A stretch of 64,000 nucleotides of DNA from Armatimonadota bacterium. GTDB lineage: Bacteria > Armatimonadota > UBA5829 > DTLH01. Numbering within the stretch: the first letter of the stretch is position 1; every line of letters starts with the position of its first letter. The DNA is taken from contig JBBRAE010000005.1 in NCBI GenBank assembly GCA_038207085.1, forward strand, positions 20,181-84,180. The letters run 5' to 3'. A model generated the notes under the pieces. That model was not told the origin of the DNA, did no database searches, and worked only from the letters and a program-made list of their open reading frames with translations. Below, one piece after another: positions 1 to 64,000 of the stretch. Both the position numbers and the translations under genes were made by a program.

Positions 1-385
1 CGGGGGTGAGCTTTTCGCCCTTGTCATTGGTCTGGTTCCAGGAAATGGAGAATGTCTTGCGCTCGCCGGCGGGGACTGTAAGCGAGGTTAGCATCTGGGC
101 AAACGCGCGGCCATGAGACCATCGCCAGACCTCGCGACCGTCTTTCACAGCCCACACGTCATACTGCAGCGCACTCGGGAAACGAAGCGTCACTGCCTCA
201 GTTGCTCGGTTCTCGACGATAAAGCTGATCACAACCGGCTCGCCGACTTTGTAGTCGGTCTTGTCGGCGCGCACGCCACTCAAAATCTGTTCGTTCACCT
301 GCGCCTGATTTCCATTCGCCGCTCCCAACGTCGAGGAGATAACCATAATAGCTACTAAAAGAGCTTCGGACAACAATGTTCTCAT
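1..385 (-). CDS. 5'-complete, 3'-truncated gene for a secreted protein (signal peptide MRTLLSEALLVAIMVISSTLGAANG); possible BsuPI-like proteinase-inhibitor domain
   Basis: Manual translation of the minus strand from the ATG at 383-385 reads MRTLLSEALLVAIMVISS...YKVGEPVVISFIVENRATEAVTLRFPSALQYDVWAVKDGREVWRWSHGRAF... The frame stays open to the window edge. The track's overlapping 198..623 ORF is Arg-rich junk in another frame. Confidence 0.45.
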   Translation of the reverse strand, partial: MRTLLSEALLVAIMVISSTLGAANGNQAQVNEQILSGVRADKTDYKVGEPVVISFIVENRATEAVTLRFPSALQYDVWAVKDGREVWRWSHGRAFAQMLTSLTVPAGERKTFSISWNQTNDKGEKLTP

Positions 386-463
386 AACGAAGCCGCCTTT
401 CCATCATGATTGTACCACCGGTTGAGGCTGCGCGAACCACAAAGGGAAACAATAGCTCCGGCG

Positions 464-1246
464 TTATTCTTTGGCCCGGTTCCAGACCTCTTCCATCTCT
501 TCGATCGAGAGGTCTTCGACGCGGCGGCCGGTCTCCCTTGCATGCTCTTCGATGCGGGTGAAGCGCGCTCCGAAGCGTTCGAGCATCTCGCGGAGCGACT
601 CCTCGGCGTCGACTTTCGCCCACCGGGAGATGTTTACGACGGTAAAGAGCAGGTCGCCGATCTCGTGTTTGATGTGCTCGGTGTCGCCGGAGTCGATGGC
701 CTCTTTCAGCTCGTCGGTCTCCTCGTGGAGCTTATCGAGGACGCCGGACATATCCGGCCACTCAAAGCCCGTTCGGGCGGCGCGTTTGGATATCTCAGTC
801 GCGCGGAGCAGCGCGGGCATGGACTTTGGAACCCCACCGATAGCCGAGGTGATCTCGACATTACCCGGTTCTTTTCGCTTGATCTCCTCCCAGTTGTGGA
901 GCACATCGTCGACGCCTGAGACTTCCACGTCCGAAAACACGTGGGGATGACGGCGCACGAGCTTCTTGCGGATCGTCTCGCATACCCCCGCGATGTCGAA
1001 CCGGCCCTCTTCGCGCGCGATCTGGGCGTGGAGGACGGCCTGTAGCATCAGGTCGCCGAGTTCTTCTTCGAGCTTGGTGTCGGAGCCCAGGTCTATCGCG
1101 TCGACGACCTCGTAGGCCTCCTCGATCACGTATTTGCGCAGGCTCTTGTGGTCCTGCTCGCGGTCCCAGGGGCAGCCCTCGGGGGAGCGAAGCATCTCGA
1201 CCACGTCGACAAGCTTTGCGAACTCTTCTTTTGTGCGATCAGTCAT
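464..1246 (-). CDS. mazG: Nucleoside triphosphate pyrophosphohydrolase MazG (tandem MazG domains)
   Basis: EEAYEV..AI...D..EELGDLLLQ motif present twice. 260 aa, typical MazG length and architecture. Confidence 0.85.
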   Translation of the reverse strand: MTDRTKEEFAKLVDVVEMLRSPEGCPWDREQDHKSLRKYVIEEAYEVVDAIDLGSDTKLEEELGDLMLQAVLHAQIAREEGRFDIAGVCETIRKKLVRRHPHVFSDVEVSGVDDVLHNWEEIKRKEPGNVEITSAIGGVPKSMPALLRATEISKRAARTGFEWPDMSGVLDKLHEETDELKEAIDSGDTEHIKHEIGDLLFTVVNISRWAKVDAEESLREMLERFGARFTRIEEHARETGRRVEDLSIEEMEEVWNRAKE

Positions 1247-1910
1247 TTGTTTCCAGCTCCGGCACGTATACGCTCGTGAGGTGATCGTAATCTCTGTGAT
1301 CCATCATGTAGAGCGACATCTTCTCGACTGAGGCGTCCGCCCCACCCGCGCCTGAGATCACGTAGACCTCAAACTCGTCGGGGTAGACCTCCATCAGGGC
1401 GAGCTTGACGTCGCTTGCGATGGAGCGGTCGTAGACCTGGTAGATCAGGTTGGGGCAGTCGCTTGCTGGGAGTGTGCTCGCAATCGCGAGCGCGTCGATC
1501 AATTTCAGGCCATCGTCGACCGAGGCTGCAAGTGTCTCAAGACACGCCTCGACGAAACTCTGGCTTGGGGCGAACTTCAGGGGAATCCCTTCCTCCCGCG
1601 CGAGCTTTACGATCAGGGCGACCGAGCGCTCCGCGACAAGAGGATGGCCCGGGACAGCGTAAGTTACCTCGCTTTCCCGGGCCTCACCTATCACTCTAAA
1701 TGCTATGGATTGGTATACTTCGGCAAACTCTGAAGCCGACAGATAAATATCATCGAAGGTCTCGAACCGCAGTCCCCGCGCTGCAAGCTCCTCCGCCGCC
1801 GGGTGCTCCGCGGTTCTCACCAGGAGCTTTTCGGCGGACTCTAGCGCCCTCATCGCCTGGGCCGACATAGCGTCTATCCCGGACGGTCCAAGACCTACGA
1901 TTGTAATCAA
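1239..1910 (-). CDS. Tetrapyrrole (corrin/porphyrin) methylase-family protein (YabN N-terminal-domain-like), overlapping mazG by 8 nt
   Basis: MITIVGLGPSGIDAMSAQAMRALESAEKLLVRT.. is the TP_methylase fold N-terminus. Gene order methylase-domain + MazG matches Bacillus yabN. The 8-nt start/stop overlap suggests translational coupling. Confidence 0.7.
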   Translation of the reverse strand: MITIVGLGPSGIDAMSAQAMRALESAEKLLVRTAEHPAAEELAARGLRFETFDDIYLSASEFAEVYQSIAFRVIGEARESEVTYAVPGHPLVAERSVALIVKLAREEGIPLKFAPSQSFVEACLETLAASVDDGLKLIDALAIASTLPASDCPNLIYQVYDRSIASDVKLALMEVYPDEFEVYVISGAGGADASVEKMSLYMMDHRDYDHLTSVYVPELETND

Positions 1911-1921
1911 TCCCTGTTATC

Positions 1922-2878
1922 CTACTTCTTCTTGTCGTCGGTCTTCTTCATAGCCGTGACGAGCGCCTTGTACTTGTCGTTGCTTGTTTCCATCTTGGTA
2001 TCTTTGCGCATTGCTTGGAACTTCTTGCCGATTTCAGGGTTTCTCTGGCCCGTTGCAAGTGCAAGTCCGTCGCGGATCTGGTCCTTGACATCGTTGAACG
2101 GCTTGACGTTTACGCCCTGATGATCCAGGCACCTGATGATAACCCAGTCGGCAGCCTTGCCGTTGACGACCACCTGGAACGGTTCGCTAAGCTCACCCTT
2201 CCTCAGCTTGAACGCGACATCCACAAGCTGCGCCGGGACGTTCTTCTGGCCGCGCCATACCCAGCCGAGTTCACCGGGGACTCTGCGGCTGCGGAGGGTG
2301 GGGTCGTCGCTCAAGTTCAAAACGACAGATGAGAAATCGGTTCCCTTCTTGATCTGCCCGTTCGCGGTGTCGATCTTCTTTTTGGTCTGGCAGACGATTG
2401 CGCCGATCTTGACGCGCTCGGGAGTGGTGAAGACCGTGGACTTGGTCTTGTCGTAGTAAGCGCGCGCCTGGGCATCGGTTACCTTGACCCCCTTGGTCAC
2501 CACGTTGAACTGTGCGAGCTGAATCGTTACGAAATCTTTCTTGTACTGCTCCAGGCTTATGTTGGAAGCCTGCAGACGCTGAGCGAGGTTACCTTCTTTT
2601 TTCTCAAGGTTGACCCGCTTGTCTATCTGCGCCTCGGTCGGGGTTACCCCTTCCTTCTTGGCAAGCTGCATCCACAGCTTCTCATCGATCATCTGCTGTA
2701 GCACGACCATCCCCGCGGGGCCGCCGTTTACGGGAACGCTTTCGAGCTTGTTGTAAAACTCGTCTTTGGTGATCTTGTCATCACCGACTGTTGCCAAAGT
2801 ATTCTTGCCGCATCCTGTCAGGCCCGTTGCAACCACGGCGCCGAGTGCGGCGACTACCGCCAACTTATTCCACTGCAT
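1922..2878 (-). CDS. PpiC-type peptidyl-prolyl isomerase lipoprotein (PrsA/SurA-like)
   Basis: Start chosen at MQWNKLAVVAALGAVVATGLTGCGK (signal peptide plus lipobox LTGC). The longer ORF-track start has no signal. Parvulin-like region ...GELGWVWRGQ... Confidence 0.7.
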   Translation of the reverse strand: MQWNKLAVVAALGAVVATGLTGCGKNTLATVGDDKITKDEFYNKLESVPVNGGPAGMVVLQQMIDEKLWMQLAKKEGVTPTEAQIDKRVNLEKKEGNLAQRLQASNISLEQYKKDFVTIQLAQFNVVTKGVKVTDAQARAYYDKTKSTVFTTPERVKIGAIVCQTKKKIDTANGQIKKGTDFSSVVLNLSDDPTLRSRRVPGELGWVWRGQKNVPAQLVDVAFKLRKGELSEPFQVVVNGKAADWVIIRCLDHQGVNVKPFNDVKDQIRDGLALATGQRNPEIGKKFQAMRKDTKMETSNDKYKALVTAMKKTDDKKK

Positions 2879-2997
2879 AGTGATGTGTTTCGACTCCTCT
2901 CTGGATAAAGAGATCAGATTTTGAGTTACAAGCAACTCGCGGCTCAAAGTTCGCACCGTTGCTTGCGGGAAAGGACATCGCAAAATCCGCTATGTCC

Positions 2998-3771
2998 TTA
3001 AGAGCGGAACAGCGCCACATCCCTCTGCAAATAACCCCGCAGACGGAGCACCGCCTGAGTGTGTAGCTGATACACCCTCGATTCGGACACCTCAAGGATT
3101 TTTCCGATTTCCTTAAAGGTAAGTCCTTCATAATAGTACAACGTAAGTACCAGGTTTTCCCTGGGCGGCAGACGGTCTATAGCTTGTCCAAGCGACAGTT
3201 TCATCGCCTTGACCTCGACCTCCCCCAGGGTGTTCGAGTTTTCGTCGCGGATTACGTCGGCGAGCTGGATCTTTTCGTTGCCCTCGCTTGAAAGCACAAT
3301 GTCATCAAGCGAAAGCAGCGAGGCGCGCCCCGTATCTGCAAGCACGGAATGGAACGAGTCTATGTCCATCCCAAGCGTCTGCGCGACTTCTTCATCCTCC
3401 GCCGGCCTGCCAAGTCGGCTCTCAAGGGACATATAGGCCCTCTCAAGCGCCTTGACACGCTCGCGAACAGACCGGGGAACCCAGTCCTCTTCACGGAGCA
3501 TTTCAAGAATCGCTCCCCGGATAAGGGCGATGGCGTAGGTCTCAAACTTGACCTGCCTGGACATATCGAACTGGTCGATAGCCTTGATGAGCCCTATCAC
3601 GCCAGCGCCGATCAGGTCTTCCCTGTCGACGTTGGGCGGAAGGCTCGTCACCACCCTGCCCGCGGTTATCTTAACGAGGTAGGAGTACTGCGTAATGAGC
3701 GCATCCCTAGCCTTCTGGTCACCCCAGACCTTATACCTGGACCATGCTTCTGCGAGTTCGGTTGCTTGCAT
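2998..3771 (-). CDS. RNA polymerase sigma factor, sigma-70 group 3 (FliA/WhiG/SigB family)
   Basis: Regions 2/3/4 are recognisable: region 2.x at the N-terminus, region 3, and a C-terminal region 4 HTH (LTLYYYEGLTFKEIGKILEVSESRVYQLHTQAVLRLR). 257 aa. Confidence 0.8.
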   Translation of the reverse strand: MQATELAEAWSRYKVWGDQKARDALITQYSYLVKITAGRVVTSLPPNVDREDLIGAGVIGLIKAIDQFDMSRQVKFETYAIALIRGAILEMLREEDWVPRSVRERVKALERAYMSLESRLGRPAEDEEVAQTLGMDIDSFHSVLADTGRASLLSLDDIVLSSEGNEKIQLADVIRDENSNTLGEVEVKAMKLSLGQAIDRLPPRENLVLTLYYYEGLTFKEIGKILEVSESRVYQLHTQAVLRLRGYLQRDVALFRS

Positions 3772-4084
3772 TCATTCTCTCCGCCGGTCACCGGCGCGCG
3801 TTATAACTAGCCATCTTCATTCGTTTCACGAACAAAGCTCCTGGCATCAATTTGGTTCTTCCACAAACATTTACAAAATTTCCCGCAAAATTACCTGAGC
3901 AGGAAACCTGTGCACATGTTATCGGACACACCCCGCATTGTCAACAAGCGCTACCGTTTCGCCAACCGACGGACGCTGGCCTGCCTCATTTATCTATATT
4001 ACGCAAGTTAGGCGCGAAACATTCCCATCAATACACAGCTAAATTATAAGATGACAAATAATCGCGCCGCATCCCAAGGCATCT

Positions 4085-4170
4085 ACTCTTACAGAACACC
4101 TGGTGCAACTGCACCTCAAATCTTACAGCACGGTTACATGCACCCTGAATATGCGTGCTAGCTTACAGGA
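4085..4170 (+). promoter_or_regulatory. Direct repeats CTTACAG (x3) plus TTACAT upstream of pit; candidate regulator-binding array (Pho-box-like)
   Basis: CTTACAG at 4088, 4122 and 4162, and TTACAT at 4134. Flanking TGCACCTCAAAT / TGCACCCTGAAT repeat units. The array sits 80-155 nt upstream of the pit start. Confidence 0.3.
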
Positions 4171-4243
4171 CGCTTGCATATACTCCCGGTGCTCTGATAA
4201 ACTACTATGGTGCAATTCTGAAAGTGCGCACGGAGAGTAGAAT

Positions 4244-5257
4244 TTGCTGATCGCTATTATCGCAATTATTGTAGTGGCTCTGATATTCGACTATATCAAC
4301 GGATTTCACGACGCCGCAAACTCCATCGCGACGATTGTCGCGACCAAGGTCCTGACACCGCTTTGGGCTGTCGTGTGGGCGGCATTTTTCAACTTCATAG
4401 CCGCGTTTGTTTTCGAGCCGCACGTGGCAACGACAATCCAGGGCAAGATTGTGGAACAGAGCATAATCGACCCCGTGGTTGTCTTTGCAGCCCTTGCGGG
4501 GGCAATCATCTGGAACCTGATCACCTGGTGGCTGGCGCTCCCTACAAGCTCAAGTCACGCGCTGATCGGCGGACTGGTCGGAGCGGCGCTCACCAAGTCC
4601 TGGCTCATAACCAAACATTTCAGCCTGGATGCTCTTAAGATGGACGGGCTGACAAGAGTCGTCTTGTTCATATTCCTTGCCCCGCTCTTTGGACTGATCC
4701 TTGGGCTTATCACAATGTCCATTGTGTCGTGGACTTGCCGCAAGAAGGCCCGTGGGCGTGTCGATGGCTGGTTCAGGCGACTGCAGCTTGTTTCCGCTGC
4801 CGCTTACAGCCTCGGGCACGGTCTAAACGACGCGCAGAAAACGATGGGCATCATCTGGATGCTTCTGATCTTTATGAACCCAGTCAAGTATTCCGCGCAC
4901 CTGCCTTTTTGGGTGATTATCATCTGCCACGCGGCACTCGCAGCCGGAACGATGAGCGGAGGGTGGAGAATCGTCCACACAATGGGGATGAAGATCACCA
5001 AGCTTCAGCCACCCGGAGGCTTCAGCGCCGAGACCGCCGCGGCGATCACCCTGATCGGCGTCTCCCACCTCGGTATCCCCGTCAGCACCACCCATACCAT
5101 CACCGGCGCGATCGTAGGCGTGGGGGCAACCAGGAGGCTTTCAGCGGTGCGCTGGGGAGTTGCCGGAAGAATCATCTGGGCGTGGGTTTTGACCATTCCG
5201 GCGTCGGCCATAGTTGGCATGGTGTCATACCTTTTGGTCTATCCTTTCGTAAGATAA
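4244..5257 (+). CDS. pit: Inorganic phosphate transporter, PiT family
   Basis: GFHDAANSIAT signature near the N-terminus, with a second copy of the motif region later (GLNDAQKTMGII). Multi-TM protein. TTG start as given by the track; an alternative downstream start is possible. Confidence 0.85.
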   Translation: MLIAIIAIIVVALIFDYINGFHDAANSIATIVATKVLTPLWAVVWAAFFNFIAAFVFEPHVATTIQGKIVEQSIIDPVVVFAALAGAIIWNLITWWLALPTSSSHALIGGLVGAALTKSWLITKHFSLDALKMDGLTRVVLFIFLAPLFGLILGLITMSIVSWTCRKKARGRVDGWFRRLQLVSAAAYSLGHGLNDAQKTMGIIWMLLIFMNPVKYSAHLPFWVIIICHAALAAGTMSGGWRIVHTMGMKITKLQPPGGFSAETAAAITLIGVSHLGIPVSTTHTITGAIVGVGATRRLSAVRWGVAGRIIWAWVLTIPASAIVGMVSYLLVYPFVR

Positions 5258-5258
5258 C

Positions 5259-5318
5259 CAGTGGCGCTTGCGCCGCAATAGACCATTAAGAGACAGCGCG
5301 GATAGCGCCGTCGACTTG
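5259..5318 (+). repeat. Family-A REP-like palindromic repeat, copy 1 (immediately after the pit stop)
   Basis: gtggcgcttgcgcc ... agagacagcgcggatagcgccgtcga matches the copies at 9169-9262 and 31019-31082. Confidence 0.6.
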
Positions 5319-5347
5319 AAAACGAGTTTATAAAAAGAGGCATTACC

Positions 5348-5977
5348 GTGAAATTGAGATTGATACCGCACGAAGAGAATTTCTTCGAGTTGTTCAGTGA
5401 GCAGGCGGAAACTATTGTTGAAGCAGCCGATCTCCTGATCGAAATCATGCGCGATTACACCGATTTGCACCACAAAGTGCTGCAAATGAACAAAATCGAG
5501 CACAAGGCAGATGAGATCGCTCACCGCATTGTCGAGCGGCTGAACCTGACGTTCATCACGCCGATCGACTCCGAAGACATCCATTCGCTTTCTTCCGCGA
5601 TCGACGACATCGTCGACTTCATAGACGCCTCCGTCGAGCGGCTCGTGCTCTACAAGGTCAAGGCGCCGACTGAAGATGCGCGCCAGCTCGCGACGATTCT
5701 CCACCGCGCGTGCGAAGAGACCCAAGCCGCCGTCGGCCAACTGAGCCAGTTTAAGAAGAAACCGGCAGCCATCAGGCAGAGCTGGATCGAGATCAACAGA
5801 CTCGAAAACGAAGGCGACATAGCAAGCCGTTCGGCTATCGCGAACTTGTTTGAGAACGAAACCAACGCAGTGGAAGTGATCAAATGGAAAGAGATCTATG
5901 AGCACCTCGAAACGGCGATCGACAAGTGCGAGGACGTCGCAAATATCTTGGAGCAGATCGTGCTGAAGCATTCGTGA
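5348..5977 (+). CDS. DUF47 / PhoU-like protein (putative Pit accessory/regulator)
   Basis: 209 aa helical protein with the PhoU-like repeat pattern. DUF47 genes are typically adjacent to pit. GTG start. Confidence 0.7.
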   Translation: MKLRLIPHEENFFELFSEQAETIVEAADLLIEIMRDYTDLHHKVLQMNKIEHKADEIAHRIVERLNLTFITPIDSEDIHSLSSAIDDIVDFIDASVERLVLYKVKAPTEDARQLATILHRACEETQAAVGQLSQFKKKPAAIRQSWIEINRLENEGDIASRSAIANLFENETNAVEVIKWKEIYEHLETAIDKCEDVANILEQIVLKHS

Positions 5978-6019
5978 GAAGGAGCTATTAGCAGTTTGGG
6001 GGGGTTGGCATAACCAATC

Positions 6020-6195
6020 GGCACTGCACGTAGGGGCGGACCAGTGTGCCCGCCCTCCCCCGGCGACGGTGAATATGTCACCGATAGCCCCCAAAGCCGG
6101 CAATGGTCCGCAGTCGGATTGAGATAACCCACTGGTGACATATTGATCTCAGCGATCAAGGGCGCACACATTGGTGCGCCCCTACGTAGTTGGCC
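6020..6195. repeat. About 175-bp element with nested inverted repeats (possible degenerate REPIN/MITE or structured RNA)
   Basis: Outer arms: GGCACTGCACGTAGGGGCGGACCAGTGTGCCCGCCC (6020-6055) pairs with the reverse complement of GGGCGCACACATTGGTGCGCCCCTACGTAGTTGGCC (6159-6195). Inner arms: GAATATGTCACC (6070-6082) pairs with GGTGACATATTG (6133-6145). Confidence 0.5.
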
Positions 6196-6244
6196 TGTGC
6201 ATTTTCCGACCCCGATGGCACCTGATAGCTGACGGCTAATAGCT

Positions 6245-6290
6245 AAAAAAGCCCCCCATCCCGAAGGATGAGGGGCTTTTGTTGTTCTTT
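6245..6290. terminator. Bidirectional intrinsic terminator between convergent DUF47 (+) and SLH-porin (-) genes
   Basis: aaaaaaGCCCCCCATCCcgaaGGATGAGGGGCttttgttgtt. An 11-bp stem with one mismatch, an A-run 5' and a T-run 3'. Confidence 0.6.
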
Positions 6291-6307
6291 AGCTTGTTCT
6301 AGAAAGA

Positions 6308-8230
6308 CTAGAACTTGGCCTGGAACTGAGCAACGGCAACCGCGCCCTTGTAAGCAGCTCCATTATTGTAGGGAGTGCCGACTTCGGTGTCGATGATCTG
6401 GTAGCTCAGGCTCATGCCTGCGCTCGGGTTGAACTGATGCGCGATACCGATAGTGATATAATCCTCATCACCATCAGTGCCGGTCTCGGAAGGACTCCAC
6501 TCAGTTCTGTTCCAGCCGAGGCTCACGTTGTTGGTGCTGGCGAAGCCCCACTTGAGGGCGATCTCAGCGTTCCAAACATCATCATCAGTGTCATCCATGT
6601 AGATGACAGGATTGGTGATGTTATTAGCACCGCTGTAGAAGCGACCTTTGCCAACCAGGTTCAGGTTTGCACCAAGACCATAGTTGAGGTCCGCATACCA
6701 ACCTTCGACGTTTGTCGGGTTGGTCCACATACCGAGCTTGTCCCAGTAGCCAGCGCCACCGAAGTTGTTCTCGACTGATTTCCAGCCAAGACCAACGCCG
6801 AGCTTGCCAAGACCAAAGCCTACGCTGTAGTCCTGTGCAGTGTTGTTATCGTCGATGTCAGCCGCGCCGGCGTCGCCGGTTGTGGTTGACTGCTCGTACT
6901 CAGCGCCCATCGCGAAGTTGCCAAGCATGAAGTTGGCATCTGCGCCCCAGATCTCGGCGTTGTCATACTGGGTAGCGGTAGTAGCAATCGGGCCTGCGGC
7001 CTGGATGTAGTTGATTCCGAGCTTGCCCTTGAACGGGGTTCCGAACGCAAGGCGAGCACCTGCAGCCTGGTCGACGGAACCAAGTCCACCAATACCATGG
7101 CCGCCTGCTGCATGGAAGACCGTGGTGCCAAGCACGCCGGTGTCAGCAGGATCATACAGACCGACTGTCGGCTGGGAAACAAGTCCGATGCCGAGCAGGT
7201 CGTTCTGGTTGGTCTTTGCAGCCCAACCGGAAAGGTCAACTCCGCCCATTCTCCAAGCGAACTTGCCGCCGTCGAGGGGGTAGTTGCCGCTGTCGAGCTG
7301 GCTATCATACACGTAGCTGTCGATGTCGATCATCTTCAGGGTGTACTTGGTCATCTGGACAGGGATTCGACCGACGGAAACGCTGCCGCCACCAAGGCCG
7401 GCTTCTGCGTACATGTAGTACGGGAAGAAGTCGTCGCCGGTGCCGGATGTCGGGCGTACGGTGTTCGAACCGGTGTAGTCAGTGATGACTCCACCGTGGT
7501 AGCCGAACAGGTAGTTGCCGAAGTTGATGTCGGCATGAGCTGTGAACGCAGGCGAGAGGCCAGCGGTCAACTGCAGGTCCATGTCACGGACGAAGCTGAT
7601 CGCGTTGATCAGTTCGCCAGTTCCAGTGCCAGGGCCCTGGAGCGGGCGGCCGTCGATGTCGATCGGAGCGCCGGTATCCTGACTTGTAGCGATACCGAAT
7701 ACGTTCAGATCGCCGTTCCATCTGACTCTGCGCTGTTCCTTCTCGACTGCATCAACGCGAGCAGCCAGAGCAGCAACGTCTCTCTTGAGAGCATCAACGT
7801 CAACGCCGAGGCCCGCGAGTTCGTCGCGGAACTCGTTGACGAGCTGCTGAAGAGCCTTGAAGTCGGCCTGGGTAACATAGTCGCCACCCTTAGGAGCGTT
7901 CTCCAGAGCGGTCACGCGGGAAGAAAGAGCGTTCAGCTCTTCCTTGCTCGCGAGGCCACCGAGCTCAGGAGAAGTTACTCTTGCAAGAACTCTCTCCTCA
8001 AGAACGGGGATCATTCTGGCGATTGCAGCTGCGAACTCGAAGCGAGTAAGAGCTCTCTTGCCTGAGAATGTGCCATCGGGGTATCCGATGATGATGCCGT
8101 CCTGCTGAAGGCTGTTGACGGCTTCGTAGGCCCAATGATCGGTGGGAACGTCCGAGAACGAACCCTGTGCAAACATCGGGGTGACGCAGCACACGCCAAG
8201 GACTACCAGTCCAATAAGTGTCTTTTTCAT
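6308..8230 (-). CDS. SLH-domain outer-membrane porin (OmpM/Slp-like: N-terminal SLH, coiled coil, C-terminal beta-barrel ending in Phe)
   Basis: Start at MKKTLIGLVVLGVCCVTPMFAQG (signal peptide; AAGGAG sits 8 nt upstream). SLH motif FSDVPTDHWAYEAVNSLQQDGIIIGYPDGTFSGKRALTRFEFAAAIARM. Heptad coiled coil. Gly/aromatic-rich alternating beta-strands. Terminal ...AQFQAKF. Confidence 0.8.
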   Translation of the reverse strand: MKKTLIGLVVLGVCCVTPMFAQGSFSDVPTDHWAYEAVNSLQQDGIIIGYPDGTFSGKRALTRFEFAAAIARMIPVLEERVLARVTSPELGGLASKEELNALSSRVTALENAPKGGDYVTQADFKALQQLVNEFRDELAGLGVDVDALKRDVAALAARVDAVEKEQRRVRWNGDLNVFGIATSQDTGAPIDIDGRPLQGPGTGTGELINAISFVRDMDLQLTAGLSPAFTAHADINFGNYLFGYHGGVITDYTGSNTVRPTSGTGDDFFPYYMYAEAGLGGGSVSVGRIPVQMTKYTLKMIDIDSYVYDSQLDSGNYPLDGGKFAWRMGGVDLSGWAAKTNQNDLLGIGLVSQPTVGLYDPADTGVLGTTVFHAAGGHGIGGLGSVDQAAGARLAFGTPFKGKLGINYIQAAGPIATTATQYDNAEIWGADANFMLGNFAMGAEYEQSTTTGDAGAADIDDNNTAQDYSVGFGLGKLGVGLGWKSVENNFGGAGYWDKLGMWTNPTNVEGWYADLNYGLGANLNLVGKGRFYSGANNITNPVIYMDDTDDDVWNAEIALKWGFASTNNVSLGWNRTEWSPSETGTDGDEDYITIGIAHQFNPSAGMSLSYQIIDTEVGTPYNNGAAYKGAVAVAQFQAKF

Positions 8231-8609
8231 TAATTTACTCCTTGAATGTCTTTTCAGACTCGGCAGGAGGGAGCTAGTTTGTTTCAAACCTTTGCATGGT
8301 CAGTATCCAATGTTGCCTAACCAACGCTCCGGTTCTCGATCGTGCTACCTCTCTGCCTATACTATCACTTGACGGCCGTTACAGGCATTCAAGGTTGTTT
8401 CACCTCCCTTCGACCTGTGCCGTTTCTAGCGCGATAGTCCGCTTGGTTGTAAGTCTCTCACCCATTTCAGGGTTTAAGACTATTAGCTTGTGACGCAGGC
8501 TTGTCTGCTTGATTCCCTTTTTTCGAAAATTTTACCGAAAAAAGTGCCCGCTTGCCACCACAGCTTGTTCTCTATGGTATGCCCGCTACACCAAGGAGTT
8601 AAACCCGAG

Positions 8610-9149
8610 CTACACGTTTTCGCTCACGATCGCGAAGTTTCCGAGCTTGTCCGCCGCAAACTCCGCTGTTCCGTCGGCCCTGAGAGTAACGGCAACCGGC
8701 GCTCCCGTTGACGTAACCAGCGGACGAAATACCGGCACGCGGTCGGTGTCGTCGGCGATCATGATAACGAGCCTGCGCCCCTGTGGAAGGGTGCGAGTCA
8801 CAGGGATCCGCAGTATCACCGGAGCCGCAAGGGCAAGCGCGGGTCTTGGCGACTGGACGGTCTCTATACTCGCCGCGCCGACAAAGCCGAAACCCTGAGG
8901 GATCGTCGCGGCAAGCCCGACCGGGGATGGGAACCGGGTAAAGCGCAGGAGTGTCGGGGTCTTTACCGCCGCCGAGACGGAGTTTACGAATATCCCCGTC
9001 TGCCCAACAAGCACAAAGTCACCCGTCCCGGCAGGCGTGAGCTCAAGCGTGGAGCTCGCGGCCCGGCCGGTGTCGCCGGAGCCACCTCCACCGCCGCAGC
9101 CACTGAGCAGGACTGTCAATACAGCAAGAAACGCGGAAAATAGTCTCAT
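8610..9149 (-). CDS. Hypothetical lipoprotein
   Basis: Start at MRLFSAFLAVLTVLLSGCGGGGGSGD (lipobox LLSGC). AAGGAGGAAG RBS upstream. The longer track ORF has no upstream RBS. Confidence 0.55.
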   Translation of the reverse strand: MRLFSAFLAVLTVLLSGCGGGGGSGDTGRAASSTLELTPAGTGDFVLVGQTGIFVNSVSAAVKTPTLLRFTRFPSPVGLAATIPQGFGFVGAASIETVQSPRPALALAAPVILRIPVTRTLPQGRRLVIMIADDTDRVPVFRPLVTSTGAPVAVTLRADGTAEFAADKLGNFAIVSENV

Positions 9150-9168
9150 CGCCACTTCCTCCTTACCT

Positions 9169-9262
9169 CTGGTGGCGCATAGCGCCAGCCCTTTCGCAGC
9201 CTTTGGCTGCGAAAGGGCTTTGAGAGACGGCGCGGATAGCGCCGTCGATACCGAACACGCTA
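9169..9262 (+). repeat. Family-A REP-like palindromic repeat, copy 2 (with an extra inserted hairpin)
   Basis: ggtggcgcatagcgccagcc + CCCTTTCGCAGCCtttGGCTGCGAAAGGG + tttgagagacggcgcggatagcgccgtcgataccgaacacgc. Palindromic units GGCGC-ATA-GCGCC and GGCGC-GGATA-GCGCC. Confidence 0.65.
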
Positions 9263-9349
9263 AACTCTTTCCTGTTCGCCCGCTGACTAAACCAAGCACT
9301 GGTTGAGTTGTGCGGATAATGGGGAAAAGACAGCCTGAACGCTAGGAGG

Positions 9350-10918
9350 ATGGTTATGAGAAGGATACCGGTCTTGTTTGCAGCTCTTTTGGTACTTGCC
9401 GCTGCAGCGTACGCCCAGGAGCCCGCGCTTCCGGGGGCGGTGATTCGCATTGTAAACGCCGTCGAGTTCACCGGCAACACAGTAGTGCCGACGGGCGAGC
9501 TTGAAAGCGCTGCGGGGATAAAAAGCGGCGAACTGCTCACTACCGCTGAGCTTCGGCGCGCGATCACCAACATCGAACAAGCCTACCGCAAGCACGGATA
9601 TATGGCGGTCATAACAGAAGACGTAGTCGCACACCTCGAAGACACCGGGACGCTCCTTTTCCCGATCACAGAGGTCAGGGTAAACGAGGTAAAGATCACT
9701 GGCCTAAAGAAAACCCGCGATTTTGTCATCCGCCGGATGCTTGAGCTCGAACCGGGGGAACTCTACTACATCCCCGCGCTCAGGCGCGACGCGGACCGGA
9801 TATTTGCGCTCAATATTTTCGAATCGGTCGACGCCGACATCGAGCCCTCCGACGACCCCGGCAAAGTGGACGTCATCTGGAAGCTGAAAGAGCAGGAAAA
9901 GACGGGCCGCATCGAGTTTGGAGGAAGCTACGCGCCTAGCGAACGGCTGGTCGGTGACATTACCTACGTGCAGACGAACCTCCGAGGCCGCGCGGAACAA
10001 CTCGGGCTCTCGGCAAGTATCGGAAGCATCAACGGACGCCTTAGCGGTGAGTTCTTCTACACCAACCCCTGGATCGCCCAAGACCAGTCGCTCACGCTGC
10101 GCGTGTTCAGCCGCGTGCGCTACAAGTTCTCCGGGGACCTCGTCCCGAATTTCGACCGATACTTTGAGCGCGCTCGGGGAGGACAGGTGCTCACCACCAA
10201 GAACCTGTCGGCTGTGCGGCGCGTCACCTACAGCGCGCGCTACGAGGGTGTGAACGTCAACAACCTCCCATTCGAGGACTTCACTATCCCAACCACATCT
10301 CCCAGCGCAAACGTGACAGCCCTCGCTGGCTCGTACATTGTGGACCGGCGTGACTCGACCACGTTTCCGTCGACCGGCTGGTGGCTGCGCAGCAACTTCG
10401 AACCCGCTTACGCCAACCCCGAGGACGGCGGAAGCAACTTTACCTTCAAAGCCTATGGCACCTTCCAGAAGTTCTATCCGCTGGATCCCGTATCGACCAA
10501 GGGCGCTGCGCCCCCTACTCATCGGCCAAGGGTAATTGCGACCAGGTTAGGACTCGGCGTATCGGCGGGCGACCTGCCGTTCTTCGAGCAGTTCTTCGTC
10601 GGAGGCGTGCGGGGAATCAGGGGCTACACGGAGTCGCGGTTTTGGGGGGACGACACGTTTTTGGCCTCCGTTGAGTACCGCCAACCGTTTGGAGCCAAGC
10701 TCACGGGCCTTGCGTTTATCGATGTCGGCGACGCCTGGGGAAGCCGCTTCCAGTTCGAGCCGGGAACCCAGACCGATTTCGACCAGCACGATCACTTCTC
10801 ACCAAGAGTAGGCGTGGGGTTCGGAGCGAGATACGTGACGCAGCTCGGGTTCCTTGGGCTCGACGTGGCCTGGGGCGAGGGGACCAACACCTATCTCGTG
10901 CTTGGGGACACTTTCTGA
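9350..10918 (+). CDS. bamA: Outer membrane protein assembly factor BamA (Omp85 family, short form)
   Basis: Signal peptide MRRIPVLFAALLVLAAAAYAQ. POTRA-like repeats. C-terminal bacterial-surface-antigen barrel (FFVGGVRGIRGY..., ...VAWGEGTNTYLVLGDTF with terminal Phe). Confidence 0.8.
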   Translation: MVMRRIPVLFAALLVLAAAAYAQEPALPGAVIRIVNAVEFTGNTVVPTGELESAAGIKSGELLTTAELRRAITNIEQAYRKHGYMAVITEDVVAHLEDTGTLLFPITEVRVNEVKITGLKKTRDFVIRRMLELEPGELYYIPALRRDADRIFALNIFESVDADIEPSDDPGKVDVIWKLKEQEKTGRIEFGGSYAPSERLVGDITYVQTNLRGRAEQLGLSASIGSINGRLSGEFFYTNPWIAQDQSLTLRVFSRVRYKFSGDLVPNFDRYFERARGGQVLTTKNLSAVRRVTYSARYEGVNVNNLPFEDFTIPTTSPSANVTALAGSYIVDRRDSTTFPSTGWWLRSNFEPAYANPEDGGSNFTFKAYGTFQKFYPLDPVSTKGAAPPTHRPRVIATRLGLGVSAGDLPFFEQFFVGGVRGIRGYTESRFWGDDTFLASVEYRQPFGAKLTGLAFIDVGDAWGSRFQFEPGTQTDFDQHDHFSPRVGVGFGARYVTQLGFLGLDVAWGEGTNTYLVLGDTF

Positions 10919-10929
10919 GGCGTTTCAGA

Positions 10930-10959
10930 CCAGCTAGGGGTTTGCAAACCCCTGGCTGG
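10930..10959. terminator. Near-perfect palindromic hairpin between convergent bamA (+) and a 649-aa gene (-); likely bidirectional terminator
   Basis: CCAGCTAGGGGTTTGCAAACCCCTGGCTGG: 14-bp arms with one mismatch, followed by AT-rich sequence. Confidence 0.5.
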
Positions 10960-10973
10960 TATATTCTATATAA

Positions 10974-12923
10974 TTAAAGTCTCGAAGACTCTATGCTGTC
11001 GCGGATCTCGGGGGGCGGGGGCTCGTAGAGTCGGTTTGACGGCTCGGGCTCGGGAAGCGCGGAGACCGCGCCAAGGGCCTGGCCGAGCGCAAAGGCCAGA
11101 TACCCCGCGCATGAGGCAAACGCGGGACCCGAGGAGACTTGGCCGGTGTCGGCGTCCACGGTATGACAGGCGACGCCGTCATCCATCCCTGAGCGGCGCA
11201 GAAACTCTACCGCCTCATCGACTCTGCCGGTCAAAAGGTCGTTTGCCACACTGATGATGTGAGGATGCGGGTCCGTCTCGCAGCCTGGGGCGGCGAACTT
11301 GGAGTCGCAGAACGAATACGGGTTGTGGTGGGAGTGGATCCACTTCACAGTCGACTGGTAGATCGGCGACTCGGCCGAACAGAACTCATACCACGCCAAG
11401 AGCTTCAGGCTCCCGAGCGGATCGTCTTTTAGCTCAAAGTTTCCCGCAAGGTCCACGCAATTGGCAAACATCAGGCCGAATGGGCCATCGACCACGCAGT
11501 GCTTCATAATCGCCTTGTGAGCTTCTTTGGCAAGGACGGCGTTCTCCTCGCAGCGGTCGAGATCGTGGATCAGCTCATACATCCATGATAGGTCCTGGAT
11601 CGCCCTCCACGCAAGCACGTTGTCGTAGGTGACGTAGGGATAGGTCGCAAGCTCGCCTGATGGGGTCAGCATCGTCTCATACAGGCTCGCCGAATGGTTC
11701 ATCGCCTGAGAAAGCAGATACCTGATCCTGTTTACCCCGGACTGCACCCGCCTGTCGAACAGGATCGACATGTCATGGGTTGCTCGCACGTAGGTGGAAA
11801 GCGCTCTGATCGGCGCGCAGAGCTCGTCTAGCTTGAAGCCGGGGTGCATGACGATGCCGTCGATGAAGCGGCTGTCGATCCCGACGTTTTGGAGCTGAGT
11901 CGTGAATGTGTACTCGATCATTCGGCGCGCCTGGGTAGGGTTGGTGACGAGCACGGCGGGCAGGCTCCAGCGCATCGCGTCGCGGTCGCGGTAGGCGGCG
12001 CTTGAGTTGCAGCGGCTGCTCCTGCCGGTCACGAGCACGAGGTCCTCGGTGTCGAGGGTCATCCCCTGTGAGAAGAAATAGTTGTAGAACGCGTTCAGGT
12101 TCAAGATGCGGTCGAGGTGATCGTCTTTGACGCTCAGTTTGTGCGCCTCAAGCCAGCCCGCGAGGTCCGAGTAGAGGTTCTCCCAACCGCGCCGCTCAAT
12201 ATCTACCGCAGACGACACCGCCGAGGTCTCCTCAAGCCCGAGGCCGACGCAAAGGGCGATTGTGCGGTGCTCGCCGGGAGCAAGGGTGACCGGAAGCGAA
12301 AGCGAATAGCGCATCCCCTGCCCTGCTCCAGCCGAGACCTCGCCTTCGTCGGCCCTGCCGGTGAGCATCAGGCGCGAGGCATCGCTTTGAAGCTCGACCA
12401 GCATCGGCTCGGAGGGCCGAAATGCCAGGGCGAACTGCGGCGTGCCTGCTCGAAACTCAAGGAAAGGCGTCCCGCCGTGCCAGGGGGAGACGGATGCGAA
12501 GCGCTTGCCGTCGACCTGCTTTGAGACGTTCAGGACGTGCCAGGTGTCCTTCCAGTTGCCATGCCAGCCGATTTCGGCCTCGATCGGCTCGTCGGAGCGG
12601 GAGGCAACCTCGATCACCCACACGAACCCGCGCTGGACAAGCGGCGCAAATATCCGCGAGCGCACCTCAAGGTTGGACTCGGTGAGGCTAAAGGACGGTA
12701 TCCAGTAGCGCTCCTGCACCCAGGTCGCCGCCGACATATCGAGCGCGCGCCCGCCGACACGGATCTGCGGCTGAAGAAGCGGCTCATCTTCTGTCCCCCG
12801 AAGCTCGACCACTGCACGGGATCGCATATTAAGAAACCCGATATCGAGTATCCCGCAGTTTTTCGCGAGCACGTCGGGGATGGAGATGAACCTGTTTCCG
12901 GTTGAGTAGCGGCGCTCTGCCAT
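10974..12923 (-). CDS. Large hypothetical protein; possible N-terminal beta-sandwich plus (alpha/alpha)6-barrel glycosidase-like fold (GDE_C / GH63 / GH15-like?)
   Basis: 649 aa, high-GC codon usage, 4 nt downstream of the DUF1015 gene, so likely one operon. Motif ...GRSSRCNSSAAYRDRDAMRW... loosely resembles debranching-enzyme / GH63 catalytic regions. The family call is weak. Confidence 0.5.
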   Translation of the reverse strand: MAERRYSTGNRFISIPDVLAKNCGILDIGFLNMRSRAVVELRGTEDEPLLQPQIRVGGRALDMSAATWVQERYWIPSFSLTESNLEVRSRIFAPLVQRGFVWVIEVASRSDEPIEAEIGWHGNWKDTWHVLNVSKQVDGKRFASVSPWHGGTPFLEFRAGTPQFALAFRPSEPMLVELQSDASRLMLTGRADEGEVSAGAGQGMRYSLSLPVTLAPGEHRTIALCVGLGLEETSAVSSAVDIERRGWENLYSDLAGWLEAHKLSVKDDHLDRILNLNAFYNYFFSQGMTLDTEDLVLVTGRSSRCNSSAAYRDRDAMRWSLPAVLVTNPTQARRMIEYTFTTQLQNVGIDSRFIDGIVMHPGFKLDELCAPIRALSTYVRATHDMSILFDRRVQSGVNRIRYLLSQAMNHSASLYETMLTPSGELATYPYVTYDNVLAWRAIQDLSWMYELIHDLDRCEENAVLAKEAHKAIMKHCVVDGPFGLMFANCVDLAGNFELKDDPLGSLKLLAWYEFCSAESPIYQSTVKWIHSHHNPYSFCDSKFAAPGCETDPHPHIISVANDLLTGRVDEAVEFLRRSGMDDGVACHTVDADTGQVSSGPAFASCAGYLAFALGQALGAVSALPEPEPSNRLYEPPPPEIRDSIESSRL

Positions 12924-12927
12924 TGTT

Positions 12928-14208
12928 TTACCGATCTATTTTGCGCATCACAAGCCCCGAAAGGAGCTTGGGATAAAAGTAAGTTGCCTTCTGCGGCATT
13001 CTGTCCCCGGCCTTGGAGACGTTCAGTATCGCCTCAAGCTTGATGGGGTTCAGTAGGAAAGCCATCTCGAACTCGCCCGAGTCAACCGAGGCAAACGCCT
13101 CATCTTCCTCACGGGTGTAGACGACGAACCCGCCCTGTCGCACCTGCTCGGCGTCGATCCCGAGGATGCCGTCGAGTATGATCTGGTGAAGGACGAAGAG
13201 ATCGAGCGACTTCAGCGCGGGCGAACCCGGCACGCTCTCGACGGTCCCTTCGCGAGGAACGGCGATATAGGCGCGTCCCGGCCGGTAGATCCCGATGCCG
13301 CGGCCTTTGAACTTCTCCATGTCTGACTGAATCGACTCTTTGCTCGATTCGACGATCTCAAAGCCCGAAGCAAGCCCGCCGTCGAGGAGATCGATCGCCT
13401 CGGAAGCTAGGTTTCGCATCATCCTGTGGGTCGGGAAAACGATCACGTCGGGCGAATAGACGTTGACGAGCGTCATCATCACGTAGTCGTAGGGCCGCTC
13501 TTCGCTTGGGTTGCCGTCGGCTTCGCGAAGCTCGTTTCGGTAGGCAAGGGATGTTTCATAGCGATGGTGGCCGTCTGCGATGACGATCTGCTGGTCTGCA
13601 AGCGCCCCTTGGACGATCTCGATTTCGGAGGCGTCGGCGGCGACCCAAAGCCTGTGGCGCACGCCCTGACGATCTACCGCTTCAAGCGCGGGGGCAGTCG
13701 CTGCTGCCCGGTCAAGCACGGCATCGACTGTGTGCTCAGCGTCGGGGTAGAGCGCGTAGACGGAGTCAAGGTTCGCTTTGACCGCTCGAATAAGCGGCGC
13801 GAGGTGCGATTTGGGCTTGGCAAGCGTGTTTTCGTGGGGCAGGACGATCTCGTTCGCGTAGTCTTCGATCCTGACCGCCGCGACGAACCCTCGAACGGTC
13901 TTCGGCTCGCCTTTCCATGTGTAGCTCTGCTCGTAGACGTAGATTGCGGGCTCAGAGTCCTCTACGAACGTTCCGTCCGCGAGCCACTCGGCAAGATGCC
14001 CCGCCGCGCGCGCGAACCGGTTCTCGTGGTCGTTGTCTCCGGCCACTTCCCGCCCAAGAACCAGCCGCACGAAGTTCTTGGGTGAGAGGTCGTGCAGATA
14101 ATCGTTATCCGCCGCCGAGATGACGTCATAGGGTGGGCTCGTGACCTTGTTCGGGTCGACCGCCGCCGTGTTGTAGCGTATGCCTCGAAATGGGGCTATC
14201 TTTGCCAA
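12928..14208 (-). CDS. DUF1015 family protein
   Basis: N-terminus MAKIAPFRGIRYN... is the hallmark DUF1015 start (M..I.PF.A.RY). 426 aa, typical length. Confidence 0.65.
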   Translation of the reverse strand: MAKIAPFRGIRYNTAAVDPNKVTSPPYDVISAADNDYLHDLSPKNFVRLVLGREVAGDNDHENRFARAAGHLAEWLADGTFVEDSEPAIYVYEQSYTWKGEPKTVRGFVAAVRIEDYANEIVLPHENTLAKPKSHLAPLIRAVKANLDSVYALYPDAEHTVDAVLDRAAATAPALEAVDRQGVRHRLWVAADASEIEIVQGALADQQIVIADGHHRYETSLAYRNELREADGNPSEERPYDYVMMTLVNVYSPDVIVFPTHRMMRNLASEAIDLLDGGLASGFEIVESSKESIQSDMEKFKGRGIGIYRPGRAYIAVPREGTVESVPGSPALKSLDLFVLHQIILDGILGIDAEQVRQGGFVVYTREEDEAFASVDSGEFEMAFLLNPIKLEAILNVSKAGDRMPQKATYFYPKLLSGLVMRKIDR

Positions 14209-14300
14209 TCAATCGCTCCTTAAAAATACTGTCGAGCAATTATAACACGAATGGGGGGTGGTTTTGGAGAGTAGTGGGCGTAACGAACAAGATGACTATT

Positions 14301-14441
14301 ACGTTCGTCCGGGGAATCCGTCCCCCGATGCCGTTTCAGGGGAATCTTTCCCCCAGCTTAGTTATCGGGCATAGTCGATCATTGGGTTGGCGGACAGAAT
14401 CCGCGGAACAGGGTCGGGGGACGTATTCCCCCGACCAACAG
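14301..14441 (+). repeat. Family-B MITE-like repeat (about 140 bp), copy 1, with internal tandem duplication
   Basis: acgttcgtccggggaatccgtcccccg...ggttggcggacagaatccgcggaacagggtcgggggacgtattcccccgaccaacagg. The reverse-complement copy is at 39113-39226. Copy 1 has an extra gatgccgtttcaggggaatctttccccc. Confidence 0.7.
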
Positions 14442-14500
14442 GACTTCGATCAAGGTCAAAGCTCGCTTGCTTGGCCGCGCCGAAAATGATACCATCTGGT

Positions 14501-15064
14501 ATGATTACGCGATGCGGATGGGTCCCGGTGGGAAACGAGATATACGAGCATTATCACGACCGGGAGTGGGGCGTGCCGGTCTATGACGACCGACTGCTCT
14601 TTGAGTTTCTGGTCCTCGAAGGCGCGCAGGCGGGCCTCAGTTGGCTGACGATCCTAAAGAAACGCGACAACTACCGCCGCGCGTTTGATGGGTTCGACCC
14701 TGAGACAGTCGCCGCCTATGGGCCAGAGAAGGTCGAGGAGCTTATGGCCGACGCGGGGATCGTGCGCAACAGGCTGAAGATCGAGGCGGCGATCAAGAAC
14801 GCGCGGGGGGTTCTCGATCTCAGAGACGAGTTCGGCGGCTTCTCGGATGCGCTCTGGCGGTTTGTCGGCGGCAGCCCTAAGAAGAACTCATGGAAGAGCC
14901 TCGCCGAGCTTCCCGCAAAGACCCCGGAATCCGACACGATGAGCAAATTTCTACTCTCCCACGGCTTCAAGTTCGTCGGTTCGACCATCTGCTACGCGTT
15001 TATGCAAGCCGTCGGAATGGTGAACGACCACACAACCGACTGCTTCAGATACGACGAGGTGTGA
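14501..15064 (+). CDS. tag: DNA-3-methyladenine glycosylase I
   Basis: MITRCGWVPVGNEIYEHYHDREWGVPVYDDRLLFEFLVLEGAQAGLSW is the canonical Tag N-terminus. The ORF-track start (14387) would read through the family-B repeat, so the ATG at 14501 is chosen. Confidence 0.85.
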   Translation: MITRCGWVPVGNEIYEHYHDREWGVPVYDDRLLFEFLVLEGAQAGLSWLTILKKRDNYRRAFDGFDPETVAAYGPEKVEELMADAGIVRNRLKIEAAIKNARGVLDLRDEFGGFSDALWRFVGGSPKKNSWKSLAELPAKTPESDTMSKFLLSHGFKFVGSTICYAFMQAVGMVNDHTTDCFRYDEV

Positions 15065-15111
15065 GATTCCCAGCTGTTTATCGATACATGTTATAATATA
15101 GTTGTATATAT

Positions 15112-16320
15112 TTGAGGAGTTCAGGGAGCTTTTGGTTGGATCAAAACAGGTTCGCGGGATACAGGGTAATTCAGTTTCCGACGGCAGGCAAGCAGGCGTT
15201 GCAGGAACTCGCCGGTCGGCTTTCTCCGCACGAGGATGAGATCGTCGAGAAGTGGATCGGTATGCAGTTTCGCGCGTGGCAGCCGCCTGGGCTTGGCCGC
15301 GAGCAGCTAACAGAAATCTTTGGCGGGCTTTTTTCAAATATTCTCGGGTGTATGGCCTCGGGCGAGCTTGAGAAGTGCATCAACGACCTCGAAGAAGCGG
15401 GCGTCTCGCTTGCTCACAGCAATTTCCCCTACGAAGCGCTGATCATAAGCCTGCACTTCCTCGAAGAAAGCTACATGCCGTTTCTGCTGAACCCACGGAG
15501 CGAACGCACACAGGACTGGCTCGTTCATATGGACGAGTTCTTGCACGTCGGGCTCGCGGCGCTTGCGACCTCCTACTTCGATTTCCACCGCCAGCAGATG
15601 GTCGCGGACGCGGAGATCGGAAAAATCGTCCAAGAGGCGCTCTTCCCCCACCCGCCGCGCAAGGTGAGCGACCTTGAGATTGGGTTCATCTACGCCTCGG
15701 CGAGTGATCGGGCAAGGCTCGGCGGCGATTTTCTCGATGTCTTTAGCTACGGCAAGGGCCGAACCGCGTTTGTGGTCGGTGATATGTCGGGCCACGGGCT
15801 TGAGGCGGCATCCAACTCCGCGACAATCCGCAGCCTGTTTCGCGGGCTGATGCGCGACCGCTCCGACCTCCCCGACGCCATAGAGCGGCTGAACCGCGTT
15901 CTGACCGAAGAGCTCACCTCAACCGAGTTTGCAACAGCGCTCGCTGGCACCTATACCGAGCCGGGTCACCTGACGCTCGTAAACGCCGGTCACTGCCTGC
16001 CGGTGATCTGCGGGGACGGGTGCCATATGATCAAGCAGTCCGGACTGCCGCTTGCAGTGTCGGACCTCGCGAAATATGAGCCACTGGAGATCGAGATCAA
16101 ACCGGGCGAACTCTTCGTATGCTACACCGATGGCCTCTCAGAAGCCCGCGTCGGCGCGAACCTGTTTGGCGAGGAACGTGTGCTTGAGGCGATCGAGGAG
16201 ATCCGCGACGCCCCTGCACGGGCAATCGCCGAACACCTGCGGGACAAGTCGCTCCGCCACGCCCAGGGTAATCTGATGGACGATATGGCGATTCTCGTTC
16301 TAAAGCGCGCAGCCCAGTAG
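15112..16320 (+). CDS. PP2C-type serine phosphatase (SpoIIE/RsbU family) with N-terminal sensor/partner-binding domain
   Basis: C-terminal GGDFLDVF...VVGDMSGHGLEAA...CYTDGLSEAR motifs of the RsbU/SpoIIE PP2C fold. TTG start is uncertain. Confidence 0.75.
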   Translation: MRSSGSFWLDQNRFAGYRVIQFPTAGKQALQELAGRLSPHEDEIVEKWIGMQFRAWQPPGLGREQLTEIFGGLFSNILGCMASGELEKCINDLEEAGVSLAHSNFPYEALIISLHFLEESYMPFLLNPRSERTQDWLVHMDEFLHVGLAALATSYFDFHRQQMVADAEIGKIVQEALFPHPPRKVSDLEIGFIYASASDRARLGGDFLDVFSYGKGRTAFVVGDMSGHGLEAASNSATIRSLFRGLMRDRSDLPDAIERLNRVLTEELTSTEFATALAGTYTEPGHLTLVNAGHCLPVICGDGCHMIKQSGLPLAVSDLAKYEPLEIEIKPGELFVCYTDGLSEARVGANLFGEERVLEAIEEIRDAPARAIAEHLRDKSLRHAQGNLMDDMAILVLKRAAQ

Positions 16321-16328
16321 GCGAAACT

Positions 16329-17810
16329 ATGGCAGACAATCTCATAAAACCACTCACCCACGATTTTGACGACTACCTGCGCGACGAATCCCGTCACACG
16401 GGCACTGCCGACACTATTTCATTCCCCAAGAGCGAAAGCGAAGTGATTGAGGTCGTTAAGACAGTTGCAACCTCAGGCACGACGATCACCACACAGGGAG
16501 CCCGCACGGGTATAGTCGCGGGGGCGGTCCCACAGGGCGGGCATGTGCTCAATTTGAGCCGGATGAACCAAATTGGCGAGGTCGATGGCGACTCGATCAC
16601 GGTCGGGCCTGGGGTGACTCTGGACGTTATCCGCGCGACAGTCGCTGCGGCGGGCAAGTTCTTTCCGCCGGACCCGACGGAGACCTCGGCGTCAATCGGC
16701 GGGATGGTGGCGTCGAACGCATCGGGAGCGATGAGCTTTCACTACGGACCGACCCGGGACTGGGTGCGCGCGCTTCGGGTGGTGCTGTCTGACGGCGACG
16801 TGGTGGCGATCCGCCGAGGCGAGCAGTTCGCGCGGGGCAGAGAGTTTGGTCTTTCGACCGAGTCGGGTCGCAGGATATCGGGGGGACTTCCGGGCTACAC
16901 TCAGCCCGGTGTAAAGTCGGCTGCGGGCTACTATGTCGCAGGCGACATGGACCTGATAGACCTATTTATCGGCTCGGAGGGCACGCTTGGCGTCATAACC
17001 GAGATCGAACTTGCCCTGATCGACAAGCCCCGGGCGATTAACGGCCTTACGGTGTTTTTCCCGAGTGAAGAGTCGGCGGTCGGGTTCGTCCGGGTGCTGC
17101 GCGAGGGGGAGATGCGACCGGTCGCGATCGAGTTTTTCAACTCCGACGCGCTCTCGCTGCTCCGAAAGATGAAAAACGAGTATTCGGCCTTCGACAAGAT
17201 CCCGGCGCTTAAAGCCCACTACCACACCGCGATCAACACCGAGTTCCACGGACAAAACGACGAGGAGCTTGAGGAATCGATAATGGCTGTGATGGAGTCG
17301 ATTGTCGAGCTAGGTGGGAGCGACGAGGACACCTGGTTTGCCACAAGCGAGCGCGAGATCGAGCCGATCCACGCCTTCCGCCACGCCACCCCCGAGGCGG
17401 TGAACCTGCTGATAGACGAGCGCAAACGCGCCATTCCCGAGCTGATCAAGCTCGGCACCGATATGTCGGTCCCGGACGACTCGCTCGAAACGGTGCTCGC
17501 GATGTACCGAACCGACCTCGCAGAGCACAACCTTGAGTCGGTGGTCTTCGGCCACATCGGCAACAACCACGTGCACGTGAACATCCTCCCGCGCGATATG
17601 AGCGAGTACGACTTCGGCAAGTCGCTCTATCTCGGTTGGGCAAAGCGAATCGTCGAGATGGGCGGCTCGGTATCAGCCGAGCACGGCATCGGCAAGCTCA
17701 AAGCCCCGTTTCTTGAGCTGATGTACGGGGCGGAGGGGATTGAAGAGATGCGCGGGCTGAAGGCGCTTTTTGACCCCGACGCGATGTTGAACCGGGGGAA
17801 TTTATTTTGA
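16329..17810 (+). CDS. FAD-binding oxidase (PCMH-type; GlcD / D-lactate dehydrogenase-like)
   Basis: FAD-binding PCMH N-domain (..GARTG..GGA.P.). C-terminal FAD-oxidase domain with the HIGNNHVHVN motif. Confidence 0.8.
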   Translation: MADNLIKPLTHDFDDYLRDESRHTGTADTISFPKSESEVIEVVKTVATSGTTITTQGARTGIVAGAVPQGGHVLNLSRMNQIGEVDGDSITVGPGVTLDVIRATVAAAGKFFPPDPTETSASIGGMVASNASGAMSFHYGPTRDWVRALRVVLSDGDVVAIRRGEQFARGREFGLSTESGRRISGGLPGYTQPGVKSAAGYYVAGDMDLIDLFIGSEGTLGVITEIELALIDKPRAINGLTVFFPSEESAVGFVRVLREGEMRPVAIEFFNSDALSLLRKMKNEYSAFDKIPALKAHYHTAINTEFHGQNDEELEESIMAVMESIVELGGSDEDTWFATSEREIEPIHAFRHATPEAVNLLIDERKRAIPELIKLGTDMSVPDDSLETVLAMYRTDLAEHNLESVVFGHIGNNHVHVNILPRDMSEYDFGKSLYLGWAKRIVEMGGSVSAEHGIGKLKAPFLELMYGAEGIEEMRGLKALFDPDAMLNRGNLF

Positions 17811-17843
17811 TGTCCTGAGGCATGATAAGAAAGTTGGTTCTTT

Positions 17844-19124
17844 ATGAAACGACTCAAGCGGGTAGTTCTGTTTGTTGTGAAGTCGGTAGCTGTACTTATT
17901 CTAGTGCTAGTCGTAGTCGGTGGGATTCTCAGGGTTGTGTGGGGACGACAATACGAGGCCCAGCTCTCGGCACTTAAGGCAAAGGGCGAACCACTTACGT
18001 TTGAGCAGTTACGTGGAGCAAAGATTCCAGACTCAGAAAACGCAGCGGTAGTATATGACAAGATTTACAGGCAGCAGTCAAGCCAACCTCAGATTAAGCG
18101 TGATCTGGAGCGGATTGGCTGGTTCGGCAACCCGGACGAACGCAAGAAAAACCCTAAGCTATGGAGCGAGGCGGAGCAGATACTTGCGCGAAATCAAGCG
18201 TTGTTGGCCCAGATGAAAGAGGCCGTCGTATCGCGCCCACGGTATCAGGTGCTCTACGACCCAAAATTGCAGGATGACTATTATGCCCGCTTTACAACTA
18301 TGCGTGGCCTGGTACGCTTCGCTTGCGCAGACGCCATCCTGAAAGCACGTGCGGGGAAAATGAACGAAGCCGTGGAGTCTCTTGACTTGGCATGCAAGAC
18401 GGCAAACGTGACAAAGGGAGATCAAATGGTAATAGCATACCTTTTTAGATGTGCGGGTAACAGCATTGCACTGCTTGGCGGTGTTTTTCAAGTGCTCCAG
18501 CTCGGAAACATCAGCGAACCGCAAGCCAAGCGGCTGTTTGAAACTATCAACAGCGCTGACTTGATGACTGGATTCGCAGAAGGCATGCGAGGAGAGAGGG
18601 TGTTCTTCCTCACGGATCCCGCAAACTCACGACTGATGGCCTCTCCATTGCCGCTTGCCTACGCAGATGGGTCTGCCTACTTGCGCTCCATACAAAAACA
18701 AATCGACGGATCAAGCCTGTCATGGAAAGACGCTAAGTCGAAGGGCTTGGTGGCAAGTGAGGATTCTGCACCATCCTACTTTGGCTTCACCACACTCATG
18801 ATCCCTGTGTGGACCCATGGCAACGAACGTCGCTTCAGAACACAGGCTGATAATGCCTGTGCCTGCGGGTTCCTGGCTGTGCAGGCTTACCGTGCCAGGT
18901 TTGGAGCTTATCCGGCAACTCTCGCCGACGCGGAGTCAAAACTTGGCTGGACACTGCCAAAAGACCCGTTTAGCGGCAAGGACCTTCTATACAAACGCCA
19001 GGGCAAGGGGTTCGTAGTCTACAGCGTTGGCCCGGACATGAAAGACGATGGTGGCACCGAGTCGGACAAGGCATATAATTACCCCAAAGCGTCTGGCGAT
19101 CTCGTCTGGGATTGGAGCAAGTAA
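17844..19124 (+). CDS. N-terminally TM-anchored hypothetical protein with a T2SS pseudopilin GspG-like C-terminal domain; atypical (AT-rich) codon usage
   Basis: N-terminal TM helix MKRLKRVVLFVVKSVAVLILVLVVVGG, with no prepilin GFTLIE motif. C-terminus YRARFGAYPATLADAESKLGWTLPKDPFSGKDLLYKRQGKGFVVYSVGPDMKDDGG parallels GspG ...LPQDPWG.DYQL...G.FDIFSLGADG..GG. Many A/T-ending codons, unlike flanking genes. Confidence 0.6.
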   Translation: MKRLKRVVLFVVKSVAVLILVLVVVGGILRVVWGRQYEAQLSALKAKGEPLTFEQLRGAKIPDSENAAVVYDKIYRQQSSQPQIKRDLERIGWFGNPDERKKNPKLWSEAEQILARNQALLAQMKEAVVSRPRYQVLYDPKLQDDYYARFTTMRGLVRFACADAILKARAGKMNEAVESLDLACKTANVTKGDQMVIAYLFRCAGNSIALLGGVFQVLQLGNISEPQAKRLFETINSADLMTGFAEGMRGERVFFLTDPANSRLMASPLPLAYADGSAYLRSIQKQIDGSSLSWKDAKSKGLVASEDSAPSYFGFTTLMIPVWTHGNERRFRTQADNACACGFLAVQAYRARFGAYPATLADAESKLGWTLPKDPFSGKDLLYKRQGKGFVVYSVGPDMKDDGGTESDKAYNYPKASGDLVWDWSK

Positions 19125-19126
19125 AG

Positions 19127-20137
19127 ATGACTGATAAACTCTCTTGGGGAATCATCGGGACGGGGATGATCGCCGGCAAGTTCGCGGCGGGGATATTGAC
19201 CTCGGAGACCGGCAGGCTCACCGCTGTCGCAAGCAGGAACCAGGCGACGGCGGATGCCTTTGCCGACGAGTTTGGCATCGAGAAGCGTTTCGCAAGCTAT
19301 GAGGCTATGCTCGCCGACCCCGGCGTTCAGGCCGTATACATATCGACGCCTCACCCGATGCACGCGGAGTGGGCGGTCAAAGCGGCTGACGCTGGGAAGC
19401 ACATTCTCTGCGAGAAACCGATCACACTCGATCTGGCAGACGCTGAACGTGTCGTCGAGGCGGCACGGGCAAACGGCGTCTTTCTGATGGAAGCCTTTAT
19501 GTACCGCTGCCACGCCCAAACGGCGAAACTGGTCGAACTGGTGCGCTCGGGGACGATTGGCGAGGTGCGGATGGTTCAGGCGACGTTTAGCTTTCAGACC
19601 GGGTGGGACCCCAAAAGCAGACTGCTCGATAAGTCGCTTGGCGGCGGCGGGATTCTTGATGTCGGCTGCTACTGCGCGTCGATGGTGAGGCTCGTCGCGG
19701 GCGCAGCCCAGGGCAAACCCTTTGCCGAGCCGACCGAACTGAAAGCTGTGGGGCGGATCGGTGAGACGGGCGTCGATGAGTGGACTGCGGCGGTTTTGAA
19801 GTTCCCCGGAGACATTGTGGCCCAGCTTTCATGTGGGGTACAGTTGAACCAGGAGAACGTCGTGCGAGTCTACGGAAGCGAGGGGAGCATACTTGTGCCG
19901 AGCCCGTGGTTCTGCGGGAAGGACGAAACCGGAGCGAATCTCGTCGTCCGTAAAGGAAGCAATACCGAGCGGATCAGCGTGCCTGAGTCCGGCGGGCTCT
20001 ACTCGATTGAGGCCGACACCGTCGCCCGCACGATCGCAAAAGGGGTGACCCAGGCCGACGCGCCGGCTATGACGTGGGACGATACGCTTGGGAATATGAG
20101 GGTGCTTGATCTTTGGAGAGCTGAGATCGGGGGTTAG
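19127..20137 (+). CDS. Gfo/Idh/MocA-family NAD(P)-dependent oxidoreductase
   Basis: MTDKLSWGIIGTGMIAGKFAAG Rossmann N-terminus. EKP motif (ILCEKPITL). The ATG at 19127 sits 2 nt after the upstream stop. Confidence 0.8.
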   Translation: MTDKLSWGIIGTGMIAGKFAAGILTSETGRLTAVASRNQATADAFADEFGIEKRFASYEAMLADPGVQAVYISTPHPMHAEWAVKAADAGKHILCEKPITLDLADAERVVEAARANGVFLMEAFMYRCHAQTAKLVELVRSGTIGEVRMVQATFSFQTGWDPKSRLLDKSLGGGGILDVGCYCASMVRLVAGAAQGKPFAEPTELKAVGRIGETGVDEWTAAVLKFPGDIVAQLSCGVQLNQENVVRVYGSEGSILVPSPWFCGKDETGANLVVRKGSNTERISVPESGGLYSIEADTVARTIAKGVTQADAPAMTWDDTLGNMRVLDLWRAEIGG

Positions 20138-20144
20138 GACCGCG

Positions 20145-21437
20145 TTAGCGCTCGATTGAGGCTAAAAGCTCTTCAAAGTTCGGGAAAGACGTTCGGATGC
20201 ACTCGGTTCCGCCGATCGTGGTCTCACCTCGGGCGGCTAGCCCGGCGATCGCGCAGGACATCGCGATGCGGTGGTCGCCGTGGGAGTGACAGACAGCGCC
20301 GGTGAGAGTCGCGCCGCCGTGGATTATCATCCCATCGGGGCGTTCTTCGATCTCTACGCCGAACTTGGAGAGCTCTGCAGCGACGGTCGCGACCCGGTCG
20401 GTCTCTTTTACCCGAAGCTCGGTGGCGTCGGCTATGGTTGTATCGCCTGAGGCGACTGCGGCGGCGGCGGCGATGATCGGGACCTCGTCGATGAGTCTTG
20501 GAATCAGGTCGCCACGGATTTCCGTGCCGTGGAGCGCGCTTGTCCGGGCGGTGATATCGGCTACGGGTTCACCGGCCTCTTCCCGAAGGTTTTCGAGGGT
20601 GATATCCGCGCCCATAGAAACAAGCGCATCGAGAATCCCGGTGCGGGTTGGGTTCACGCCGACGTTTCGCACCGTCACTTCAGAGCCGGGGACGATCAGT
20701 GCGGCTACGATGAAGTATGCGGCAGATGAGATGTCGCCGGGGACGGTTAGGTCCTGGGCAACGAGCTTCGGGTGGCCTGTGACGGTCGCTGTGAGCCCTT
20801 CTGACCTGACGTTTGCGCCGAACCCCCGGAGCATAAGCTCGGTGTGGTTGCGGGAAAGCGCGGGCTCGGTTACGGAGGTGTCGCCGTCGGCAAAAAGCCC
20901 CGCAAGCAGGACCGCGGACTTCACCTGCGCGCTTGCAACCGGCGACTTGTAATCAAGAGGAAAAAGCTCGCCGCCGGTGATGGTGAGGGGAGCCTTCTTC
21001 CCGCCCTCGCGTCCAAAAATCCACGCGCCCATCTCACGAAGTGGCTCGACCACGCGGGCCATCGGGCGCTTTTTGATAGACTCGTCACCGGTTATGACCG
21101 AATAAAACGGCTGGCCGGCAAGCACTCCGCAGATCAGGCGAATCCCGGTGCCTGAGTTGCCGATGTCGATGATGTCGGCGGCTTCTGAGAGCCCCTTGAG
21201 GCCGACGCCCCCAATCACAAGCTCGCCGGGTGCGGGGGAATCGATCGAGACGCCGAGGGCTCTGAACGCTCTTACGGTGTTCAGGCAGTCTTCACTTTCA
21301 AGAAAACCCCGAACGCGAGTGGTCCCTTCGGCAAGCGAGCCGAGGATCACCGAGCGGTGGCTGATCGACTTGTCGCCGGGAACGGTTATCTCGCCCTGAA
21401 GCCCGGTTGTACCGCTGACTCTAAGCTCGCCTTCCAA
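20145..21437 (-). CDS. aroA: 3-phosphoshikimate 1-carboxyvinyltransferase (EPSP synthase)
   Basis: LRVSGTTGLQGEITVPGDKSISHRSVILGSLAEGTTRV...; 430 aa. Confidence 0.9.
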   Translation of the reverse strand: MEGELRVSGTTGLQGEITVPGDKSISHRSVILGSLAEGTTRVRGFLESEDCLNTVRAFRALGVSIDSPAPGELVIGGVGLKGLSEAADIIDIGNSGTGIRLICGVLAGQPFYSVITGDESIKKRPMARVVEPLREMGAWIFGREGGKKAPLTITGGELFPLDYKSPVASAQVKSAVLLAGLFADGDTSVTEPALSRNHTELMLRGFGANVRSEGLTATVTGHPKLVAQDLTVPGDISSAAYFIVAALIVPGSEVTVRNVGVNPTRTGILDALVSMGADITLENLREEAGEPVADITARTSALHGTEIRGDLIPRLIDEVPIIAAAAAVASGDTTIADATELRVKETDRVATVAAELSKFGVEIEERPDGMIIHGGATLTGAVCHSHGDHRIAMSCAIAGLAARGETTIGGTECIRTSFPNFEELLASIER

Positions 21438-21442
21438 GTCCG

Positions 21443-22330
21443 TTACTCCCCTCGCTTTTCGTTTCTTACCCAGGTCTCACGAATCTGTTTGCCGTCCGAA
21501 AATAGCTGCAATAGCGCCTGGTCGTCGCCGGACTCGATCTGAGAGCGCACTTCGGAGAGAATCTCTTCAAAGCGCTTGAGCTCGGAGGTGATCGCATCTT
21601 TGCTCGACAGGCACACGTCCCGCCAAATCTCAGGTGGGCTCAATGCGATGCGCGTCAGATCGCGGAAGCTACCGGCTGCAAGCTCGAACACTTTGCCGCT
21701 TCTCCCCTGCTCCTCCGCCGCAAGCTTGAGGATCGCCGCGGCAAGGACGTGGGGCACGTGGCTGATGATCGCCGCGCTCGCGTCGTGCTGCTCGGGGCTC
21801 ATCATAACAGTCTGCGAACCGAGCCCCTCTGCGAAGTTGACGATGGTGCTAAGGGCGTTGACATCGGTATACTCGGTCGGGGTGATGACGTAGGTTGCGT
21901 CAAGGAAGAGATACGGCACAGCCGCCTCGACCCCGGACTCCTCAGACCCCGCCATCGGGTGCCCGCCGACGAAATATCGTTCGTCAGGGATCAGCGCCTC
22001 GGCTCCGCGGGTGATCATCGTCTTGGTGCTCCCGACGTCGGTCACGATCGCGCCGGGTTTCAAAAACCCCGAAATCGCCTCGATCATCGGTAGAGCGGCA
22101 AGCACCGGGGGGCAGACGAACACGATATCGGCCTCACCGATCCCCGCAAAGAGATTGGTAGTCACCTCGTCGACGGCGGCCAACTGCTGGGCGCGGACAA
22201 GCTTCTTGCCGTCACGCCCGACGCCTACGACCCGACGAGCAAGCCCACGAGCCTTGGCAGCCATGCCAATAGAGCCGCCTATTAGTCCGACGCCGATTAT
22301 GGCGACAGTGTCGACGATGGGTTCGTTCAT
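21443..22330 (-). CDS. tyrA: Prephenate/arogenate dehydrogenase
   Basis: Start at MNEPIVDTVAIIGVGLIGGSIG, 2 nt after the aroF stop. PDH domain. The track's longer ORF would overlap aroF. Confidence 0.85.
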   Translation of the reverse strand: MNEPIVDTVAIIGVGLIGGSIGMAAKARGLARRVVGVGRDGKKLVRAQQLAAVDEVTTNLFAGIGEADIVFVCPPVLAALPMIEAISGFLKPGAIVTDVGSTKTMITRGAEALIPDERYFVGGHPMAGSEESGVEAAVPYLFLDATYVITPTEYTDVNALSTIVNFAEGLGSQTVMMSPEQHDASAAIISHVPHVLAAAILKLAAEEQGRSGKVFELAAGSFRDLTRIALSPPEIWRDVCLSSKDAITSELKRFEEILSEVRSQIESGDDQALLQLFSDGKQIRETWVRNEKRGE

Positions 22331-22334
22331 CAGG

Positions 22335-23357
22335 TTAGACGTATCTTCCAACGGCCCGCGCGCACACGTTCAGTTCGGTCATCATCTGAGCGAAGTGATC
22401 GGGGCGGAGCGACTGTGGGCCGTCCTTCAGAGCCTTTGCGGGGTTCGGGTGAACCTCGATCATCAATACGTCCGCACCTGCGACCACAGAGGCCTTGGCG
22501 ACCGGGGAAACGAGGTTCCACCTGCCCGTGCCGTGGCTTGGGTCGGCGACGATCGGAAGATGCGTCAGACCCGCAAGCGAGGGAATCGCGCTTATGTCAA
22601 AGGTGTTTCGTGTGTAGGTCTCAAAGGTGCGAATACCCCGCTCGCAGAGCAGAATTTCATAGTTGCCACGGTTGGCGATGTACTCTGCGGCCTGCAGCCA
22701 CTCCTCGATCGTCGAGGACATGCCGCGCTTGAGCATAACGGGCTTCTTGATCAGGCCGATCTCGCGCAACAGAGCGTAGTTCGCCATATTTCGCGTGCCG
22801 ATCTGCAAAATGTCCGCGTATTTGGCGACAAGGTCGATGTCGCGGGTGTCCATAACCTCGGTTATGATAGGCAGCCCGGTGATGTCGCGCGCGGTCGCCA
22901 TCATCTTCAAGGCATCCTCGCCTAGACCGTGGAAGCTGTAGGGCGATGTGCTCGGCTTGAACGCGCCGCCACGGAGGATCGATGCGCCCGCGGCTTTGAT
23001 CGCCTTTGCGACCTCAATCACCTGCTCTTCGCTCTCGACCGAACATGGACCGGCCATCACGACGATCTTCTGGCCGCCGATGTCGACACCGCCGACCTTG
23101 ATGATAGTCTTATCCGGGTGGAACTCGCGCCCGACGATCTTGTAGGGCTTCAGGATCGGAATGACACGCTCGATATAGTCGAACGAGCTCAGCTGCTCGG
23201 CGATTATCGCCTTGTCCTCTTCGGGCGCGCCGATGGCGCCGACAATCGTCTTCTCGACACCCTTCGATATGTGCACGCCATAGCCGCGGTCTTTTAAGTT
23301 CTGTACCAACTCTTCAAGATCGCCATCTTTCGCCGTCGGAGTCATTATAATGATCAT
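22335..23357 (-). CDS. aroF: 3-deoxy-7-phosphoheptulonate (DAHP) synthase, type I-beta, with an N-terminal ACT/ferredoxin-like regulatory domain (Thermotoga type)
   Basis: About 70-aa N-terminal regulatory domain, then KIVGREFHPDKTIIKVGGVDIGG...VMAGPCSVES...TRNTFDISAIP...DPSHGTGR (DAHPS/KDO8PS fold). Confidence 0.85.
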   Translation of the reverse strand: MIIIMTPTAKDGDLEELVQNLKDRGYGVHISKGVEKTIVGAIGAPEEDKAIIAEQLSSFDYIERVIPILKPYKIVGREFHPDKTIIKVGGVDIGGQKIVVMAGPCSVESEEQVIEVAKAIKAAGASILRGGAFKPSTSPYSFHGLGEDALKMMATARDITGLPIITEVMDTRDIDLVAKYADILQIGTRNMANYALLREIGLIKKPVMLKRGMSSTIEEWLQAAEYIANRGNYEILLCERGIRTFETYTRNTFDISAIPSLAGLTHLPIVADPSHGTGRWNLVSPVAKASVVAGADVLMIEVHPNPAKALKDGPQSLRPDHFAQMMTELNVCARAVGRYV

Positions 23358-23482
23358 TGCTGTATCCTGTTCTTAGTTGCCAGTGGCTAGTCGCTAGTTG
23401 TCAGCCGGATCGGGCGCGAACTGATTGGTCGGGCTAACTTTCTTTGCGTGCGGGATATTCATCCTGCACGATCATGGTGCTC

Positions 23483-24625
23483 TCACCCCAGAACTTTCTC
23501 AAGTTCTTCGATGAATTTGACGTTCTCCTGCTGGAGGCCGGTGCTGATCCTCGCCCAGGTCGGCGCACCGAAGACGTCGCCGGTGCGGATGATGACGCCG
23601 CGCTTCAAGAGCTCGCCGAAAACCTGCTTGCTGTCGCGCTTGAGATTGACCCACACGAAGTTCGCCTCGCTTGGAGCGTAGGGGAGGCCCATTCGGTCGA
23701 ACTCCTTATAGAAATAGGCTTTGCCCTCGGAATTGAGCTTGCGGGTCCTCGCGACGTGCTCCTGATCTTCGATACCTGCGATCGCCGCGGCCTGCGCGAC
23801 CAGGTTGATATTAAACGGCAGCCGCACCTGCTCTAGATAGCCGATAATCTCCGGCTTTGCGATCCCATAGCCGACACGGAGCCCCGCGAGGCCGTAGATC
23901 TTGGAGAAGGTGCGCATCAGGATGACGTTGCGGCCTTCTTTCACCCATTTCATACCGTCGGGATAGTCTTCGCGCTCGTTGTACTCGTAGTAGGCCTCGT
24001 CGAGCACAAGAATCGCCCGCTCGGGGAGCTTATTCAAAAGCTTTTCAACTTCGCTGTGAGAGACGAGCGTGCCGGTCGGGTTATTCGGGTTTGCGATAAA
24101 GACAAACTTGGTGCGCTCGTTAACCAGCTCAAGGATCTCACCGAGGTCGTGGGTGTGATCTGTGAGCGAAACCTTGCAAACCGTGCAGCCGTTCAAAACC
24201 CCCGCAGTCTCATACTGGGAGAATGTGGGGTCGCCCTGGATGATCTCATCCTCAGGCTCGATCATAGCCGTTCCAAGCTCGTGGATGATCTCATCACTCC
24301 CTGCGCCGAATGTGAGACATTCCCCGCCGATGCCCAGATGCTTCGCCACAGCATTTCGCAGAGCAAAGCAGTTGCCATCGGGGTACATGCCGACCTTTTC
24401 CACAGCCGCTTTCATCGCCTCGACAGCCTTCGGGGACGGCCCGAGCGGGTTCTCGTTGCTTGCAAGCTTAATGATATCAGTCAGCCCAAACTCGCGCTGA
24501 ACTTCTTCGATCGGCTTGCCCGGCACATACGGCCTAAGTCTGGTTACACATTCTTTGCAGATTCTCACAGCCACTTGAAAACTCACCTCTTTATATTCAC
24601 TGTCGTGAATGGCGGTTTTTGCCAT
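23483..24625 (-). CDS. hisC: Histidinol-phosphate / aromatic aminotransferase (class II PLP aminotransferase)
   Basis: ..RLRPYVPGKPIEEV..LASNENPLGPSP..; PLP lysine region TFSKIYGLAGLRVGY. Sits in an aro/tyr cluster, so likely also serves phenylalanine/tyrosine synthesis. The N-terminal 17 aa may be extra. Confidence 0.8.
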   Translation of the reverse strand: MAKTAIHDSEYKEVSFQVAVRICKECVTRLRPYVPGKPIEEVQREFGLTDIIKLASNENPLGPSPKAVEAMKAAVEKVGMYPDGNCFALRNAVAKHLGIGGECLTFGAGSDEIIHELGTAMIEPEDEIIQGDPTFSQYETAGVLNGCTVCKVSLTDHTHDLGEILELVNERTKFVFIANPNNPTGTLVSHSEVEKLLNKLPERAILVLDEAYYEYNEREDYPDGMKWVKEGRNVILMRTFSKIYGLAGLRVGYGIAKPEIIGYLEQVRLPFNINLVAQAAAIAGIEDQEHVARTRKLNSEGKAYFYKEFDRMGLPYAPSEANFVWVNLKRDSKQVFGELLKRGVIIRTGDVFGAPTWARISTGLQQENVKFIEELEKVLG

Positions 24626-24824
24626 TTACGTTCCCCTTGTGGTGAAGGCCCTGGCGACAGCATTGCGATACGAAATGCGAAAGCCGGCAGCAGCACGGGT
24701 TCTGTGCCGCGAGAGTCTTTACCACAACCCTTAAAAGTTTATCATAAAGCAGGCTAGGATGGGAAGGGCGAGAATGGTTGCAGATCAGATGTGAAACGAA
24801 CTAAAATAGCTTCAGCAAAATCAT

Positions 24825-25667
24825 GTGGAGCTGTTTACGATGGAATATCCTGATCTTCTGCCGGGGATGGAGCCGGTTTACCTTTGGAAAAACACTGCCG
24901 TCGGCCCGGTCGACGACACCCACACGCCATTTTTCAGCGTGCACCTGCCCGAAAATCCAACCGGCGCAGGGGTCGTTGTCTGTCCGGGAGGCGCGTATGC
25001 CTTCCTTTCGCTTGAGAAAGAAGGACTGAACGTTGCCCAGTGGCTAAACGCTCGGGGAGTCGCCGCATTCGTGCTTCACTACAGACTCGGGCCGCAGTAC
25101 AACCATCCGACCCAGCTCGGCGACATCCAGCGTGCGATTCGGATGATCCGAGCCAACTCTTCGCATTACGGAGTCGACCCCGGCAAGCTCGGAGTGTGCG
25201 GGTTCTCCGCCGGAGGGCACCTCGCGTCATCCGCTGCGACAATCTTTGACGCGGGACACCCCTCCTCGCCAGACGCTATCGAACAAGAGAGCTCAAGGCC
25301 GGACTTTGCGATCCTCGCCTACCCCGTCATCACCCTCCTTGACCCCTACACGCACGTTGATTCAAGAAACCACCTGCTCGGGGAATCGGCCGATGACTCA
25401 CTCATCAGGGAAATGTCGACCGAGACGCGCGTAACCCCAAAGACGCCGCCGATCTTTCTTTTCCATACCGACGAAGACGGCGCAGTCCCATCGGAAAACA
25501 GCGTGCAGTTCTACCTCGCGTGCCGAAAAGCCGGAGTCCCGGCGGAGCTTCACGTATACGCGCCCGGCGGTCACGGCGTAGGGCTTGCGCAGGAAGACCC
25601 GGTGCTTGTGAGCTGGACAAACAGGCTTGAGGCGTGGATGCAGGGAATGAACTTGCTCGGAGGCTAA
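24825..25667 (+). CDS. Alpha/beta-hydrolase-fold esterase (carbohydrate/acetyl esterase-like)
   Basis: GFSAGGH nucleophile elbow. HYRLGP oxyanion region. 280 aa. Confidence 0.75.
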   Translation: MELFTMEYPDLLPGMEPVYLWKNTAVGPVDDTHTPFFSVHLPENPTGAGVVVCPGGAYAFLSLEKEGLNVAQWLNARGVAAFVLHYRLGPQYNHPTQLGDIQRAIRMIRANSSHYGVDPGKLGVCGFSAGGHLASSAATIFDAGHPSSPDAIEQESSRPDFAILAYPVITLLDPYTHVDSRNHLLGESADDSLIREMSTETRVTPKTPPIFLFHTDEDGAVPSENSVQFYLACRKAGVPAELHVYAPGGHGVGLAQEDPVLVSWTNRLEAWMQGMNLLGG

Positions 25668-25727
25668 CCCGACGTTATTGTTATCAACAAGCTCTGCGGT
25701 GTATAATTATATGGTGAGAAGCCTGAA

Positions 25728-28118
25728 TTGTTTTTTAAAGGACTAAGCATTCAAATGATAGATAGAGCCGATTCCGTTGATTTTCAACTAAAACTGTCCG
25801 AGCCGACCGTCGCCGAGTTCGCCGATGGGGGAAGCACCACGTTTGTCCCAGCCAAATTCGTGCCGGAGCGCGCTAACTTCGACACCGTGCGCCTTGAAGG
25901 CGCTTGGCAGGTCGCCTACTGGCCGTTTGCCGTTCCTGAAGCTGAGATTGTGGGCAAAGTCGGTGGAAACGTCTCGTGGAGCGAAGTCGCGCAGCCGGGC
26001 AAGGTGTTCTACTATGACCCGAATACGTCCCCTGACAAGATCCCGGACTGGGACAGGGTCTCGCTTGCGCACATCGACCCCGAAGATGGCGCGATTATCA
26101 AGCGAAACGTTACCGTACCGGGCAACTGGGCGGGCAAAAAAGCCTTTTTGAGGTTCGAGGGGATTTACCCCGCGGGTGTCGTCTATTTTGACGGTATAAA
26201 GGTCGGCGAACAGTGGAGCGGGCTTACCCCAATCGAGTTCGATGTGACCGAGCTTGCCACGCCGGGCGTCCACACGGTCGCGATCAGACTCTACCGCAAG
26301 CACGAGTCTGTAAAGCTCGACATGCCCCGCCACGCCCTTGAGTTCACGGGCCTCTGCCGCGCGGCGTTTCTGCACGCGGTCGAACCGGTGCATGTCTCAG
26401 AGATGAGGCTCGCGCCCGAGCTTGCCGATGACTACAAAACAGGGCACGTGACGGGTGAAGTCACCGTCAGAAACTCATCAGGCAAGAGCACCGAAGCGAC
26501 TGTAGCCGTGCAGATCGTCGACGCAAAGACCAATGTGATCGTCGAAGTGCCCTACAGCGTGTCGCTTGGAGCAGGCGAAGAGAAAACGATCGAGATCGAC
26601 GTCCCGGCGGGCGAAGTGAACACCTGGAACGCCGAGAAGCCCTACCTCTATGCCGTCCGCCTCCGAGTGATCGCGCCGGGCCAGGAGTCGCAGTGCCTGA
26701 AAGAGACGATCGGCTTTAGAAAGTTTGAGATGAAGGATCAGCGCCCGCTTCTTAACGGCAACCCCGTCAAGTTCCGTGGTGTCAACCACCTCACCTTCCA
26801 CCCCGAGGGCGGGATGTACACCCCCGAGCCGTGGCTTAGGCAGTGCCTGACGATGATGAAGCGCGCGAACGTAAACGCGATCCGCACGCACTTCTTCGGC
26901 CCGCGTGAGCTCACGGACCTCTGCGACGAGCTTGGAATCTACCTGTTGCAGGAGCTTCCTATTGACTGGGGCCACCCGTATTTCCATGAGTCGGTCCACC
27001 TCGGGCCCGTGCTTCACAGGATGGAAGCCTGCGTCCGCCGCGATAGAAACCACCCCTGTGTTATGGTGTGGAGCATCGGCAACGAGAACCTGCCGAAGAC
27101 CGAGGAGATCCACGACGTTTTCTTCCAGCACCTCGCACTTGCAAACGAGATCGTGAAGAAGCTGGACCCGACTCGCCCTACGATGTTCCCACCTCCCGGG
27201 CCAGCAAACAAGATCATGGGCATCTTCGAGACGCGCATCGGCGATATCGCGGACATCCATTACAGCTTCAAGCTGATCCGAGAGTTCAACGAGACCAACG
27301 TGCTCAGCAACCCGCGCACCTGGGAGCCGACTTTTGAGACGCACACCCGCGAGGAGCTTCACAAACGAGGCTGGAGCGGCGTCTGGTTCTCAAGTGAGTA
27401 TGGCATCGCCAACAAGCAGCCCGACCTTAACGGCGCGGCCTACCTGAACCTGATCGCCGACCTCGACTTTGACCCGCTCTCAGGCAAGAACGCCCAGCAG
27501 ACGTTTGTGGAGCGAATGCACTCCGAGTGGGGCCTGATGCACGACGACCCAACATGCCTTGGCGGCGCATATTTCTGCTGGATCGCGGCAGGCGCGGGCG
27601 ACCAGTGGGGATGGGTCCGCTGGGGAGAGGACGCTGACTGGGGAATCCTCACCGGCGACCTGATGCCCAAACCCTCGTTCTGGGCGCTGCGAGAGCTGTT
27701 CTGCCCCGTGCGCTTCCCCGACCATGTCGTCTGGCAGCCGGGAAGCAAGGAAGTGAAGATTTCGATCCGAAACGATTACAACGGGCTCGACTTCTCAGAT
27801 CTCACGTTCCGGCTGATGAGAACGGCCCCGGCATGGGGAAGCATGTGCCGCATCTTTGAGGACATCCCTGTCTCCTGCCCGCCCGGTGAGACAGTAACCG
27901 TGACGCTCCCGATGGAGAACACCGCTGGCCTCGACGAAGGTGCCACGTCGATCTGTCGGTTTATAGTCCTTGAGCCTAGCGGCTTCCGAACGATCATGGC
28001 CGACGTTTTGGTGATCTCTGAAGAAAACGTCGACAAGCGCAAGTCGGGAACGAACGGCCACAACGCCGCCCGCCCGAATATCCCAATGCCCCTTGGCCCG
28101 GACGCGGTGCTGGACTAG
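25728..28118 (+). CDS. Glycoside hydrolase family 2 (beta-galactosidase/beta-mannosidase-like)
   Basis: Sugar-binding domain, Ig-like domain and TIM barrel with RDRNHPCVMVWSIGNEN (GH2 acid/base region). The TTG at 25728 or the ATG at 25755 (MIDRADS) are both possible starts. Confidence 0.8.
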   Translation: MFFKGLSIQMIDRADSVDFQLKLSEPTVAEFADGGSTTFVPAKFVPERANFDTVRLEGAWQVAYWPFAVPEAEIVGKVGGNVSWSEVAQPGKVFYYDPNTSPDKIPDWDRVSLAHIDPEDGAIIKRNVTVPGNWAGKKAFLRFEGIYPAGVVYFDGIKVGEQWSGLTPIEFDVTELATPGVHTVAIRLYRKHESVKLDMPRHALEFTGLCRAAFLHAVEPVHVSEMRLAPELADDYKTGHVTGEVTVRNSSGKSTEATVAVQIVDAKTNVIVEVPYSVSLGAGEEKTIEIDVPAGEVNTWNAEKPYLYAVRLRVIAPGQESQCLKETIGFRKFEMKDQRPLLNGNPVKFRGVNHLTFHPEGGMYTPEPWLRQCLTMMKRANVNAIRTHFFGPRELTDLCDELGIYLLQELPIDWGHPYFHESVHLGPVLHRMEACVRRDRNHPCVMVWSIGNENLPKTEEIHDVFFQHLALANEIVKKLDPTRPTMFPPPGPANKIMGIFETRIGDIADIHYSFKLIREFNETNVLSNPRTWEPTFETHTREELHKRGWSGVWFSSEYGIANKQPDLNGAAYLNLIADLDFDPLSGKNAQQTFVERMHSEWGLMHDDPTCLGGAYFCWIAAGAGDQWGWVRWGEDADWGILTGDLMPKPSFWALRELFCPVRFPDHVVWQPGSKEVKISIRNDYNGLDFSDLTFRLMRTAPAWGSMCRIFEDIPVSCPPGETVTVTLPMENTAGLDEGATSICRFIVLEPSGFRTIMADVLVISEENVDKRKSGTNGHNAARPNIPMPLGPDAVLD

Positions 28119-28154
28119 CCCGCTTTGTTCGTGAAGCGAATAATGCTTTGCTGG
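28116..28154 (+). repeat. Family-D short repeat, copy 1 (directly after the GH2 stop)
   Basis: tagcccgctttgttcgtgaagcgaataatgctttgctgg matches tagcccgctttattagtgaagcgaataaagctttcgc at 41911. Confidence 0.55.
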
Positions 28155-28281
28155 TTTTCTATATATACAGCCGGGGCGGCGTGCCCCGGCTGTATTGACT
28201 TCAGCGCCGCATTAGGTTACATTGGAGTAGCTGCGTAATACAAGCCCTGCAGTAGAGAAAGCCAAGGAAGGTGACCTCGCA

Positions 28282-29766
28282 ATGCGACTAAAGCACATCG
28301 CCGTCTATGGACTCGTCCTCATCGCCATAGCCTCTGTAACGGCTGGAGCCTATGCGTTCCCCGCGCGTCGTTACTACATCAGCACAGTATACTCCTGGTG
28401 GCCGACTTACTCCGACATGTCGCTTTTCGACAAGTTCATCGAGGAAAGCAAACAGAAGGGGATGAACTCGATCAGCATCGACGTTCCCTGGTCCATCGAG
28501 AACGACCTAGGAGGCTTTGATTTTGCCGCGACCGACCAGAGAGTCGATTTCGCCGTGTCACGGGGGCTCTCGGTCTTCCTGAGGCTAAATTGCACCACAA
28601 TGGGCGGCAGGCCCAAGTGGCTCTCTGACGATATGCTCCAGGCGACGCCCGACGGCAAGGTGTTCAAGCGGGACACCGACGGCGCGATGATCCCATCGCT
28701 CAGTCACCCAAGTGTCCGCGCCCACATCGCAGGGTTCGCGCGTGCGGCTTCACTTCACTACGGCGCAAGATACCCATGGACGGTCTCCGGTGAGTATCCG
28801 GTGGTCGCGATCTCCCCCGCGCTCGACCTATACATGGAGAGCGAATACTACCCTGACGCTGATCTCGACTACAGCAAAGCCGCCGAGGCAAGCTTCGCCT
28901 CCTGGGTCAAGCGTCAGTATAAGTCGCTAGATGCGCTAAACGCCAGATGGGGCAAAAACTGCAAGTCATGGTCGCAGGCGACACTAAAGGACGCCCACCC
29001 GACCGCCAGATATATGTTTTTCGAGTCCGAGCTTTCCCGTGCCTGCCGCGAGTTTGCAGGGGCAGTGCACACGGCAAGCGCAATCAGGGTCGGAATCCAT
29101 TCCGGCTGCGCCTTTGACAGCCCCCGCAGGCGCACGATGAACGTTTCGGCGATGCTCTCCGGAGTCGACTGGCTCTTCATATCCGACGCGCCGACCGTGA
29201 ACCACGCGTTTGCCGTCGACTACGCCCGCACTTCGGCCCCGATGCTGAAAGTCGCAAGCGGCATAGACTCACCAAGCCACGCCGAAGGGACCAACGGCCG
29301 CTACTTCAACCAGGGTGTGCGGGCGTTCGAACACGGCGCATGCGCGGTCGTGCTTGCCAACTGGGACCTTTCCAACATGCGCGACAACGCCCGCTGGCCG
29401 TTCCTGCACTTTGTAGGCAAGCTCACCCGTTCCTACCCCACAGCCACAAGGCCCGAGAGCGCGATGTATGTCTCGACCTGGGACCTGATCACCCGTCCCA
29501 ATGCGATCGACGAGTATATCCCGACCTACCAGGCGCTTTCAGGGGAAGGCAAGCACGCGGTCGACGTCCTTTCCGACGCCGCCATCGTCTCCGACCCGGC
29601 AAGACTCGCACGCTACTCGGAGATCCATCTACCTGCCAATCGCACGATCCCGCCGGCGGTCCGACAGGCGCTTGTTAGAGTCCGAGATAAACTAAAAATA
29701 TCCAGGCCGCTCGTCGCAGGCACGATGGACGAATACGGGCAGCTGACGGATCGGTTCAAGCCGTAG
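28282..29766 (+). CDS. Secreted TIM-barrel glycoside hydrolase (GH42-like / beta-galactosidase-family N-domain)
   Basis: Signal peptide MRLKHIAVYGLVLIAIASVTAGAYA. ...YKSLDALNARWGKN..W.. resembles the GH42 LN.RWGT.FWS region. The family call is tentative. Confidence 0.55.
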   Translation: MRLKHIAVYGLVLIAIASVTAGAYAFPARRYYISTVYSWWPTYSDMSLFDKFIEESKQKGMNSISIDVPWSIENDLGGFDFAATDQRVDFAVSRGLSVFLRLNCTTMGGRPKWLSDDMLQATPDGKVFKRDTDGAMIPSLSHPSVRAHIAGFARAASLHYGARYPWTVSGEYPVVAISPALDLYMESEYYPDADLDYSKAAEASFASWVKRQYKSLDALNARWGKNCKSWSQATLKDAHPTARYMFFESELSRACREFAGAVHTASAIRVGIHSGCAFDSPRRRTMNVSAMLSGVDWLFISDAPTVNHAFAVDYARTSAPMLKVASGIDSPSHAEGTNGRYFNQGVRAFEHGACAVVLANWDLSNMRDNARWPFLHFVGKLTRSYPTATRPESAMYVSTWDLITRPNAIDEYIPTYQALSGEGKHAVDVLSDAAIVSDPARLARYSEIHLPANRTIPPAVRQALVRVRDKLKISRPLVAGTMDEYGQLTDRFKP

Positions 29767-29832
29767 GGGTAGTTGCTAGTCGTCAGTTGCTAGTTGCTAG
29801 TTTGGGACTGGCAAGATTTGAGAGATTGTGCC

Positions 29833-29975
29833 GCACCTATCGTTCGTCCGGATTTGCAATCCGGGACGATCTGGCAGAATAGTCATCTGTGATGCCGGTA
29901 GATTGGGCACATCCGAAATACCGGGATCACAGATCCCTTGCTTGCCAACAGGCCCCGGATTTCAAATCCGGGCCT
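29833..29975 (+). repeat. Family-C MITE-like repeat (about 145 bp), copy 1, with hairpin termini
   Basis: gcacctatcgttcgtCCGGATTTGCAATCCGGgacg......ggCCCGGATTTCAAATCCGGGcc. Reverse-complement copy at 46993-47149. Confidence 0.7.
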
Positions 29976-30320
29976 ACATAGGGCGTGTATTGATTCTTTG
30001 GGTGGAACGCACGTTTCGAGAGCCTCAACGTGATTGTTTTGGATTGATCTATATTTGATAGATTGGTGGTCGCGGCGGTACAACCTCTCACACCTCCACC
30101 CAACCCAACCCCTCACCCTGAGGCTCTCGAAGGGTGCGATGCACAAATTTCCCGACGTACTACAACAAAGGGAAGCTTATTAAATCCCCCAACCCTCGCC
30201 ACTCCCACCTCTTCACTACCCTCCCCATCCAATTCTGCACAATTTCAGGGCAAAACCCTTGACAGGGGGCAGGCTTGCGTGCAATCATGCGTTACCTAGC
30301 CGACGGCGGGCAAACAAAAA

Positions 30321-31010
30321 GTGACAACTATTGCTGACAACTTGGCCGCGGTGCGTGAACGGATAGCGAACGCAGCAGATCGGGCGGGCCGTAAATCAAG
30401 CGAAATCAGGCTTGTGACGGTCAGCAAAACGATCGATGTGGAACGCATCAAAGAAGCGATCGCGGCAGGAGCGACGGACCTCGGGGAAAACTACGTCCAG
30501 GAGGCCCTTGAGAAGTGGCAGGCCATCGGGCCGGCCGCGCGATGGCATTTCATCGGTCATCTCCAGAAGAACAAGGCAAGGCACGCAGTCGAAGCGTTTG
30601 ATATGATTCAAAGCGTCGACAGTGCTGAGCTTGCTGGGGAGATCGGAAAAAGAGCCCTCGCGCGTGGCGGCGCGGTGGATGTACTGATCGAGATAAACGT
30701 CGCAGAGGAAGAGGCCAAGTTCGGAGCGACGCCGAGCGATGCGCTCGCGCTTGCGGAACAGGTCTCGACTATACAAGGCATAAGGTTGCAGGGCTTTATG
30801 GGGATGGCTCCTTTTGTGGGCGATCCCGATGACGCGAGACCCTACTTCGCTCGCCTGAAAGGTCTTTGGGACAAGCTGCCAAAAGAGCAGCGTCTATGGC
30901 TTTCAATGGGAATGAGCCACGATTTCGAGGCTGCAATCCTTGAAGGATCGAACATGGTACGTGTTGGAACGGCCATTTTCGGCGCGAGAAAAGCCAAGAC
31001 GGGTCTCTAA
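30321..31010 (+). CDS. yggS: YggS-family pyridoxal-phosphate homeostasis protein
   Basis: ..LVTVSKT..VERIKEAIAAGATDLGENYVQEA..HFIGHLQKNKAR.. (UPF0001 / alanine-racemase-N fold). GTG start. Confidence 0.85.
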   Translation: MTTIADNLAAVRERIANAADRAGRKSSEIRLVTVSKTIDVERIKEAIAAGATDLGENYVQEALEKWQAIGPAARWHFIGHLQKNKARHAVEAFDMIQSVDSAELAGEIGKRALARGGAVDVLIEINVAEEEAKFGATPSDALALAEQVSTIQGIRLQGFMGMAPFVGDPDDARPYFARLKGLWDKLPKEQRLWLSMGMSHDFEAAILEGSNMVRVGTAIFGARKAKTGL

Positions 31011-31018
31011 AGAAGGTA

Positions 31019-31082
31019 ACCGGTGGCGCATAGCGCCAGCCTTTAAGAGACGGCGCTATCTGCGCCGTCGAAACCGAACAAC
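31019..31082 (+). repeat. Family-A REP-like palindromic repeat, copy 3 (second hairpin loop inverted)
   Basis: ggtggcgcatagcgccagcctttaagagacggcgcTATCTgcgccgtcgaaaccgaaca. The loop TATCT stands in for GGATA of copy 2, consistent with hairpin flip. Confidence 0.65.
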
Positions 31083-31171
31083 TTCACAGTGATCAAAGTC
31101 AGATACGGAGTGGTTCGCCCGACACCCGATCCCATGACTGACACTTTACCACTTATGGGAGGGTACCAAGC

Positions 31172-31618
31172 GTGAATACAGCACCACTTGACGAGTACGA
31201 AGAGCGACCGAGAGGTCTATGGACCAAGCTCAAAGACCGAATCGGTCTCAACGAGTACGAAGATGATTTCGAAGAGATGTTGGACGACCCCGGTGGGGTA
31301 AGGCGTCCTATGACGCTTCGAATCCATCCTTCGAGGATGCAGCATGTATCGGTATGGAAGTCGATCCAGTCTCTTGAGAACGCTCAGGAGGCCGCGGATG
31401 GGCTGAAAGCCGGACATCAGCAGATCGTTAACCTCGAGAAGGCCAGCCCCGAGATTTGCGGGCGGGTCATTGATTTCCTGAACGGAGTGGTTTATGCACT
31501 CGACGGTTACGTGGAGAAGGTCGGCGACAGAGTCTACCTCTTCACCCCAGCCAACTTCCAGATCGATGTGGAAAACGGCGCGGACCGGGGCAGCAATGGC
31601 CCGTTCATGAACAGATAA
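31172..31618 (+). CDS. sepF: Cell division protein SepF
   Basis: ...HQQIVNLEKASPEICGRVIDFLNGVVYALDGYVEKVGDRVYLFTP.N is the SepF/DUF552 core. Confidence 0.8.
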   Translation: MNTAPLDEYEERPRGLWTKLKDRIGLNEYEDDFEEMLDDPGGVRRPMTLRIHPSRMQHVSVWKSIQSLENAQEAADGLKAGHQQIVNLEKASPEICGRVIDFLNGVVYALDGYVEKVGDRVYLFTPANFQIDVENGADRGSNGPFMNR

Positions 31619-31697
31619 TTACAAGGGGTTAGGGGTTGGGGATTAGGGGTTAGCAATAACCATCCCCAGCCCCTTGCCATCAACTCCGGAGAGTAAA

Positions 31698-32525
31698 ATG
31701 CCTGATAGAACAAGACGCCTGGCGGTCCTGGGCGCGGGAGCCATGGGCCAGGCGCTGGTGCGCGGACTGATCGCCGCGGGGGTCTACTCCGCACGCGAGA
31801 TAGTTGTAGCCGATGTCGACAAGGAGCGCCTCGGCGCTTTTGGTGAGGACACCGGAGTCGAGTCCGCCGGAAACGTTGAATCCGTCTCTTCCGCAACCAC
31901 CATCATTCTTGCCGTCAAACCGGCGGTGATCCCCGATGTCCTCGAAGAGATTTCCGGCTATATCGGAGTAGATCAGCTCGTGATCTCAATTGCGGCGGGC
32001 GTCAAAATCCAGCAGATCGGCGCAAAGCTTCGCTCGGGCGTTCCGATTGTCCGCGCGATGCCGAACACCCCCTGCCTTGTGCAGGAAGGGGCTATAGCCA
32101 TCTGCCGGGGGCGAGACGCTACCGATGCACACGTCGACCGGGCGCTATCGATTTTTGGCGCTGTGGGTAAAGTGATCGAGACGCCGGAAAAACTGATGGA
32201 CGCAGTGACGGGCCTCTCGGGAAGCGGCCCTGCCTACATCTACACCGTCATCGAGGCGCTCTCGGACGGCGGAGTCGCCGCTGGGCTTGCACGCCCGCAG
32301 GCAGCGCTCCTTGCCGCTCAGACCGTGCTCGGCGCAGCCAAGATGGTAATAGAGACAGGCAAGCACCCAGCCGAGCTTCGCGAGGCTGTGACGAGCCCCG
32401 GCGGCACTACTATCGCCGGAATCGTCGCACTGGAGCGAGGAGCATTCCGGGCCGCGTTGCTTGACGCTGTCGAGGCCGCAACAGACCGGTCCATCGAGCT
32501 CTCAAGGCCAGATTCCGGCTCTTAA
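31698..32525 (+). CDS. proC: Pyrroline-5-carboxylate reductase
   Basis: Start at MPDRTRRLAVLGAGAMGQAL (Rossmann). The C-terminal ProC dimerisation domain is present. Confidence 0.85.
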   Translation: MPDRTRRLAVLGAGAMGQALVRGLIAAGVYSAREIVVADVDKERLGAFGEDTGVESAGNVESVSSATTIILAVKPAVIPDVLEEISGYIGVDQLVISIAAGVKIQQIGAKLRSGVPIVRAMPNTPCLVQEGAIAICRGRDATDAHVDRALSIFGAVGKVIETPEKLMDAVTGLSGSGPAYIYTVIEALSDGGVAAGLARPQAALLAAQTVLGAAKMVIETGKHPAELREAVTSPGGTTIAGIVALERGAFRAALLDAVEAATDRSIELSRPDSGS

Positions 32526-32539
32526 GGGAGCATAACACT

Positions 32540-32821
32540 ATGGTAACTCTGCTTCGTGCGGCTCTGCTTATACTCGAAGTGCTGAGCTGGATGATCATTA
32601 TTGACGTGATCCTATCCTATTTTCCGTCGGCTTCGCGAAACCAGTTCGCGATCTCACTTCGGAGGATCACGCACGCCTTGACCGACCCGATCAGGCGCAT
32701 CATCGCGCCCAAGCGAGTCGGGGAGGCTAGCGTCGACTTCTCGCCTCTTGTCGCGCTTGTGATAATCTGGGTACTCCAGGCGATTGTCACCGCCACGCTT
32801 GCCCGGATGTTGCCCCATTGA
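32540..32821 (+). CDS. yggT: YggT-family membrane protein
   Basis: 93 aa, two TM segments, typical YggT/YlmG. Part of the yggS-sepF-yggT division-wall cluster. Confidence 0.75.
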   Translation: MVTLLRAALLILEVLSWMIIIDVILSYFPSASRNQFAISLRRITHALTDPIRRIIAPKRVGEASVDFSPLVALVIIWVLQAIVTATLARMLPH

Positions 32822-34308
32822 TGGGAAACGGCTTCAGAAGTGAATACCCGGACATCCGAAGGTCGCTCTGGTGGCAGTACGCCACGGCGGCGTTTGTGCT
32901 GATCGCATTCTTCTTTCTGCTGACGCTTTCTGACAACAGGCCATCGGGCAAAGCCGAACGACCCGACACCAGCGCCGACATTATGAGCGGGGACTGGGCG
33001 GTCAAGGTGAACCTGTTCTACGGGGCGCTGCCTGCCAAAGCCTCGCGGGCCCAGAGCGCCCTTCCGATGGCGTTCACAAGCTACAAGAGAGCGGCGGACC
33101 TCGGAAGCCCTGCGGGAATCAGGCGCGCCGGAGTCATCGCACGCGAGCTCAACCGGCCCGATGCGACCGAAATATTCGCGAAACTGACCTCACCCCAGGC
33201 CAACCACGACCTCCCCAAGCAGGACATCTCGCGCCTGAAAAGCGAAGCCGCGATGTGGCACGATATCTACACAGGCAGCCTCACCCCGGAAGTGACCAGG
33301 CGCTACGCCGAGCAGATCAAGAAGACCAACCTCGGCCCTGCCAGAGCCTACGCACTGGGGCAACTCTACACGCGCGCGGGCGAAAAGACACAGGCCATGA
33401 TAGTGATCGAACGAGCGCGTGAACGGGCGGTGGCATCGGTCGTTCCGGGGTCGCTCTTGGTCCTTGGTGTGATTTTGGCCGGGATCGCGGGAATCGTCTT
33501 TATTGTGATCTTCTTTCGAAACAGACGGCGGGAGCTACCCGGCGAGCTGCCAGTCGGCATCGCGGATGAGCTTGAGGAGCCAGAAGTCGACCGCGGGATC
33601 ATGTCCCGGCCCTGGGTATTGTTTCAGGGGTTCATCGCCTATATGGGCCTGATGCTCGTCCTCTCGTTTCTTGCGGTGGGGACGATCGTGCCACGGCTTG
33701 AGGGGATGGAGTCCGATCAACGGCTGTTCTACGGAGTTATGCTGGAGTTCGCCCTGAGCGCGACCACCGGGCTCCTTGCGCTTGCTATCCTCGCAAGCCT
33801 TGTAAAGCGGGCTGGCGGAACGCTTGCGGAGATCGGCCTGACGACCCGGGATTTCGGACGAAACGTGCTCTGGGGCTGCGCGGGCTACTGCGCGCTGCTC
33901 CCCATCCTCGCACTCGCAGCGATGATATCCGGCGCACTTTTCAGGGGACTTCCGACCCGCGAGCACCCCATCGTCCCGATGCTCCTATCCGGCGACCTCG
34001 CCGTCTTCTCACTGCTATTTGTGACCGGGGCGGTCTTTGCCCCGATATTTGAAGAGATATTCTTCCGGGGCGTGCTCTATCGGGGGCTCCGGTGGGGACT
34101 ATCGACCACTGCGGCGGTTGCGCTCTCTGCTGCGGGGTTTGCGATCGTCCACCCTCAGCTTCCGGCCGGGTTCCTGCCGATTTTCGCGATCGGCGCGGTC
34201 TTCGCCCTGCTTGCCGAGGAGCGAAAATCGCTTGTCCCCTCGATGGTCGCCCACGCGCTCAATAACGGCGTGATATTCCTCACGATTTATTTTCTAGTAA
34301 TGTCCTAA
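32818..34308 (+). CDS. Membrane protein with C-terminal CPBP-family (CAAX-protease-like) intramembrane metalloprotease domain and N-terminal TPR-like soluble region
   Basis: FAPIFEEIFFRGVLYRGL (the EExxxR motif) and AHALNNG (the H motif) of CPBP. Multiple TM helices. 4-nt overlap with yggT. Confidence 0.7.
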   Translation: MMGNGFRSEYPDIRRSLWWQYATAAFVLIAFFFLLTLSDNRPSGKAERPDTSADIMSGDWAVKVNLFYGALPAKASRAQSALPMAFTSYKRAADLGSPAGIRRAGVIARELNRPDATEIFAKLTSPQANHDLPKQDISRLKSEAAMWHDIYTGSLTPEVTRRYAEQIKKTNLGPARAYALGQLYTRAGEKTQAMIVIERARERAVASVVPGSLLVLGVILAGIAGIVFIVIFFRNRRRELPGELPVGIADELEEPEVDRGIMSRPWVLFQGFIAYMGLMLVLSFLAVGTIVPRLEGMESDQRLFYGVMLEFALSATTGLLALAILASLVKRAGGTLAEIGLTTRDFGRNVLWGCAGYCALLPILALAAMISGALFRGLPTREHPIVPMLLSGDLAVFSLLFVTGAVFAPIFEEIFFRGVLYRGLRWGLSTTAAVALSAAGFAIVHPQLPAGFLPIFAIGAVFALLAEERKSLVPSMVAHALNNGVIFLTIYFLVMS

Positions 34309-34507
34309 AGCCCTAAAGAACCCGCGCGGTGTGCCGATAATCTTTACTGGCAGGGAGTTTTGTGCTGACGCGCGAAGCTTCTGTGTTGCTCTGAGGAAGT
34401 GCCGGAAACGGCATAGTCGAGCAGTGCCTTTTGCCAGAGACAATCCTCTTTTTCTCCTTCCTTATAAGTGTTGTGGACTAACGTCGGATGCGATAAGCTC
34501 CCGGCGA

Positions 34508-34542
34508 CCCGCGGGGTGACCTCACCCGGCGGGATTTTTTTG
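34508..34542 (+). terminator. Plus-strand intrinsic terminator 200 nt past the CPBP gene; may end a short non-coding transcript
   Basis: CGCGGGGTGAcc TCACCCGGCGgg ATTTTTTTg: a 10-bp stem (1 mismatch) followed by a T7 run. Confidence 0.5.
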
Positions 34543-34679
34543 TACGGGGTGATGAGTTGGGTTGGTCGTAAATTTACCCCTCACGCCGGCCATCTCCTCT
34601 TAGGCGACAGCATTCCCCGTAGGGGAATGCGATAGCTCTCAAGGGGAGAGGGGGTAGATAGTAGGGTGAGGGTGCTAAA

Positions 34680-35777
34680 TCAGGAGTTCATCGCGGCGCG
34701 GGCGATCTCTTTGCCACGGTCGATGAAGTAGTGCATCGTCTCGTGATCGATCGAGGGCGGCTCGGAGTGGTCGGTGTGCAGGATATAGCCTGTTCCAGCC
34801 TTGATCACCGCAGGGATCTTCTTCTCAAGCTCGGCGTCGATCTTGGAGCGGTCATTGCTCTCAAGGGTGCGCACGTCGAGACCGCCGTAAAAGGCGATCC
34901 GATCGCCGAAGCGTTCGACGAGCGTTGGCAGGTCCATTCCGGCCTTCACTTCCATGGCCTGCAGGCAGTCCATACCGGCCTCGATCAGCCCCGGCACCAA
35001 CGCCTCAACGTAGCCGCAGGAGTGAACGATCACAGGGCAGCCCATAGAGTGCGCGAAGTCGAAGAGCTTCTTGTGCCCCGGCTGCACGATCTCCTCGTAC
35101 ATCCCCGGCGACATAAACGGCTTGTTCTTGAATCCCATGTCCTCATAGAAGAACACACCGTCGGGCTTGCCCTCTTCGGCGAATAGCGTCTCAAGGTGCG
35201 CGATGGTGAAGTCGGCGAAGGTGTTGACCATGTCTTTGACCCAATCGGGGTCAAGCGCCATCCCCATAAGCATGTACTCGTGCCCGCAGACGGGGTGCAT
35301 CTGCTCAAACGGCGCCACTCCGCTCCAGCAGAAGAACCGCTCCCGCTCGGTGGCGAAAACCTTGGCGTCGCGGTAACCTTGGAAGCTTATCCTGTTGCGA
35401 TCGAGATCGACCAGCCGCGGCTTGATCAGCTCTTCCCAGCCAGAACGGTCTTTGACTGTGAAATCGACGTGCTCCGGGGTGGTCGCATGCTCCTTGTGGC
35501 GGCGGAGAATCGCGCCGTTGCCATCAAGCATCAGGACCGTGTCCTCGGTCTCTTCGAGGACTTTGGGCTCAACATTGTAGTCGGCGGTGCTGGTTAAAGG
35601 CCAGATAAGGCGCAGATCCTGCCCAAAATGCTCTGCGACGTCCTCACCTTCAGTGACGTGACCCTCACTTGTCCATCTTTTGATAGTTTCGCTCCAGGGG
35701 CTCACGGCCACCGGAATCTCATCGACGGGCTTGCGTGACAGAGTCGCGACTACCCGCTCATAGCTTGTCATTGACAT
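34680..35777 (-). CDS. Uroporphyrinogen-decarboxylase (URO-D)-family protein (MtaA/CmuA-like fold)
   Basis: 365 aa. Its length and TIM-barrel layout match the URO-D superfamily. Function unknown. Confidence 0.7.
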   Translation of the reverse strand: MSMTSYERVVATLSRKPVDEIPVAVSPWSETIKRWTSEGHVTEGEDVAEHFGQDLRLIWPLTSTADYNVEPKVLEETEDTVLMLDGNGAILRRHKEHATTPEHVDFTVKDRSGWEELIKPRLVDLDRNRISFQGYRDAKVFATERERFFCWSGVAPFEQMHPVCGHEYMLMGMALDPDWVKDMVNTFADFTIAHLETLFAEEGKPDGVFFYEDMGFKNKPFMSPGMYEEIVQPGHKKLFDFAHSMGCPVIVHSCGYVEALVPGLIEAGMDCLQAMEVKAGMDLPTLVERFGDRIAFYGGLDVRTLESNDRSKIDAELEKKIPAVIKAGTGYILHTDHSEPPSIDHETMHYFIDRGKEIARAAMNS

Positions 35778-35873
35778 CTGGTTCGTCCTCTCTTATGCTG
35801 CCTTACTCCAAAAATCGGGTAGCACCATAGTGGAGGCTACCCGATAAATGATACACCAACTAAAACGTTTCCG

Positions 35874-36395
35874 CTACTCCGAAACCCTATCTATTTTCCA
35901 GATTTTTCCCACTTTGACCAAACCGACCCGGTTGATGAGCGTCTGCCCGCCTTCGCCCTTGAATGTCACGGTCACAGCAGCCTCGTTTGACCCCGAAACG
36001 CTGGGTTTGGAGACATCAAAGCTCCCATTGTTCTCGTGAACGAAGCCGAAGTAGTTGTCGGCCTTTTCCGCGCTTGCGCTTCGGTCAAAGAGCGAGTCCT
36101 CAAACTGCTGCGTGGTGAACTTCTTCGCCTGCTCGACCCTGCGGTTCGTGCAGGCTTCGGCCCACTTGAGTGTCACCTGATCCGGCGGGATTACACGAAG
36201 CGACATCACGGTGACCAGGGCGACAATCAGCACAAGAAGCGCCCCTCCGGCGATCCCCACCGTCTTCCAGGGGATTTCGACCGGCGGCTTCACTTCCACC
36301 TTTGGCCCACCCGGCCACTTGTCGGTCTGCTCTCCGCAGTACAGGCACGCTTTTTGCTCAGGATGCAGGCTCTGCCCGCATTTCACGCACTTCAT
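35874..36395 (-). CDS. Zinc-ribbon membrane protein (N-terminal CxxC..CxxC, one TM helix, extracytoplasmic domain)
   Basis: MKCVKCGQSLHPEQKACLYCGEQ; TM helix TVGIAGGALLVLIVALVTVMSL. Confidence 0.55.
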   Translation of the reverse strand: MKCVKCGQSLHPEQKACLYCGEQTDKWPGGPKVEVKPPVEIPWKTVGIAGGALLVLIVALVTVMSLRVIPPDQVTLKWAEACTNRRVEQAKKFTTQQFEDSLFDRSASAEKADNYFGFVHENNGSFDVSKPSVSGSNEAAVTVTFKGEGGQTLINRVGLVKVGKIWKIDRVSE

Positions 36396-36443
36396 ATCTA
36401 AGCGATGAGCGACTGGCGCTCATTTCCTCCTGTGTTGGTTGTT

Positions 36444-37613
36444 CTAGCTAAGCTCTACGGGCCCTGCGCCGGCTTCGGCTGTGCAGACGTAGAGGTTCGG
36501 CTCCACGCCTGTTTTGGCCTTGTAGCGCTCGGGGACGAGCCTTAAAAAATCTTCGACTGCATCGTCTCGAACCAGCGACGCCGTCGCGCCGCCGAATCCT
36601 GCGCCGATCAAGCGGCTGCACATCGAGCCTTCGACCGAGCGAGATGCCTCAGCCATCGCGTCGAGTTCAAAACAGCTTGTCTCGTAGTCGTCGCGGGCGG
36701 AGTTGTGCGACTTGTCCATAAGCAGGGCGAAGGTCTCCATATCGCCCGCCTTTAGGGCATCGCGGCAGCCCACGGTCCACTCGTTTTCGTTTACGACGTG
36801 ACGCGCGCGCTTCAGGACGACCTCAGGCAGCCTGTCACCGTAATTGGCGAGGTCCTCGCTTGTCACGTCACGGAGCGCCGTAACCCCCGGAACCCACTCT
36901 GAGAGCAGCTTTACAGCCTCCTCGCACTGGGCGCGGCGGGTGTTATACTCGGAATCGACAAGGCCGCGTCGCTTCATCGTATCGCAGATGATAATCTTGT
37001 TGCTGCCGGTATCAAGCGGCACGAGCTCGTGCTCGAGCGTGCGGCAGTCGAGGAAGAGCGCCTGATCTTTGGCTCCGAGACGGGATATGAACTGATCCAT
37101 GATCCCCGTGTTCACCCCGACAAACTTGTTTTCGGCCTTCTGCCCCGTAAGCGCGAGGTCCGGTCCCGACATCTCAAAGCCAAGCATGGCCTGAAAAAGC
37201 GTGCCGATTGCCATCTCGATCGCAGCCGAGCTCGAAAGCCCGGAGCCGACCGGGACGTTGCCCTCAACGGCGATATCCGCACCGCGGAGCTCAACCCCAG
37301 CCTCACCTAGATATACGAGCATCCCCCTGAGATAGTTGCTCCAGGTGTTCACTTCGTCGAACTTGTTGTCGTCAAGTGAGAACTCGACCATAGAGCCGAA
37401 GTTGGTCGAGTAAGCGCGAACGACTCTATCGTCACGAAGACGCCCGGCTGCAAGCACTTCAAAGCTCACTGCCACGGGCAGGACAAAACCATCGTTGTAA
37501 TCCGTGTGGTGGCCCATCAGGTCGATGCGCCCGGGTCCTTTGGTTAGAACCTCTGAATCGGTATTGTAGAGCTCCCTGAACTTGCGTTTAAGGGCTGTGG
37601 CCCTTGCTATCAT
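36444..37613 (-). CDS. galK: Galactokinase
   Basis: GRIDLMGHHTDYNDGFVLP (galactokinase signature). GHMP ATP motif VPVGSGLSSSAA. The RBS GGAGG lies inside the last codons of the upstream radical-SAM gene. Confidence 0.85.
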   Translation of the reverse strand: MIARATALKRKFRELYNTDSEVLTKGPGRIDLMGHHTDYNDGFVLPVAVSFEVLAAGRLRDDRVVRAYSTNFGSMVEFSLDDNKFDEVNTWSNYLRGMLVYLGEAGVELRGADIAVEGNVPVGSGLSSSAAIEMAIGTLFQAMLGFEMSGPDLALTGQKAENKFVGVNTGIMDQFISRLGAKDQALFLDCRTLEHELVPLDTGSNKIIICDTMKRRGLVDSEYNTRRAQCEEAVKLLSEWVPGVTALRDVTSEDLANYGDRLPEVVLKRARHVVNENEWTVGCRDALKAGDMETFALLMDKSHNSARDDYETSCFELDAMAEASRSVEGSMCSRLIGAGFGGATASLVRDDAVEDFLRLVPERYKAKTGVEPNLYVCTAEAGAGPVELS

Positions 37614-37619
37614 GGTGTG

Positions 37620-39095
37620 TTAAGCCTCCGTGGTGGGAATATTCTTGCCAAGCCCGGAGTTACCCGCCAGGCTCTTGATATTGTCGATAAAGTCTTTGTT
37701 CGCCGCAATATAGCGCCTCGTTAGCACGTGGCCGTAGGCGCGGTAGAACCATCCGTAAACCTTCATTCTGGCGTAGTCTCCCGCTTTCCGCCATCTGCCT
37801 ACAAAGACGTTTGCGAAGAAATGCGCGAAATCGGGCCGAACGAGCATCTTCGCGCACTGATACAGGCTGTAGAACCGCTTGGTCGCGATCATCATCTCCC
37901 GCTGCATCTCCCAGGCGTTCATGCTCTTGGGATTGTACACCACATGCAGCCCGTCGTAAAGCGACCAGTCCCGAGTGAGAAGACGCTTCTCCCGCTCCAT
38001 CTGCTCAAACACCGGCGTCCCAGGCAAGGGAGTGAGCGACATAAGCTGAACGGTATCAATCTTGTGTTTCAACGCAAAGTTTACTGTCTGCCTGACGGTG
38101 CTCACCGTGTCGTTCTCAGAGCCCAGGACGAACATGCCGTGGATCATTATTCCATTCTCATGGAAGACCTTGATCGACTCGACGATCTCCTCGACATTCT
38201 GCCCCTTGTCATACTCTGCCAGCGTCGCCGGGTTCACAGACTCGAAGCCGACATAGACATAGTAGCAGTTGCTCCGCTTCATAAGCCTGAGCAGTTCCCG
38301 GTCCCGGGTGACGTCGGCGCGCACCTGTGCGCTCCAGCCCGGAGTGACCCCGGCCGAGAGCATCTTGTCCAAGAGCTCCTTGGTGTGAGCGCGGTTTGCC
38401 GTGAAGTTGTCGTCGTAAAAGAAGACACTTTCAGCCCGAAGCGCCTTAAGCTCCTCAATCACGTTCTCCGCACTTCTGAAGCGATACCCGCGCCCAAACA
38501 TCCTCGTGACCGAGCAGAAGTTGCAGCCAAACGGGCACCCCCGCGAGGTCGCCACTGGTGTGACCGACATCTTTTCCCGGCCCCGTATAAGCGAGAGATC
38601 AGGAAACGGCAGCGAATCGAGATCACAGATCAGCCCGCGCGCGGCGTTGTGGACGATCTCATCGCCTCGCCTGTAGCTGAGCCCTTTAATGCCTTCGGGC
38701 TCCGAACCCGACTCAAGCGCGTCGATCAGCTCCCGAAACGCCTCCTCACCCTCGCCCCGCACGCAGTAGTCGGCGTGAGAAAGCGCCTCATCAGCCATAA
38801 AACTCACATGGCTTCCGCCAAGGACGACGGGAACACCAAAAGCGCGGGCCCTATCAGCGATGCGATAGGCCTCGGGCGCGGTCGACGTGGTAGTCGAGAT
38901 CCCGACGAGGTCCGAGCGACGCAGCTCTTCATAATCGATCGGCGCAAAGTCCTGGCAGTAGACGCTAACGTCGCGTCCCCGCGCTTTCTCCATCGCTCCA
39001 AGGAGCGGCAGACCAAGTCTCGGGAGCGCAACGCGGCTGTACACGTGGTACCCCGGCGCTTTGGGCTCGATTAGAGTGATCTTTTGGATATTCAT
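37620..39095 (-). CDS. B12-binding-domain radical SAM protein (class-B rSAM with C-terminal DUF4070-like region)
   Basis: N-terminal cobalamin-binding Rossmann domain (...DLVGISTTTSTAPEAYRIADRARAFGVPVVLGGSHVS). CxxxCxxC motif TSRGCPFGCNFCSV. 491 aa. Confidence 0.85.
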   Translation of the reverse strand: MNIQKITLIEPKAPGYHVYSRVALPRLGLPLLGAMEKARGRDVSVYCQDFAPIDYEELRRSDLVGISTTTSTAPEAYRIADRARAFGVPVVLGGSHVSFMADEALSHADYCVRGEGEEAFRELIDALESGSEPEGIKGLSYRRGDEIVHNAARGLICDLDSLPFPDLSLIRGREKMSVTPVATSRGCPFGCNFCSVTRMFGRGYRFRSAENVIEELKALRAESVFFYDDNFTANRAHTKELLDKMLSAGVTPGWSAQVRADVTRDRELLRLMKRSNCYYVYVGFESVNPATLAEYDKGQNVEEIVESIKVFHENGIMIHGMFVLGSENDTVSTVRQTVNFALKHKIDTVQLMSLTPLPGTPVFEQMEREKRLLTRDWSLYDGLHVVYNPKSMNAWEMQREMMIATKRFYSLYQCAKMLVRPDFAHFFANVFVGRWRKAGDYARMKVYGWFYRAYGHVLTRRYIAANKDFIDNIKSLAGNSGLGKNIPTTEA

Positions 39096-39112
39096 AGGCT
39101 GTCAGCTAACTG

Positions 39113-39226
39113 CTCCGTTGGTCGGGGGAATCCGTCCCCCGACCCCGTTCCGCGGACTCTATCCGCCAACCCAGTAATCGACGATCGCCGATAAGTGAGC
39201 TGGGGACAGATTCCCCGGACGAACAT
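39113..39226 (-). repeat. Family-B MITE-like repeat, copy 2 (inverted relative to copy 1), located between galT and the radical-SAM gene
   Basis: The reverse complement matches 14301-14441 minus the internal duplication. Confidence 0.7.
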
Positions 39227-39240
39227 GCCTTGCTAACAGC

Positions 39241-40227
39241 TCACTTTTCCGTATTAGGCTCCGCTGCGCGAAGTTCCGCCGCTTTTTCCTCGGCCAGCGT
39301 ATCGTTGATATACGCGCCCGCGCCGGACTCGCTTCCAGCCAAGTACTTCAGCTTCTGCGGAGTCCTGTACGGCGGGTAAAACTCGATATGGAAATGATAA
39401 AAACCACTGTAGTCCATGCCGTCGGTCGGCGTCTGGTGCAGCACCATCATGTAAGGAAGCGACATATCCCAGAGGTTGTCATACTTGCTCAGCATGGTCT
39501 TCAGGATGCTCGCAAGATCGTCCTTTTCTTTCTCTGTAAACTCAGGGAGCGAGCCCTTGTGAGCCTGCGAGAAGATGTGCACCTCATAGGGGTAGCGCGC
39601 GTAAAAAGGAATCGCCGCAAAAAACGACTCGTTCTCAACTACAACGCGCCGACCGTCCCTTTTCTCTTCGGCGACGATGTCGCAGACCACGCAGCGGCCG
39701 GTCTCTTTGAAATGCGCCTCAGCCCCATCGAGCTCGCGCTTGATGTGCGGCGGGACGAACGGATAAGCATAGATCTGGCCGTGCGGATGGTCGATCGTTA
39801 CGCCAATCTCTTTTCCCTTGTTCTCGAAGATGAAAACATAGTCGACGTAATCTTTCTGCCCGAGCTCGACAAAGCGATCGGTCCAGACCTCGATCAGTTT
39901 GCGGATATCCTGCTCGCTCTCACCGGCAAGGGAGCCATCGTGCCTGGACGAGTAGAGCACTACCTCGCAGACGCCGTCGGCGGGCCTTACTTTGTAGAGG
40001 TCGCTGCCCTCGACCGACATCTCCGGCGCGGGGTGCTGAAGCGACGGGAACTTGTTCTCAAAGACGACGACCTCGTAGTCCTCGCTTGGAATCTCCGTCG
40101 GAAACGCCCCGGGTTTGGTCGGGCAGAGCGGACAGTAGTCTTTGGGAGGCAGGAAGGTGCGGTCCTGCCGATGCGTAGCCGTAATCACCCACTCGCGCAG
40201 CAGTGGATGCCATCTAAGTTCGGACAT
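39241..40227 (-). CDS. galT: Galactose-1-phosphate uridylyltransferase (HIT-family, UDP-glucose:hexose-1-P)
   Basis: MSELRWHPLLREWVI...CPLCP...; HPHGQIYAYPFVPP (the HxHxQ HIT motif). Confidence 0.85.
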   Translation of the reverse strand: MSELRWHPLLREWVITATHRQDRTFLPPKDYCPLCPTKPGAFPTEIPSEDYEVVVFENKFPSLQHPAPEMSVEGSDLYKVRPADGVCEVVLYSSRHDGSLAGESEQDIRKLIEVWTDRFVELGQKDYVDYVFIFENKGKEIGVTIDHPHGQIYAYPFVPPHIKRELDGAEAHFKETGRCVVCDIVAEEKRDGRRVVVENESFFAAIPFYARYPYEVHIFSQAHKGSLPEFTEKEKDDLASILKTMLSKYDNLWDMSLPYMMVLHQTPTDGMDYSGFYHFHIEFYPPYRTPQKLKYLAGSESGAGAYINDTLAEEKAAELRAAEPNTEK

Positions 40228-40329
40228 TTACTTCTTGTCTCCGTTCTTGCCGTCATCGCTCTTGCCAAACGTGAAATAGATGAGTGTTCTCCCCCCGGAG
40301 ATCTCAATAACTTCCTTTTTCATATCCAT
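40228..40329 (-). CDS. Unlisted 33-codon small ORF (MDMKKEVIEISGGRTLIYFTFGKSDDGKNGDKK) translationally coupled to galT (TAA-ATG junction)
   Basis: Manual reverse-complement translation. GGGAGGAAAT RBS 9-12 nt upstream of the ATG. The stop TAA abuts the galT ATG. A sigma70 promoter and leader hairpin lie upstream. Confidence 0.35.
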   Translation of the reverse strand: MDMKKEVIEISGGRTLIYFTFGKSDDGKNGDKK

Positions 40330-40432
40330 CTCTGGCTATTTCCTCCCGTGACTATAAGCACAGCCGACACCAAAAACGGCGGTCCGGTAGGTCCGCCGCA
40401 GAGTCTTCAAAACAAATGCCTGTGCCAATTGT

Positions 40433-40462
40433 ATTTTAGGCCCTTCATGCCTCATTCGTCAA
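40433..40462 (-). promoter_or_regulatory. Sigma70-type promoter for the sORF-galT-rSAM-galK operon, followed by a terminator-like leader hairpin (40377-40398)
   Basis: Minus strand reads TTGACG-(18 nt)-TAAAAT. The leader contains CGGCGGacctaccggaCCGCCG then UUUUU before the sORF RBS. Confidence 0.45.
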
Positions 40463-40920
40463 TACGAACGCCTGTAGATCCAGGGCTAACGCATCTTGAC
40501 CGGCAACCAACGTAGTGCCCGTCCCGCCGCCGCGGCCTCTCGCATCACTTTCGATGATGCTGTCGGTGAGACCATCGGCGCGGAACGTGCCGAGCAAACG
40601 ATAGAATTTCATAAAGTTTTCCATTTGGCACAGCACCTTTGATACTGATGGCCTATCGCATTCCCTATCGGGAACGCTGTCGGCGAGGCGGGCGCGGCGA
40701 CCCGCCACTACGGGCGTTCGGCGCTGCCCGACAGCTAAGATACGTTCGCCCTGGTCTGTGGATAACATAGCTCTGCTATAAGTGGGGGATGTTGGGTATA
40801 ATGAATGTAACTTAGTGATAGCCGGCACAGATCGCAACGCTCGTCGAGAAAGAGGCTATTGTGCCTGAGTCCTTGCGTCTGATATCATTGTAGTTGAGGG
40901 GATCAGTTAGGAGGAAATGC

Positions 40921-41913
40921 ATGAGCAACTCTATGAACCGTCGCGATTTTCTGAAGATCACGGGAGCAGTCAGCATCGGGGCGGCAGCCCTTTCCATAGG
41001 CGGCGCGTCCGCTCTGACCAAACCCGTCGAGAAGAGATCGACCAAACTACCGCAGAGAGTCCTCGGGCGCACCGGCGAGAGCGTGAGCATTATCGGGATA
41101 GGCGGCGTAGGGATGATCGTCGAGGCCGAAGAGGAAGACGTTGTGTCGATGCTGAACGAGGCAATCGACATCGGAATCACCTACTTGGACACCTCCCCTA
41201 TTTACGGCAAGGAGCGCTTGAGCGAGCACAGGCTCGGCCTTGTCCTGGCAAAGCGTCGGAGCGAAGTCTTTCTTGCAGGGAAGTGCGAAGCGCGCAACTA
41301 CGACGGCATCATGAAAGACGTCGAGGAAAGCCTGAAAGAGCTTCAGACCGACCACTTCGACCTCCTCCAGCTCCACTACTGGCCGAACCGCAACGCCTGG
41401 AACGTCGACCCCTGGAATGTGCTCGGCGGGCCCAAGGGCGTAATGGCCGCGTTTGCCAAGCTCAAAGAGCAGGGCGTCATCAAATACTGCGGGCTGACCG
41501 GACACCCAATCGATAAGTTCGCGATGCGCGACGACATGCGCCGGGCAATCTCACGCTACGACTTTGACACAGTGCTCTGCTTCGTCAACCCCAAGCAGGA
41601 GAGCCTGTGGGTTACCCGCGAGCTGATCCCCGTCGCGCGCCGCAAGAATATGGGCGTCATCGGAATGAAGATGTTCGGCGGCGGCACACCGGGCGCGCTT
41701 GTCGGCAAGAAACCCGGACAGACCAGCGCGAAAGAGCTCTTCCGCTACGCGCTCAGCCAGCCGATACACGTCTCTATCCCCGCTGTGACGAGCATCGATC
41801 AGTTGAGGACAAACGTCGAGTGGGTCAAGGCCTTCAAGCCGATGACCGCAGAGGAGTCCAAGACCCTGATCGCTCAGGTAAACGTCCCTGGCGGCGCCAA
41901 ACAGATGATTTAG
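40921..41913 (+). CDS. Aldo/keto reductase with twin-arginine (TAT) signal peptide
   Basis: MSNSMNRRDFLKITGAVSIGAAALSIGGASA (TAT signal: RRDFLK followed by AxA). AKR fold (..GIGGVG.., ..IDTSPIYG.., LHYWP). AGGAGG sits 8 nt upstream of the ATG at 40921. An extended -10 TGgGTATAAT lies at 40794-40802. Confidence 0.8.
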   Translation: MSNSMNRRDFLKITGAVSIGAAALSIGGASALTKPVEKRSTKLPQRVLGRTGESVSIIGIGGVGMIVEAEEEDVVSMLNEAIDIGITYLDTSPIYGKERLSEHRLGLVLAKRRSEVFLAGKCEARNYDGIMKDVEESLKELQTDHFDLLQLHYWPNRNAWNVDPWNVLGGPKGVMAAFAKLKEQGVIKYCGLTGHPIDKFAMRDDMRRAISRYDFDTVLCFVNPKQESLWVTRELIPVARRKNMGVIGMKMFGGGTPGALVGKKPGQTSAKELFRYALSQPIHVSIPAVTSIDQLRTNVEWVKAFKPMTAEESKTLIAQVNVPGGAKQMI

Positions 41914-41986
41914 CCCGCTTTATTAGTGAAGCGAATAAAGCTTTCGCTAACAGAGCATTATTCACGCTACTCGTGAATAATGCGGG
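41911..41986 (+). repeat. Family-D repeat, copy 2 (near-palindromic; directly after the AKR stop)
   Basis: tagcccgctttattagtgaagcgaataaagctttcgctaacagagcattattcacgctactcgtgaataatgcggg. Its right half is roughly the reverse complement of its left half. Confidence 0.55.
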
Positions 41987-42055
41987 TTAGAAGTCACAAA
42001 TGGTTAGTCGCCAGGTGTTGTGGTTGACACACAATGCCTGGCTGCTGGCTACTAG

Positions 42056-42328
42056 TCACCCCCTCGCTGAAGCTATTTCGCGCTCCAATGCTTCCGCCAC
42101 TCTTTCGACCACACGCCCGCCCAGGGAGTCTTTGGCGCGGATGGTGATAGCTCCGCCCCTGCTCGATTGATCGAGGACGAGGTTCTTGCCGTCGATCACG
42201 ACGCCCCACACCCCTCCGCCGTCGATGATATTCGCAAACCCGAGATCGACACTTGAGCCGAAGCTCTCGCGCAGCACCAGGATGACCATCAGCGCGTCGG
42301 GCCAGTTGTATGTCTCGACATTTATCAA
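42056..42328 (-). CDS. Small hypothetical protein (90 aa), start overlapping the upstream stop
   Basis: The ORF overlaps the stop of 42325..42933, which looks like coupling. No recognisable motif. Coding status is uncertain. Confidence 0.35.
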   Translation of the reverse strand: MINVETYNWPDALMVILVLRESFGSSVDLGFANIIDGGGVWGVVIDGKNLVLDQSSRGGAITIRAKDSLGGRVVERVAEALEREIASARG

Positions 42329-42933
42329 TGGTCTATCGGGAGTATCCCGGCGATCACCTTGAACGGGACCAGCGCCGAGGCCGCAACGACCTCTTTGGAC
42401 GGCGCGCCCGAAACAATCGTCTCAGATAGCACGATCTGCATCCTGTAGTTGCCCGGCCGCAGATCACTTGACGGCTGGAGCCTGAGCGGAGCGCCGACGA
42501 ACCCTCCGCGGCTGATGCTCACCCAAAAACTCTGCATATCGACCTTGGAGTCGGTCTCTCCAGAATCAAGCATCTCTGCGACGAGTTTGCCACCCTGATT
42601 GAACACCCGCACTCTCCCAGGGCGCTCCACCGAGTCGACAAAAAACGGGTTGAAGACTCTCCGAGGCTGCCAGGCGCACCTGATCACGCACTGCGCCGCA
42701 AACCCATCGCCCGCCCGGTACTCGGTCTTATCGAGTGTGAACTCGACCGAAAGCCCTTCATAGTCCGAGGCCTCAGCGGGGCTGATCTTGGCAGAAGGCG
42801 AAACTGGAGACTGTTTATCAGCCTTTGGCACAGGGATCCTGAGCTTGGGCTGATCCTCAGGGGACGCGAGCGCGACGCCGCCAACCAAAACCGCGGCGAG
42901 CACTCCCACAACTATCGATAAAGCTGGTTTCAT
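42325..42933 (-). CDS. Secreted hypothetical protein
   Basis: Signal peptide MKPALSIVVGVLAAVLVGGVALASP. 202 aa. Confidence 0.55.
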   Translation of the reverse strand: MKPALSIVVGVLAAVLVGGVALASPEDQPKLRIPVPKADKQSPVSPSAKISPAEASDYEGLSVEFTLDKTEYRAGDGFAAQCVIRCAWQPRRVFNPFFVDSVERPGRVRVFNQGGKLVAEMLDSGETDSKVDMQSFWVSISRGGFVGAPLRLQPSSDLRPGNYRMQIVLSETIVSGAPSKEVVAASALVPFKVIAGILPIDH

Positions 42934-43081
42934 AAGCCGATTTCCCTTCGAGCAAGTCGCTCTGATGAGTCAGTATATCACGTTTGCCTCTCCCCCTGGA
43001 ACATTTACGAGTCCGAACCAGTCAAGCAAATACGCTCGCCAGGCACAAGACAATTACCTGCGCGCAGAGAGGGGTAGTACA

Positions 43082-44563
43082 ATGAACCTGAACCGCCTGT
43101 CTCTAATCCTCGCGACGGTCCTCGCTTTAGCCACCATCGCTCTATCGGCTCCGGCACCAGTCGCACAAATCGTCGGCCACTGGGGAGGGGCGTGTGACAA
43201 AACAGCCGTCTCAGAAGGATTCGCCTGCGTCAGCCGCGGCCTCGACCTTGTCACGCTCGATGTCTCCGACCCGACCCACCCAAAGGAGCTGGGGGAGACT
43301 GTGCTTCCCGCTCCCCCAGCGTCTATGAAGATCCGGGATCGCTATCTTTATGCAACCCTCGGGGAAGCCGGGATGCTGGTCATCGACATTCACAAGCCGG
43401 AAAAGCCGAGAATAGTCGCAAAGCTTGACACCCCCGGCAACGCGACCCAGTTCGACTTCTGCGGGCGATACCTCTATGTAGCCGACGGAAAAGATGGTCT
43501 GCAGATCATCGGGATAACAAACCCGCGCAAGCCGGTGCTGATCGTTGCGGCAGACTTGGGTCTTGTCGAACCAGTAGTAGGCATAGCCGTATCGGGAAAC
43601 ACTGCGTGCGTCACAAGCACTTCCGAATTTGTGGTGCTCGATACGTCAGACCCGGCCCACCCCAAAATAGCGAGTAAAATTAGCGATATAGACTATTATT
43701 GCCCCAGATTTGGCCCCGTAACGGTTTCCGGCACATGCGCCTATACCTTTGACGGCGCGGAAATGCGCTTCGTCGACATTTCGGACCCGACCAGCCCAAT
43801 ACTGGAAGATGACTATCTTACTCTTGACACATATGGCAGCAGGGCCGACTTCGCGGTGTCCGAAAACCGTGCATATATTGTTAGTTACCAAGCCTGGCCG
43901 CCAGTGTTTCGGGATCAGGGGCTGAACATCTTGGACATATCGGATCATTCCAACGTCAAACGCATCTACAGGACACCTGTCAGTGCAAAAGGGGTTGCTG
44001 TCGATGGTGGTTTGGTGTATATGTGTGGCACCACAGGTCTGTCTATCCTTGACCCGGGTGCGCTGCAACCACCACTTGCAGCAAACAATGGATATCTTAA
44101 TGATTCCGTGCAAGATATGGCGGTTCAGGGACAGTATGCGTACCTCGCAGTTGAACCCAATGTGCTTAAGGTAGTCGATATCTCGGACATGGCAGCTCCG
44201 GTTCTCAAGGGAGAAGCGCCCACCTCGTCCAAGCCCCAAGGCATAGCGGTCTCAGGAAGCTACGCCTGCGTCAGCACAAGCGAAAAATTGCAGGTCTTTG
44301 ACGTTTCAGTTCCCACCGCCCCAGTTCTGAAGGGAGAGGTAAGCTGCCCGCCTGGTCCTGTGGCCATCTGGACACACTACGCATGTCTCTATTCGAGCAA
44401 CAGGTTCTTTGTCATCGACCTATCGGACCCGGTGCACCCCGTTGTTACCGGCCAAACTATGCTATCACTTGGATCCTCAAAGACCAGACCCAAGGTCATC
44501 GCATCCGGAGGCTACGCGTATATAAGCAACTACACCTACGGGGTTGCCATAGTCGATATTTGA
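43082..44563 (+). CDS. LVIVD-repeat beta-propeller surface protein, N-terminal segment (ends at in-frame TGA 44561-44563)
   Basis: Start at MNLNRLSLILATVLALATIALSAPAP (signal peptide). At least 10 repeats of the ..G.A..V.V.G.YAYVA...GL.IIDISDP..P type. Confidence 0.75.
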   Translation: MNLNRLSLILATVLALATIALSAPAPVAQIVGHWGGACDKTAVSEGFACVSRGLDLVTLDVSDPTHPKELGETVLPAPPASMKIRDRYLYATLGEAGMLVIDIHKPEKPRIVAKLDTPGNATQFDFCGRYLYVADGKDGLQIIGITNPRKPVLIVAADLGLVEPVVGIAVSGNTACVTSTSEFVVLDTSDPAHPKIASKISDIDYYCPRFGPVTVSGTCAYTFDGAEMRFVDISDPTSPILEDDYLTLDTYGSRADFAVSENRAYIVSYQAWPPVFRDQGLNILDISDHSNVKRIYRTPVSAKGVAVDGGLVYMCGTTGLSILDPGALQPPLAANNGYLNDSVQDMAVQGQYAYLAVEPNVLKVVDISDMAAPVLKGEAPTSSKPQGIAVSGSYACVSTSEKLQVFDVSVPTAPVLKGEVSCPPGPVAIWTHYACLYSSNRFFVIDLSDPVHPVVTGQTMLSLGSSKTRPKVIASGGYAYISNYTYGVAIVDI

Positions 44564-44638
44564 AAACCATCTGCTCCTGTCCAAGTTGGCGGATACCCGT
44601 GCAACACGCTAACGAGCTTTGAGATCAAAGGCAATACT

Positions 44639-46579
44639 TTGTTCGCTGGCACTGTCCAGAACTGGATGGAGATCGTGGACATTTCCAATCCCGCCACACC
44701 CGTAAGAATAAGAATTGACCCGCGAACACTGAAGTCCGGAATACGTGGACTATCATCCTACGGGTCCTTCCTCGGCGTCTTAGGAAATGACGATAACCTC
44801 TATCTATTTGACGCGGGGCTTATCGACGAGCAACCCGCGATGTGGTATCGTGAAGCGGTATACAGCATTCCGGCTCGCACTGGTAGCCCTCAATTTAGCA
44901 GTCCATTGCCCTCATTCACGCTGACGTCTGCCGGAGCGTGCATTGGCGTCGCCGTCCCACAACTGACCCCTTACGGCGACCCAAGCCAAGCCGCCCAAGG
45001 GCTGCATACGATCAGCATACCCAACGTCGATGCGAAGCTCAAGATCGGCGAAGCAATACTTGGGGCAGCCATCACAGATGTCGAAGCCAGCGGACAGCAG
45101 GTATTTGCGATCGGCCTCGGTGGAATTCTGGTTTCACTGGACACCTCCGACCCGACACAGCCCAGGTTGCAGGGCATCACAATTACCGCCGACAACAATA
45201 TCCAGTTCCTGCGCGACCAATACCTGACACTCGGGAACAGCTGGGGATGGGAGACTTACGACGTTTCGCTCCCTGCAAAGCCCACAAAAGTCGGCGCAAA
45301 CACCTCTATAAAGGGACCCAAGTCAACCATCTGTGGGAGCTTTGCCTACGCGATCGACGGCTCATCAGCGATGCAGGTCGTCAGCATCTCAGATCCTGCG
45401 CCTATGAAGGTCGTCGCCGCGGTGAACCTGAATGGGCGGATCGATGGCATCACATCGTCAGATCACTATATTTATGTAGGCCTTTCCGGCGTGGCTGGCA
45501 CGTCTGGTGGGGTACTCGCAGTGCTCAACGCAACCGATCCACTGAATCCAGTCAAGGTCGGCGAGATCACTTGGGCAAATAACAACTACGTGTACGAACT
45601 TCGCACCCAGGGGCAGTATCTATACGCGAAGATGAGCAACTCACTCAATATAGTCGACGTGTCAGTCCCAACAAGCCCCAAAGTCGTAGGAAGTCTGGTC
45701 ATTAATCTGCCCGGAGATTATCGACCAGTCGGCGATCGCCTCTACTTCACAACTGGCGCGAGCGTCGGTGTCGTAGATATCTCAGACCCCACCAACCCAC
45801 GGCTTGTTCAGACAATCCCAATGCCGATGCGCCCGGAAGACCGCGTGCCCATATTGCCTATGAGCGTATCCGGCGAGAATGTATTTGTCGCTGCAGGCAC
45901 ATCGGGCGTGTTCATATTCGGTCCGACACCCACGCCTGAGCTCGCCTACACCGGCCAACTCTTCGTAAGCGTCGGCGGGATAGACCTCTCGGCAACTCCT
46001 GTGGGCAAGAGCCCAACCCCGAACCTCGACCTCAAGTTCAAAGCGCAGGGCGTCTCGGGAGGGCTCTACCTCACCAACACAGTCGTGACAAACGTGATTG
46101 GATGCGCCTCCGTCAGGGCTGTCTGGCCCGCAGGCGTCTACGAGGTGAGCGTCACCGATGCAGGCGGCAGGCCCTACTCCAAACCCACCGCCGTAGCGAT
46201 CTACAACCCCTCCAAGAAGGGCGACGCAGTTGCCGGAACGATTGTCGCAGGCGCGGGGCGGCAGGTCTCCCTCGGCATGCTCTGTGAGGCCGGTCCAGCA
46301 CCCGGCTCGATGCTCCTGGTCGATCCAAACTCCGGGGCCAGAGTCGTCTCAAGCAGCCTGCGGAGGACGAAGTTCGTCGAGCAGAACGCGGTGTACTCCG
46401 GCATCTGCAGCTTCCAGGCAGGTAGCGGCCGAAGTGTGTCCGCCTGCGTCGAGCTTATAGTCGGCTCTAAAGGAAACAACTCAGCGGCGAGCGTCCGGGT
46501 CAAGAGGTCACAGGCGAGCCAGGACGCGCTCTACGAGGCCTCAGGCCCTTTGAAAAACGGCGGGATCAGACTGCAGTAG
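44639..46579 (+). CDS. LVIVD-repeat beta-propeller surface protein, C-terminal segment (same frame as 43082..44563; the repeats continue; Ig-like C-terminus)
   Basis: (44639-42965) is divisible by 3. The codons between the TGA and 44639 continue the repeat (KPSAPVQVGGYPCNTLTSFEIKGNTLFAGTVQNWMEIVDISNPATP). No signal peptide or RBS for an independent start. Confidence 0.7.
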   Translation: MFAGTVQNWMEIVDISNPATPVRIRIDPRTLKSGIRGLSSYGSFLGVLGNDDNLYLFDAGLIDEQPAMWYREAVYSIPARTGSPQFSSPLPSFTLTSAGACIGVAVPQLTPYGDPSQAAQGLHTISIPNVDAKLKIGEAILGAAITDVEASGQQVFAIGLGGILVSLDTSDPTQPRLQGITITADNNIQFLRDQYLTLGNSWGWETYDVSLPAKPTKVGANTSIKGPKSTICGSFAYAIDGSSAMQVVSISDPAPMKVVAAVNLNGRIDGITSSDHYIYVGLSGVAGTSGGVLAVLNATDPLNPVKVGEITWANNNYVYELRTQGQYLYAKMSNSLNIVDVSVPTSPKVVGSLVINLPGDYRPVGDRLYFTTGASVGVVDISDPTNPRLVQTIPMPMRPEDRVPILPMSVSGENVFVAAGTSGVFIFGPTPTPELAYTGQLFVSVGGIDLSATPVGKSPTPNLDLKFKAQGVSGGLYLTNTVVTNVIGCASVRAVWPAGVYEVSVTDAGGRPYSKPTAVAIYNPSKKGDAVAGTIVAGAGRQVSLGMLCEAGPAPGSMLLVDPNSGARVVSSSLRRTKFVEQNAVYSGICSFQAGSGRSVSACVELIVGSKGNNSAASVRVKRSQASQDALYEASGPLKNGGIRLQ

Positions 46580-46636
46580 AAAGAGACACGTTGCCCGCTC
46601 TCTTGGGGGCGGGCAACGTTGACAAACCATCACGTT

Positions 46637-46987
46637 CTATCCCTGATCCGTTTGATGAACCAGTAGTACAAGCCTGGAAAAAGCACCCAGCCGAGCAAGC
46701 GCAGCCTTGCTCGAGTTGTAGACCGGAGCGTACGCCGAGGGCAGGAACCCGACGAGGCTTGATTCGTTGATCACCGTCCCCCACCCCTGCCGCTCCATCA
46801 CCCCGAGCGCGAGCTTCACCCCCTCGGCCGTCGCAAAGAAATTGAGGTCAAAATACGCACGGACGTCCTCCATAGAGGTCTCGCTAAACGGCCCAACAAA
46901 CCCCGCGCCCGCATCGTTCACAAACACGTCGGTCGGCACGACAAGCGCCTTGGCCCCAAGCTTCTCAATCTCGTCCTTAAGCTCATT
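46637..46987 (-). pseudogene. Short-chain dehydrogenase/reductase (SDR) C-terminal fragment; the N-terminal Rossmann half is missing at the family-C repeat boundary
   Basis: Manual extension of the track ORF reads *NELKDEIEKLGAKALVVPTDVFVNDAGAG...YNSSKAAL (SDR motifs NNAG and YxxxK). A TAG stop at 46988-46990 is followed immediately by the repeat at 46993. No TGxxxGxG region is found beyond it. Confidence 0.6.
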
Positions 46988-46992
46988 CTACG

Positions 46993-47149
46993 TTGGCCCG
47001 GATTTGAAATCCGGGGCCTGTTGGCAAACAAGGGATCTGTGATCCCGTTCTTTCGACCGTGCCCAATCAACCGGCATAACAGATGCCTATTCGGCACAGA
47101 CGTCCCGGATTGCAAATCCGGACGAACGATAGGTGCAAATCCGGACGAA
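46993..47149 (-). repeat. Family-C MITE-like repeat, copy 2 (inverted; terminal 17-nt partial duplication)
   Basis: The reverse complement matches 29833-29975. tgcaaatccggacgaac is duplicated at the end. Confidence 0.7.
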
Positions 47150-47285
47150 CAAGATGGAAATCTATCTCTCGACAAGAGGCACTGCCTATCGACCTCCACT
47201 CACCTCTTAATTTTGACTTTTGCACTTTGCATTTTTCATTTTGCATTTCCCCCTCACTCTGGCACGCAAATTGCATTATAAATAG

Positions 47286-48842
47286 ATGAAAGAGTCGTTC
47301 ATCATCATGACGTTACCGCTCTACCGAATCATACTGGCCGCCATATCGATTTTATTCGCAGCAGGGGTCCCTTGCGGCGCTGTGCGCTATTACGTCGACG
47401 CGGGCTCGACTGCTGTCGTGCGCGACGGATCGTCCTGGGCAAAGGCGTTCAAGAAGATTGGTGACGCCGTCGCGGTCGCAAAGTTCGGCTCAGAGATCTG
47501 GGTCAAGGCCGGGGTCTATCAGGAGCCGCCGCTTGTTCTGAACTCCTATTTGTGGCTCTACGGCGGATTTATCGGCTTTGAGACCAAACAAGAGTACCGT
47601 ATCCCGGGCGCGTTCCCGAGCATAATCGATGTAGACCGCCAGGGCAGCGTCATCACCGTCGCAAGAGATAAGCGCTGCACCATCGACGGCTTTACGATTC
47701 GAAACGGTTTCGCAATGTATGGAGGCGGGCTGAACTGCCAGACCAACTCCGTTGTCAACATGCGAAACTGCCGAATCGAAGGCTGTGAGGCGACTTACGC
47801 CGGAGGCGGAGCGTACTTTGGCACCTATGCGCCGATGGACTTTATCGGCGGACTGACCGACTGCGTGGTCATCGGCAACACCTCAGCGCAGGGCGGCGGG
47901 GTGGTGATCGAGTATCACTGCGCGGCGGTCTTGACGCGCTGTCTAATCATCCGAAACCACGCGACATCAAACGGCGGCGGGGTCTACTGTCCGTTTCACT
48001 GCGATGGCCGGATGTACTACTGCACCGTCGCTTACAACTCGGCCGGTGAGACGTCCGGCGGCGCTTACGTGCACTACGGTGGCAACGTCGCTTTCACGAA
48101 CAGTATCTTTGCCTTCAACTCTGCGCCCACTTCAGGCGGGCTCGGTGGAGGCGGCGGGACCAACTCGCTGCAGTACAGCTACTGCAACCTTTTTGGCAAT
48201 CAGGGCGGCGACTGGGGTGGAAACATCCTTGACCCGTCGAGGTTTCTCGGAAACTACTCGGCGGACCCGAGGTTCATCGCCCCGGAGCGCGATGAGTTTC
48301 ATCTATGGTCAAATTCACCCTGCACAAGCGCGGGGTGCTTCGCAGTTGAGAGCCCTTACCGGATCGAGCGCATCGGAGTCGCAAAGAGCCTGCCCACAGG
48401 CACGAGTGTGCGGCTTCGGGGCAAGATCGTCTCCGGTGTGCGTGATGGAATCACCTACATTCAGGAGCACGACCGGGCGGCGGCGATCGCTGTCACAGGG
48501 CTTTCGGGTTACACATCGGGTCAGGTGCTTCGGGACATCACCGGCGTGATCAGCGGCGACGTACGAACCCTTGCCGCAGGCACGACGACAACCCAGGCGG
48601 GGTTCAGCTACCCGTTCAAACCGCTTGGGACGAATGTGTCGTCCATCGCGACGCTCACGGGCATGATGTCGCGGACCTGGGGCCGAGTCACAGGCCTTAC
48701 CGTGGAGGGATTTGTGATAAATGACGGGCGCACAGAGCTTCAGGTGATAGCAAGCGGCGCGTCGGTCGGCGATTTTGTTGTGGTAACGGGCGTGTATGCG
48801 CTCGATGGAAAGTTTGCGGCTGTTTCAGTCGTAAGAAAGTGA
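47286..48842 (+). CDS. Secreted right-handed parallel beta-helix protein with Pmp-like GGA / FxxN repeats
   Basis: Signal/TM MTLPLYRIILAAISILFAAGVPCGA. Repeats ..GGGAYF.., ..NGGGVYC.., ..GGAYVHYGGNVAFTNSIFAFNSA.. resemble polymorphic-membrane-protein / PbH1 repeats. Confidence 0.65.
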   Translation: MKESFIIMTLPLYRIILAAISILFAAGVPCGAVRYYVDAGSTAVVRDGSSWAKAFKKIGDAVAVAKFGSEIWVKAGVYQEPPLVLNSYLWLYGGFIGFETKQEYRIPGAFPSIIDVDRQGSVITVARDKRCTIDGFTIRNGFAMYGGGLNCQTNSVVNMRNCRIEGCEATYAGGGAYFGTYAPMDFIGGLTDCVVIGNTSAQGGGVVIEYHCAAVLTRCLIIRNHATSNGGGVYCPFHCDGRMYYCTVAYNSAGETSGGAYVHYGGNVAFTNSIFAFNSAPTSGGLGGGGGTNSLQYSYCNLFGNQGGDWGGNILDPSRFLGNYSADPRFIAPERDEFHLWSNSPCTSAGCFAVESPYRIERIGVAKSLPTGTSVRLRGKIVSGVRDGITYIQEHDRAAAIAVTGLSGYTSGQVLRDITGVISGDVRTLAAGTTTTQAGFSYPFKPLGTNVSSIATLTGMMSRTWGRVTGLTVEGFVINDGRTELQVIASGASVGDFVVVTGVYALDGKFAAVSVVRK

Positions 48843-48854
48843 TTGGAGGTGAAT

Positions 48855-49055
48855 GTGAACAGGCTGATTTTTGTAGTTGAAAACGCACCCGAAGGCGGTT
48901 ACGTCGCCCGCGCGCTTGGCACAACGCTCTCTGCAAACGCGGAGGACTTGATCGAGCTTCGTCTGCGCGTTCAAGAGACCGTTCGGATGCAGATCGGTGA
49001 CTGCGAGGCAGAACAGATCGGGTTTTTCGATCTTTCAAGGTCAATGGGGGCATAA
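48855..49055 (+). CDS. Small HicB-like (UPF0150) protein, with no adjacent HicA
   Basis: ...VVENAPEGGYVARALGTTLSANAEDLIELRLRVQETVRM parallels the HicB N-domain (..EGGYVA..PG...G.T.EEA..N..EAI...LE). GTG start with GGAGGTGAA RBS. No toxin partner is found. Confidence 0.4.
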   Translation: MNRLIFVVENAPEGGYVARALGTTLSANAEDLIELRLRVQETVRMQIGDCEAEQIGFFDLSRSMGA

Positions 49056-49072
49056 CCAAACCCCCACCCAAA

Positions 49073-49702
49073 CTAGCCCCTGATCCACGGGTTCATGCGT
49101 CGTTCAGCGCCGATAGTCGAGCTCGGCCCGTGCCCGGGGTAGATGACGGTGTCGTCGGGCAGGGTGAGCAGCCGGTCATGTATCGACTCAAGAAGCGTCT
49201 CTGCCGAGCCACCCATAAAGTCGGTGCGCCCGATACTTCCCTCAAAGAGCGTGTCGCCTGTAAAGCAGGTCTTCCCCGAGACAAAGCACACTCCACCGGG
49301 TGTGTGCCCGGGCGTGTGGATCACCCGAAGCTCGGTCTCCCCAAGCGCGATCACATCTCCGTGGTTCAAAAACTCCCCTAAGGTCGGCTCAATGTAGCGA
49401 GAAACGTCGTAGAAAAGCTCGACCAAGCCCGTTTCGTCGTGGAGCTGCGGCAGATCAAGCTCGTGCATCAACAGCTTAACACCGGGAAACTTCTGCTGAA
49501 GCTCGCCTGCGGCAAAGGAATGGTCCGAGTGGCCGTGGGTGAGCAAAATATGCTTGAGCAGAGCGTCGTTGTCCTCTATCACACGGGCGATCACATCGGG
49601 CTCGTCACCGGGGTCGATAACCGCCGCCTCGCGAGTTGACTGATCAATAACAAGGTAACAATTGGCCCCGAGTTGGCCCACGACTATTGGTTTGATTTCC
49701 AT
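49073..49702 (-). CDS. MBL-fold metallo-hydrolase (glyoxalase-II-like)
   Basis: LLTHGHSDHS (the HxHxDH motif); 209 aa. Confidence 0.8.
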   Translation of the reverse strand: MEIKPIVVGQLGANCYLVIDQSTREAAVIDPGDEPDVIARVIEDNDALLKHILLTHGHSDHSFAAGELQQKFPGVKLLMHELDLPQLHDETGLVELFYDVSRYIEPTLGEFLNHGDVIALGETELRVIHTPGHTPGGVCFVSGKTCFTGDTLFEGSIGRTDFMGGSAETLLESIHDRLLTLPDDTVIYPGHGPSSTIGAERRMNPWIRG

Positions 49703-50614
49703 TTAGCAGCTTTCTTCCGTAGTCTGTTGTCTCATCTTCCGAAGGTTCACCGCGTCGAACGCGTCGAGCTGTCCCGCCTGCCTGTAGTGCGCGTAGGCTT
49801 CTCTGTCCGCCCCCTCGCGCGCATAGGCGTCTGCGAGGATCGCGTGGTAGGCCTGGTCCGCTGGCTTGAGCTCCACGGCACGTTTCATCGCGTGTATCGA
49901 GTCCGACACATAGCCCGCACGAAGGTAGAGCATCCCTAGACGAATATTGTAATATGCGTCAAGCGGCGAGAATATCGTCGCCTGCTGCATCTCGATGATC
50001 GCGTCGGCCACACGCCCGGCGATGAGATAAAGGTCTCCGAGCCAGAAGTGATAGAACCCGTCAGACTCAGTCACCTGCACCGCGATCTCCAGATGCAGTA
50101 TCGCCTCATCGACGAGCCCCATCTGTGCGAGCGCGTCCCCAAGCTTGTACCTGTAGAACGGGTTCAAGGGGTTGTATTGCACGGCCTTGCGGTATTCGCC
50201 GACAGCAGCATAAAGCTTGCCGTAGCGGCGATATATCTCCGCAAGCCCAAAATGCGGCTCCGCGCGCCTGGGTTTGAGCTTGAGCGACTTTCGATACTCG
50301 GAGACGGCTTTGACAGAGTCTTCGGAGTAAGCGTAGGCGTCACCGAGGCGCTCACGAAAGTGAACATTTGCGCCTTCCATCTGCACCGCTTTTCGATAGT
50401 GCAGAATCGCGTCCTCAACGCGCCCTTCATTGCAGAGCCCGTCACCTATCTGCGCTCGTTCAAAGGCCGATGGGTCGCGCTTAGCTTGGGGCCGAGCATT
50501 GGGGTCGGTCCGCATGCGCTCTTCAAACTTGCCTTCGAGCCGTTCTGTATTTACGTTATCGAACTTGTTTTCTTCCATATCACTTACTATATCAACCGCC
50601 GAAGTAGGCAGCAC
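49703..50614 (-). CDS. Tetratricopeptide-repeat protein
   Basis: Multiple 34-aa TPR units (..AI.HYRKAVQ..P.N.....LGDAY...G....A). The start may be the internal MEENKF (50578). Confidence 0.7.
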   Translation of the reverse strand: MLPTSAVDIVSDMEENKFDNVNTERLEGKFEERMRTDPNARPQAKRDPSAFERAQIGDGLCNEGRVEDAILHYRKAVQMEGANVHFRERLGDAYAYSEDSVKAVSEYRKSLKLKPRRAEPHFGLAEIYRRYGKLYAAVGEYRKAVQYNPLNPFYRYKLGDALAQMGLVDEAILHLEIAVQVTESDGFYHFWLGDLYLIAGRVADAIIEMQQATIFSPLDAYYNIRLGMLYLRAGYVSDSIHAMKRAVELKPADQAYHAILADAYAREGADREAYAHYRQAGQLDAFDAVNLRKMRQQTTEESC

Positions 50615-50642
50615 ACCATTTATTCGTTGCTCAGTTCACCGA

Positions 50643-51439
50643 CAAACTCACGTAGTGGCCGGTCGCCGTGCCGGCCATCAGCACCAAAGGCGCTGCGCCA
50701 ACTGTGTAATCTCATATACATGATCATTTGTACGACGCGTCTCGCGTCGATGGCCAGCCAGCGACCGGCCACTACATCAACTGCACCTATAACGGCAGAA
50801 TATCGGGCATACCGGAGTACGGCCACAAATCCGCAGTCTCCGCCAATCCTCCCCTTATCGGATTCTCCAGAATGTACTGGCAAATTGCAATTGTATCCTC
50901 ATCCCTACGCGCTATGTGATCGTACCAACTCCGCTGCCACAACTGACCTTCACCTTCGTGCTTTCGATAGATCATAGTCGTAAAGCTCTTGAATTGGCCA
51001 ATGACACTACCTACAGACGCTTGTTCCTCTGTGGGCGACAGCGCCAGATGCAAGTGATCAGGCATCAGACAATACGCATACAGCCGAATGATCCCCTTGT
51101 CACGCCTCCACAACAGAGCATCAACAACATCGCGAGCCAGCAAGGGATCTTCAAAAACCCGCTGTTTGTCGGTCGTGCACATGGTTGCAAAATAGACCAT
51201 GTTAGGGTCAGAATAGCTAACATCCTCAAGTCGCATCCGTTTGCGAAGATAGCATCGCTCTCGAGTTTCGCTCATACACAATCCCCAACAAACGCCATAT
51301 CGCCACAAACTCACGTAGTGGCCGGTCGCCGTGCCGGCCATCAGCGCCAAAGGCGCTGCGCCAACTGTGTAATCTCATATACGTGATCATTTGTACGACG
51401 CGTCCCGCGTCGATGGCCGGCCAGCGACCGGCCACTACA
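50643..51439 (-). mobile_element. REP-associated tyrosine transposase (RAYT) gene flanked by two near-identical REPIN copies (50643-50775 and 51306-51439)
   Basis: The two 130-bp flanks differ at about 4 positions. Each flank is an inverted doublet: GTAGTGGCCGGTCGCCGTGCCGGCCATC ... GATGGCC(A/G)GCCAGCGACCGGCCACTAC. Confidence 0.75.
50787..51275 (-). CDS. REP-associated tyrosine transposase (IS200/IS605-like HuH Y1 transposase, RAYT class)
   Basis: Start at MSETRERCYLRKR (ATG 51273-51275). HuH motif LYAYCLMPDHLHLAL. Downstream ..QRSWYDHI.. tyrosine region. Track ORFs over the flanks (50430..50723, 50620..50883, 51226..51489) are repeat read-throughs. Confidence 0.75.
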   Translation of the reverse strand: MSETRERCYLRKRMRLEDVSYSDPNMVYFATMCTTDKQRVFEDPLLARDVVDALLWRRDKGIIRLYAYCLMPDHLHLALSPTEEQASVGSVIGQFKSFTTMIYRKHEGEGQLWQRSWYDHIARRDEDTIAICQYILENPIRGGLAETADLWPYSGMPDILPL

Positions 51440-51457
51440 ATTTCCCATCGGCGGACA

Positions 51458-51910
51458 TCACAATCTAAACTCCGCGCTGTCCATAACAATCGTCACCGGC
51501 CCATCGTTCTGTATCCCAAATAGCATATGTGCTTGGAACTGTCCGGTTTTGATCGGCACGCCAAGGCCTCGCAGATGTTCGACGAACTTCTGATAGAGCC
51601 TGTCGGCATCCCCCGGTGGGGCTGCCTTGTCGAACCCCGGGCGGCGGCCACGTCTAACATCTGCATAAAGCGTGAACTGCGAAACAACCAGCGCTTCCCC
51701 GCCGATATCGAGCACTGAGAGATTCATTTTACCCGCTTCGTCCTCGAAAATCCTGAGGTTAGCTACCTTATCGGCAAGCTTGGGGATGTCGCGCTCTGTG
51801 TCACCCTGACCTACACCCAAAAGTATCGCAAGACCCCGGCCGATTCGCGATATCTCGCGGCCCTCGACCGTGACGCTCGCCCCTGTTACCCTCTGAAGCA
51901 CGAGCCTCAT
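51458..51910 (-). CDS. dtd: D-aminoacyl-tRNA deacylase
   Basis: [13 protein letters not shown]...IG.GL..LLGV...D..SQFTLYAD.. (the SQFTL motif); 150 aa. Confidence 0.9.
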
Positions 51911-51911
51911 A

Positions 51912-54140
51912 CTACTTTACTCCACCGGGGCTGTGCGCGGCAACCCTTTCAATCTTAAGAATATCAGAAAGCCTCCCGATCGCGTTCATCAGGTCGGTGA
52001 GGTGCGCAACGTCCCGCACCGCGACGTTTAGATCGAACGATGCATGCCTGTCAGGTAGCGACTTGATCTTGGCACCGGTGATGTTGGTGTTGGCGGTTGA
52101 AAATATCGCCGATATATCCTGCAGGAGCCCAACGCGGTCCAGCGCCTCGACCTTGATGTTGGCCTCGTAGCGCTCCCCGTCCGGCGTCCAGTCGACCGCG
52201 ACCAGGCGTTCCTCTTCGTTCTGACGAAACGCGGTGACGTTTGGGCAGTTGGTGCGGTGAAGCACCATCCCCTTGCCCCGCGAGACGTAGCCGACTACCT
52301 CGTCACCGGGCACCGGAGCGCAGCACTTGGCGCGGATGATTGCGACCTGGTCGATCCCACCATCGAGCTGGATCGCAGGCTTACCCGACACCTGCGACTT
52401 GGCGATGGCAAACTCTTCGGGGTGCGGTTCCTCAGCTTTCAGCTTGTTTACGACCGCCCCAACCGCCACGTGTCCGTAGCCGATCGCTGCGAGAAGATCC
52501 TCATCTGACTGCAGGTTGAATGTCCCCGCGATCTTTTGGAGCTTCTCCGGTTTCATCAGGCTTTGGGCGACCTGGCTTCCCAGGCGGTCGAGTTCGCGTT
52601 CAAGCACGGTTTTCCCCTGCCCCACGCTCTGGACGTATTCGAGCTTGCGGAAGTGCGCCTTGATACGGTTGCGCGCGTGCGAAGTCTTTACAAACAAGAG
52701 CCAGTCGCGGCTCGGCTGACTGTTCGAGCGGGTAATGACCTCGACGATGTCGCCGTTTTTGAACTGGTACGCTAGCGGCACTATGCGACCGTTCACCTTG
52801 GCCCCAACACAGTGGTTCCCGACATCGCTGTGGATTCTAAAGGCAAAGTCCAGCGGAGTCGAACCGGCGGGCAGGTCAACAACATCGCCGCGCGGGGTGA
52901 AGACGAATACCTGATCGGTAAACAGATCGTCGATCACCGAGTGCAGAAACTCGTTTGCGTCCTTGGTATCGGCCTGCCAGTCGAAAAGCTGCTGGCGGAG
53001 CCACGACATCTTGCGCTCGAACTCATCCCCCGCCCCAGCCTGCTCTTTGTAGCGCCAATGCGCGGCGATTCCAAAATCAGCCATCCGGTGCATGTCCCAG
53101 GTGCGAATCTGTATCTCAAGCGGCTCCCCGCGAGGCCCGATGACCTTGGTGTGAAGCGACTGGTACATGTTGGACTTCGGCTTTGCGATGTGATCCGCGA
53201 AACGGTCGGGAATCGGCATCCATTGGTCGTGCACGACACCCAGCGCGTGATAGCAGTCGGCAACGCTGTTTACGATGATGCGAAGCGCCGAGAGGTCGTA
53301 AATCTCGCTAAAGTCGACCCCTTCGCGGAGCGTCTTCTGATAAATACTGTAGAGGTGCTTTGGCCTGGCCTGGATCGTCGCCGAGATATGCTCATCGCGC
53401 AGTCGGTTTTGGATGATCTCGACCGCCTCTTTCAGGTCGGTTTCCCGCTCGACACGCGTGCGAGAGACTTTCTCCGCGGTCAGGGCGTACTCCTCGGGCT
53501 GAAGATACTTAAACGCGAGGTCCTCAAGCTCCCACTTCACCTTCCAAATCCCCAGGCGATGGGCGAGCGGGGAGAAGATCTGAAGCGTCTCCATCGCGAC
53601 CTTTTTCTGCCGGTCCTCGGGGAGTCCCTGAAGAGTCATCATGTTGTGCAGCCGGTCGGCGAGCTTGATGACCATAACCCGCAGGTCACGCGCCATCGCA
53701 AGCAAAATCTTGCGCAGGTTCTCAGCGCTCCTGCTCGACTCGGCGTGCTTCTTCTTGGTGGCCCCGTCCACTTTCTCAGCATCGGTTGTCACCACGACGT
53801 CGAAATCGGCGAGTTTCAGCTTTGTGACTCCGTCGACCAGACGCGCAACGTCCGGGCCGAACTCTTTTTCAAGCTGCTCAAGCTTTACATCCTGGTCCTC
53901 GACCACGTCGTGAAGAAGCCCTGCGGCGATGCTGACCGAGTCCATTTCGAGGTCGGCCAAAATGCGTGCGGCTTCCAGGGGATGGGTGATATAGGGGTCG
54001 CCGGATAGACGTGCCTGCCCCTCGTGCGCCTTCTCGGCAAACCGGTAGGCGCGCTCGATAAGCTCGAAATTGGCGTCCGGGTTATACTCCCGCACGCGCT
54101 CGATTATGGAGTCTATAGTCGTGGCCATTGTCTTATGCAA
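51912..54140 (-). CDS. relA: Bifunctional (p)ppGpp synthetase/hydrolase (RelA/SpoT family)
   Basis: HD hydrolase domain ([15 protein letters not shown]), RelA_SpoT synthetase, TGS and C-terminal ACT domains; 742 aa. 1-nt gap to dtd. Confidence 0.9.
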
Positions 54141-54180
54141 GTAAGCGTTACGAACTGGTCCTTAGGTGCCACTTCACCAC

Positions 54181-55902
54181 CTACGCGCCGGTTCCCTCCG
54201 TCCTAATATCACGGAGCATGAGCTGGAGATTGTCATATCCGTTATATGAATTCGACCTGATATTGTAACACAAATCGATGGACCGGCCAAGCTGAACCGA
54301 CGGCTGGCGCGGCCCCATACCAAAGCCTATACAGTCAAGTCTATCCGAGTGCACCCGCACCTTCATCTTGAGGTGAGCTCCCTCGCCTCCGACCCTGCCG
54401 GTGTCGATCACCTCTATCCCGGAGCTGCAGAACACAGGCTCGGGGTTGCCGCTGCCAAAGGGCTCCAGGCGGTTGATCTCGCGGAGCAGTTCCCAGGAGA
54501 TTTCGGTCGGGTCAAGCTCCCCTTCGACAGTGATCCTTGGGATCATGTCCTCGGGCTTGATGATCTCGGTTGCGATTTTGTTTAGTTTCTCTTCAAATTC
54601 CGTCAGGTTGTCGGTGCTAAGCGAGAGCCCCGCCGCAAGCGCGTGACCACCGGAGCGTCTAAGGAGGTCCTTGCACTGGTTCAGCGCGTCGATCATATTG
54701 AAGGCTTCGATGCTTCTGCCTGACCCGTGCGCCGTCCCGTCCTCTTCGTTCACCGTAAGGAGAATCGCGGGCCGGCTGTAGCGCTCGACCACCTTGCTTG
54801 CGACGATCCCGACGACCCCTGAGTGCCAGTCGCTTGCCGCAAGGACGATCGCCTTGTAGAAGTCGAGGTCCTTGTTCTCCATCTTGGCATCGACCGACTG
54901 CAATATCTTCGCCTGCTCCGCCTGTCGCTCTATGTTTCGCTGTTCGAGCACCTCGGCAAGCGTATCAGCCTCTTCCCGGTCGTAGGTGAGCATAAGCTGA
55001 AGCGCAATCGCAGCATCATCCATGCGCCCTACGGCGTTGATTCTCGGGGCGAGCACGAAACCTACGTGGTAGGTGGTGATCGGCTTGCCTTCCAGGCCGT
55101 TACGGGCGATCATCGCCTGAATACCGACCTTTTTGCTCTTGGCGAGCGCCTGAAGTCCGTATTTGACGATCACACGGTTCTCACCAACCAGAGGGCTAAC
55201 GTCCGCAATAGTGCCAAGCGCCGCAAGGTCGATAAATGCCTCCAGGAACTTGGCTTCGTCGTGCCCCATCCGCCGCACCAGCGCCTGGGCGAACTTCATC
55301 GCAACACCGACTCCGGCAAGGTGCGGGAACGGGTAGGTGGAGTCATGCCGCATGGGGTTGACGACGGCAATGGCGCGGGGCAGATCGTCGCCCTGCTCGT
55401 GGTGGTCTGTGACGACCATGTCGATCCCGAGCGACTGCGCGTGCTCGATAGTCTCGCAGGCCTTGACGCCGCAGTCGGCGGTGATGATCAGCGTCGCGCC
55501 TTCGGCCTTGGCCTCGTCAGCATTGTAGGGTTTGATGTCGTAGCCGTCGCGTTTTCTGTGAGGGACGCGGCAGAGGACGTTTCCACCGAGCCGCTTAAGC
55601 GATCGAATCAAAAGCGCGGCGCTCGTCACCCCGTCTACGTCGTAGTCCCCGTGGACCAGAATCTTTTCACCGGCTTCAAGTGCCCGGGCGACCCGCTCTA
55701 TTCCGGCCTCCATATCAGGCAGAAGCATGGGGTCGTGGAGTTGGTCGAGAGAAGGGGAGAGAAACGCGGCAACGGCTTCGGCGGTGGTAATCTTTCGATT
55801 GATAAGAATCCGCGCCACCGTCTCAGAAACCCGCGCCTCGCGCGCCAGATTTTGCACCTCAGCCTGATCGAACTTAGGCAAAATCCACAAAACGTTAGCC
55901 AT
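54181..55902 (-). CDS. recJ: Single-stranded-DNA-specific exonuclease RecJ
   Basis: DHH (..VHGDYDVDGVTS..) and DHHA1 domains; 573 aa. Confidence 0.9.
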   Translation of the reverse strand: MANVLWILPKFDQAEVQNLAREARVSETVARILINRKITTAEAVAAFLSPSLDQLHDPMLLPDMEAGIERVARALEAGEKILVHGDYDVDGVTSAALLIRSLKRLGGNVLCRVPHRKRDGYDIKPYNADEAKAEGATLIITADCGVKACETIEHAQSLGIDMVVTDHHEQGDDLPRAIAVVNPMRHDSTYPFPHLAGVGVAMKFAQALVRRMGHDEAKFLEAFIDLAALGTIADVSPLVGENRVIVKYGLQALAKSKKVGIQAMIARNGLEGKPITTYHVGFVLAPRINAVGRMDDAAIALQLMLTYDREEADTLAEVLEQRNIERQAEQAKILQSVDAKMENKDLDFYKAIVLAASDWHSGVVGIVASKVVERYSRPAILLTVNEEDGTAHGSGRSIEAFNMIDALNQCKDLLRRSGGHALAAGLSLSTDNLTEFEEKLNKIATEIIKPEDMIPRITVEGELDPTEISWELLREINRLEPFGSGNPEPVFCSSGIEVIDTGRVGGEGAHLKMKVRVHSDRLDCIGFGMGPRQPSVQLGRSIDLCYNIRSNSYNGYDNLQLMLRDIRTEGTGA

Positions 55903-55927
55903 TGTCCTCTTCCCGATTGGTCACCCA

Positions 55928-55977
55928 TCAATCAAAAAGTGCCTGTGGGGCTTACCGCAAAGCGCGTGCCCACAGGC
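55928..55977 (-). terminator. Intrinsic terminator after secDF (minus strand)
   Basis: The minus strand reads GCCUGUGGG-(19-nt loop)-CCCACAGGC followed by ACUUUUUGAUUG. Confidence 0.5.
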
Positions 55978-56054
55978 CCTTTATTCTCTATTATCTATAC
56001 GGTTCCGTGCAGAAATCAATCACAAACTGAGCAATCTAAGCCCAATCTGAAATC

Positions 56055-58838
56055 CTAGAACCGTCTTTTCTTTCTCTTCGGCTTGACCTTGGTCTTGTCG
56101 TCGTCTACGTCAACCCCACCGCCGCCGTTGCTCGGCGCGGGCGCGGAGACCTTGACTTCGGATGCGGTGACAAGCGCCTTGTCCTCAGCCACTCGTCGCT
56201 GTGCTGTTGTGCCACCCTTGCGGCGGTTGGCGATATTCTCCCAAACCACCAGAAGCGGTGTCGCGTTAAAGATCGACGAGTAGGTTCCACTGATGATACC
56301 CACGAGCAAGGCGATATACAGATGCTTGATCGAGAGCCCGCCGCCACCAAACACGGTCAGCGCCACAATCGTCAGAAGAACGGTCACGGACGTGTTTATC
56401 GACCGGGTGAAGGTCTGCAGGATGCTCTTGTTCGCGAGCGTCTCGAAGTCCTCACCACGCACTCTGTGCTTCAGGTTCTCACGGATCCGGTCAAAGACGA
56501 CGATGGTGTCGTGCGTCGAGAAACCGATCATTGTAAGGACCGCAGTCACAAACAGCGTGTCGATCTCCCAGCCCCACAAGTAACCTGCCGCCGCAAATAG
56601 TCCTGTGATAACAAGCACGTCGTGCAGCGTAGCCGCTATTGCGCAGATACCATACTTCAGTCCATCAGCAAATCCGCCGACAGCAAACCTGATCGTAAGA
56701 TAAAGCACGATTGCAATCGCTGCAAGGATAACCGCGAAGATTGCCTTCTGGGTAAGCTCTTTGCTGATGGTCGCGCCAACGCTCGACGAAGAGACCTTGG
56801 CCATTCCATACTTGGCCTCCAAGGCGTCTACGATCTTGTCTCTATCAACGTCGATGCTCTTCAGCTGATCGGTGCGGATGAACGCAGTGATCGGCTTGCC
56901 CGCACCCTGAGAGATCTGAGCGGTATTTTTGACGCCCAGACCCTCGATCACGTCGGAGACTTCGCCTGCCCGAATATCCCTGGGAGTGTTGAGCTCCACA
57001 TTGAAATCGGTAAGCGAATTGCCGGTAAGCTTGGTCGAAAGCGCCTTCTTGATCGAATCAATCTGCGCCTGATCGTTCTTGCCAAGAGCCGCGGTGATCG
57101 TTGCCGTGTCACCTGCGACCTCGACCTTGTTTGTGATCTCTGAGCTGTTCGGGTCGGCGGACGTCACGAGATTCTCAAGCTGAGCCTGAGGAATGTCGAT
57201 CGGCTTTGCGAACTTGGCTTCCATCCGAGCGCTCTCGAAGGTCATCTCAATCGTCGTTCCCGGCTTGAACTCGATACCGGGCTTCAGTCCGTGGCCGGTC
57301 TTCACAAAGTTCAGCCCGTAGAAGATAAGTCCCGGAATGATTACAATCGCGGACAGCGCGAAGTATGCATTTCTGCGGCCAACAACGTTCAGCCCGCTTC
57401 TTGTGAACCAGGAAGCTCCGAGCCCGAACATATTCGGGTTCTGCGCCCAGGGCAGACTGACCACAAGGTGCAGGAACGATCTGGTCACGAGAATCGCCGT
57501 GAACATACTGACAAGAACACCGATCACGAGTGTAAAGGCGAAGCTCTGCACTGTGCCGGTCCCGATCTTCATCAGGATGAGCGCGGTGATGATCGTGCAC
57601 ATATTGGAGTCGAAGATCGCTGTGAACGCCCTTGAGAACCCGGCGTCGATCGCCGCATGAAGCGTCTTGCCACTCCGAAGCTCTTCTTTAAGTCGCTCAA
57701 ATATAAGGACGTTGGCGTCGACCGCCATACCGATCGACAGAACAAACGCCGCAAGACCCGCAAGCGTCATCGTAACGCCGAGCGCAGTAAACGCAGCCCA
57801 CGTGAGCAGCGCATAGATCACAAGCGCGACGTCAGCCAAAAGTCCCGGCAGCCGGTAGACAACCAGCATAAAGATCATAACCAGCGCGAAGCCGATCAGA
57901 CCGGCAAGCTTTGCCTGTTTTACGGTGTCTTTGCCGAGCGTAGCCTCAACGTCGTCAAGCTGGACGATTGTGAGCTGCACGGGAAGTGCGCCACTGTTCA
58001 GTAGCTGAGCCTTCTGCTGAGCGTCCTCAAGGTTTGAGAACCCGGTGATCTGACCCTTGCCGTCGGGGATAACCGACTGGACTCTCGGCGCGGTAACAAT
58101 TGTGTTACCAATGAGAATAGCCGTGGCCTCACCGATATGGCGCTGTGTGAACTCGCGGAAGTTCTCTGCGCCCTTGTTATTCAGCTCAAAGCGAATAACG
58201 GCCTGTGAACCGTTCTCGAAGTCGCCCACGGCGTTCGGTTTGAGGTCGTCGCCCGTGACGATCGGGGACTGCCCGTCGGGGTTAGTCTTGCTTTTCGCAT
58301 CGATAACCTCGTCGAGAATCTTCTGCATTCCCTCAGGGGTATTGCTTTTGACGATCTCCTTGGAGACGGTGTTCTCGAAGGCATAGACATCCATTCCGGT
58401 CTTCTCATCTGCCTGCGGCTCAAGCATGAGCCACGGAGCGGAAGGGTTGCGGTCGGAGCGGACATCCTTCAGGTAGTAGATCTCGAGCTTGGCTGTGTCC
58501 TTGATCTGATCAAGCGCCTGCTGTTTGTTCTTCAGGCCAGGAAGCTCAACCAGAACGCGGTCATCGCCCTGCCTCGAAATCTGAGGCTCGGCAACGCCAA
58601 AGTTACCCTCAACTCTGGTCCTAATGGTGCGGATGACGGCGTTCATCTTATCGGCCTTGGCTTCAGGCGAAAGAATCTGCCCCTTGGCATCCTTCAGGTC
58701 ATCGGGGTTAGCTTGCAGTACAACGCGCATACCGCCCGCCAAGTCGAGCCCTTCGCGCATCTTCACCTTAGCGACGACAACCGAGGCACCGATGATAAGG
58801 GCAATGGTGAGCAGTAAATACTTATGGTATTTCGACAC
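56055..58838 (-). CDS. secDF: Protein translocase SecD-SecF fusion protein
   Basis: SecD periplasmic domain plus 6 TM, then the SecF domain. Start chosen at the GTG (VSKYHKYLLLTIALIIGASVVV) because GGGAGGA lies 7 nt upstream. The ATG at 58934 is the alternative. Confidence 0.85.
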   Translation of the reverse strand: MSKYHKYLLLTIALIIGASVVVAKVKMREGLDLAGGMRVVLQANPDDLKDAKGQILSPEAKADKMNAVIRTIRTRVEGNFGVAEPQISRQGDDRVLVELPGLKNKQQALDQIKDTAKLEIYYLKDVRSDRNPSAPWLMLEPQADEKTGMDVYAFENTVSKEIVKSNTPEGMQKILDEVIDAKSKTNPDGQSPIVTGDDLKPNAVGDFENGSQAVIRFELNNKGAENFREFTQRHIGEATAILIGNTIVTAPRVQSVIPDGKGQITGFSNLEDAQQKAQLLNSGALPVQLTIVQLDDVEATLGKDTVKQAKLAGLIGFALVMIFMLVVYRLPGLLADVALVIYALLTWAAFTALGVTMTLAGLAAFVLSIGMAVDANVLIFERLKEELRSGKTLHAAIDAGFSRAFTAIFDSNMCTIITALILMKIGTGTVQSFAFTLVIGVLVSMFTAILVTRSFLHLVVSLPWAQNPNMFGLGASWFTRSGLNVVGRRNAYFALSAIVIIPGLIFYGLNFVKTGHGLKPGIEFKPGTTIEMTFESARMEAKFAKPIDIPQAQLENLVTSADPNSSEITNKVEVAGDTATITAALGKNDQAQIDSIKKALSTKLTGNSLTDFNVELNTPRDIRAGEVSDVIEGLGVKNTAQISQGAGKPITAFIRTDQLKSIDVDRDKIVDALEAKYGMAKVSSSSVGATISKELTQKAIFAVILAAIAIVLYLTIRFAVGGFADGLKYGICAIAATLHDVLVITGLFAAAGYLWGWEIDTLFVTAVLTMIGFSTHDTIVVFDRIRENLKHRVRGEDFETLANKSILQTFTRSINTSVTVLLTIVALTVFGGGGLSIKHLYIALLVGIISGTYSSIFNATPLLVVWENIANRRKGGTTAQRRVAEDKALVTASEVKVSAPAPSNGGGGVDVDDDKTKVKPKRKKRRF

Positions 58839-59302
58839 TCTGGAATCCTCCCAAACGTATGATGGCTGGCACTCCCCATAGGTTCCCAGCCCACGACGTG
58901 AGCAAATACCTACAGATGAATATATACAGGTCATTATATTCGGTTAAGATCACCATGTCAACATTCGCTCACAGTTATAGAGCGATATTTGAACCGGCTA
59001 TCTTTCCGACAATCCAGCTTCTACCAATCTATACGCAACCTCAGCCACAACTGTTACAGGAAACTATGGAGTGCGGCGAGCAATCGCCGCTTTGTTCTCG
59101 GCCAACAGCAAGGTGCGCAAGCGCCATATTATCACCAGCTGGGAGATTTGTGAAAGCGGCTCTCGCAAGCCGCACTCCAAATCAAGATTGACGACTGCCG
59201 ACAGTGCCTATATGCTCCCACACAAATCCCAAAATCGATTCATTTGCTCATCAGTTGCCTTCTATGGTAGAATTCAGTGAGAATAATCGCCCTATATAAA
59301 GG

Positions 59303-60214
59303 ATGGGCTTACAAGATATGCCGCTAGTAGTCGGCGTCAGCTTCCGTAAGATCGGAAAGGTTTATTATTTCGATCCCGGAGAGCTCGCGCTTAATGAAGG
59401 GGATTTCGTAATAGCCGAAACGGCCCGTGGGATCGAGTTCGGCGAGATTATGATGGCGCCGCGTGAGGTGCCCGAGCATGAACTCGTCGCGCCTTTGAAG
59501 CGTGTCGTGCGCGTGGCTACGGGTGATGACCTCGACCGCGCCGGGTCCAACCGCGACAACGAGAAGCGCGCGCACTCCGTCTGCCACAGAAAAATCGCAG
59601 AGCACGGGCTTCCGATGAAGCTGCTCGATGCCGAGTACAGCTTCGACAGCAGCCAGGTGACGTTCAGCTTCTCCGCCGAGGGCCGAGTCGACTTCCGCGA
59701 GCTTGTAAAAGACCTCGCAGGGGCTTTGAAGACCAAGGTCCAGCTCCACCAGATCGGCGTGCGCGACGAAGCCAAGCTGATCGGCGGTTACGGCACGTGC
59801 GGACGAGAGCTCTGTTGCGCGAGTTTTCTGTCCAGTTTTGACCCCATCTCGATGAAGATGGCCAAGGACCAGAGCCTGTTCCTGAACCCGGCCAAGTTCT
59901 CGGGCGTCTGCGGCAAACTTATGTGCTGCCTGCGCTACGAGCACGAGTTCTACAAATACGCGCGTGAACACCTGCCCGCGGTAGGAGCGATCATTCCAAC
60001 CGAGAACGGAAACGGTCGGCTTCTTGAGGTAAATGTGGTCTCAGGGATGATGATGGTCGAGATGGAAGGCGGCGTGATCGTCAATGTCTCCGCCAAGGAC
60101 CTGAAGCTCGGTGGATGCTGCCGCAAGCACGGCGTCGGCTGCAACATGTCCCAGCAGAACTGCAAGCCGATTGTCGTCGATGAGCCCGAGCACGAAAAGG
60201 AACAGAGTAGCTAG
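59303..60214 (+). CDS. ricT: PSP1 C-terminal-domain protein (RicT/YaaT-family regulator)
   Basis: ..VVGVSFRKIGKVYYFDP.. N-terminus like YaaT. Cys-rich C-terminus. The start may be the ATG at 59318. Confidence 0.75.
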   Translation: MGLQDMPLVVGVSFRKIGKVYYFDPGELALNEGDFVIAETARGIEFGEIMMAPREVPEHELVAPLKRVVRVATGDDLDRAGSNRDNEKRAHSVCHRKIAEHGLPMKLLDAEYSFDSSQVTFSFSAEGRVDFRELVKDLAGALKTKVQLHQIGVRDEAKLIGGYGTCGRELCCASFLSSFDPISMKMAKDQSLFLNPAKFSGVCGKLMCCLRYEHEFYKYAREHLPAVGAIIPTENGNGRLLEVNVVSGMMMVEMEGGVIVNVSAKDLKLGGCCRKHGVGCNMSQQNCKPIVVDEPEHEKEQSS

Positions 60215-60249
60215 TAGCCAGTCGCAAGTGACTTATTGAATGAATAACA

Positions 60250-60474
60250 ATGCCTATTTACGAGTTTCGCTGCACAAGTTGCCAAAAGAAGTTTGAAAAG
60301 CTCTGCCGGATGGGACAAAAAGACGGTGTAACCTGCCCGGACTGCGGGTCTGGCACGTCGCCCTTGTTCTCGACGTTCGCCTCAGTAATCGCGGGCGAAT
60401 CGTCGTCAGGAAGCTCCTGCGCCGGCTGCGCAAGCGGCCAGTGCGGCAGCTGCAACTGTGGGCATCATCATTAG
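60250..60474 (+). CDS. FmdB-family zinc-ribbon protein
   Basis: MPIYEFRCTSCQKKFEKL....VTCPDCGS is the CxxC..CxxC FmdB-family signature, with a Cys/Ser-rich tail. Confidence 0.7.
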   Translation: MPIYEFRCTSCQKKFEKLCRMGQKDGVTCPDCGSGTSPLFSTFASVIAGESSSGSSCAGCASGQCGSCNCGHHH

Positions 60475-60503
60475 CTGTTAGCTGTTAGCTGTTAGCTGTT
60501 AGC
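60472..60503 (+). repeat. Tandem heptad repeat (TAGCTGT) x4.5 beginning at the FmdB stop codon
   Basis: tagctgttagctgttagctgttagctgttagc. With a 7-nt period, TAG falls in all three frames. Confidence 0.7.
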
Positions 60504-60610
60504 AAAACCACCATATCTGGAAGTCGTCTGCTAAGAGCTAAATACTAATAGCTAACGGCTCCTTATCACACGGCGGGTACTCCCCGCCCATTTTTATGTA
60601 AGGGAGCCGT

Positions 60611-62572
60611 ATGGAAGACAAAGTCTTTTATATCACAACGCCGATCTACTACGTAAACGACGTTCCCCACATTGGGAACGCCTACACGACGATGATCTCG
60701 GACATCGTCGCCCGCTTCCAGAGGCTAGAGCGGCGCGAAGTGCTCTTTGTCACCGGCACCGATGAAAACGCGACCAAAGTAGCCGAAGCGGCAGCCGCTG
60801 AAGGGCTCGGCGCGCAGGAGTTCGTCGACCGGATCGCCCCCAAGTTCAAAGACGTCTGGAGCGATCTTGAGATCACCTACAGCGACTTTATCCGAACGAC
60901 AGAACCCCGGCACATCGCAATCGTCCAGGAAGCGTTCAAAAGGCTCCTTGCCACAGGCGATATATACAAAGGAACCTACGAAGGCTGGTACTGCACTCCC
61001 GACGAGACGTTTTTCCGCGAATCAGAAGTGACCGACGGCCTCTGCCCCAATCCCGAATGCCGAAGACCCGTGCAATGGGTGACTGAAGAGAACTACTACT
61101 TCAAGCTCAGCGCCTACCAGGACAGGCTGCTCGACTGGATCGAGACCCATCCAGAGTTCCTGCAGCCGGAGTTCAGGAAAAACGAGGTCGTCAGCTTCAT
61201 CAAGCAGGGCCTCCACGATGTATCGATCAGCCGCGACAACAAGGGATGGGGCATCCCCGTCCCCGGCGACGAGAGCAAGGTCATCTACGTCTGGTTCGAT
61301 GCGCTCCTGAATTACCTCACCGCCGCCGGATGGCTTTCCGACGAGGAACGCTTTGCGCGCACCTGGCCCGCCGATCTGCAGCTTATGGGCAAGGACATAT
61401 TCGTCCGCTTCCACTGCACCTTCTGGCCCGCGATGCTGATGGGCCTCGGCCTGCCGCTTCCCAAAACGCTCTTTGGGCACGGTTTCTGGTCCATTGAAGG
61501 GCAGAAGATTTCAAAATCCAAGGGCAACGCTATCTCACCCGCCAAGCTCGCCTCGGACCTCTCCGAGCAGTCGGGCGCAAAGCAGCAGGTTTCGGTGGAT
61601 GCTATTCGCTACTTTGTCGCGCGCGAAGTGCCGTTTGGAGTCGACGCCGACTTCTCACAGAAGTCGCTGGTCGGACGCTTCAACGCCGACCTCGCAAACG
61701 ACCTCGGAAACCTCTTGAACCGCACGCTTTCGATGCTGAACAACTACTTCGGCGGCATGGTCCCCGAGCCAAAGGATGTCGCAGGCGAGATGATGAACCT
61801 CGTGCGCACTTCAGCCGACGAGGCCGCCCAGTCGTTTGCCGCGCTTGAGTTCACCAAGGGGCTTGAAGCGATCTGGCGAGCGATCAGCGCGGGGAACCGT
61901 TACATCGACGAGCAAGCACCGTGGAAAGCCATGAAAGAAGGCCGACAGGACGACGCGGCGACGACGCTCTACACCGTCCTTGAGCTCGCGCGCGCGGTGG
62001 CGGTTATGGTATCGCCGGTTATGCCCTCGGCCTCCCGAGAGATTTGGGCGCAGCTTGGAAACCCGAGCGACTTCGACGCGCTCACATGGGAGGACGCGAC
62101 CCAGTGGGGACTCCTTCCCCCGGGCACAAAAACCACCGGCCCGCAGCCGATTTTTCCTAGAATTGACGACAAACAGAGACAGAAAGAGGCAAAGAAAGTG
62201 GAACAGCCAGCACAGCCGCAGGCAGTCGAAGAGACGACGCCTGTCACACCAAAGATCAGCTACGACGACTTCGCGAAGCTTGAGATCATAGTCGCCGAGA
62301 TAAAGACCGCGGAGCGCGTCGAGGGAGCTGACAAGCTCCTGCGCCTTATGGTCGACGACGGCCAGGGCGAACGCCAGGTGGTCGCGGGAATCGCGCTTTG
62401 GTATGAGCCGGAGACGCTTGTCGGCAAAAAAGTCGCGCTGCTTGCGAACCTGAAACCCGCCAAGATCCGCGGGGTGGAGTCAAACGGCATGCTGCTCGCG
62501 GCCGACATCGAGGGCCGCGCGGTTCTTCTTTCCCCCGAGGCGGACGTTCCCGCCGGATCAAAAGTGAGGTAA
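60611..62572 (+). CDS. metG: Methionine--tRNA ligase with C-terminal tRNA-binding (EMAP/MetG-C) domain
   Basis: ..PIYYVNDVPHIGNAYTT.. (HIGH). KISKS motif (KISKSKGN). C-terminal ..KLEIIVAEIKTAERVEGADKLLRL... domain. Confidence 0.9.
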   Translation: MEDKVFYITTPIYYVNDVPHIGNAYTTMISDIVARFQRLERREVLFVTGTDENATKVAEAAAAEGLGAQEFVDRIAPKFKDVWSDLEITYSDFIRTTEPRHIAIVQEAFKRLLATGDIYKGTYEGWYCTPDETFFRESEVTDGLCPNPECRRPVQWVTEENYYFKLSAYQDRLLDWIETHPEFLQPEFRKNEVVSFIKQGLHDVSISRDNKGWGIPVPGDESKVIYVWFDALLNYLTAAGWLSDEERFARTWPADLQLMGKDIFVRFHCTFWPAMLMGLGLPLPKTLFGHGFWSIEGQKISKSKGNAISPAKLASDLSEQSGAKQQVSVDAIRYFVAREVPFGVDADFSQKSLVGRFNADLANDLGNLLNRTLSMLNNYFGGMVPEPKDVAGEMMNLVRTSADEAAQSFAALEFTKGLEAIWRAISAGNRYIDEQAPWKAMKEGRQDDAATTLYTVLELARAVAVMVSPVMPSASREIWAQLGNPSDFDALTWEDATQWGLLPPGTKTTGPQPIFPRIDDKQRQKEAKKVEQPAQPQAVEETTPVTPKISYDDFAKLEIIVAEIKTAERVEGADKLLRLMVDDGQGERQVVAGIALWYEPETLVGKKVALLANLKPAKIRGVESNGMLLAADIEGRAVLLSPEADVPAGSKVR

Positions 62573-62573
62573 C

Positions 62574-64000
62574 ATGGCAACACCATCAGCAAGTAACAGT
62601 CTAAACTTCAGAGTCAAATACCCGAATCAGGTCGGAGGCCTCGCGATGCTCACAAGAGCAGTCGCCGACGCCGGAGGCAGCCTGGGTTCGATTGATATGG
62701 TCGAGTCCGATAGGAAATTCGTAGTCCGGGACATCCACATCGACTGCGTGGACTTTGAGCATGGCAAGAGCATTCTTGAGAAGATCAAGACGATGTCCGA
62801 TGTCGAGGTATTGCTCGTCACCGACAGAACCTTTGAGATGCACCTCGGCGGCAAGATCACCGTCGAGTCAAAGATTCCCTTGAAGCGCCGCGACGACCTC
62901 TCGATGGCCTACACACCTGGGGTCGCCCGGGTCTGCGAGGCCATAGCAGAGGACCCCGAGAAGGCGTTTTCGCTCACGATCAAGCACAACACAGTCGCCG
63001 TCGTCTCCGACGGAACCGCAGTGCTCGGCCTGGGCAACATCGGCCCCTACGCCGCGATGCCTGTTATGGAAGGCAAAGCGATGCTCTTCAAGGAGTTCGG
63101 CGGCGTCAACGCTTTCCCGATTTGTCTCTCTACCCAGGACCCAAAAGAGATCATTGCGGCCGTCAAAGCTATCGCGCCGGGCTTCGGTGGCATCAACCTC
63201 GAAGACATCTCCGCTCCGAACTGCTTTGAGATCGAAGACACGCTCGCCGCAGAGCTTGATATCCCCGTCTTCCACGACGACCAGCACGGCACAGCCGCCG
63301 TCACTCTTGCCGCGCTCATAAACGCGGCAAAGATCGTCGGCAAGGAACTTAAAAACATGCGGGCGGTGGTGATTGGCGCGGGAGCTGCGGGAGTCGCCTG
63401 CACCAAGATATTGCTGAACGCCGGAATCGGCGACGTGATCTCCTGCGACCGCGTGGGCGCGATCTACCAGGGCCGCGAAAAGGGGATGAACCCCGCCAAA
63501 GAGTGGCTCGCAAAGAACACCAACCGAGACAGCTACCAGGGTTGCTCCTGCGACGCGCTAAAGGGCGCCGACCTGTTCCTTGGAGTTTCCGGGCCGGGCC
63601 TGCTCTGCGCCGGTGACATCAAAACGATGGCCAAAGACCCGATCGTCTTCGCGCTCTCCAACCCGACGCCTGAGATTATGCCCGAAGAGGCGCAGATCCA
63701 CGCGCGAATCGTCGCGACCGGACGAAGTGACTACCCGAACCAGATCAACAACGTGCTCTGCTTCCCGGGCCTGTTCAAGGGGCTTCTGGGATGCGCGGCA
63801 AGGAAGGTTACTCAGGAGATGGTAGTCGCCGCAAGCTACGCCATCGCCGAAGTGGTCACGGAAGACGAGCTGAACGAAGACTACATCATCCCCAGCGTCT
63901 TTGACACCCGAGTCGCTCCGCTCGTCGCAAACGCCGTAGCCAAAGTCGCCCACGAGCAGGGACACGCCAGAAGAATCAGCAAGTCAGCGCTGAAGATTCA
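62574..64000 (+). CDS. NAD(P)-dependent malic enzyme with N-terminal ACT domain, 3'-truncated by the window edge
   Basis: Absent from the ORF track because there is no stop. Manual translation from the ATG at 62574 (2 nt after the metG TAA) reads ...MAYTPGVARVCEAIAEDPEKAFSLTIKHNTVAVVSDGTAVLGLGNIGPYAAMPVMEGKAMLFKEFGGVNAFPICL... Confidence 0.85.
   Translation, partial: MATPSASNSLNFRVKYPNQVGGLAMLTRAVADAGGSLGSIDMVESDRKFVVRDIHIDCVDFEHGKSILEKIKTMSDVEVLLVTDRTFEMHLGGKITVESKIPLKRRDDLSMAYTPGVARVCEAIAEDPEKAFSLTIKHNTVAVVSDGTAVLGLGNIGPYAAMPVMEGKAMLFKEFGGVNAFPICLSTQDPKEIIAAVKAIAPGFGGINLEDISAPNCFEIEDTLAAELDIPVFHDDQHGTAAVTLAALINAAKIVGKELKNMRAVVIGAGAAGVACTKILLNAGIGDVISCDRVGAIYQGREKGMNPAKEWLAKNTNRDSYQGCSCDALKGADLFLGVSGPGLLCAGDIKTMAKDPIVFALSNPTPEIMPEEAQIHARIVATGRSDYPNQINNVLCFPGLFKGLLGCAARKVTQEMVVAASYAIAEVVTEDELNEDYIIPSVFDTRVAPLVANAVAKVAHEQGHARRISKSALKI

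Follow-up and report, generated by a model that had tools for sequence, protein, structure and literature searches.

We lean, guardedly, toward reading the galactose-utilization genes in the 64-kb stretch of Armatimonadota DNA analyzed here (hereafter, the window) as a single unit in which galT is split and a radical SAM (rSAM) gene has been captured into the gal operon, its substrate being more likely one common to the whole rSAM family than an intermediate of the Leloir pathway. The minus-strand order is a sigma70-like promoter, a hairpin followed by U5, a short open reading frame (sORF), galT, a 145-nt structured repeat, the rSAM gene, galK, a gene for a 173-aa protein (p173), and a terminator-like hairpin (Table 1). 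Every element listed in the initial annotation was found in its place, including the tight rSAM-galK junction, where the GGAGG ribosome-binding site of galK lies inside the final rSAM codons and 6 nt separate the rSAM stop codon TAA from the galK ATG. The unit extends past the interval given there (37620-40462) as far as the p173 gene and the hairpin that follows it.

Table 1. Features of the gal-rSAM unit, in window coordinates
Feature	Coordinates	Strand	Details
Sigma70-like promoter match, TTGACG-18-TAAAAT	40433..40462	-	10 of 12 consensus positions
Leader hairpin, 7+2 bp with A/A mismatch, then U5	~40399..40372	-	GCGGCGG-A-CC/GG-A-CCGCCGU
sORF (33 aa)	40329..40228	-	MDMKKEVIEISGGRTLIYFTFGKSDDGKNGDKK; TAA directly abuts the galT ATG
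galT (328-aa core)	40227..39241	-	PF01087 and PF02744 match; HPHGQ active-site motif
Structured intergenic repeat (145 nt)	39240..39096	-	Second copy at 14302-14439
rSAM with B12-binding domain (491 aa), uncharacterized BchE/HpnJ-like family	39095..37620	-	PF02310 and PF04055
galK, galactokinase (389 aa)	37613..36444	-	NF003705, 412 bits (cutoff, 385)
p173 (173 aa), last gene of the unit	36395..35874	-	N-terminal zinc ribbon, one TM helix
Terminator-like hairpin, 12-nt loop, T5	35845..35809	-	10-bp stem ATCGGGTAGC/GCTACCCGAT; read from the sequence, after p173

The galT and galK genes encode orthodox Leloir enzymes. The former product belongs to the HIT superfamily, carries the His-Pro-His nucleophile motif in its translation ("DHPHGQIYAYPF"), matches both GalT domains, and scores 205 bits against TIGR00209 (cutoff, 102); the latter is a GHMP kinase with the galactose-binding signature and matches to PF10509, PF00288, and PF08544. 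Genes for GH2 and GH42-like β-galactosidases are located 7 to 10 kb from the operon. There is no galE in the unit, and a tblastn search with the GalE of locus L170 gave no match in the 64-kb window. Neither a riboswitch nor any other known RNA was detected with Rfam (E ≤ 1) between positions 34000 and 42000. The sORF, galT, the repeat, the rSAM gene, galK, and the p173 gene would form one transcription unit, co-transcription being judged from gene spacing; however, the highly structured repeat between galT and the rSAM gene could separate their expression. The C-terminal domain of p173 is weakly DUF4878-like (subthreshold Pfam matches), and the p173 gene follows galK, or directly follows the rSAM gene, in 14 Armatimonadota loci. 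The hairpin after p173 was missed by the terminator scan, which allows loops of 3 to 8 nt.

The promoter match lies within a 564-nt noncoding divergent region and should be considered a weak signal, because four sites of such quality were found in the 5.3-kb region scanned, with 1.8 expected in shuffled sequences. A 130-aa ORF (40445-40837), considered as an upstream gene ending at the leader hairpin, was rejected: its GC3 is 0.58, compared to 0.72 to 0.79 in real genes, and it has no Pfam match. This ORF overlaps the promoter-like site and carries no coding signature.

The repeat between galT and the rSAM gene, described in the initial annotation as a "family-B MITE," has two copies in the 64-kb window that share 88% identity over 89 nt. 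It has strong internal complementarity, with a predicted RNA fold of -86.3 kcal/mol (z = -8.3), and is not followed by a T-run. Like REP/MITE-type repeats, it is noncoding, ~115 to 145 nt long, strongly self-complementary, and intergenic in both copies, this comparison being limited to the two copies visible in the window. It showed no similarity to the repeat that flanks an IS200-like Y1 transposase gene elsewhere in the window. The possibility that relatives share it was discarded, as no match was found in any related locus; they carry other spacers of 35 to 119 nt, three types of which are visibly palindromic. The repeat would be a REP/MITE-like passenger that may buffer mRNA stability at the galT-rSAM junction.

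The sORF was correctly proposed to be a real gene, although it is not an unlisted one, as it has already been called as a protein in public data (P0230). Its motif was found upstream of galT in 18 related loci and nowhere else among the 168 loci searched. It is located directly upstream of galT, and in most cases its stop codon overlaps the galT start; the junctions read TAAATG, TAATG, TGATG, or GTGA, and the two genes are not in a constant frame with respect to each other. The dN/dS values of ∼0.05 to 0.3 indicate purifying selection, and the family comprises 210 small proteins.

The sORF product is homologous to the N-terminal β-hairpin segment, K-K-x-I-x-x-x-DGRxLIYYxF, that is fused to the core in long-form GalTs. 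It has a K/R-rich start followed by DGRxL(I/V)YY and is positioned N-terminally to the RxxPL..W core. Among the 150 sequences searched, the sORF HMM matched the N termini of the long GalTs P0286 (7e-7), P0287 (1e-6), and P0266 (3e-5). When concatenated, the sORF and GalT of the window align collinearly with long-form GalTs (∼350 to 400 aa, with an N-terminal "..LADGRxLIYYDD" extension), and G13 and R14 of the sORF are invariant in 16 sequences. Unlike in the long form, the segment here is a separate protein of 29 to 75 aa with its own start codon and a stop codon that overlaps or abuts the galT start, and the linker is short and lysine-rich. In all five loci whose context was compared (L169, L170, L171, L172, and the window), galT lies directly downstream of the sORF. 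Four of these, from Chthonomonas calidirosea, a Bacillota MAG, an Eremiobacterota MAG, and a contig binned as Stenomitos, have no adjacent B12-rSAM gene; galK is also present in two of the four, and the Bacillota order is galE-sORF-galT-galK.

The simplest reading of the sORF, as far as sequence comparison goes, is a split GalT. Translation of the GalT core would be coupled to that of the sORF through the stop-start overlap, with the small protein probably acting as a GalT subunit. Two observations temper this proposal: the docking of the sORF hairpin on GalT was modeled at a pLDDT of ∼50, i.e., with low confidence, and the apparent natural fusion P0286 is weak evidence because the C-terminal third of that protein no longer resembles GalT. 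None of the solved GalT structures recovered by a sequence search includes the N-terminal segment, and a literature search found no relevant report of a split or small-ORF GalT. Across at least four phylum-level groups, GalT appears to come either as one long chain or as a core accompanied by a small subunit.

The rSAM protein has the class B layout: a Rossmann B12-binding domain at the N terminus and, after it, a TIM barrel carrying the CxxxCxxC motif. It scores 57.8 bits against PF02310 (cutoff, 32.1) and 80.1 bits against PF04055, so the B12-binding and Radical_SAM domains of the initial annotation were both recovered in the Pfam search, while the DUF4070 domain named alongside them was absent. 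The C187-x3-C191-x2-C194 motif is invariant in 96 homologues, and the AF2 model has a pLDDT of 90, exceeding 95 in the β-α Rossmann domain (residues 5 to 130). There are 4,010 homologues, and the family is spread over more than 15 phyla; 587 relatives were found in GTDB species genomes, including members of Bacillota, Thermodesulfobacteriota, Aminicenantes, Nitrospirota, Thermoleophilia, Zixibacteria, Anaerolineae, and Spirochaetota.

No curated family accommodates this protein. All 25 NCBIfam matches listed are below their cutoffs, and no equivalog passes, with BchE, HpnJ, HpnR, PhpK, MgmA, ApyD, ladderane-type enzymes, and BzaD among those compared. The domain order and the CxxxCxxC motif are shared with BchE, HpnJ, and HpnR; however, the respective best scores of 186, 153, and 137 bits are far under the family cutoffs of 481 to 650 bits (481 for BchE, the best match), the rSAM hosts are not known phototrophs, and there are no chlorophyll or hopanoid genes among the annotated neighbors. 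By these scores, the rSAM protein represents a distinct, unnamed family.

The nearest solved folds are those of AprD4, MgmA/QCMT, CysS, TsrM, and OxsB. AprD4 is an rSAM 1,2-diol dehydratase acting on paromamine, and MgmA/QCMT is an MCR glutamine C-methyltransferase. The closest structures are AprD4 (PDB 6FD2; Foldseek TM-scores, 0.72/0.77; sequence E-value, 2e-13) and MgmA/QCMT (PDB 9CCB; Foldseek TM-scores, 0.62/0.72; sequence E-value, 2e-16), both with a Rossmann-type domain and a partial TIM barrel. However, the rSAM protein is only 17 to 20% identical to them, and their substrates (aminoglycoside and protein glutamine) have no counterpart in the locus. The B12-like domain of AprD4, the closest solved fold, is similar and has been reported not to bind cobalamin, which argues against taking cobalamin use by the rSAM protein for granted. 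PDB entry 9CCB has been identified as QCMT/MgmA (PMC12931638, PMC11796369). A relationship to membrane-spanning-lipid synthases, a lead from PMC13159169, was dropped, as the related Tes model scored only 15 bits. The rSAM protein can be predicted to perform SAM-initiated radical chemistry, possibly cobalamin-assisted, such as C-methylation or a rearrangement.

The galT-rSAM-galK arrangement is not unique to this genome. In related loci, galT lies directly upstream of the rSAM gene in 21 cases and galK directly downstream in 19, so that the arrangement recurs as galT-rSAM and/or rSAM-galK, with tight or overlapping rSAM-galK junctions. These loci represent ∼16 distinct Armatimonadota lineages, hence no one-off insertion, and their rSAM identities range from 45 to 71%, with the lowest at 45 to 50%. 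All the gal-linked rSAMs fall into one neighbor-joining clade, comprising 35 of 162 sequences. A search of the literature for radical SAM enzymes together with galactokinase in Armatimonadetes found no relevant report.

Outside Armatimonadota, no gal genes were found beside the rSAM gene in ∼135 loci, and no relative from the groups named above has galT or galK within 5 to 6 kb. The neighbors of the homologues in these ∼135 loci, which are 42 to 56% identical to the window rSAM, encode UvrA, an SLT/LysM transglycosylase, MoeA, MtnA, TrkA, and a MerR-like regulator. The sugar chemistry that the initial annotation had drawn from synteny is weakened, because homologues from other phyla that are 42 to 52% identical to the window rSAM, and so as close to it as the most divergent gal-linked rSAMs, lie among housekeeping genes with no gal genes nearby; a sugar role is therefore possible but unproven. 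Some Armatimonadota keep the rSAM-p173 pair without adjacent galT and galK (L096, L100, L101, and L112). A gene for a sugar-1-phosphate nucleotidyltransferase-like protein (PF00483, NTP_transferase) is located upstream in eight loci and still adjoins the rSAM gene where galT and galK are absent (L100, L101, and L105), and one homologue, P0095, has GH127 and GH63-like genes as its neighbors.

The rSAM gene has kept its place between galT and galK through deep divergence; it would have been captured into the gal operon once, in an ancestor of these Armatimonadota, and would be co-expressed with galactose catabolism. We consider a Leloir intermediate a less likely substrate of the rSAM protein than the compound on which its family acts in general, possibly a lipid or glycolipid-type molecule. 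However, the embedded position across class-level divergence and the PF00483 gene in eight loci speak against capture alone, as the link to sugar nucleotides may be functional rather than just inherited. The rSAM protein could then be a true pathway member, performing C-methylation, deoxygenation/dehydration, epimerization, or ring rearrangement on UDP-Gal, UDP-Glc, Gal-1-P, or a galactolipid or glycan made from them, in a Leloir side branch in Armatimonadota with p173 as the membrane partner. This is a possibility to be kept in mind but one that we consider doubtful. Besides the conserved position down to 45 to 50% identity, with its tight junctions, and the PF00483 and GH neighbors, it draws on the lack of galE in the operon and in the 64-kb window, on the aminoglycoside sugar substrate of AprD4, and on HpnJ, an rSAM of hopanoid biosynthesis, being the second-best NCBIfam match; HpnJ acts on a glucosamine moiety. 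On the other hand, the ∼135 loci from other phyla have no sugar genes, the rSAM-p173 pair persists without adjacent galT and galK, the four sORF-galT loci have no rSAM gene between their genes even where galK is present, and the fold resembles AprD4 no more closely than it does MgmA, CysS, and TsrM, which are methylases of proteins and antibiotics. The absence of galE from the operon and the window, together with the galE-sORF-galT-galK order in the Bacillota counterpart, could also be taken to mean that the rSAM protein replaces the third Leloir enzyme as a radical UDP-galactose/UDP-glucose 4-epimerase. This appears very unlikely: the inspection covered 64 kb of the genome, and GalE is usually encoded elsewhere in the genome; the rSAM family is widespread without gal genes; the Eremiobacterota operon also has no galE, yet it has no rSAM; and we know of no precedent for a class B rSAM enzyme epimerizing a nucleotide sugar.

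The least plausible of the proposals, one we regard as hardly tenable, makes the sORF either an attenuator leader peptide or a RiPP-like precursor modified by the rSAM protein. A U5 hairpin and a short ORF do precede galT, with the rSAM gene 1 kb downstream, and the sORF product is conserved toward its N terminus but variable in its C-terminal tail. In an attenuator, a terminator hairpin that follows or overlaps the leader ORF would be expected, along with alternative pairings and conservation of the structure rather than the peptide. Here, the hairpin comes before the sORF, escaped the terminator scan, is not conserved, being unalignable in the closest relatives, and folds no better than shuffled sequences (z = -0.40, equaled by 70 of 200 shuffles); it is the peptide that is conserved, under purifying selection and with matches to the N termini of long-form GalTs. 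The leader-peptide attenuator suggested initially was accordingly rejected. The modified-peptide version fares no better, since a RiPP precursor and its maturase should co-occur, whereas the sORF-galT pair is found in four loci without an rSAM gene next to galT and the rSAM gene in more than 130 loci without the sORF; these co-occurrence data already contradict it. Judged from these comparisons, the sORF product can be regarded neither as a leader peptide nor as a substrate of the rSAM protein.

Compared to the Leloir operons of E. coli (galETK) and Firmicutes (galE-galT-galK), the unit described here similarly has closely spaced galT and galK genes on the same strand, with β-galactosidase genes nearby. 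In contrast to them, it lacks galE and galM, carries the rSAM gene between galT and galK, has a split GalT, and ends with the gene for a zinc-ribbon membrane protein. In a broader and rather improbable version, the rSAM protein would carry out an as yet undescribed radical transformation of a galactose-derived nucleotide sugar or galactolipid and, at the same time, GalT would be a two-subunit enzyme in several phyla. If both parts were true, anaerobic Armatimonadota would possess a cobalamin/radical-SAM side branch of the Leloir pathway that is specific to them, and the small subunit of GalT would be an overlooked protein of 30 to 75 aa.

Some of the hardest C-H functionalizations known are the work of class B radical SAM enzymes, most families of which lack an assigned substrate. 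The family described here has thousands of members and a stable genomic anchor in the galactose pathway of one phylum. The metabolites of this pathway are cheap and well defined, which provides a tractable list of candidates (UDP-Gal, UDP-Glc, Gal-1-P, and galactolipids), even if the answer is negative. Overall, the locus is a moderately interesting lead for enzyme discovery, and with the sORF, GalT, a textbook enzyme, gains a conserved small protein.

The order of the gal genes, read from the minus-strand ORFs in the 34-44 kb region and from the sequence itself, is listed below. It confirms and extends the initial annotation, in which a gene for a B12-binding radical-SAM protein (rSAM) had been placed within the gal operon. 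With GH2 and GH42-like beta-galactosidase genes about 7 to 10 kb away, the operon occupies a genuine galactoside-utilization neighborhood; in L002, one of the homologous loci fetched for comparison (L-numbers), a GH2 gene is also found downstream of the gal cluster. Directly after the terminator-like hairpin of the operon comes a gene resembling URO-D/MtaA, of the methylcobamide:CoM methyltransferase family (scores below cutoffs), and no such gene was found beside rSAM in any related locus.

Features of the gal operon and of other regions discussed, in window coordinates
Feature	Position	Strand	Basis or remark
Promoter-like TTGACG-18-TAAAAT	40462..40433	minus	consensus match
Short hairpin with U5 tract	about 40399..40372	minus	read from sequence
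sORF, 33 codons	40329..40228	minus	ORF listing
galT	40227..39241	minus	above curated equivalog cutoff
galT-rSAM spacer, 145 nt	39240..39096	minus	strongly structured repeat
rSAM, 491 aa, B12-binding/radical-SAM	39095..37620	minus	PF02310 + PF04055
galK	37613..36444	minus	above curated equivalog cutoff
p173, 173 aa, zinc-ribbon/transmembrane	36395..35874	minus	ORF listing
Terminator-like hairpin	35845..35809	minus	sequence reading
GH2 and GH42-like genes	25728-29766	plus
URO-D/MtaA-like gene	34680-35777	minus
Noncoding divergent region, 564 nt	40330-40893
Second copy of spacer repeat	14302-14439
DUF1015 gene	12928-14208	minus
Methyladenine glycosylase gene	14387-15064	plus
IS200-like Y1 transposase gene	50787-51350		PF01797
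IS200-flanking repeat copies	50620-50730, 51290-51430
Solo copy of this repeat	40572-40726

The galT-rSAM-galK order was seen again in the gene neighborhoods of homologs that are 50 to 71% identical to the window rSAM, the nearest of which come from Armatimonadota MAGs. In one neighborhood, surE is followed by rSAM-galK-p173, and in another rSAM stands alone, with glycosidase genes on either side. A metagenome scan, together with tblastn searches of all fetched loci with the window proteins as queries, placed galT directly upstream of rSAM in 21 loci and galK directly downstream in 19, with p173 in 14. Collapsing near-identical contigs leaves about 16 lineages with a gal-linked rSAM, including Chthonomonadales MAGs (rSAM identity, 45 to 47%); the embedded rSAM is not a chance insertion. 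The rSAM-galK gap is 6 nt in the window, and the junctions elsewhere are mostly 4-nt overlaps or 5- to 40-nt gaps (285 nt in L001). The arrangement is real and conserved and, as far as our searches show, undescribed. Eight loci have an NTP_transferase-type gene ahead of the cluster; where galT and galK are absent, it remains adjacent to rSAM and p173. This gene (PF00483, 250 aa) stands ahead of sORF-galT, or directly ahead of rSAM, in L094, L097, L098, L100 to L102, L104, and L105; in L100 and L101, which lack galT and galK, a gene for a beta-propeller-like membrane protein comes first, followed by those for NTP_transferase, rSAM, and p173.

The small ORF upstream of galT (sORF) had been suggested as a possible leader peptide or substrate of rSAM. 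A search of 168 loci in all frames found the conserved motif of the peptide, [KR]K..I...(D/G)GR.LIYY.F, only ahead of galT, in 18 related loci as well as in the window. Since the reading frame relative to galT varies among loci and the galT start codon abuts or overlaps the sORF stop (TAAATG, TAATG, TGATG, TAGTG, GTGA), sORF is a gene of its own, translated separately from galT and coupled to it in translation, rather than a read-through product. Codon comparisons indicate purifying selection, with dN of 0.07 and dS of 1.4 between L090 and L001 and a median dN/dS of 0.3 over 33 pairs, values that are noisy for so short a region. A profile search recovered 210 small proteins of 32 to 101 aa, among them proteins of Chthonomonas calidirosea annotated as hypothetical. 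In all contexts that were examined, galT lies immediately 3' of sORF: in C. calidirosea, with no B12-rSAM nearby; in a Bacillota MAG (galE-sORF-galT-galK); in an Eremiobacterota MAG (transporter-x-sORF-galT-galK); and on a contig binned as Stenomitos.

When the window GalT was used as the query of an exhaustive search, many GalT representatives proved to have a 40- to 55-aa N-terminal extension, starting, e.g., with MRKTVARLADGRQLIYYDD, and the sORF profile matches exactly these N termini. Fifteen long forms align collinearly with the concatenate of window sORF and GalT, and the motif's Gly-Arg is invariant throughout. The segment is absent from all solved GalT structures found by sequence search, and an AF2 model of the concatenate shows it, at low confidence, as a beta-hairpin. 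We conclude that sORF probably represents a detached N-terminal module of GalT, unrelated to rSAM and not a leader peptide; this split-GalT explanation replaces the earlier ideas of an attenuator and of peptide modification. The product is a putative, previously unrecognized small GalT-associated protein. An apparent natural fusion, the 320-aa homolog P0286, shares 69% identity with the window GalT across residues 2 to 155; it starts with MKDDGRHLIYYSF and continues through a low-complexity linker of about 45 aa into VSELRWNPVL... Its C-terminal third is no longer GalT-like, and the apparent fusion may thus reflect an artifact of assembly or gene calling.

As a consensus hit, the promoter-like match is plausible; it lies in the noncoding divergent region that separates the aldo-keto reductase gene from sORF; a 130-aa ORF overlapping this region shows no coding signature and was rejected as a gene. 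The hairpin proposed as an attenuator is present, but the leader folds no better than shuffles (z = -0.4), and the upstream region fails to align with those of even the closest relatives, nor did Rfam return any match in the leader/divergent region. The minus strand of the whole divergent region folds much better than shuffled sequence (z = -4.7), but its plus strand does not (z = -1.6).

Part of that structure is the solo copy of a repeat of about 100 to 130 nt, found also on both sides of the IS200-like transposase gene (core, ..CAAAYGAT...TTGGCRCAGCRCCTTTG..CTGATGGCC..GGCRCGGCGACCSGCCACTACG..), an arrangement suggestive of a REP/RAYT-like system in the genome. The galT-rSAM spacer is a different repeat, strongly structured (z = -8.3), with a second copy, carrying an extra 29-nt GGGGAATCCGTCCCC-type hairpin, between the DUF1015 and methyladenine glycosylase genes. 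It lacks a T-run and was rejected as an intrinsic terminator. It can reasonably be called a candidate MITE, in line with its earlier designation. The repeat is absent from the relatives, whose spacers at this junction are unrelated in sequence. Three of these spacers are visibly palindromic (109 to 119 nt; L089/L090, about 752-862 and 3247-3357; L091, 4892-5000; L097, 4882-5000), so a stem-loop at this junction may be selected independently of its sequence.

By its domains, rSAM is a putative cobalamin binder. It reached none of the curated families: BchE matched best (186 bits versus a cutoff of 481), and the scores of the next families, in the order HpnJ, HpnR, a ladderane-type lipid enzyme, PhpK, ApyD, and MgmA, likewise fell far short of their thresholds. 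In the confident AlphaFold2 model (96-sequence alignment; pLDDT 90, pTM 0.89), a Rossmann domain and a partial TIM barrel are accompanied by a helical C-terminal domain. In a Foldseek search of the PDB, AprD4, a sugar 1,2-diol dehydratase, ranked ahead of MgmA/QCMT, CysS, TsrM, and OxsB, with similar scores and 15 to 20% identity throughout; PDB sequence searches agree. The structure 9CCB corresponds to the MCR glutamine C-methyltransferase (PMC11796369, PMC12931638). The fold matches of the model confirm the predicted enzyme class and point to no substrate.

Among GTDB genomes, scanned at one per species, 587 rSAM relatives were found. The best 80 (42 to 52% identical, from >15 phyla) have no galT or galK within 6 kb, and likewise none was found near the non-Armatimonadota metagenome loci; the one near-exception, L068, has a weak galK-like match (22% identical) about 2.7 kb downstream. 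Recurrent neighbors in other phyla do not point to a pathway: in 17 loci, an SLT/LysM transglycosylase with MoeA and MtnA behind it; in 13, a double-HTH MerR-type regulator; in 12, UvrA; and, in addition, TrkA. The rSAM family is not sugar-linked in general. The MerR-type protein (240 aa, two HTH domains) is encoded on the same strand immediately 5' of the rSAM homolog (in L011, L022, L047, L054, L056, L059, L061, L075, L077, L081, L085, and L087, among others) and is possibly a dedicated regulator of the family.

The initial interpretation is borne out in part. The new sugar chemistry that it proposed draws on an arrangement that is real and conserved, and a lineage-specific functional link of rSAM to UDP-hexose metabolism is a live reading. 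However, equally similar homologs occur in other phyla without any sugar context, and rSAM-p173 persists in some Armatimonadota without neighboring galT and galK. This distribution weakens the case, and the two carbohydrate-linked explanations, even taken together, are less likely than not. The same two observations favor rSAM as a passenger of the operon, which forms the rSAM part of a best explanation held, as a whole, with moderate confidence. In a neighbor-joining tree, every gal-linked sequence falls inside one clade (35 of the 162 sequences), and a single capture with vertical retention is the simplest history. An ancestor of these Armatimonadota would have taken a widespread enzyme into its gal operon once, and the gene would then have been retained vertically, with occasional loss of the flanking gal genes; as a co-regulated passenger, rSAM would keep the general function of the whole family.

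Follow-up and report, generated by a model that had tools for sequence, protein, structure and literature searches.

Two open reading frames on the forward strand, 42965..44563 and 44639..46579, lie in a common frame and are parted by a single TGA, raising the question of whether this codon marks a broken gene, a recoded gene, a sequence error or the natural border between two genes. The site is unique in the window, by which we mean the whole 64-kb stretch of DNA that was analysed: a six-frame scan finds no other place where one stop joins two segments of more than 500 codons. Rather than genetic recoding, the most likely reading of the locus is an ordinary gene that was broken recently. We assign a probability of roughly 0.78 to one secreted-protein gene of ~1165 aa having been truncated by a recent single nonsense mutation.

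Reading frame, repeat serine and full-length relative

The frame check bears out the original prediction that the two frames belong together, with the TGA at 44561-44563 being the sole stop between 42965 and 46579. The parts of the frame are as follows.

42965..43081, + strand: in-frame upstream extension, 39 codons from the first ATG of the ORF
43082..44560, + strand: the gene's 5′ part, 493 codons up to the stop, annotated by NCBI as the 493-aa protein P0122
44561..44563, + strand: in-frame TGA where the DxS-P-P repeat motif has its Ser; context GAT ATT TGA AAA CCA
44564..46579, + strand: the gene's 3′ part, 671 sense codons followed by TAG

Gene calls for the 5′ part differ, with Logan starting at 42965 and NCBI at 43082. 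ATG 43082 is likely the true start, since it opens onto a predicted signal peptide, is preceded by the purine-rich, Shine-Dalgarno (SD)-like GAGAGGGG, coincides with the NCBI call and aligns to residue 1 of the full-length relative P0005; the 39-codon extension is probably not translated. Read through from 43082, the product would be 1165 aa, which preserves the predicted single long frame and corrects its predicted length of about 1170 aa. The repeat likewise continues in frame past the stop as described, but the codon at 44639, taken for a Met 25 codons on, is TTG (Leu), and the first ATG lies at 44666.

Residues around the stop read GVAIVDI-(stop)-KPSAP, placing the TGA at the Ser position of an LVIVD repeat. 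At the equivalent repeat position elsewhere in the gene, all 10 scored Ser codons are TCN (5 TCA, 4 TCG and 1 TCC), with TCA the commonest, and TGA is one substitution away from TCA. A sense codon spans the stop column in 33/33 aligned homologues, and the residues listed among them are S (21), T (4), A (2), K (2), Q (1) and V (1). The predicted replacement of a repeat Ser by a single TCA-to-TGA substitution is thus upheld by the TCN codons and by the Ser of P0005. From these data we infer TCA as the ancestral codon at 44561, a state that rests on one distant full-length homologue and the repeat consensus, since no close orthologue is available (best match 30% identity).

P0005 (1142 aa) is the sole full-length relative found. 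It is encoded by a single ORF, shares both termini with the joined protein, is colinear with it from the signal peptide to the last residues, and carries Ser (TCT) at the stop column; as a counterpart to the orthologue comparison that had been proposed as a check, this distant relative shows one uninterrupted chain and not two separate genes. When the joined 1165-aa protein served as the query, the best homologue had ~30% identity, in an incomplete result that did not return the window's own proteins, while a search with the 671 aa after the stop recovered its own protein P0123, serving as a positive control, and otherwise only matches of ≤33% identity. No closer orthologue of the interrupted gene is present in 5.8 billion proteins, and an exact-cluster look-up returned the two fragments alone. 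Neither a protein-pattern scan of GTDB genomes nor DNA-pattern scans of JGI metagenomes and GTDB genomes, with N at the mutated base, gave a match. The MetRS of this Armatimonadota lineage is ≤75% identical to anything in the database.

Propeller architecture and place of the break

Both sides of the stop match Pfam LVIVD (PF08309) well above its gathering cut-off of 20.2 bits, scoring 199.5 bits in six stretches over 43082-44560 and 59.4 bits over 44564-46576, in agreement with the predicted LVIVD protein. Several tandem repeats are present, and AF2 models together with Foldseek point to the four-stranded propeller blades of this family, the best Foldseek matches being multi-propeller proteins. 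The AF2 model of the 493-aa fragment (pLDDT 89.2) comprises a helix at residues 3-21 and 28 strands over 29-324, then, past a linker modelled with low confidence (331-336), 15 strands over 343-492, corresponding to seven closed blades, the linker and then ~3.75 blades. The P0005 model contains 84 strands forming 21 blades (3 x 7), with the stop mapping to the fourth blade of propeller 2. The predicted domains are arranged in the following order, with the borders downstream of the stop transferred from the P0005 model.

about residues 1-25, in the 5′ part: signal peptide
43166..44068, + strand: propeller 1, a complete 7-bladed LVIVD propeller, residues ~29-329
after the linker in the 5′ part, ending at the stop: first 3-4 blades of propeller 2
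44564 to about 45001, + strand: remainder of propeller 2
about 45044..45922, + strand: propeller 3
45938..46576, + strand: rare C-terminal domain, 213 aa

The C-terminal domain has no Pfam match and only 13 matches in 1.84 billion representatives. In these models the stop falls inside the second of three 7-bladed propellers, after about four blades, placing the break off any predicted domain border. It also appears to lie away from independent expression signals, and a promoter and terminator scan of the junction revealed no promoter-like or terminator-like site near 44561.

The original gene would have encoded a signal peptide, three 7-bladed LVIVD β-propellers and the C-terminal domain, ~1165 aa in all. 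A single C-to-G change would have converted a TCA serine at codon 494, inside the second propeller, to TGA, so that translation from ATG 43082 would now stop there. The product would be a secreted fragment with a whole propeller 1 and part of propeller 2, lacking propeller 3 as well as the C-terminal domain. The remaining 671 codons would be reached only via background UGA misreading or restart at TTG 44639 or ATG 44666, and a restart product would have no signal peptide.

The allele is probably young, since the gene shows no further damage. Across the downstream region the ORF frame contains no stop, whereas the two remaining forward frames contain 27 and 14, and after 0.046 substitutions per site the probability of the downstream ORF having gained no new stop would be down to 0.05; that its 671 codons are still open therefore suggests a recent lesion. 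The intact downstream ORF fits continued selection on the downstream part as well. Loss of function, like the young age of the allele, is what we would infer for such a gene. Among the options initially raised, recent nonsense mutation is well supported, P0005 being encoded in one uninterrupted frame that has Ser at this site, the stop lying one substitution from that codon, and the break falling within a predicted propeller.

Other readings of the stop codon

The organism may instead carry TCA, with the TGA arising from a sequencing, assembly or consensus error, or from a minority variant carried into the consensus. MAG consensus sequences can fix minority alleles, the population is microdiverse (two SNPs in 7.8 kb between assemblies), and both assemblies may stem from the same or related read sets, allowing a systematic error. 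The Logan assembly of SRR19962012 (contig L001) nevertheless carries the same G, and hence TGA, at the site; it was made by a different pipeline and, over 7.8 kb, is distinguished from the window by two synonymous SNPs and no other difference.

44548, + strand: synonymous polymorphism in an Ala codon (window GCC, Logan contig GCA), 13 nt before the TGA
47417: second synonymous difference between the window and the Logan contig

The SNP at 44548 shows that neither assembly was copied from the other; it lies only 14 nt from the mutated base 44562, so both haplotypes, C and A, appear to carry the TGA. Recurrence of the TGA in a non-identical, independent assembly makes the error option unlikely, and the site is neither a homopolymer nor a repeat. 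Judged on these assemblies, an artefact is improbable, though it is the best-surviving of the alternatives.

A natural split into a functional 493-aa secreted propeller protein and a second protein of 637-646 aa has a somewhat smaller chance of being correct. NCBI and Logan gene callers each annotate two genes, the downstream ORF is fully open, and two codons could serve as its start.

44639, + strand: candidate restart TTG, weak AAGG 8-11 nt upstream
44666, + strand: candidate restart ATG without an SD-like motif, 34 codons past the stop, chosen as start by both NCBI and Logan (637 aa)

The weak AAGG before TTG 44639 qualifies the earlier statement that the downstream part has no ribosome-binding site, which holds for ATG 44666. 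The companion claim, that this part has no signal peptide of its own, agrees with our reading of the sequence, in which no hydrophobic signal sequence follows TTG 44639 or ATG 44666 (LFAGTVQNWMEIVDISNPATPVRIRIDPR...); the downstream product would thus lack a signal peptide although it is part of an extracytoplasmic protein. The split would moreover fall inside a predicted propeller, after ~4/7 blades, with the repeat running on in frame past the stop for the 25-34 codons that precede the candidate starts. The junction has neither promoter nor terminator, and the sole protein of the same architecture, P0005, is one chain.

Programmed decoding of the UGA, through selenocysteine, regulated read-through or a suppressor tRNA, would yield the full-length protein. 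UGA is the most misreading-prone stop codon, with Trp-tRNA read-through of ~2-4% in E. coli reporters (PMC10570021), ~0.3% of bacterial genomes with the standard code carry suppressor tRNAs (PMC13092985), and the downstream ORF is intact. No SECIS stem-loop, an element the original prediction had suggested seeking, was found 3′ of the UGA: the 86 nt from 44555 fold like their shuffles (MFE -15.1 kcal/mol versus a shuffle mean of -15.18, z = 0.03). Rfam gave no match at the gathering threshold across the whole window and, permissively at E ≤ 10 around the stop, nothing but a chance miRNA match on the other strand. Cys, Trp and Gly are absent from the column among the residues listed for the 33 homologues, the position is a structural Ser of the repeat and not a redox site, and P0005 has a sense codon there. 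A tRNA scan of the 64-kb window detected no gene, and no sel-gene family had a Pfam match among the 20 neighbouring ORFs scanned.

With neither a downstream structure nor an Rfam match, no Cys among the listed homologue residues and a stop that P0005 does not share, the selenocysteine and read-through option loses its footing, and we consider programmed recoding very improbable. We give an equally slim chance to the UGA at 44561 being decoded at a meaningful rate, either through leakiness of the stop or with the help of a suppressor or variant tRNA-Trp whose gene lies elsewhere in the genome. Were it so decoded, an abundant short secreted single-propeller protein would accompany a rarer full-length triple-propeller protein with the C-terminal domain, and continued selection would explain why the 671-codon downstream ORF is still intact.

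A UGA-reassigned code (tables 4 and 25) is rejected, since within the window UGA interrupts this one gene only and is used as a terminator: of 41 further ORFs, 10 end in TGA, 16 in TAA and 15 in TAG. A phase-variable contingency gene, the phase-off idea of the original prediction, has no basis because the site holds no simple-sequence tract (GATATTTGAAAACC contains none longer than 4 nt), and 44450-44700 contains no significant repeats.

Comparison with known systems

The locus resembles bacterial selenoprotein genes in its in-frame UGA and in nothing more; it differs from them in lacking a SECIS-like hairpin, a redox context and homologues with Cys at that position. It provides no evidence for recoding in Armatimonadota.

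LVIVD cell-surface β-propeller proteins were first described in Methanosarcina acetivorans (PMC2447325). The joined protein shares with PF08309 surface proteins the 42-residue repeats with a hydrophobic strand and D-x-S-x-P-x-x-P motif, the N-terminal signal peptide, and several propellers followed by a C-terminal non-repeat domain. Its C-terminal domain, in contrast, falls outside the usual set of partners (T9SS, FlgD-Ig, SLH and PKD).

The closest counterpart to the nonsense-mutation reading is a bacterial surface-protein gene that a point nonsense mutation has turned into a unitary pseudogene or truncated allele. The setting here differs in that there is no close orthologue to date the event and the host belongs to an uncultured Armatimonadota lineage. 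The likeness extends to one in-frame stop in an otherwise intact ORF, a stop one substitution from the expected sense codon, an uninterrupted homologue, and annotation pipelines that split the gene into two 'hypothetical proteins'. Under this reading, the two such entries in the public record (493 and 637 aa) are pieces of one interrupted gene, and both call for a pseudogene or disrupted-gene flag in place of being counted as two protein families. We judge the locus to be a probably real but ordinary nonsense allele, and it would add a further case of a large surface-exposed repeat protein lost or truncated in a natural population.

A single TGA in the LVIVD-repeat gene

Translation of 42965-46579 yields 1204 sense codons and one internal stop, the TGA at 44561-44563 (codon context GTT GCC ATA GTC GAT ATT TGA AAA CCA TCT GCT CCT), confirming the original prediction that ORFs 42965..44563 and 44639..46579 share one frame interrupted at this codon only. 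Both parts carry the LVIVD repeat (PF08309), as also predicted; their Pfam scores of 199.5 and 59.4 bits are well above the 20.2-bit cut-off. Two details required correction: position 44639, taken for the next Met, holds a TTG codon (Leu in frame), the first ATG coming at 44666, and the gene almost certainly starts at ATG 43082 instead of 42965. This start is supported by MNLNRLSLILATVLALATIALSAPAP after it (modelled as helix 3-21), GAGAGGGG upstream, the start choice in the NCBI annotation, and alignment with residue 1 of P0005, a full-length homologue. In a six-frame scan, nowhere else in the window does one stop alone divide two very long open segments (here 569 and 671 codons); four further same-frame junctions all involve shorter segments:

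TAA at 49705-49703, between neighbouring genes with different Pfam domains
TAA at 37622-37620, between neighbouring genes with different Pfam domains
56598 and 57141, two junctions on the strand opposite the SecDF-type gene 56055..58934

Many LVIVD homologues match the joined 1165-aa protein at 22-35% identity. One of them, P0005 (1142 aa), comes from the Logan assembly of a different sample and runs colinear with the joined protein over 98% of the length, sharing an N-terminal signal peptide with a '...WGG..C...AVS' start and the distinctive C-terminal 210 residues (YTG.LF...WPAGVYE...YNP..KG...SDALY.ASGP). P0005 is a single ORF with Ser (codon TCT) at the stop column. Among the residues listed for this column in an alignment with 33 homologues, Ser predominates (S 21, T 4, A 2, K 2, Q 1, V 1), with the repeat motif's invariant-like D at -2 and P at +2 and +5 on either side. 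Where the motif is clear in the gene's other repeats, the equivalent position is always Ser, and all Ser codons there are TCN (5 TCA, 4 TCG, 1 TCC), so one C-to-G substitution turning TCA into TGA would explain the stop, in agreement with the substitution originally proposed at the Ser of a repeat. Negatives from the word-indexed homology search on repeat-rich queries are to be taken with caution: the joined 1165-aa query missed both of the window's own pieces of the gene (P0122 and P0123) despite their presence in the searched set, and a 671-aa query recovered P0123.

Position of the stop in the predicted fold

The AlphaFold model of P0005 (mean pLDDT 74; residues 30-920 mostly >80) contains 84 strands grouped in fours into 21 blades, with breaks at 321-328 and 630-636. 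We take this arrangement to be three 7-bladed propellers with a C-terminal domain after them; the best Foldseek PDB matches are the multi-propeller proteins LRP4, LRP2, DDB1, SF3b130 and Trm734. On P0005 the stop corresponds to residue 503, where the last strand of blade 11 (blade four of propeller 2) ends. The model of the 493-aa fragment (pLDDT 89.2) begins with a signal helix; 28 strands, making up 7 blades, span 29-324, and beyond a disordered linker (331-336) no more than 15 strands remain, over 343-492. Together, the two models place the predicted cut midway through a propeller, away from a domain border.

The remaining part of the protein ends in a rare domain:

45938..46576, + strand, C-terminal domain, 213 aa of the LVIVD protein

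This domain has no Pfam match. A full HMMER search through 1.84 billion representatives detected it in 13 proteins (E <= 0.001), of which only P0005 joins it to LVIVD repeats; the corresponding region of the P0005 AF2 model is of low confidence and poorly modelled. The domain is also at the C-terminus of P0247 (827 aa, unannotated) and of P0252, a Kelch-repeat protein whose weak match to a caspase domain falls just below the threshold.

Alternative origins of the stop

An artefact or minority variant is unlikely. The TGA is kept in a separate 4301-bp Logan contig of run SRR19962012 covering window 42718..47018, which differs from the window at one position, 44548 (C/A, synonymous Ala, 13 nt upstream of the stop), and a neighbouring Logan contig (window 47152..50671) likewise shows a single synonymous difference, at 47417. 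Neither assembly is therefore a copy of the other, and the TGA is present in each. Since 44548 and 44562 are only 14 nt apart, the TGA appears to be present on both haplotypes, making a simple assembly error unlikely in this comparison of assemblies, not reads; the two may go back to one sequencing run or to related ones.

A natural split into two genes is less probable still. Two candidate restarts lie downstream of the stop:

TTG 44639, + strand, weak AAGG 8-11 nt upstream
ATG 44666, + strand, no SD-like motif upstream

On reading the sequence, the product of either would start inside a blade and without a signal peptide, as predicted for the downstream part; the accompanying claim of a missing RBS holds at ATG 44666 and is weakened by the AAGG before TTG 44639. 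No promoter-like or terminator-like site was found near the junction, and no simple-sequence tract at the stop.

Programmed recoding is the most remote of the three, and no sign of it, or of two independent genes, was found: considered as a SECIS-like element, the 86 nt from 44555 have no more stable a fold than shuffled sequence (-15.1 vs -15.18 +/- 2.92 kcal/mol, z = 0.03), Rfam returns nothing at gathering thresholds in the whole window and, at E <= 10 around the stop, only a chance miRNA match (E = 7, other strand), the window has no tRNA genes, and none of the homologues has Cys, Trp or Gly at the stop column, which speaks against Sec as well as against UGA being decoded as in tables 4 and 25. 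The standard genetic code is used in the window; the stop codons of 41 other ORFs are TAA (16), TAG (15) and TGA (10). Misreading of UGA by Trp-tRNA at ~2-4% in E. coli reporters (PMC10570021) and suppressor tRNAs in ~0.3% of standard-code bacterial genomes (PMC13092985) make a trace of full-length protein possible, from background misreading that would not be programmed.

Genomic setting and age of the probable mutation

Around the locus lie ordinary genes of housekeeping and sugar metabolism (among them galK and galT homologues, aldo-keto reductase, RelA/SpoT, RecJ, SecDF, MetRS). The MetRS is <=75% identical to any database protein, and its named matches giving a phylum are all Armatimonadota/Armatimonadetes MAGs. 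Third-position GC in the two halves of the LVIVD gene (43082..46579) is 0.60 and 0.67, vs 0.76-0.77 in MetRS (60611..62569) and a GH2 gene (25728..28115), consistent with low expression, relaxed selection or foreign origin. Two features adjoin the gene downstream:

46637..46939, - strand, reaching ~47010, 100-aa ORF, short-chain dehydrogenase (SDR) fragment (adh_short profile positions 79-159 of 195)
47286..48842, + strand, 518-aa protein, N-terminal segment hydrophobic, repeats rich in Gly/Asn, no Pfam match

The SDR fragment lacks the Rossmann N-terminus, is preceded by stops, seems to have an internal deletion after '...ALVVPTDV', and is also missing its C-terminal third, whose place is occupied by the LVIVD gene's 3' end; it appears to be another gene remnant, and an older one. 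The 518-aa protein is identical in the Logan assembly, the SNP at 47417 being synonymous, and the Logan contigs end and begin within 47019..47151, an assembly break between these two features.

The 671 codons after the TGA contain no further stops, vs 27 and 14 in the other two forward frames. A stop would arise from ~3.3% of the possible single-base changes here, which lowers the probability that the frame remains open to 0.5 at 0.011 and to 0.05 at 0.046 substitutions per site (point changes only, equal rates). The mutation may be recent on the substitution scale, or the downstream part may still be under some selection.

We put the probability at roughly 78% that the TGA is a nonsense point mutation of a large gene for a secreted LVIVD triple-propeller protein in an uncultured Armatimonadota bacterium; the feature is real but ordinary. 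Automated annotation has split the interrupted gene into two hypothetical proteins, those of the NCBI record (493 and 637 aa) being exactly the window proteins.

What the first reader, a model, noticed from the sequence alone, without database searches (positions are those of the whole stretch)
46637..47149. Family-C MITE-like repeat abutting a truncated SDR pseudogene
The about 145-bp element has palindromic termini (CCGGATTTGCAATCCGG / CCGGATTTCAAATCCGG) at both ends. It occurs at 29833-29975 (between a glycoside-hydrolase gene and yggS) and, inverted, at 46993-47149. At 46993 it sits 2 nt beyond a TAG that terminates an SDR reading frame (minus strand 46637-46987: ...KLGAKALVVPTDVFVNDAGAG...YNSSKAAL). 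The Rossmann TGxxxGxG half of the SDR is nowhere upstream, which is consistent with gene disruption by the element or by a rearrangement mediated by it. A 17-nt terminal duplication (tgcaaatccggacgaac x2) is present.
Basis: seen in the sequence. Interest (0 to 1): 0.5.

Follow-up and report, generated by a model that had tools for sequence, protein, structure and literature searches.

The report
REP-doublet repeat beside SDR gene relic
A 146-149-base palindromic repeat that occurs twice in the window is most likely a REPIN-like pair of inverted hairpin units, the kind moved by tyrosine transposases (one such gene lies 4 kb away), and it sits at the broken 5' end of a badly decayed dehydrogenase pseudogene, which is an ordinary feature of a repeat-rich bacterial chromosome.

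Summary
Two inverted copies (29833-29981 and 46988-47136; 149 nt, 89% identical) carry the quoted palindromic termini, and copy B has the 17-nt duplication. The short-chain dehydrogenase (SDR) frame stops at a TAG that is the first three bases of the element.

The "MITE" label can be made more precise. Each end is a REP-like unit: a 4-nt tag (GTAG, GTTG or GTTC) followed by a hairpin, with the tags facing outward. The ends are conserved and the spacer is diverged. There is no target-site duplication. The window also encodes a bona fide REP-associated tyrosine transposase (RAYT, 50787-51275) flanked by two 135-nt doublets of the same architecture but a different hairpin. Two further doublet families lie in the window. 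I read family C as a REPIN-type element. Its mobilising enzyme is not shown.

The SDR is a relic. Against a 275-aa homologue it keeps residues 45-185, with a 22-codon in-frame deletion, a smaller gap and an in-frame stop. No other SDR piece exists in the window. The 5' break coincides with the element, and the 3' end of homology coincides with another tagged hairpin. Disruption by the element is plausible but unproven.

This is a new member of a known kind and of low to moderate interest.

The parts
46988..47136 (+). Family C copy B, the element of the finding: two REP-like units with tags outward and a spacer of about 83 nt
   Evidence: Inverted repeat I1, alignment, ssDNA fold -35.4 kcal/mol with z -5.7
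46992..47018 (+). Left REP-like unit of copy B: tag GTTG followed by hairpin GCCCGGATTTGAAATCCGGGGCC
   Evidence: Sequence. The tag sits 8 nt before the GGATT core, as in the metagenome relatives
47102..47127 (-). Right REP-like unit of copy B, read on the minus strand: tag GTTC followed by hairpin GTCCGGATTTGCAATCCGGGAC
   Evidence: Sequence
47134..47150 (.). Half-REP remnant (3' half of the hairpin plus the tag), a 17-nt duplicate of 47111-47127 with a 23-nt period
   Evidence: Sequence. The same 'full REP plus half REP' pattern occurs in the unrelated locus L064
29833..29981 (-). Family C copy A, between the GH42-like gene and yggS. Its right unit read on the minus strand is GTAG + GCCCGGATTTGAAATCCGGGGCC (29951-29977). 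Its left unit is GTTC + GTCCGGATTTGCAATCCGGGAC (29842-29867, plus strand)
   Evidence: RNA fold z -8.2 and -7.3 on the two strands. ssDNA fold z -7.2
46610..46987 (-). SDR pseudogene relic. It corresponds to residues 45-185 of the 275-aa homologue P0244, with a 22-codon in-frame deletion (junction near 46925-46930), a 6-residue gap and an in-frame TAG at 46637-46639. The annotated 100-aa ORF is 46637-46939
   Evidence: Pfam adh_short profile positions 74-159 of 195, PDB alignments, tblastn with P0244 E=2e-30, protein alignment
46588..46619 (.). Stem-loop ACGTTGCCCGC...GCGGGCAACGT (14 predicted pairs) with GTTG tags on both strands, located where SDR homology ends and 9 nt after the stop of the convergent LVIVD gene. 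It may be a REP-like singlet or a terminator
   Evidence: ssDNA fold -15.9 kcal/mol with z -5.1, tagged-hairpin census
50787..51275 (-). RAYT gene (REP-associated tyrosine transposase, 162 aa from the ATG; HUH motif HLH and the tyrosine in YILENP)
   Evidence: Pfam Y1_Tnp 4e-9. NCBIfam NF047646 103 bits against a cutoff of 80. Homologues are named RayT / REP-associated tyrosine transposase
50642..50776 (+). Family D1 REP doublet downstream of the RAYT gene: GTAGTGGCCGGTCGCCGTGCCGGCCATC ... GATGGCCAGCCAGCGACCGGCCACTAC
   Evidence: Direct repeat D1, 97% identical, sequence, fold z -7.0
51305..51439 (+). Family D1 REP doublet upstream of the RAYT gene
14290..14442 (.). Family X copy 1, a REP doublet: GTTC-GTCCGGGGAATCCGTCCCCCGA ... 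inverted GTTG-GTCGGGGGAATACGTCCCCCGAC. It shares both terminal motifs with family C
39104..39228 (.). Family X copy 2, inverted relative to copy 1 and carrying an internal deletion
6030..6185 (.). Family E REP doublet with GTAG tags outward: GTAGGGGCGGACCAGTGTGCCCGCCC ... inverted GTAGGGGCGCACCAATGTGTGCGCCC
   Evidence: A similar GTAGGGGCGGAC REP flanks a RAYT homologue in L137

Best explanation
Family C is a REPIN-type element: a doublet of REP-like stem-loops in inverted orientation with their 4-nt tags facing outward.

Such elements are non-autonomous. A Y1/HUH tyrosine transposase of the RAYT type recognises the tagged hairpins on single-stranded DNA and cuts and rejoins them, leaving no target-site duplication. 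That mechanism is taken from the REP/RAYT literature and is not shown here.

The genome, probably an Armatimonadota MAG, carries a RAYT and at least four families of such doublets in this window. Which enzyme moves family C is not established.

Copy B lies at the 5' breakpoint of an SDR gene that has since decayed to a relic of about 375 nt through several deletions. The likeliest history is insertion of the doublet into, or next to, a dispensable SDR gene. Hairpin-associated or ordinary deletions then removed codons 1-44 and later 22 internal codons and the 3' third. This history is inferred.
For: Shown:
- The two copies are 149 nt and 89% identical, and both are intergenic.
- Each end is a tag plus a hairpin with the tags outward: GTAG or GTTG + GCCCGGATTTGAAATCCGGGGCC, and GTTC + GTCCGGATTTGCAATCCGGGAC.
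- The ends are conserved (2 differences in 76 nt) and the spacer is diverged (15 in 73 nt). Five pairs are broken and only one is compensated.
- The element folds strongly on both strands.
- The bases flanking the two copies show no direct repeat.
- A RAYT gene passing NCBIfam's equivalog cutoff lies at 50787-51275. It is flanked by two 135-nt doublets of identical architecture.
- Its orthologues in other Armatimonadota are flanked by GTAG-tagged REPs whose hairpins differ from genome to genome, including heterodimers and tandem arrays.
- Two more doublet families (X and E) lie in the window. Tagged hairpins number 47 against 28.3 in shuffles.
- Families X and C share both terminal motifs. CGTTCGTCCGG with up to one mismatch occurs 9 times against 2.45 expected.
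- Units with the same geometry, a GTTG or GTTC tag 8 nt before GGATTTG(C/A)AATCC, recur in independent metagenome contigs (17 of 169 strand-views against about 1.3 expected). Some form four-hairpin elements with the same two ends.
- SDR relic anatomy.

From the literature: REP doublets with tags outward and 20-100-bp spacers, heterodimers and REPtrons (PMC3733652); REPINs have conserved ends and a less conserved spacer (PMC3116915).
Against: - Only one of the four family C units carries the canonical GTAG tag. The others are GTTG or GTTC.
- The only RAYT visible is flanked by a different REP (GTAGTGGCCGG...), and that REP is the one conserved with its orthologues. No link between family C and a transposase is demonstrated.
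- Only two copies are visible, so over-representation in the genome is not shown.
- No RAYT was found on the metagenome contigs that carry the related hairpins.
- The spacer of about 83 nt between the two units lies within the 20-100 bp reported for REP dimers, but the doublet is longer than P. fluorescens GI REPINs, whose end 16-mers start 71 bp apart.
- Absence of a target-site duplication rests on two copies, one of which has a rearranged flank.
Confidence: 0.6

Rival explanations
1. It is a classical MITE: a deletion derivative of a DDE-transposase insertion sequence, moved through its terminal inverted repeats and leaving target-site duplications.
For: It has inverted termini of about 30 nt, is about 146 nt long, has no coding capacity and is dispersed in intergenic DNA.
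Against: There is no target-site duplication at either copy. No IS or DDE transposase was found among the roughly 45 ORFs scanned in the window. Each terminus is itself a tagged palindrome of REP type. The window's only transposase is a RAYT flanked by elements of the same architecture.
Confidence: 0.15
2. It is a structured RNA element (terminator, mRNA stabiliser or small RNA) kept for its fold and not a mobile element.
For: The fold is very stable (z -8.2). REPs are often transcribed and can act as RNA elements (PMC3733652). Copy A lies downstream of a gene.
Against: Both strands fold equally well. The two copies are oriented differently relative to their neighbours. Differences between copies break five pairs and compensate one. 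There is no T-run terminator signature at the terminal hairpins of either copy. No Rfam match reaches a gathering score, and the only sub-threshold hits are E>=0.66.
Confidence: 0.08
3. It is a two-copy segmental leftover, for example the trace of an old inversion or duplication between 29.8 kb and 47 kb, with no mobility of its own.
For: Only two copies are seen. They are inverted and 17 kb apart.
Against: Homology stops sharply at the tagged hairpins on both sides. The same unit geometry recurs in unrelated metagenome contigs. Three other families of identical architecture lie in the same window. No SDR half lies next to copy A, as an inversion between the copies would predict.
Confidence: 0.07
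4. It is a tRNA-derived element, because its terminal hairpins are identical to tRNA anticodon arms.
For: 64 of 120 metagenome matches to the 18-mer core are anticodon arms of tRNA-Cys(GCA) genes.
Against: ARAGORN finds no tRNA in the window, and the Rfam tRNA model does not match even at E<=10. Similarity is confined to 17-18 nt of a near-palindrome. As ssDNA the core folds mainly as a GGATT/AATCC stem closing a 3-nt loop in copy A, whereas the 7-nt anticodon loop is not predicted.
Confidence: 0.02
5. The 100-aa SDR-like ORF (46637-46939) is a functional small protein and not a pseudogene.
For: An open frame of 100 codons with a GTG start exists and was called as a gene in public annotation.
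Against: It lacks the TGxxxGxG nucleotide-binding motif, 22 residues between beta-3 and beta-4, and everything after YxxxK+10. It is a singleton cluster. Its best full-length relatives are 270-320-aa SDRs, and the other top hits are partial or multi-domain proteins.
Confidence: 0.03

Closest known systems
REPINs (REP doublets forming hairpins) of Pseudomonas fluorescens SBW25 and their RAYTs (Bertels & Rainey 2011, PMC3116915)
   Same: Two REP units lie in inverted orientation. The ends are highly conserved and the spacer less so. The whole element folds as a hairpin. It is extragenic and non-coding. A RAYT gene flanked by such elements lies in the same chromosome region.
   Different: The doublet is longer: about 83 nt separate the two units, whereas the two end 16-mers of a P. 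fluorescens GI REPIN start 71 bp apart. Tags are GTTG or GTTC, with GTAG once. No compensatory changes are seen between the two copies. Abundance is unknown. The neighbouring RAYT is flanked by a different REP family.
GTAG-tagged REP 'head-head' dimers and REPtrons (Di Nocera, De Gregorio & Rocco 2013, PMC3733652)
   Same: A palindromic unit carries an unpaired 4-nt tag at one end. Dimers have their tags outward and spacers of 20-100 bp with complementary ends. Heterodimers have different loops or stems. Several REP families occur per genome. Some families lack a dedicated transposase.
   Different: The tag fits neither the GTAG nor the CGTC consensus in three of four units. The apical GGATT-N3-AATCC core is not among the families I could check in that paper's text. 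The host is probably Armatimonadota, a name that does not occur in that paper's main text.
E. coli REP/BIME elements and TnpA-REP (RayT); structure of REP bound to its nuclease (PMC3479197)
   Same: The unit of copy A begins GTAGGCCCGGAT.... By my recollection this resembles the E. coli REP start GTAGGCCGGAT.... The E. coli sequence is recalled, not tested here. The proposed mechanism is also the same: HUH/Y1 cleavage of tagged ssDNA hairpins.
   Different: The hairpin body, the length and the organisation differ, with no IHF-type BIME mosaic. No biochemical evidence exists here.
Bacterial MITEs such as Correia elements, RUP and ERIC
   Same: Size of 100-160 nt, inverted termini, intergenic dispersal, a long hairpin fold and occasional gene disruption.
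   Different: Those elements have target-site duplications (for example TA for Correia) and termini related to DDE-type IS elements. Neither feature is seen here.

Membership tests
REPIN / REP doublet | Two REP units in inverted orientation that together with the spacer can form one hairpin | tested here: met
   Units at 46992-47018 (+) and 47102-47127 (-), likewise in copy A. Long-hairpin MFE with z -8.2 to -4.9
REPIN / REP doublet | Each unit is a short imperfect palindrome with a conserved unpaired tetranucleotide tag (GTAG) at one end | tested here: inconclusive
   The palindrome is present in all four units. The tag is GTAG in one unit (copy A) and GTTG or GTTC in the other three. GTTG/GTTC at the same offset recurs in metagenome relatives
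REPIN / REP doublet | Ends more conserved than the spacer | tested here: met
   2 differences in 76 end positions against 15 in 73 spacer positions. This rests on two copies only and the boundary was chosen after seeing the data
REPIN / REP doublet | Extragenic location | tested here: met
   Copy A lies between the GH42-like gene and yggS. Copy B lies between the SDR relic and the beta-helix gene
REPIN / REP doublet | Over-represented, present in many copies in the genome | not testable with these tools
   Two copies in 64 kb. The rest of the 156,880-bp contig and the genome could not be fetched
REPIN / REP doublet | The same REP flanks a RAYT gene in the genome (REPtron) | tested here: not met
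   The one RAYT in the window is flanked by family D1 (GTAGTGGCCGG...) and not by family C. Other RAYTs of the genome cannot be examined
REPIN / REP doublet | No target-site duplication (Y1/HUH transposition) | tested here: met
   The flanks of the two copies share no direct repeat. Weak, because n=2 and one flank of copy B is rearranged
MITE of a DDE-type insertion sequence | Terminal inverted repeats | tested here: met
   The termini are inverted copies of each other, visibly similar over about 30 nt (similarity not quantified)
MITE of a DDE-type insertion sequence | Target-site duplication flanking each copy | tested here: not met
   None at either copy
MITE of a DDE-type insertion sequence | Parent IS with matching termini in the genome | tested here: inconclusive
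   No DDE transposase was found among the roughly 45 ORFs scanned in the window. The rest of the genome is unavailable
RAYT (for the gene at 50787-51275) | Y1 transposase fold with HUH motif and catalytic tyrosine, scoring above the RAYT equivalog threshold | tested here: met
   NF047646 103.2 bits against a cutoff of 80. IS200 model only 20.7 bits against a cutoff of 55. HLH and YILENP motifs are present in the sequence
RAYT (for the gene at 50787-51275) | Gene flanked by REP sequences | tested here: met
   135-nt GTAG-tagged doublets lie 10 nt downstream and 29 nt upstream. Orthologues in L130, L131, L134 and L137 are likewise flanked
Classical SDR (for the frame 46610-46987) | N-terminal TGxxxGxG nucleotide-binding motif | tested here: not met
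   Absent. The alignment starts at residue 45 of P0244, and there is no motif or tblastn hit anywhere in the window
Classical SDR (for the frame 46610-46987) | NNAG motif and catalytic Ser...YxxxK | tested here: met
   VNDAG, NESS and YNSSK are present and aligned
Classical SDR (for the frame 46610-46987) | Full domain of about 250 residues | tested here: not met
   Covers Pfam profile positions 74-159 of 195. It has a 22-residue internal gap and the C-terminal third is missing

The most novel reading that the evidence does not exclude
The units of family C belong to an undescribed, widely distributed REP class. It is defined by a GTTG/GTTC tag (unlike the known GTAG and CGTC tags) placed 8 nt before an invariant GGATT-N3-AATCC hairpin top. 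The class occurs as two- to four-hairpin elements in unrelated metagenome contigs of differing base composition; their taxa were not determined. It either lacks a dedicated transposase or is cross-mobilised by RAYTs whose own flanking REPs look different. That would mean one RAYT can maintain several structurally distinct REPIN populations in one genome.
Probability: 0.2. Interest if true: 0.5.

Novelty: new member of a known kind. Interest (0 to 1): 0.3.

Why it matters
On its own this is routine annotation: one more REP/REPIN-type repeat family and one dead gene.

It has modest value in three respects.
- It adds a REPIN-RAYT system with several coexisting doublet families in a probable member of Armatimonadota, a phylum not named in the REP survey I read.
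- Two of the families share their end motifs but not their hairpins. Orthologous RAYTs are flanked by quite different GTAG-tagged hairpins. This bears on what a RAYT actually recognises.
- The SDR relic is bounded on both sides by tagged hairpins. That is a small example of such elements marking the end points of gene decay.

For annotation, the 100-aa ORF should be flagged as a pseudogene fragment.

Tried and rejected
- Known RNA family: no Rfam match reaches a gathering score, and the only sub-threshold hits are E>=0.66.
- tRNA-derived element: ARAGORN finds none. The many metagenome matches to the hairpin core turned out to be tRNA-Cys anticodon arms, which are noise here.
- More copies elsewhere:
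  - The exact 20-mer in GTDB representative genomes gave five unrelated hairpins.
  - The two-terminus pattern in JGI metagenomes gave none.
  - Two viral-contig scans gave none.
  - A low-stringency search of the window found no third copy.
- Extending beyond the window through Logan contigs gave only about 470 extra bases. The Logan contig carrying the SDR relic breaks inside the element's terminal hairpin, but the two known copies suffice to explain that break.
- Synteny test for an intact SDR: relatives of the adjacent beta-helix gene at 43-47% identity, and the contig of the best SDR homologue, have unrelated neighbours.
- Inversion between copies A and B as the source of the missing SDR half: there is no SDR remnant next to copy A.
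- RAYT genes next to the related metagenome hairpins: phmmer finds none on those mostly short contigs.
- A weak antisense SDR-like match at 46471-46605 (E=0.17) overlaps the part of the domain already present in the relic and lies inside the LVIVD gene. I treated it as chance.
- A head-tag count by strict perfect-stem extension failed, because the stems have basal mismatches. It was replaced by a fixed-offset count.

Full report
**1. The observation**

The window holds two inverted copies of one element, at 29833-29981 and 46988-47136. They are 149 nt long and 89% complementary, with 17 differences and no gaps. The degenerate 17-mer CCGGATTTSMAATCCGG gives 8 strand-matches against 0.12 expected from shuffles. 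No third copy exists in the window at low stringency.

The 17-nt duplication in copy B is real: 47111-47127 and 47134-47150, with a 23-nt period. Copy A lies between a GH42-like gene and a YggS-like gene. On the minus strand next to copy B there is an SDR-like frame (Pfam adh_short, E=2e-17, profile positions 74-159 of 195).

One correction is needed. Homology between the copies includes the bases CTA at 46988-46990. The minus-strand TAG that closes the SDR frame is therefore the element's own end, and SDR-homologous codons begin at the very next base, 46987.

**2. Anatomy of the element**

Read from the end that touches the SDR relic, copy B has these parts in order:
- CTAC
- tag GTTG
- hairpin GCCCGGATTTGAAATCCGGGGCC
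- a spacer of about 83 nt
- hairpin GTCCCGGATTGCAAATCCGGAC
- GAAC, the reverse complement of GTTC
- GATAGGTGC

Each end is thus a 4-nt tag followed by a hairpin, and the two tags face outward. In copy A the first tag is GTAG.

The element folds very stably on both strands (z -8.2 and -7.3 for copy A, -4.9 for copy B). As ssDNA it folds either as one long hairpin or as separate terminal hairpins plus a central one.

The differences between the copies are concentrated in the spacer. Fifteen of the 17 lie in positions 37-109, and only 2 lie in the 76 end positions. Of the 53 pairs in copy A's structure, copy B breaks five and compensates one. The ends are therefore conserved, and the interior shows no sign of selection for structure.

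The bases flanking the two copies share no direct repeat, so there is no target-site duplication. No Rfam match reaches a gathering score and the only sub-threshold hits are E>=0.66. ARAGORN finds no tRNA. Neither copy has a T-run terminator signature at its terminal hairpins.

**3. Context that changes the reading**

A Pfam scan of about 45 ORFs shows an ordinary chromosomal region: aromatic amino-acid synthesis, relA, recJ, secDF and glycosidases. It contains no DDE transposase.

It does contain a Y1 transposase gene at 50787-51275(-). That gene scores 103 bits on NCBIfam's REP-associated tyrosine transposase equivalog (cutoff 80) and only 21 bits on the IS200 model. It is flanked, 10 nt downstream and 29 nt upstream, by two 135-nt direct copies that are 97% identical. 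Each copy is itself a doublet: GTAGTGGCCGGTCGCCGTGCCGGCCATC ... GATGGCCrGCCAGCGACCGGCCACTAC, with GTAG tags outward.

The closest relatives of this protein are annotated as Armatimonadota and Chloroflexota transposases or RayT. Their genes are flanked by GTAG-tagged REPs:
- L130 carries the same GTAGTGGCCG... unit.
- L131 carries it as 38-nt tandem arrays.
- L134 has a 1.2-kb array of 100-nt heterodimers.
- L137 has a GTAGGGGCGGAC... unit.

The window has two more doublet families with tags outward. Family X lies at 14290-14442 and 39104-39228. Family E lies at 6030-6185, and its unit resembles the REP of L137. Overall the window has an excess of tagged hairpins, 47 against 28.3 in shuffles.

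Families C and X share both end motifs (5' CGTTGG......CCGGACGAAC 3') although their hairpins differ. CGTTCGTCCGG with up to one mismatch occurs 9 times against 2.45 expected.

**4. Relatives elsewhere**

The full element was not found in GTDB representative genomes, JGI metagenomes or viral contigs.

The 18-nt hairpin core is common in metagenomes, but 64 of the 120 loci returned are tRNA-Cys anticodon arms. That explains the tRNA-like look of the hairpin and is otherwise noise.

Among the non-tRNA hairpins, a GTTG or GTTC tag sits exactly 8 nt before the GGATT core in 17 of 169 strand-views. About 1.3 would be expected from the 4-mer frequency. This is the same geometry as in family C.

Several contigs (L057, L066, L085, L090) carry four-hairpin elements of 125-150 nt. 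Their left end (GTTmGyCCGGATTTGCAATCCGGG) and right end (...AACG) align with family C. L112 has three such units in a 40-nt tandem array. L064 shows a full unit followed by a half unit plus tag, as in copy B. No RAYT ORF is present on those mostly short contigs.

**5. The SDR relic**

The 116-aa translation finds only itself in the 90%-identity cluster collection. In the exhaustive search its best full-length relatives are 270-320-aa SDRs, and the other top hits are partial or multi-domain proteins.

The best full-length homologue is P0244 (275 aa; 53% identical in the alignment, 56% by the search). It shares the stretch EKLGAKALVVPTDV exactly. Against it the relic starts at residue 45 and lacks residues 65-86. 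This is an in-frame 22-codon deletion between two DV dipeptides, so that ...PTDV is joined directly to FVNDAG. The relic keeps NNAG, Ser and YxxxK and then degenerates. It has a 6-residue gap and an in-frame TAG at 46637-46639, and homology fades near residue 185 at about 46610.

Independent support comes from the first 21 residues. They match only three PDB sequences, all reductases of the SDR type, at residues 43-73 and with weak E-values of 0.12-1.1. The rest of the relic matches SDR residues of about 79-164.

No N-terminal, middle or C-terminal SDR piece exists anywhere else in the window.

The point where homology ends coincides with a stem-loop of 14 predicted pairs, ACGTTGCCCGC...GCGGGCAACGT, at 46588-46619. 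It carries GTTG tags on both strands. It could be a REP-like singlet, or simply the terminator shared with the convergent LVIVD gene.

**6. Interpretation**

The anatomy matches what the literature calls REP 'head-head' dimers or REPINs (PMC3733652; PMC3116915). The matching features are:
- tagged palindromic units in inverted orientation with the tags outward
- a spacer within the reported 20-100 bp
- conserved ends and a looser spacer
- heterodimeric units
- several families per genome, with RAYT genes flanked by them

I therefore read family C as a REPIN-type non-autonomous element. Mobilisation by a Y1/HUH transposase acting on ssDNA hairpins is inferred from those systems and is not shown here.

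The weak points are these:
- Three of the four tags are GTTG or GTTC, not GTAG.
- The visible RAYT is cognate to family D1 and not to family C.
- Only two copies can be seen.

A DDE-type MITE, a structured RNA, a non-mobile segmental leftover and a tRNA-derived element are each less well supported (see the rival explanations).

For the SDR, the 5' break lies exactly at the element boundary. Insertion followed by an adjacent deletion, or a deletion ending at the hairpin, is therefore plausible. The gene also has at least three further lesions, so the element need not have been the inactivating event. No syntenic relative was available to order the events.

**7. Verdict**

The feature is a new member of a known kind: a REP-doublet (REPIN-like) family in a probable Armatimonadota genome, lying beside a decayed SDR pseudogene. 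Interest is low to moderate.

The most novel reading still open is that the GTTS-tagged GGATT-N3-AATCC units form a widespread, undescribed REP class without a dedicated transposase, or one cross-mobilised by RAYTs.

Noticed in passing
window 50642-51439: A complete REPtron. A RAYT gene (50787-51275, minus strand; NCBIfam REP_Tyr_transpos 103 bits) is flanked by two direct 135-nt GTAG-tagged REP doublets that are 97% identical. It sits between a TPR gene and dtd/relA/recJ/secDF.
   Followed up: yes
window 14290-14442 and 39104-39228: A second doublet family (X), with units GTTC-GTCCGGGGAATCCGTCCCCCGA and GTTG-GTCGGGGGAATACGTCCCCCGAC. It shares both terminal motifs with family C but not the hairpins. 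Copy 2 has an internal deletion that fuses two similar hairpins.
   Followed up: partly
window 6030-6185: A third doublet (E) with GTAG tags outward (GTAGGGGCGGACCAGTGTGCCCGCCC and GTAGGGGCGCACCAATGTGTGCGCCC). A similar GTAGGGGCGGAC REP flanks a 59%-identical RAYT in L137 (about 2935-3005 and 3520-3550).
   Followed up: partly
window 40687-40711: A single D1-type REP unit (GTAGTGGCGGGTCGCCGCGCCCGCC, minus strand) in the intergenic region upstream of the aldo/keto reductase gene.
   Followed up: no
window 46588-46619: A stem-loop of 14 predicted pairs with GTTG tags on both strands. It lies exactly where SDR homology ends and 9 nt after the LVIVD gene stop. The SDR relic is therefore bracketed by tagged hairpins on both sides.
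   Followed up: partly
window 47145-47156 and 14283-14294: The 12-mer ACGAACAAGATG occurs right of copy B of family C and left of copy 1 of family X, in both cases just outside a REP-like unit. This is unexplained.
   Followed up: no
L007-L126 (metagenome loci): The 18-mer hairpin core is identical to the anticodon stem-loop of tRNA-Cys(GCA): 64 of 120 matches are tRNA-Cys genes. Searches with this motif are dominated by tRNAs.
   Followed up: yes
L057 300-465, L066 4846-4995, L085 3322-3455, L090 6440-6575, L112 190-320: These are intergenic clusters or tandem arrays of hairpins with an invariant GGATT-N3-AATCC top, variable basal stems and GTTG/GTTC tags. They occur in unrelated metagenome contigs, one of them from human gut. 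No transposase is present on the fetched stretches.
   Followed up: partly
L064 about 413-470: A full REP-like unit is followed by its 3' half plus tag (GCAAATCCGGCCCAAC AG TTCAAATCCGGCCCAAC). This is the same kind of half-unit duplication as at 47102-47150 in the window.
   Followed up: no
L131 3391-3507, 6875-7006 and 7425-7826: A relative that encodes a 58%-identical RAYT (phylum not stated by the tools) has two copies of a palindromic element of about 115-130 nt with perfect 50-52-nt arms. A 133-aa SDR-domain gene, possibly another truncated SDR, lies about 400 nt from one of them.
   Followed up: no
L134 1783-2990: A 1.2-kb tandem array of REP heterodimers of about 100 nt (GTAGTGTCCGATCTCCGTCTCGGACAG ... 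CTGGCTGGGACAGAGACCAGCCACTAC) lies directly upstream of a RAYT gene in an Armatimonadota genome.
   Followed up: no
window 47200-47285: An AT-rich tract with repeated TTTGCA motifs (ttttgacttttgcactttgcatttttcattttgcatttcc) lies upstream of the beta-helix gene at 47286. The simple scan found no sigma-70 consensus there.
   Followed up: no
window 5267-5314 and 9201-9248: A 48-nt direct repeat (79% identical) ends in the hairpin GACGGCGCGGATAGCGCCGTC. It may be another small repeat family.
   Followed up: no
window 46471-46605 (minus strand): There is a weak SDR-like match (SASWLACDLLTRTLAAELFP against SASKAAVAGLTRSLAKELAP, E=0.17), antisense to the 3' end of the LVIVD gene. It is probably chance.
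   Followed up: partly

Follow-up and report, generated by a model that had tools for sequence, protein, structure and literature searches.

The REPIN is said to have been described by Bertels and Rainey in 2011. Its hallmark is a dispersed multi-copy population in the genome, with flanking 16-mers that are over-represented genome-wide, and a genome typically has a single gene for the REP-associated tyrosine transposase (RAYT) for each REP family. To our knowledge, almost all characterised REPIN/RAYT systems are from Proteobacteria, and a literature search found no paper linking them with Armatimonadota.

By definition, a REP is a GC hairpin or palindrome with GTAG (GT[AG]G) at its foot (PMC6006769, PMC8266576), and class-2 (TnpA_REP) proteins are recognised by the motif Y-x3-NP (PMC6006769). 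The mechanism of single-strand REP cleavage and rejoining has been established for the enzymes of E. coli, Stenotrophomonas, and Marinomonas (PMC8266576). Three REP types (y, z1, and z2) occur at many genome loci in E. coli (PMC8266576).

The E. coli K-12 REPtron (tnpA_REP/yafM with BIMEs; Bertels group 2, Quentin subclass 2.2) is composed, like the locus described here, of a single HuH-Y1 gene between inverted REP pairs. Both have GC-hairpin REPs with a GTAG foot and share the DHLH and Y-x3-NP motifs, and the E. coli protein (PDB code 4ER8) was the best PDB match. However, the identity to E. coli TnpA_REP was only ~20%, and the WE and YIHYNP motifs of group 2 corresponded to WQ and YILENP in the present protein. 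The REP stems were perfect here, whereas the E. coli enzyme needs an AA/GC bulge (PMC8266576). In contrast to the many REP loci of E. coli, the window (the whole 64-kb stretch of DNA that was analysed) suggests a small family.

Group 3 (subclass 2.5; Pseudomonas, Stenotrophomonas, and Marinomonas) matched the present protein in the combination of DH[LF]H with WQ and in a length of ~150–160 aa. The REPs of this group are short and perfectly palindromic directly after GTAG, as here (PMC8266576), and also flank the RAYT as REPIN doublets. The loop motif CGCYGT of the present locus parallels the loop-specific recognition by group 3 enzymes, and the copies in Marinomonas cluster near the RAYT, as they did here (PMC8266576). 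The tyrosine motif was YILENP here and is YI[VI]ANP in group 3, the assignment being compared by motif and not by tree. The host was an Armatimonadota-like MAG, whereas the group 3 hosts are gammaproteobacteria, and the REPIN was long (125 nt plus a leader), with a second small hairpin after each REP.

The transposases of the IS200/IS605 family (IS608 and ISDra2) have in common with the present system the HuH-Y1 fold, the recognition of single-strand hairpins, and a guide-like tetranucleotide located 5' of the hairpin. In contrast to this family, the protein failed the IS200 model and carried Y-x3-NP instead of Y-ENQ, and the locus was without tnpB. The flanking elements were complete inverted doublets, which were also found without a gene. 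The locus is very probably an ordinary REPtron, in which a domesticated RAYT is flanked by its cognate REPINs.

Organization of the locus

The RAYT gene was located in a relA-dtd-RAYT-TPR gene string, in which all genes were on one strand (Table 1). The right REPIN was upstream of the RAYT start at a distance of 29 nt, and the left REPIN was downstream of the stop at a distance of 10 nt. Both were extragenic, one on each side of the RAYT in the interval from dtd to the TPR gene. An earlier note on this DNA had described two near-identical elements of 130 bp bracketing a RAYT of about 163 aa that started with MSETRERC. The bracketing, the near-identity, and the start of the protein were confirmed, and the lengths were revised to 135 nt for each element and 162 aa for the protein.

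Table 1. Features in the window and RAYT loci of relatives. Positions are those of the window; scores in bits are those of the REP covariance model.
Feature	Position or contig	Strand	Description
Sibling-family REPIN	6020-6195	+	Between convergent ORFs; REP arms 38.8 and 34.0 bits
Third, decayed REPIN	40569-40718	-	Same family as the flanking copies; between ORFs 39388-40515 and 40894-41913
Left REPIN	50642-50776	+	Built and oriented like the right copy; REP units 46.6 and 39.2 bits
RAYT / TnpA_REP gene	50787-51275	-	162 aa; begins MSETRERC, contains LYAYCLMPDHLHLAL
Deposited protein P0001	50787-51350	-	184 aa; start ATG inside the right REPIN
Right REPIN	51305-51439	+	All stems perfect; REP units 47.4 and 40.0 bits
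RAYT P0005	L033		Five tandem REPs and one inverted REP upstream; four REPs downstream; separate REPIN 9.4 kb away
RAYT P0003	L034		One inverted REP pair
RAYT P0009	L035/L036		GTAGGGGC-type REPs, like the 6-kb element of the window
RAYT P0002	L042		Upstream REP followed by a second hairpin; inverted downstream REP
RAYT P0004	L043		Upstream REPs followed by a second hairpin; inverted downstream REP

The deposited form of the protein is probably over-extended, with the true start at the ATG at 51275, because its N-terminal extension was not conserved in the aligned homologues, which support the shorter reading frame. The start of the deposited 184-aa RAYT within a REPIN is of practical consequence for annotation. 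A promoter/terminator scan found no sigma-70-like promoter upstream of the RAYT, and its expression therefore probably relies on read-through from the same-strand relA-dtd genes.

The 64-kb window contained one RAYT gene, and the identical-protein cluster of P0001 was recorded on one contig only. The GC content of the RAYT gene was 50.1% and its GC3 54.6%, compared with a GC3 of 62–75% in the four neighbouring genes, and this base composition suggests that the gene is of foreign origin or weakly adapted in codon usage. When the REPIN and the rest of the 64-kb window were searched against Rfam with gathering and E-value thresholds, no RNA family matched. No tRNA, rRNA, or riboswitch was among the matches of the gathering-threshold search of the whole window.

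Family, motifs, and fold of the RAYT protein

The RAYT passed the NCBIfam equivalog NF047646 (REP_Tyr_transpos) with 103.2 bits at a curated cutoff of 80 and failed the IS200 equivalog NF033573 with 20.7 bits at a cutoff of 55. The score for Pfam Y1_Tnp was 37.6 bits. The HuH motif was composed of D73-H74-L75-H76 (DHLH), followed by W113-Q114 and the tyrosine motif Y134-I-L-E-N138-P139. Residues H74, H76, W113, Q114, Y134, N138, and P139 were invariant in 15 of 15 aligned sequences, which comprised the 162-aa ORF, its 184-aa form P0001, and 13 homologues. The ORF was full length and kept all 29 invariant columns of the alignment. By motif comparison only, the set DHLH/WQ/YILENP came closest to two subclasses, 2.5 (Bertels group 3) and 2.2 (group 2), and was exact to neither.

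When the PDB was searched with the RAYT sequence, E. coli TnpA_REP (4ER8) was the sole match. The AlphaFold model of the RAYT had a pLDDT of 81.5 and a pTM of 0.78. When the model was compared with the PDB by Foldseek, 4ER8 was again the top match, with an E-value of 9e-9 and a TM score of 0.66, which represented a TnpA_REP-like fold. The ISDra2, IS200, and IS608 transposases shared the HuH-Y1 fold with the model and ranked below 4ER8 (ranks 2–30). The proposal that the gene encodes a HuH tyrosine transposase of the RAYT type was thus borne out by the NF047646 score, the invariant HuH and Y-x3-NP residues, and the agreement of sequence and fold searches on 4ER8. The earlier note had also allowed for a protein of a different family lacking the catalytic tyrosine; Y134 was retained within the Y-x3-NP motif, and the RAYT model was passed.

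Structure of the flanking REPINs

The two flanking REPINs formed a direct repeat of 135 nt and were 97% identical, with four mismatches at element positions 42, 79, 101, and 115. This identity suggests recent copying or homogenisation. Each copy opened with a 10-nt leader, ACAAACTCAC, outside the inverted repeat, and the remaining part was 125 nt. The 15-nt terminal inverted arms, GTAGTGGCCGGTCGC and GCGACCGGCCACTAC, were 100% complementary and 94 nt apart.

The right REPIN started with the leader, a REP unit, and hairpin A; beyond an AT-rich centre, hairpin B and then the inverted REP unit followed. The REP unit of the flanking REPINs consisted of GTAG and TGGCCGG-tcgccgtg-CCGGCCA, followed by TC and a second small hairpin. 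Hairpin A (CAGCGCC-AAA-GGCGCTG) adjoined the left arm, and hairpin B (GACGCG-TCC-CGCGTC) adjoined the right arm. Two of the four differences in the left REPIN broke stems, one in hairpin A and the other in the inverted REP (CCAGCC for CCGGCC). The REP units had a GTAG foot and a GC stem of 6–8 bp, in keeping with the REP definition, for which a perfect or imperfect palindrome of 20–40 nt was applied.

As single-stranded DNA, each flanking REPIN folded into one long hairpin. The folding energy was -48.2 kcal/mol (z = -8.5) for the right copy and -39.6 kcal/mol (z = -6.7) for the left copy, and none of 200 shuffles was as stable in either case. The z values of the single-strand folds ranged from -6.7 to -9.5. 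With two inverted GTAG-hairpin REPs, complementary arms, and one long single-strand hairpin, the inverted-doublet REPIN architecture proposed from the sequence was upheld.

Other REPINs in the window

The third, decayed copy of the family was intergenic and located ~10 kb from the RAYT. Its gapped local alignment score was 82.5, compared with a mean of 25 and a maximum of 44 in shuffles, and nhmmer aligned it over HMM positions 4–115 with an E-value of 1.5e-12. The left REP was intact, scoring 33.2 bits with the covariance model, and carried a compensatory stem change (GGCGGG/CCCGCC); 37 nt were inserted after this REP. Hairpin A and the centre could be recognised, and the right arm was eroded. 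A weak REP-like match at 40508-40546 on the plus strand (E ~0.65) might correspond to the right arm of this copy after displacement.

The sibling-family REPIN contained inverted GTAG-hairpin units, with arms of GTAG GGGCGG...CCGCCC and inverted GTAG GGGCGCAC...GTGCGCCC, which are written out as GTAGGGGCGG... and GTAGGGGCGCAC.... Its single-strand fold had an energy of -46.4 kcal/mol (z = -5.5). No cognate RAYT for this element was found in the 64-kb window. Its arms resembled the REPs that flank P0009, a RAYT with 59% identity, in L035.

The earlier note had pointed to the CACGTAG(G/T)GGC core at 6020-6195 and suggested a divergent or older REPIN. The element and its core were both present, and it was a related REPIN, judging by the resemblance to the L035 REPs and by arm scores of 34–39 bits in a model whose own training set included them. 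The note had further raised the case of a flanking repeat that occurs at the RAYT only. The decayed copy and the REPs at other loci in relatives indicate that the flanking repeat was not purely a local duplication.

REPs and RAYTs in relatives

The RAYT homologues in Armatimonadota and Chloroflexota MAGs are already labelled REP-associated tyrosine transposases by the NCBI pipeline. Genomic contexts were fetched for five close homologues (P0002, P0003, P0004, P0005, and P0009; 58–62% identity), and REPs of the same type closely flanked each of the five on both sides. Every RAYT homologue examined was located in a different genomic neighbourhood. REP singlets with the same core were also found away from any RAYT, two on L031 and one on L027.

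A total of 24 REP units was gathered from the window and relatives with a GTAG[TG]GGC seed and a hairpin requirement. Over these units, compensatory substitutions preserved the stem: 97% of the stem cells were paired, a value that none of 500 shuffles reached, and four of seven pairs were changed on both sides. The selection by seed and hairpin partly accounts for the invariant GTAG and the high proportion of pairing, and leaves the double substitutions unaffected. The loop motif CGCYGT recurred on different stems among the 24 units.

Two of these contigs showed further arrangements. In L033 (a 5.37-Mb genome; ENA ERZ25039554 contig_4527), five head-to-tail REPs with an exact 38-nt period were located at 9757-9946, directly upstream of the RAYT. 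They formed a BIME-like tandem array, whereas the REPs of the window were organised as doublets. In L031 (JGI Ga0315289_10015301), the REP singlets at 1459-1483 and 2313-2337 were in direct orientation and had ~20 nt of 5' flank in common. They bracketed a DUF433/DUF5615 toxin-antitoxin-like gene pair, and the cassette may be captured or mobilised between REPs.

Size of the REPIN family

The 15-nt arm core occurred exactly four times in the window. With up to three mismatches there were eight matches, compared with a shuffle mean of 2.6, and 1 of 100 shuffles reached eight. When the covariance model built from the 24 REP units was run on the window without filters, only seven units were recovered (33–47 bits), all of them from its training set. 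Apart from the decayed copy and the sister REPIN, the 63 kb around the REPtron gave no further REPs, and the next best match had 13.7 bits and an E-value of ~0.1. Since the model recovered only the seven known units, no larger population is hidden in the window, which contained in total three copies at two loci and one sister-family REPIN.

For a population of at least 300 copies spread evenly over a genome of 3–5 Mb, the probability that 63 kb would hold no more than one extra copy was ~0.01–0.11. The low REP density in the window therefore speaks against several hundred copies, and the REPIN family of the host genome is probably small, with a few tens of copies at most, as extrapolated from the density in 64 kb only.

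Pattern and probe searches of sequence collections were also carried out. Probes made by translating the REPIN in two stop-free frames gave no credible spurious ORFs over other copies in protein databases; P0121 and P0122 gave weak multi-stretch matches (E ~1e-4). In the genome-contig collection, none of the loci had the local set of four matches seen in the window, and the 13 matches to the REP pattern each stood alone in coding-like contexts that recurred among GC-rich genomes, and were not regarded as REPs. The pattern scan of metagenome contigs gave 18 loci, with true REPs only at L027 and L031. Matches to the REP core at L002-L026, L028-L030, and L032, from unrelated GC-rich genomes, were in conserved coding-like contexts, such as cgcgcGTAGTGGCCGGTCGCGAGCCGGCCggcgcc, and were assigned to chance or coding sequence. 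These coding-context matches are a warning for REP counts made by pattern alone. The Logan contig L001, which ended inside the right REPIN, was rejected as a sign of more copies, as the two local copies suffice for the break.

Site history at relA-dtd

By its RelA homologues, the window groups with MAGs of Armatimonadota. The relA-dtd pair was conserved in relatives, and the sequence after dtd varied. In the relative with a RelA of 91% identity (L037), a different ORF followed dtd and the contig ended shortly beyond; with a RelA of 85% identity (L038), a DUF4279 gene was located at the RAYT position. In L040 and L041 (RelA 75% identical), the dtd-TPR spacer was 290 nt and contained one REP singlet of the same family, followed by the TPR gene, without a RAYT. 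The RAYT was thus absent from this site in relatives with a RelA of 75–91% identity. The L040 singlet was considered as a positional homologue of a REP arm of the window and was rejected, as only the REP core was in common.

The absence at this site, together with the low GC and GC3 of the RAYT gene, suggests that the REPtron was inserted into a variable spacer, possibly fairly recently or by horizontal acquisition. The same two features fit a recent arrival or a still-moving gene rather than long vertical domestication.

Contigs L040 and L041 (ENA k141_1381317 and k141_4858662) came from two samples and were otherwise identical, with a 101-nt indel at ~17425-17525 of L040. The indel carried a GTAGGGGCGAAGCATTCGCCC inverted-doublet unit, of which two tandem diverged units were present in L040 and one in L041. 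This could represent the gain or loss of a REP unit or an assembly collapse.

Proposed mechanism and alternative explanations

By analogy with the characterised enzymes, TnpA_REP would be a single-domain HuH/Y1 nuclease-ligase that binds single-stranded REPs and recognises the GTAG foot, the GC hairpin, and the loop. Cleavage beside the REP would proceed through a 5'-phosphotyrosine intermediate at Y134, with the metal bound by H74 and H76. The strands would then be rejoined, and the non-autonomous REPIN doublet would be excised or copied to new intergenic sites. The RAYT gene itself would not be multiplied, and the flanking REPINs are the best-preserved copies of the family. We infer the catalysis, the cleavage sites, and any current activity of the RAYT from the same analogy.

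The locus might instead be an autonomous, still-mobile unit of the IS200/IS605 type, in which the whole REP-RAYT-REP block transposes with the REP hairpins as its ends and no domestication has occurred. Such a unit would agree with the tight bracketing of the gene by repeats at distances of 10 nt and 29 nt, with the single inverted REP pairs around the RAYTs of L034, L042, and L043, which resemble terminal hairpins, and with the atypical GC and GC3. The dtd-TPR spacer of close relatives was also without the block, and each homologue examined was at a different neighbourhood. However, the protein passed the RAYT equivalog and failed that of IS200, its tyrosine motif YILENP is of the class-2 type (Y-x3-NP) and not the Y[IV]ENQ of IS200, and no tnpB was present. 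The single RAYT in 64 kb and the identical-protein cluster on one contig also stand against such a unit, and the flanks were complete, near-identical doublets rather than distinct left and right ends. REPINs or REPs without a gene were found at 40.6 kb and 6.0 kb of the window and in L031, L027, L033, and L040, which is a signature of non-autonomous elements mobilised in trans. We therefore consider an autonomous unit improbable.

A local duplication or gene conversion around a decaying transposase relic, with no active mobilisation and with hairpins of structural or regulatory function as terminators or mRNA stabilisers, was likewise judged improbable. The only intact copies were the two at the RAYT, the third was heavily decayed, and no probe used gave further copies. 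The same-strand gene string places the hairpins within a likely transcript, and REPs affect termination and mRNA stability (PMC6006769). These observations are set against a full-length RAYT ORF that kept 29 of 29 invariant columns, a 97% identity of the flanking copies that suggests recent copying or homogenisation, and the dispersed position of the third copy. The same REP family was present at unrelated loci in relatives, including the bracketing of an unrelated gene pair in L031. Moreover, a regulatory role is compatible with mobilisation, as both are true of classical REPs, and the ordinary REPtron with a domesticated RAYT was retained as the preferred reading.

A further proposal concerns the clade of RAYTs in Armatimonadota and Chloroflexota (DHLH/WQ/YILENP, ~160 aa), which might represent a distinct, undescribed subgroup. 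Its REPs would be of a two-hairpin type, with a GTAG hairpin and conserved CGCYGT loop followed by a hairpin with a 3–4-nt loop. The RAYT would often be located within a single inverted REP pair, with atypical GC and at a new locus in each genome. Members of such a subgroup would be intermediates that are still moving or horizontally exchanged together with their REPs, and would maintain very small REPIN populations. This proposal is tentative and was considered rather unlikely.

As an ordinary REPtron, the locus leaves the understanding of the REPIN/RAYT system unchanged, and the small family and the two-hairpin REP units are minor curiosities. In this deep-branching and uncultured lineage, the locus and its relatives follow the GTAG-hairpin logic known elsewhere, and their REP stems co-vary. 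The REPIN family, which is seemingly small and located near the RAYT, provides a modest data point on how REPtrons are established and spread between phyla.
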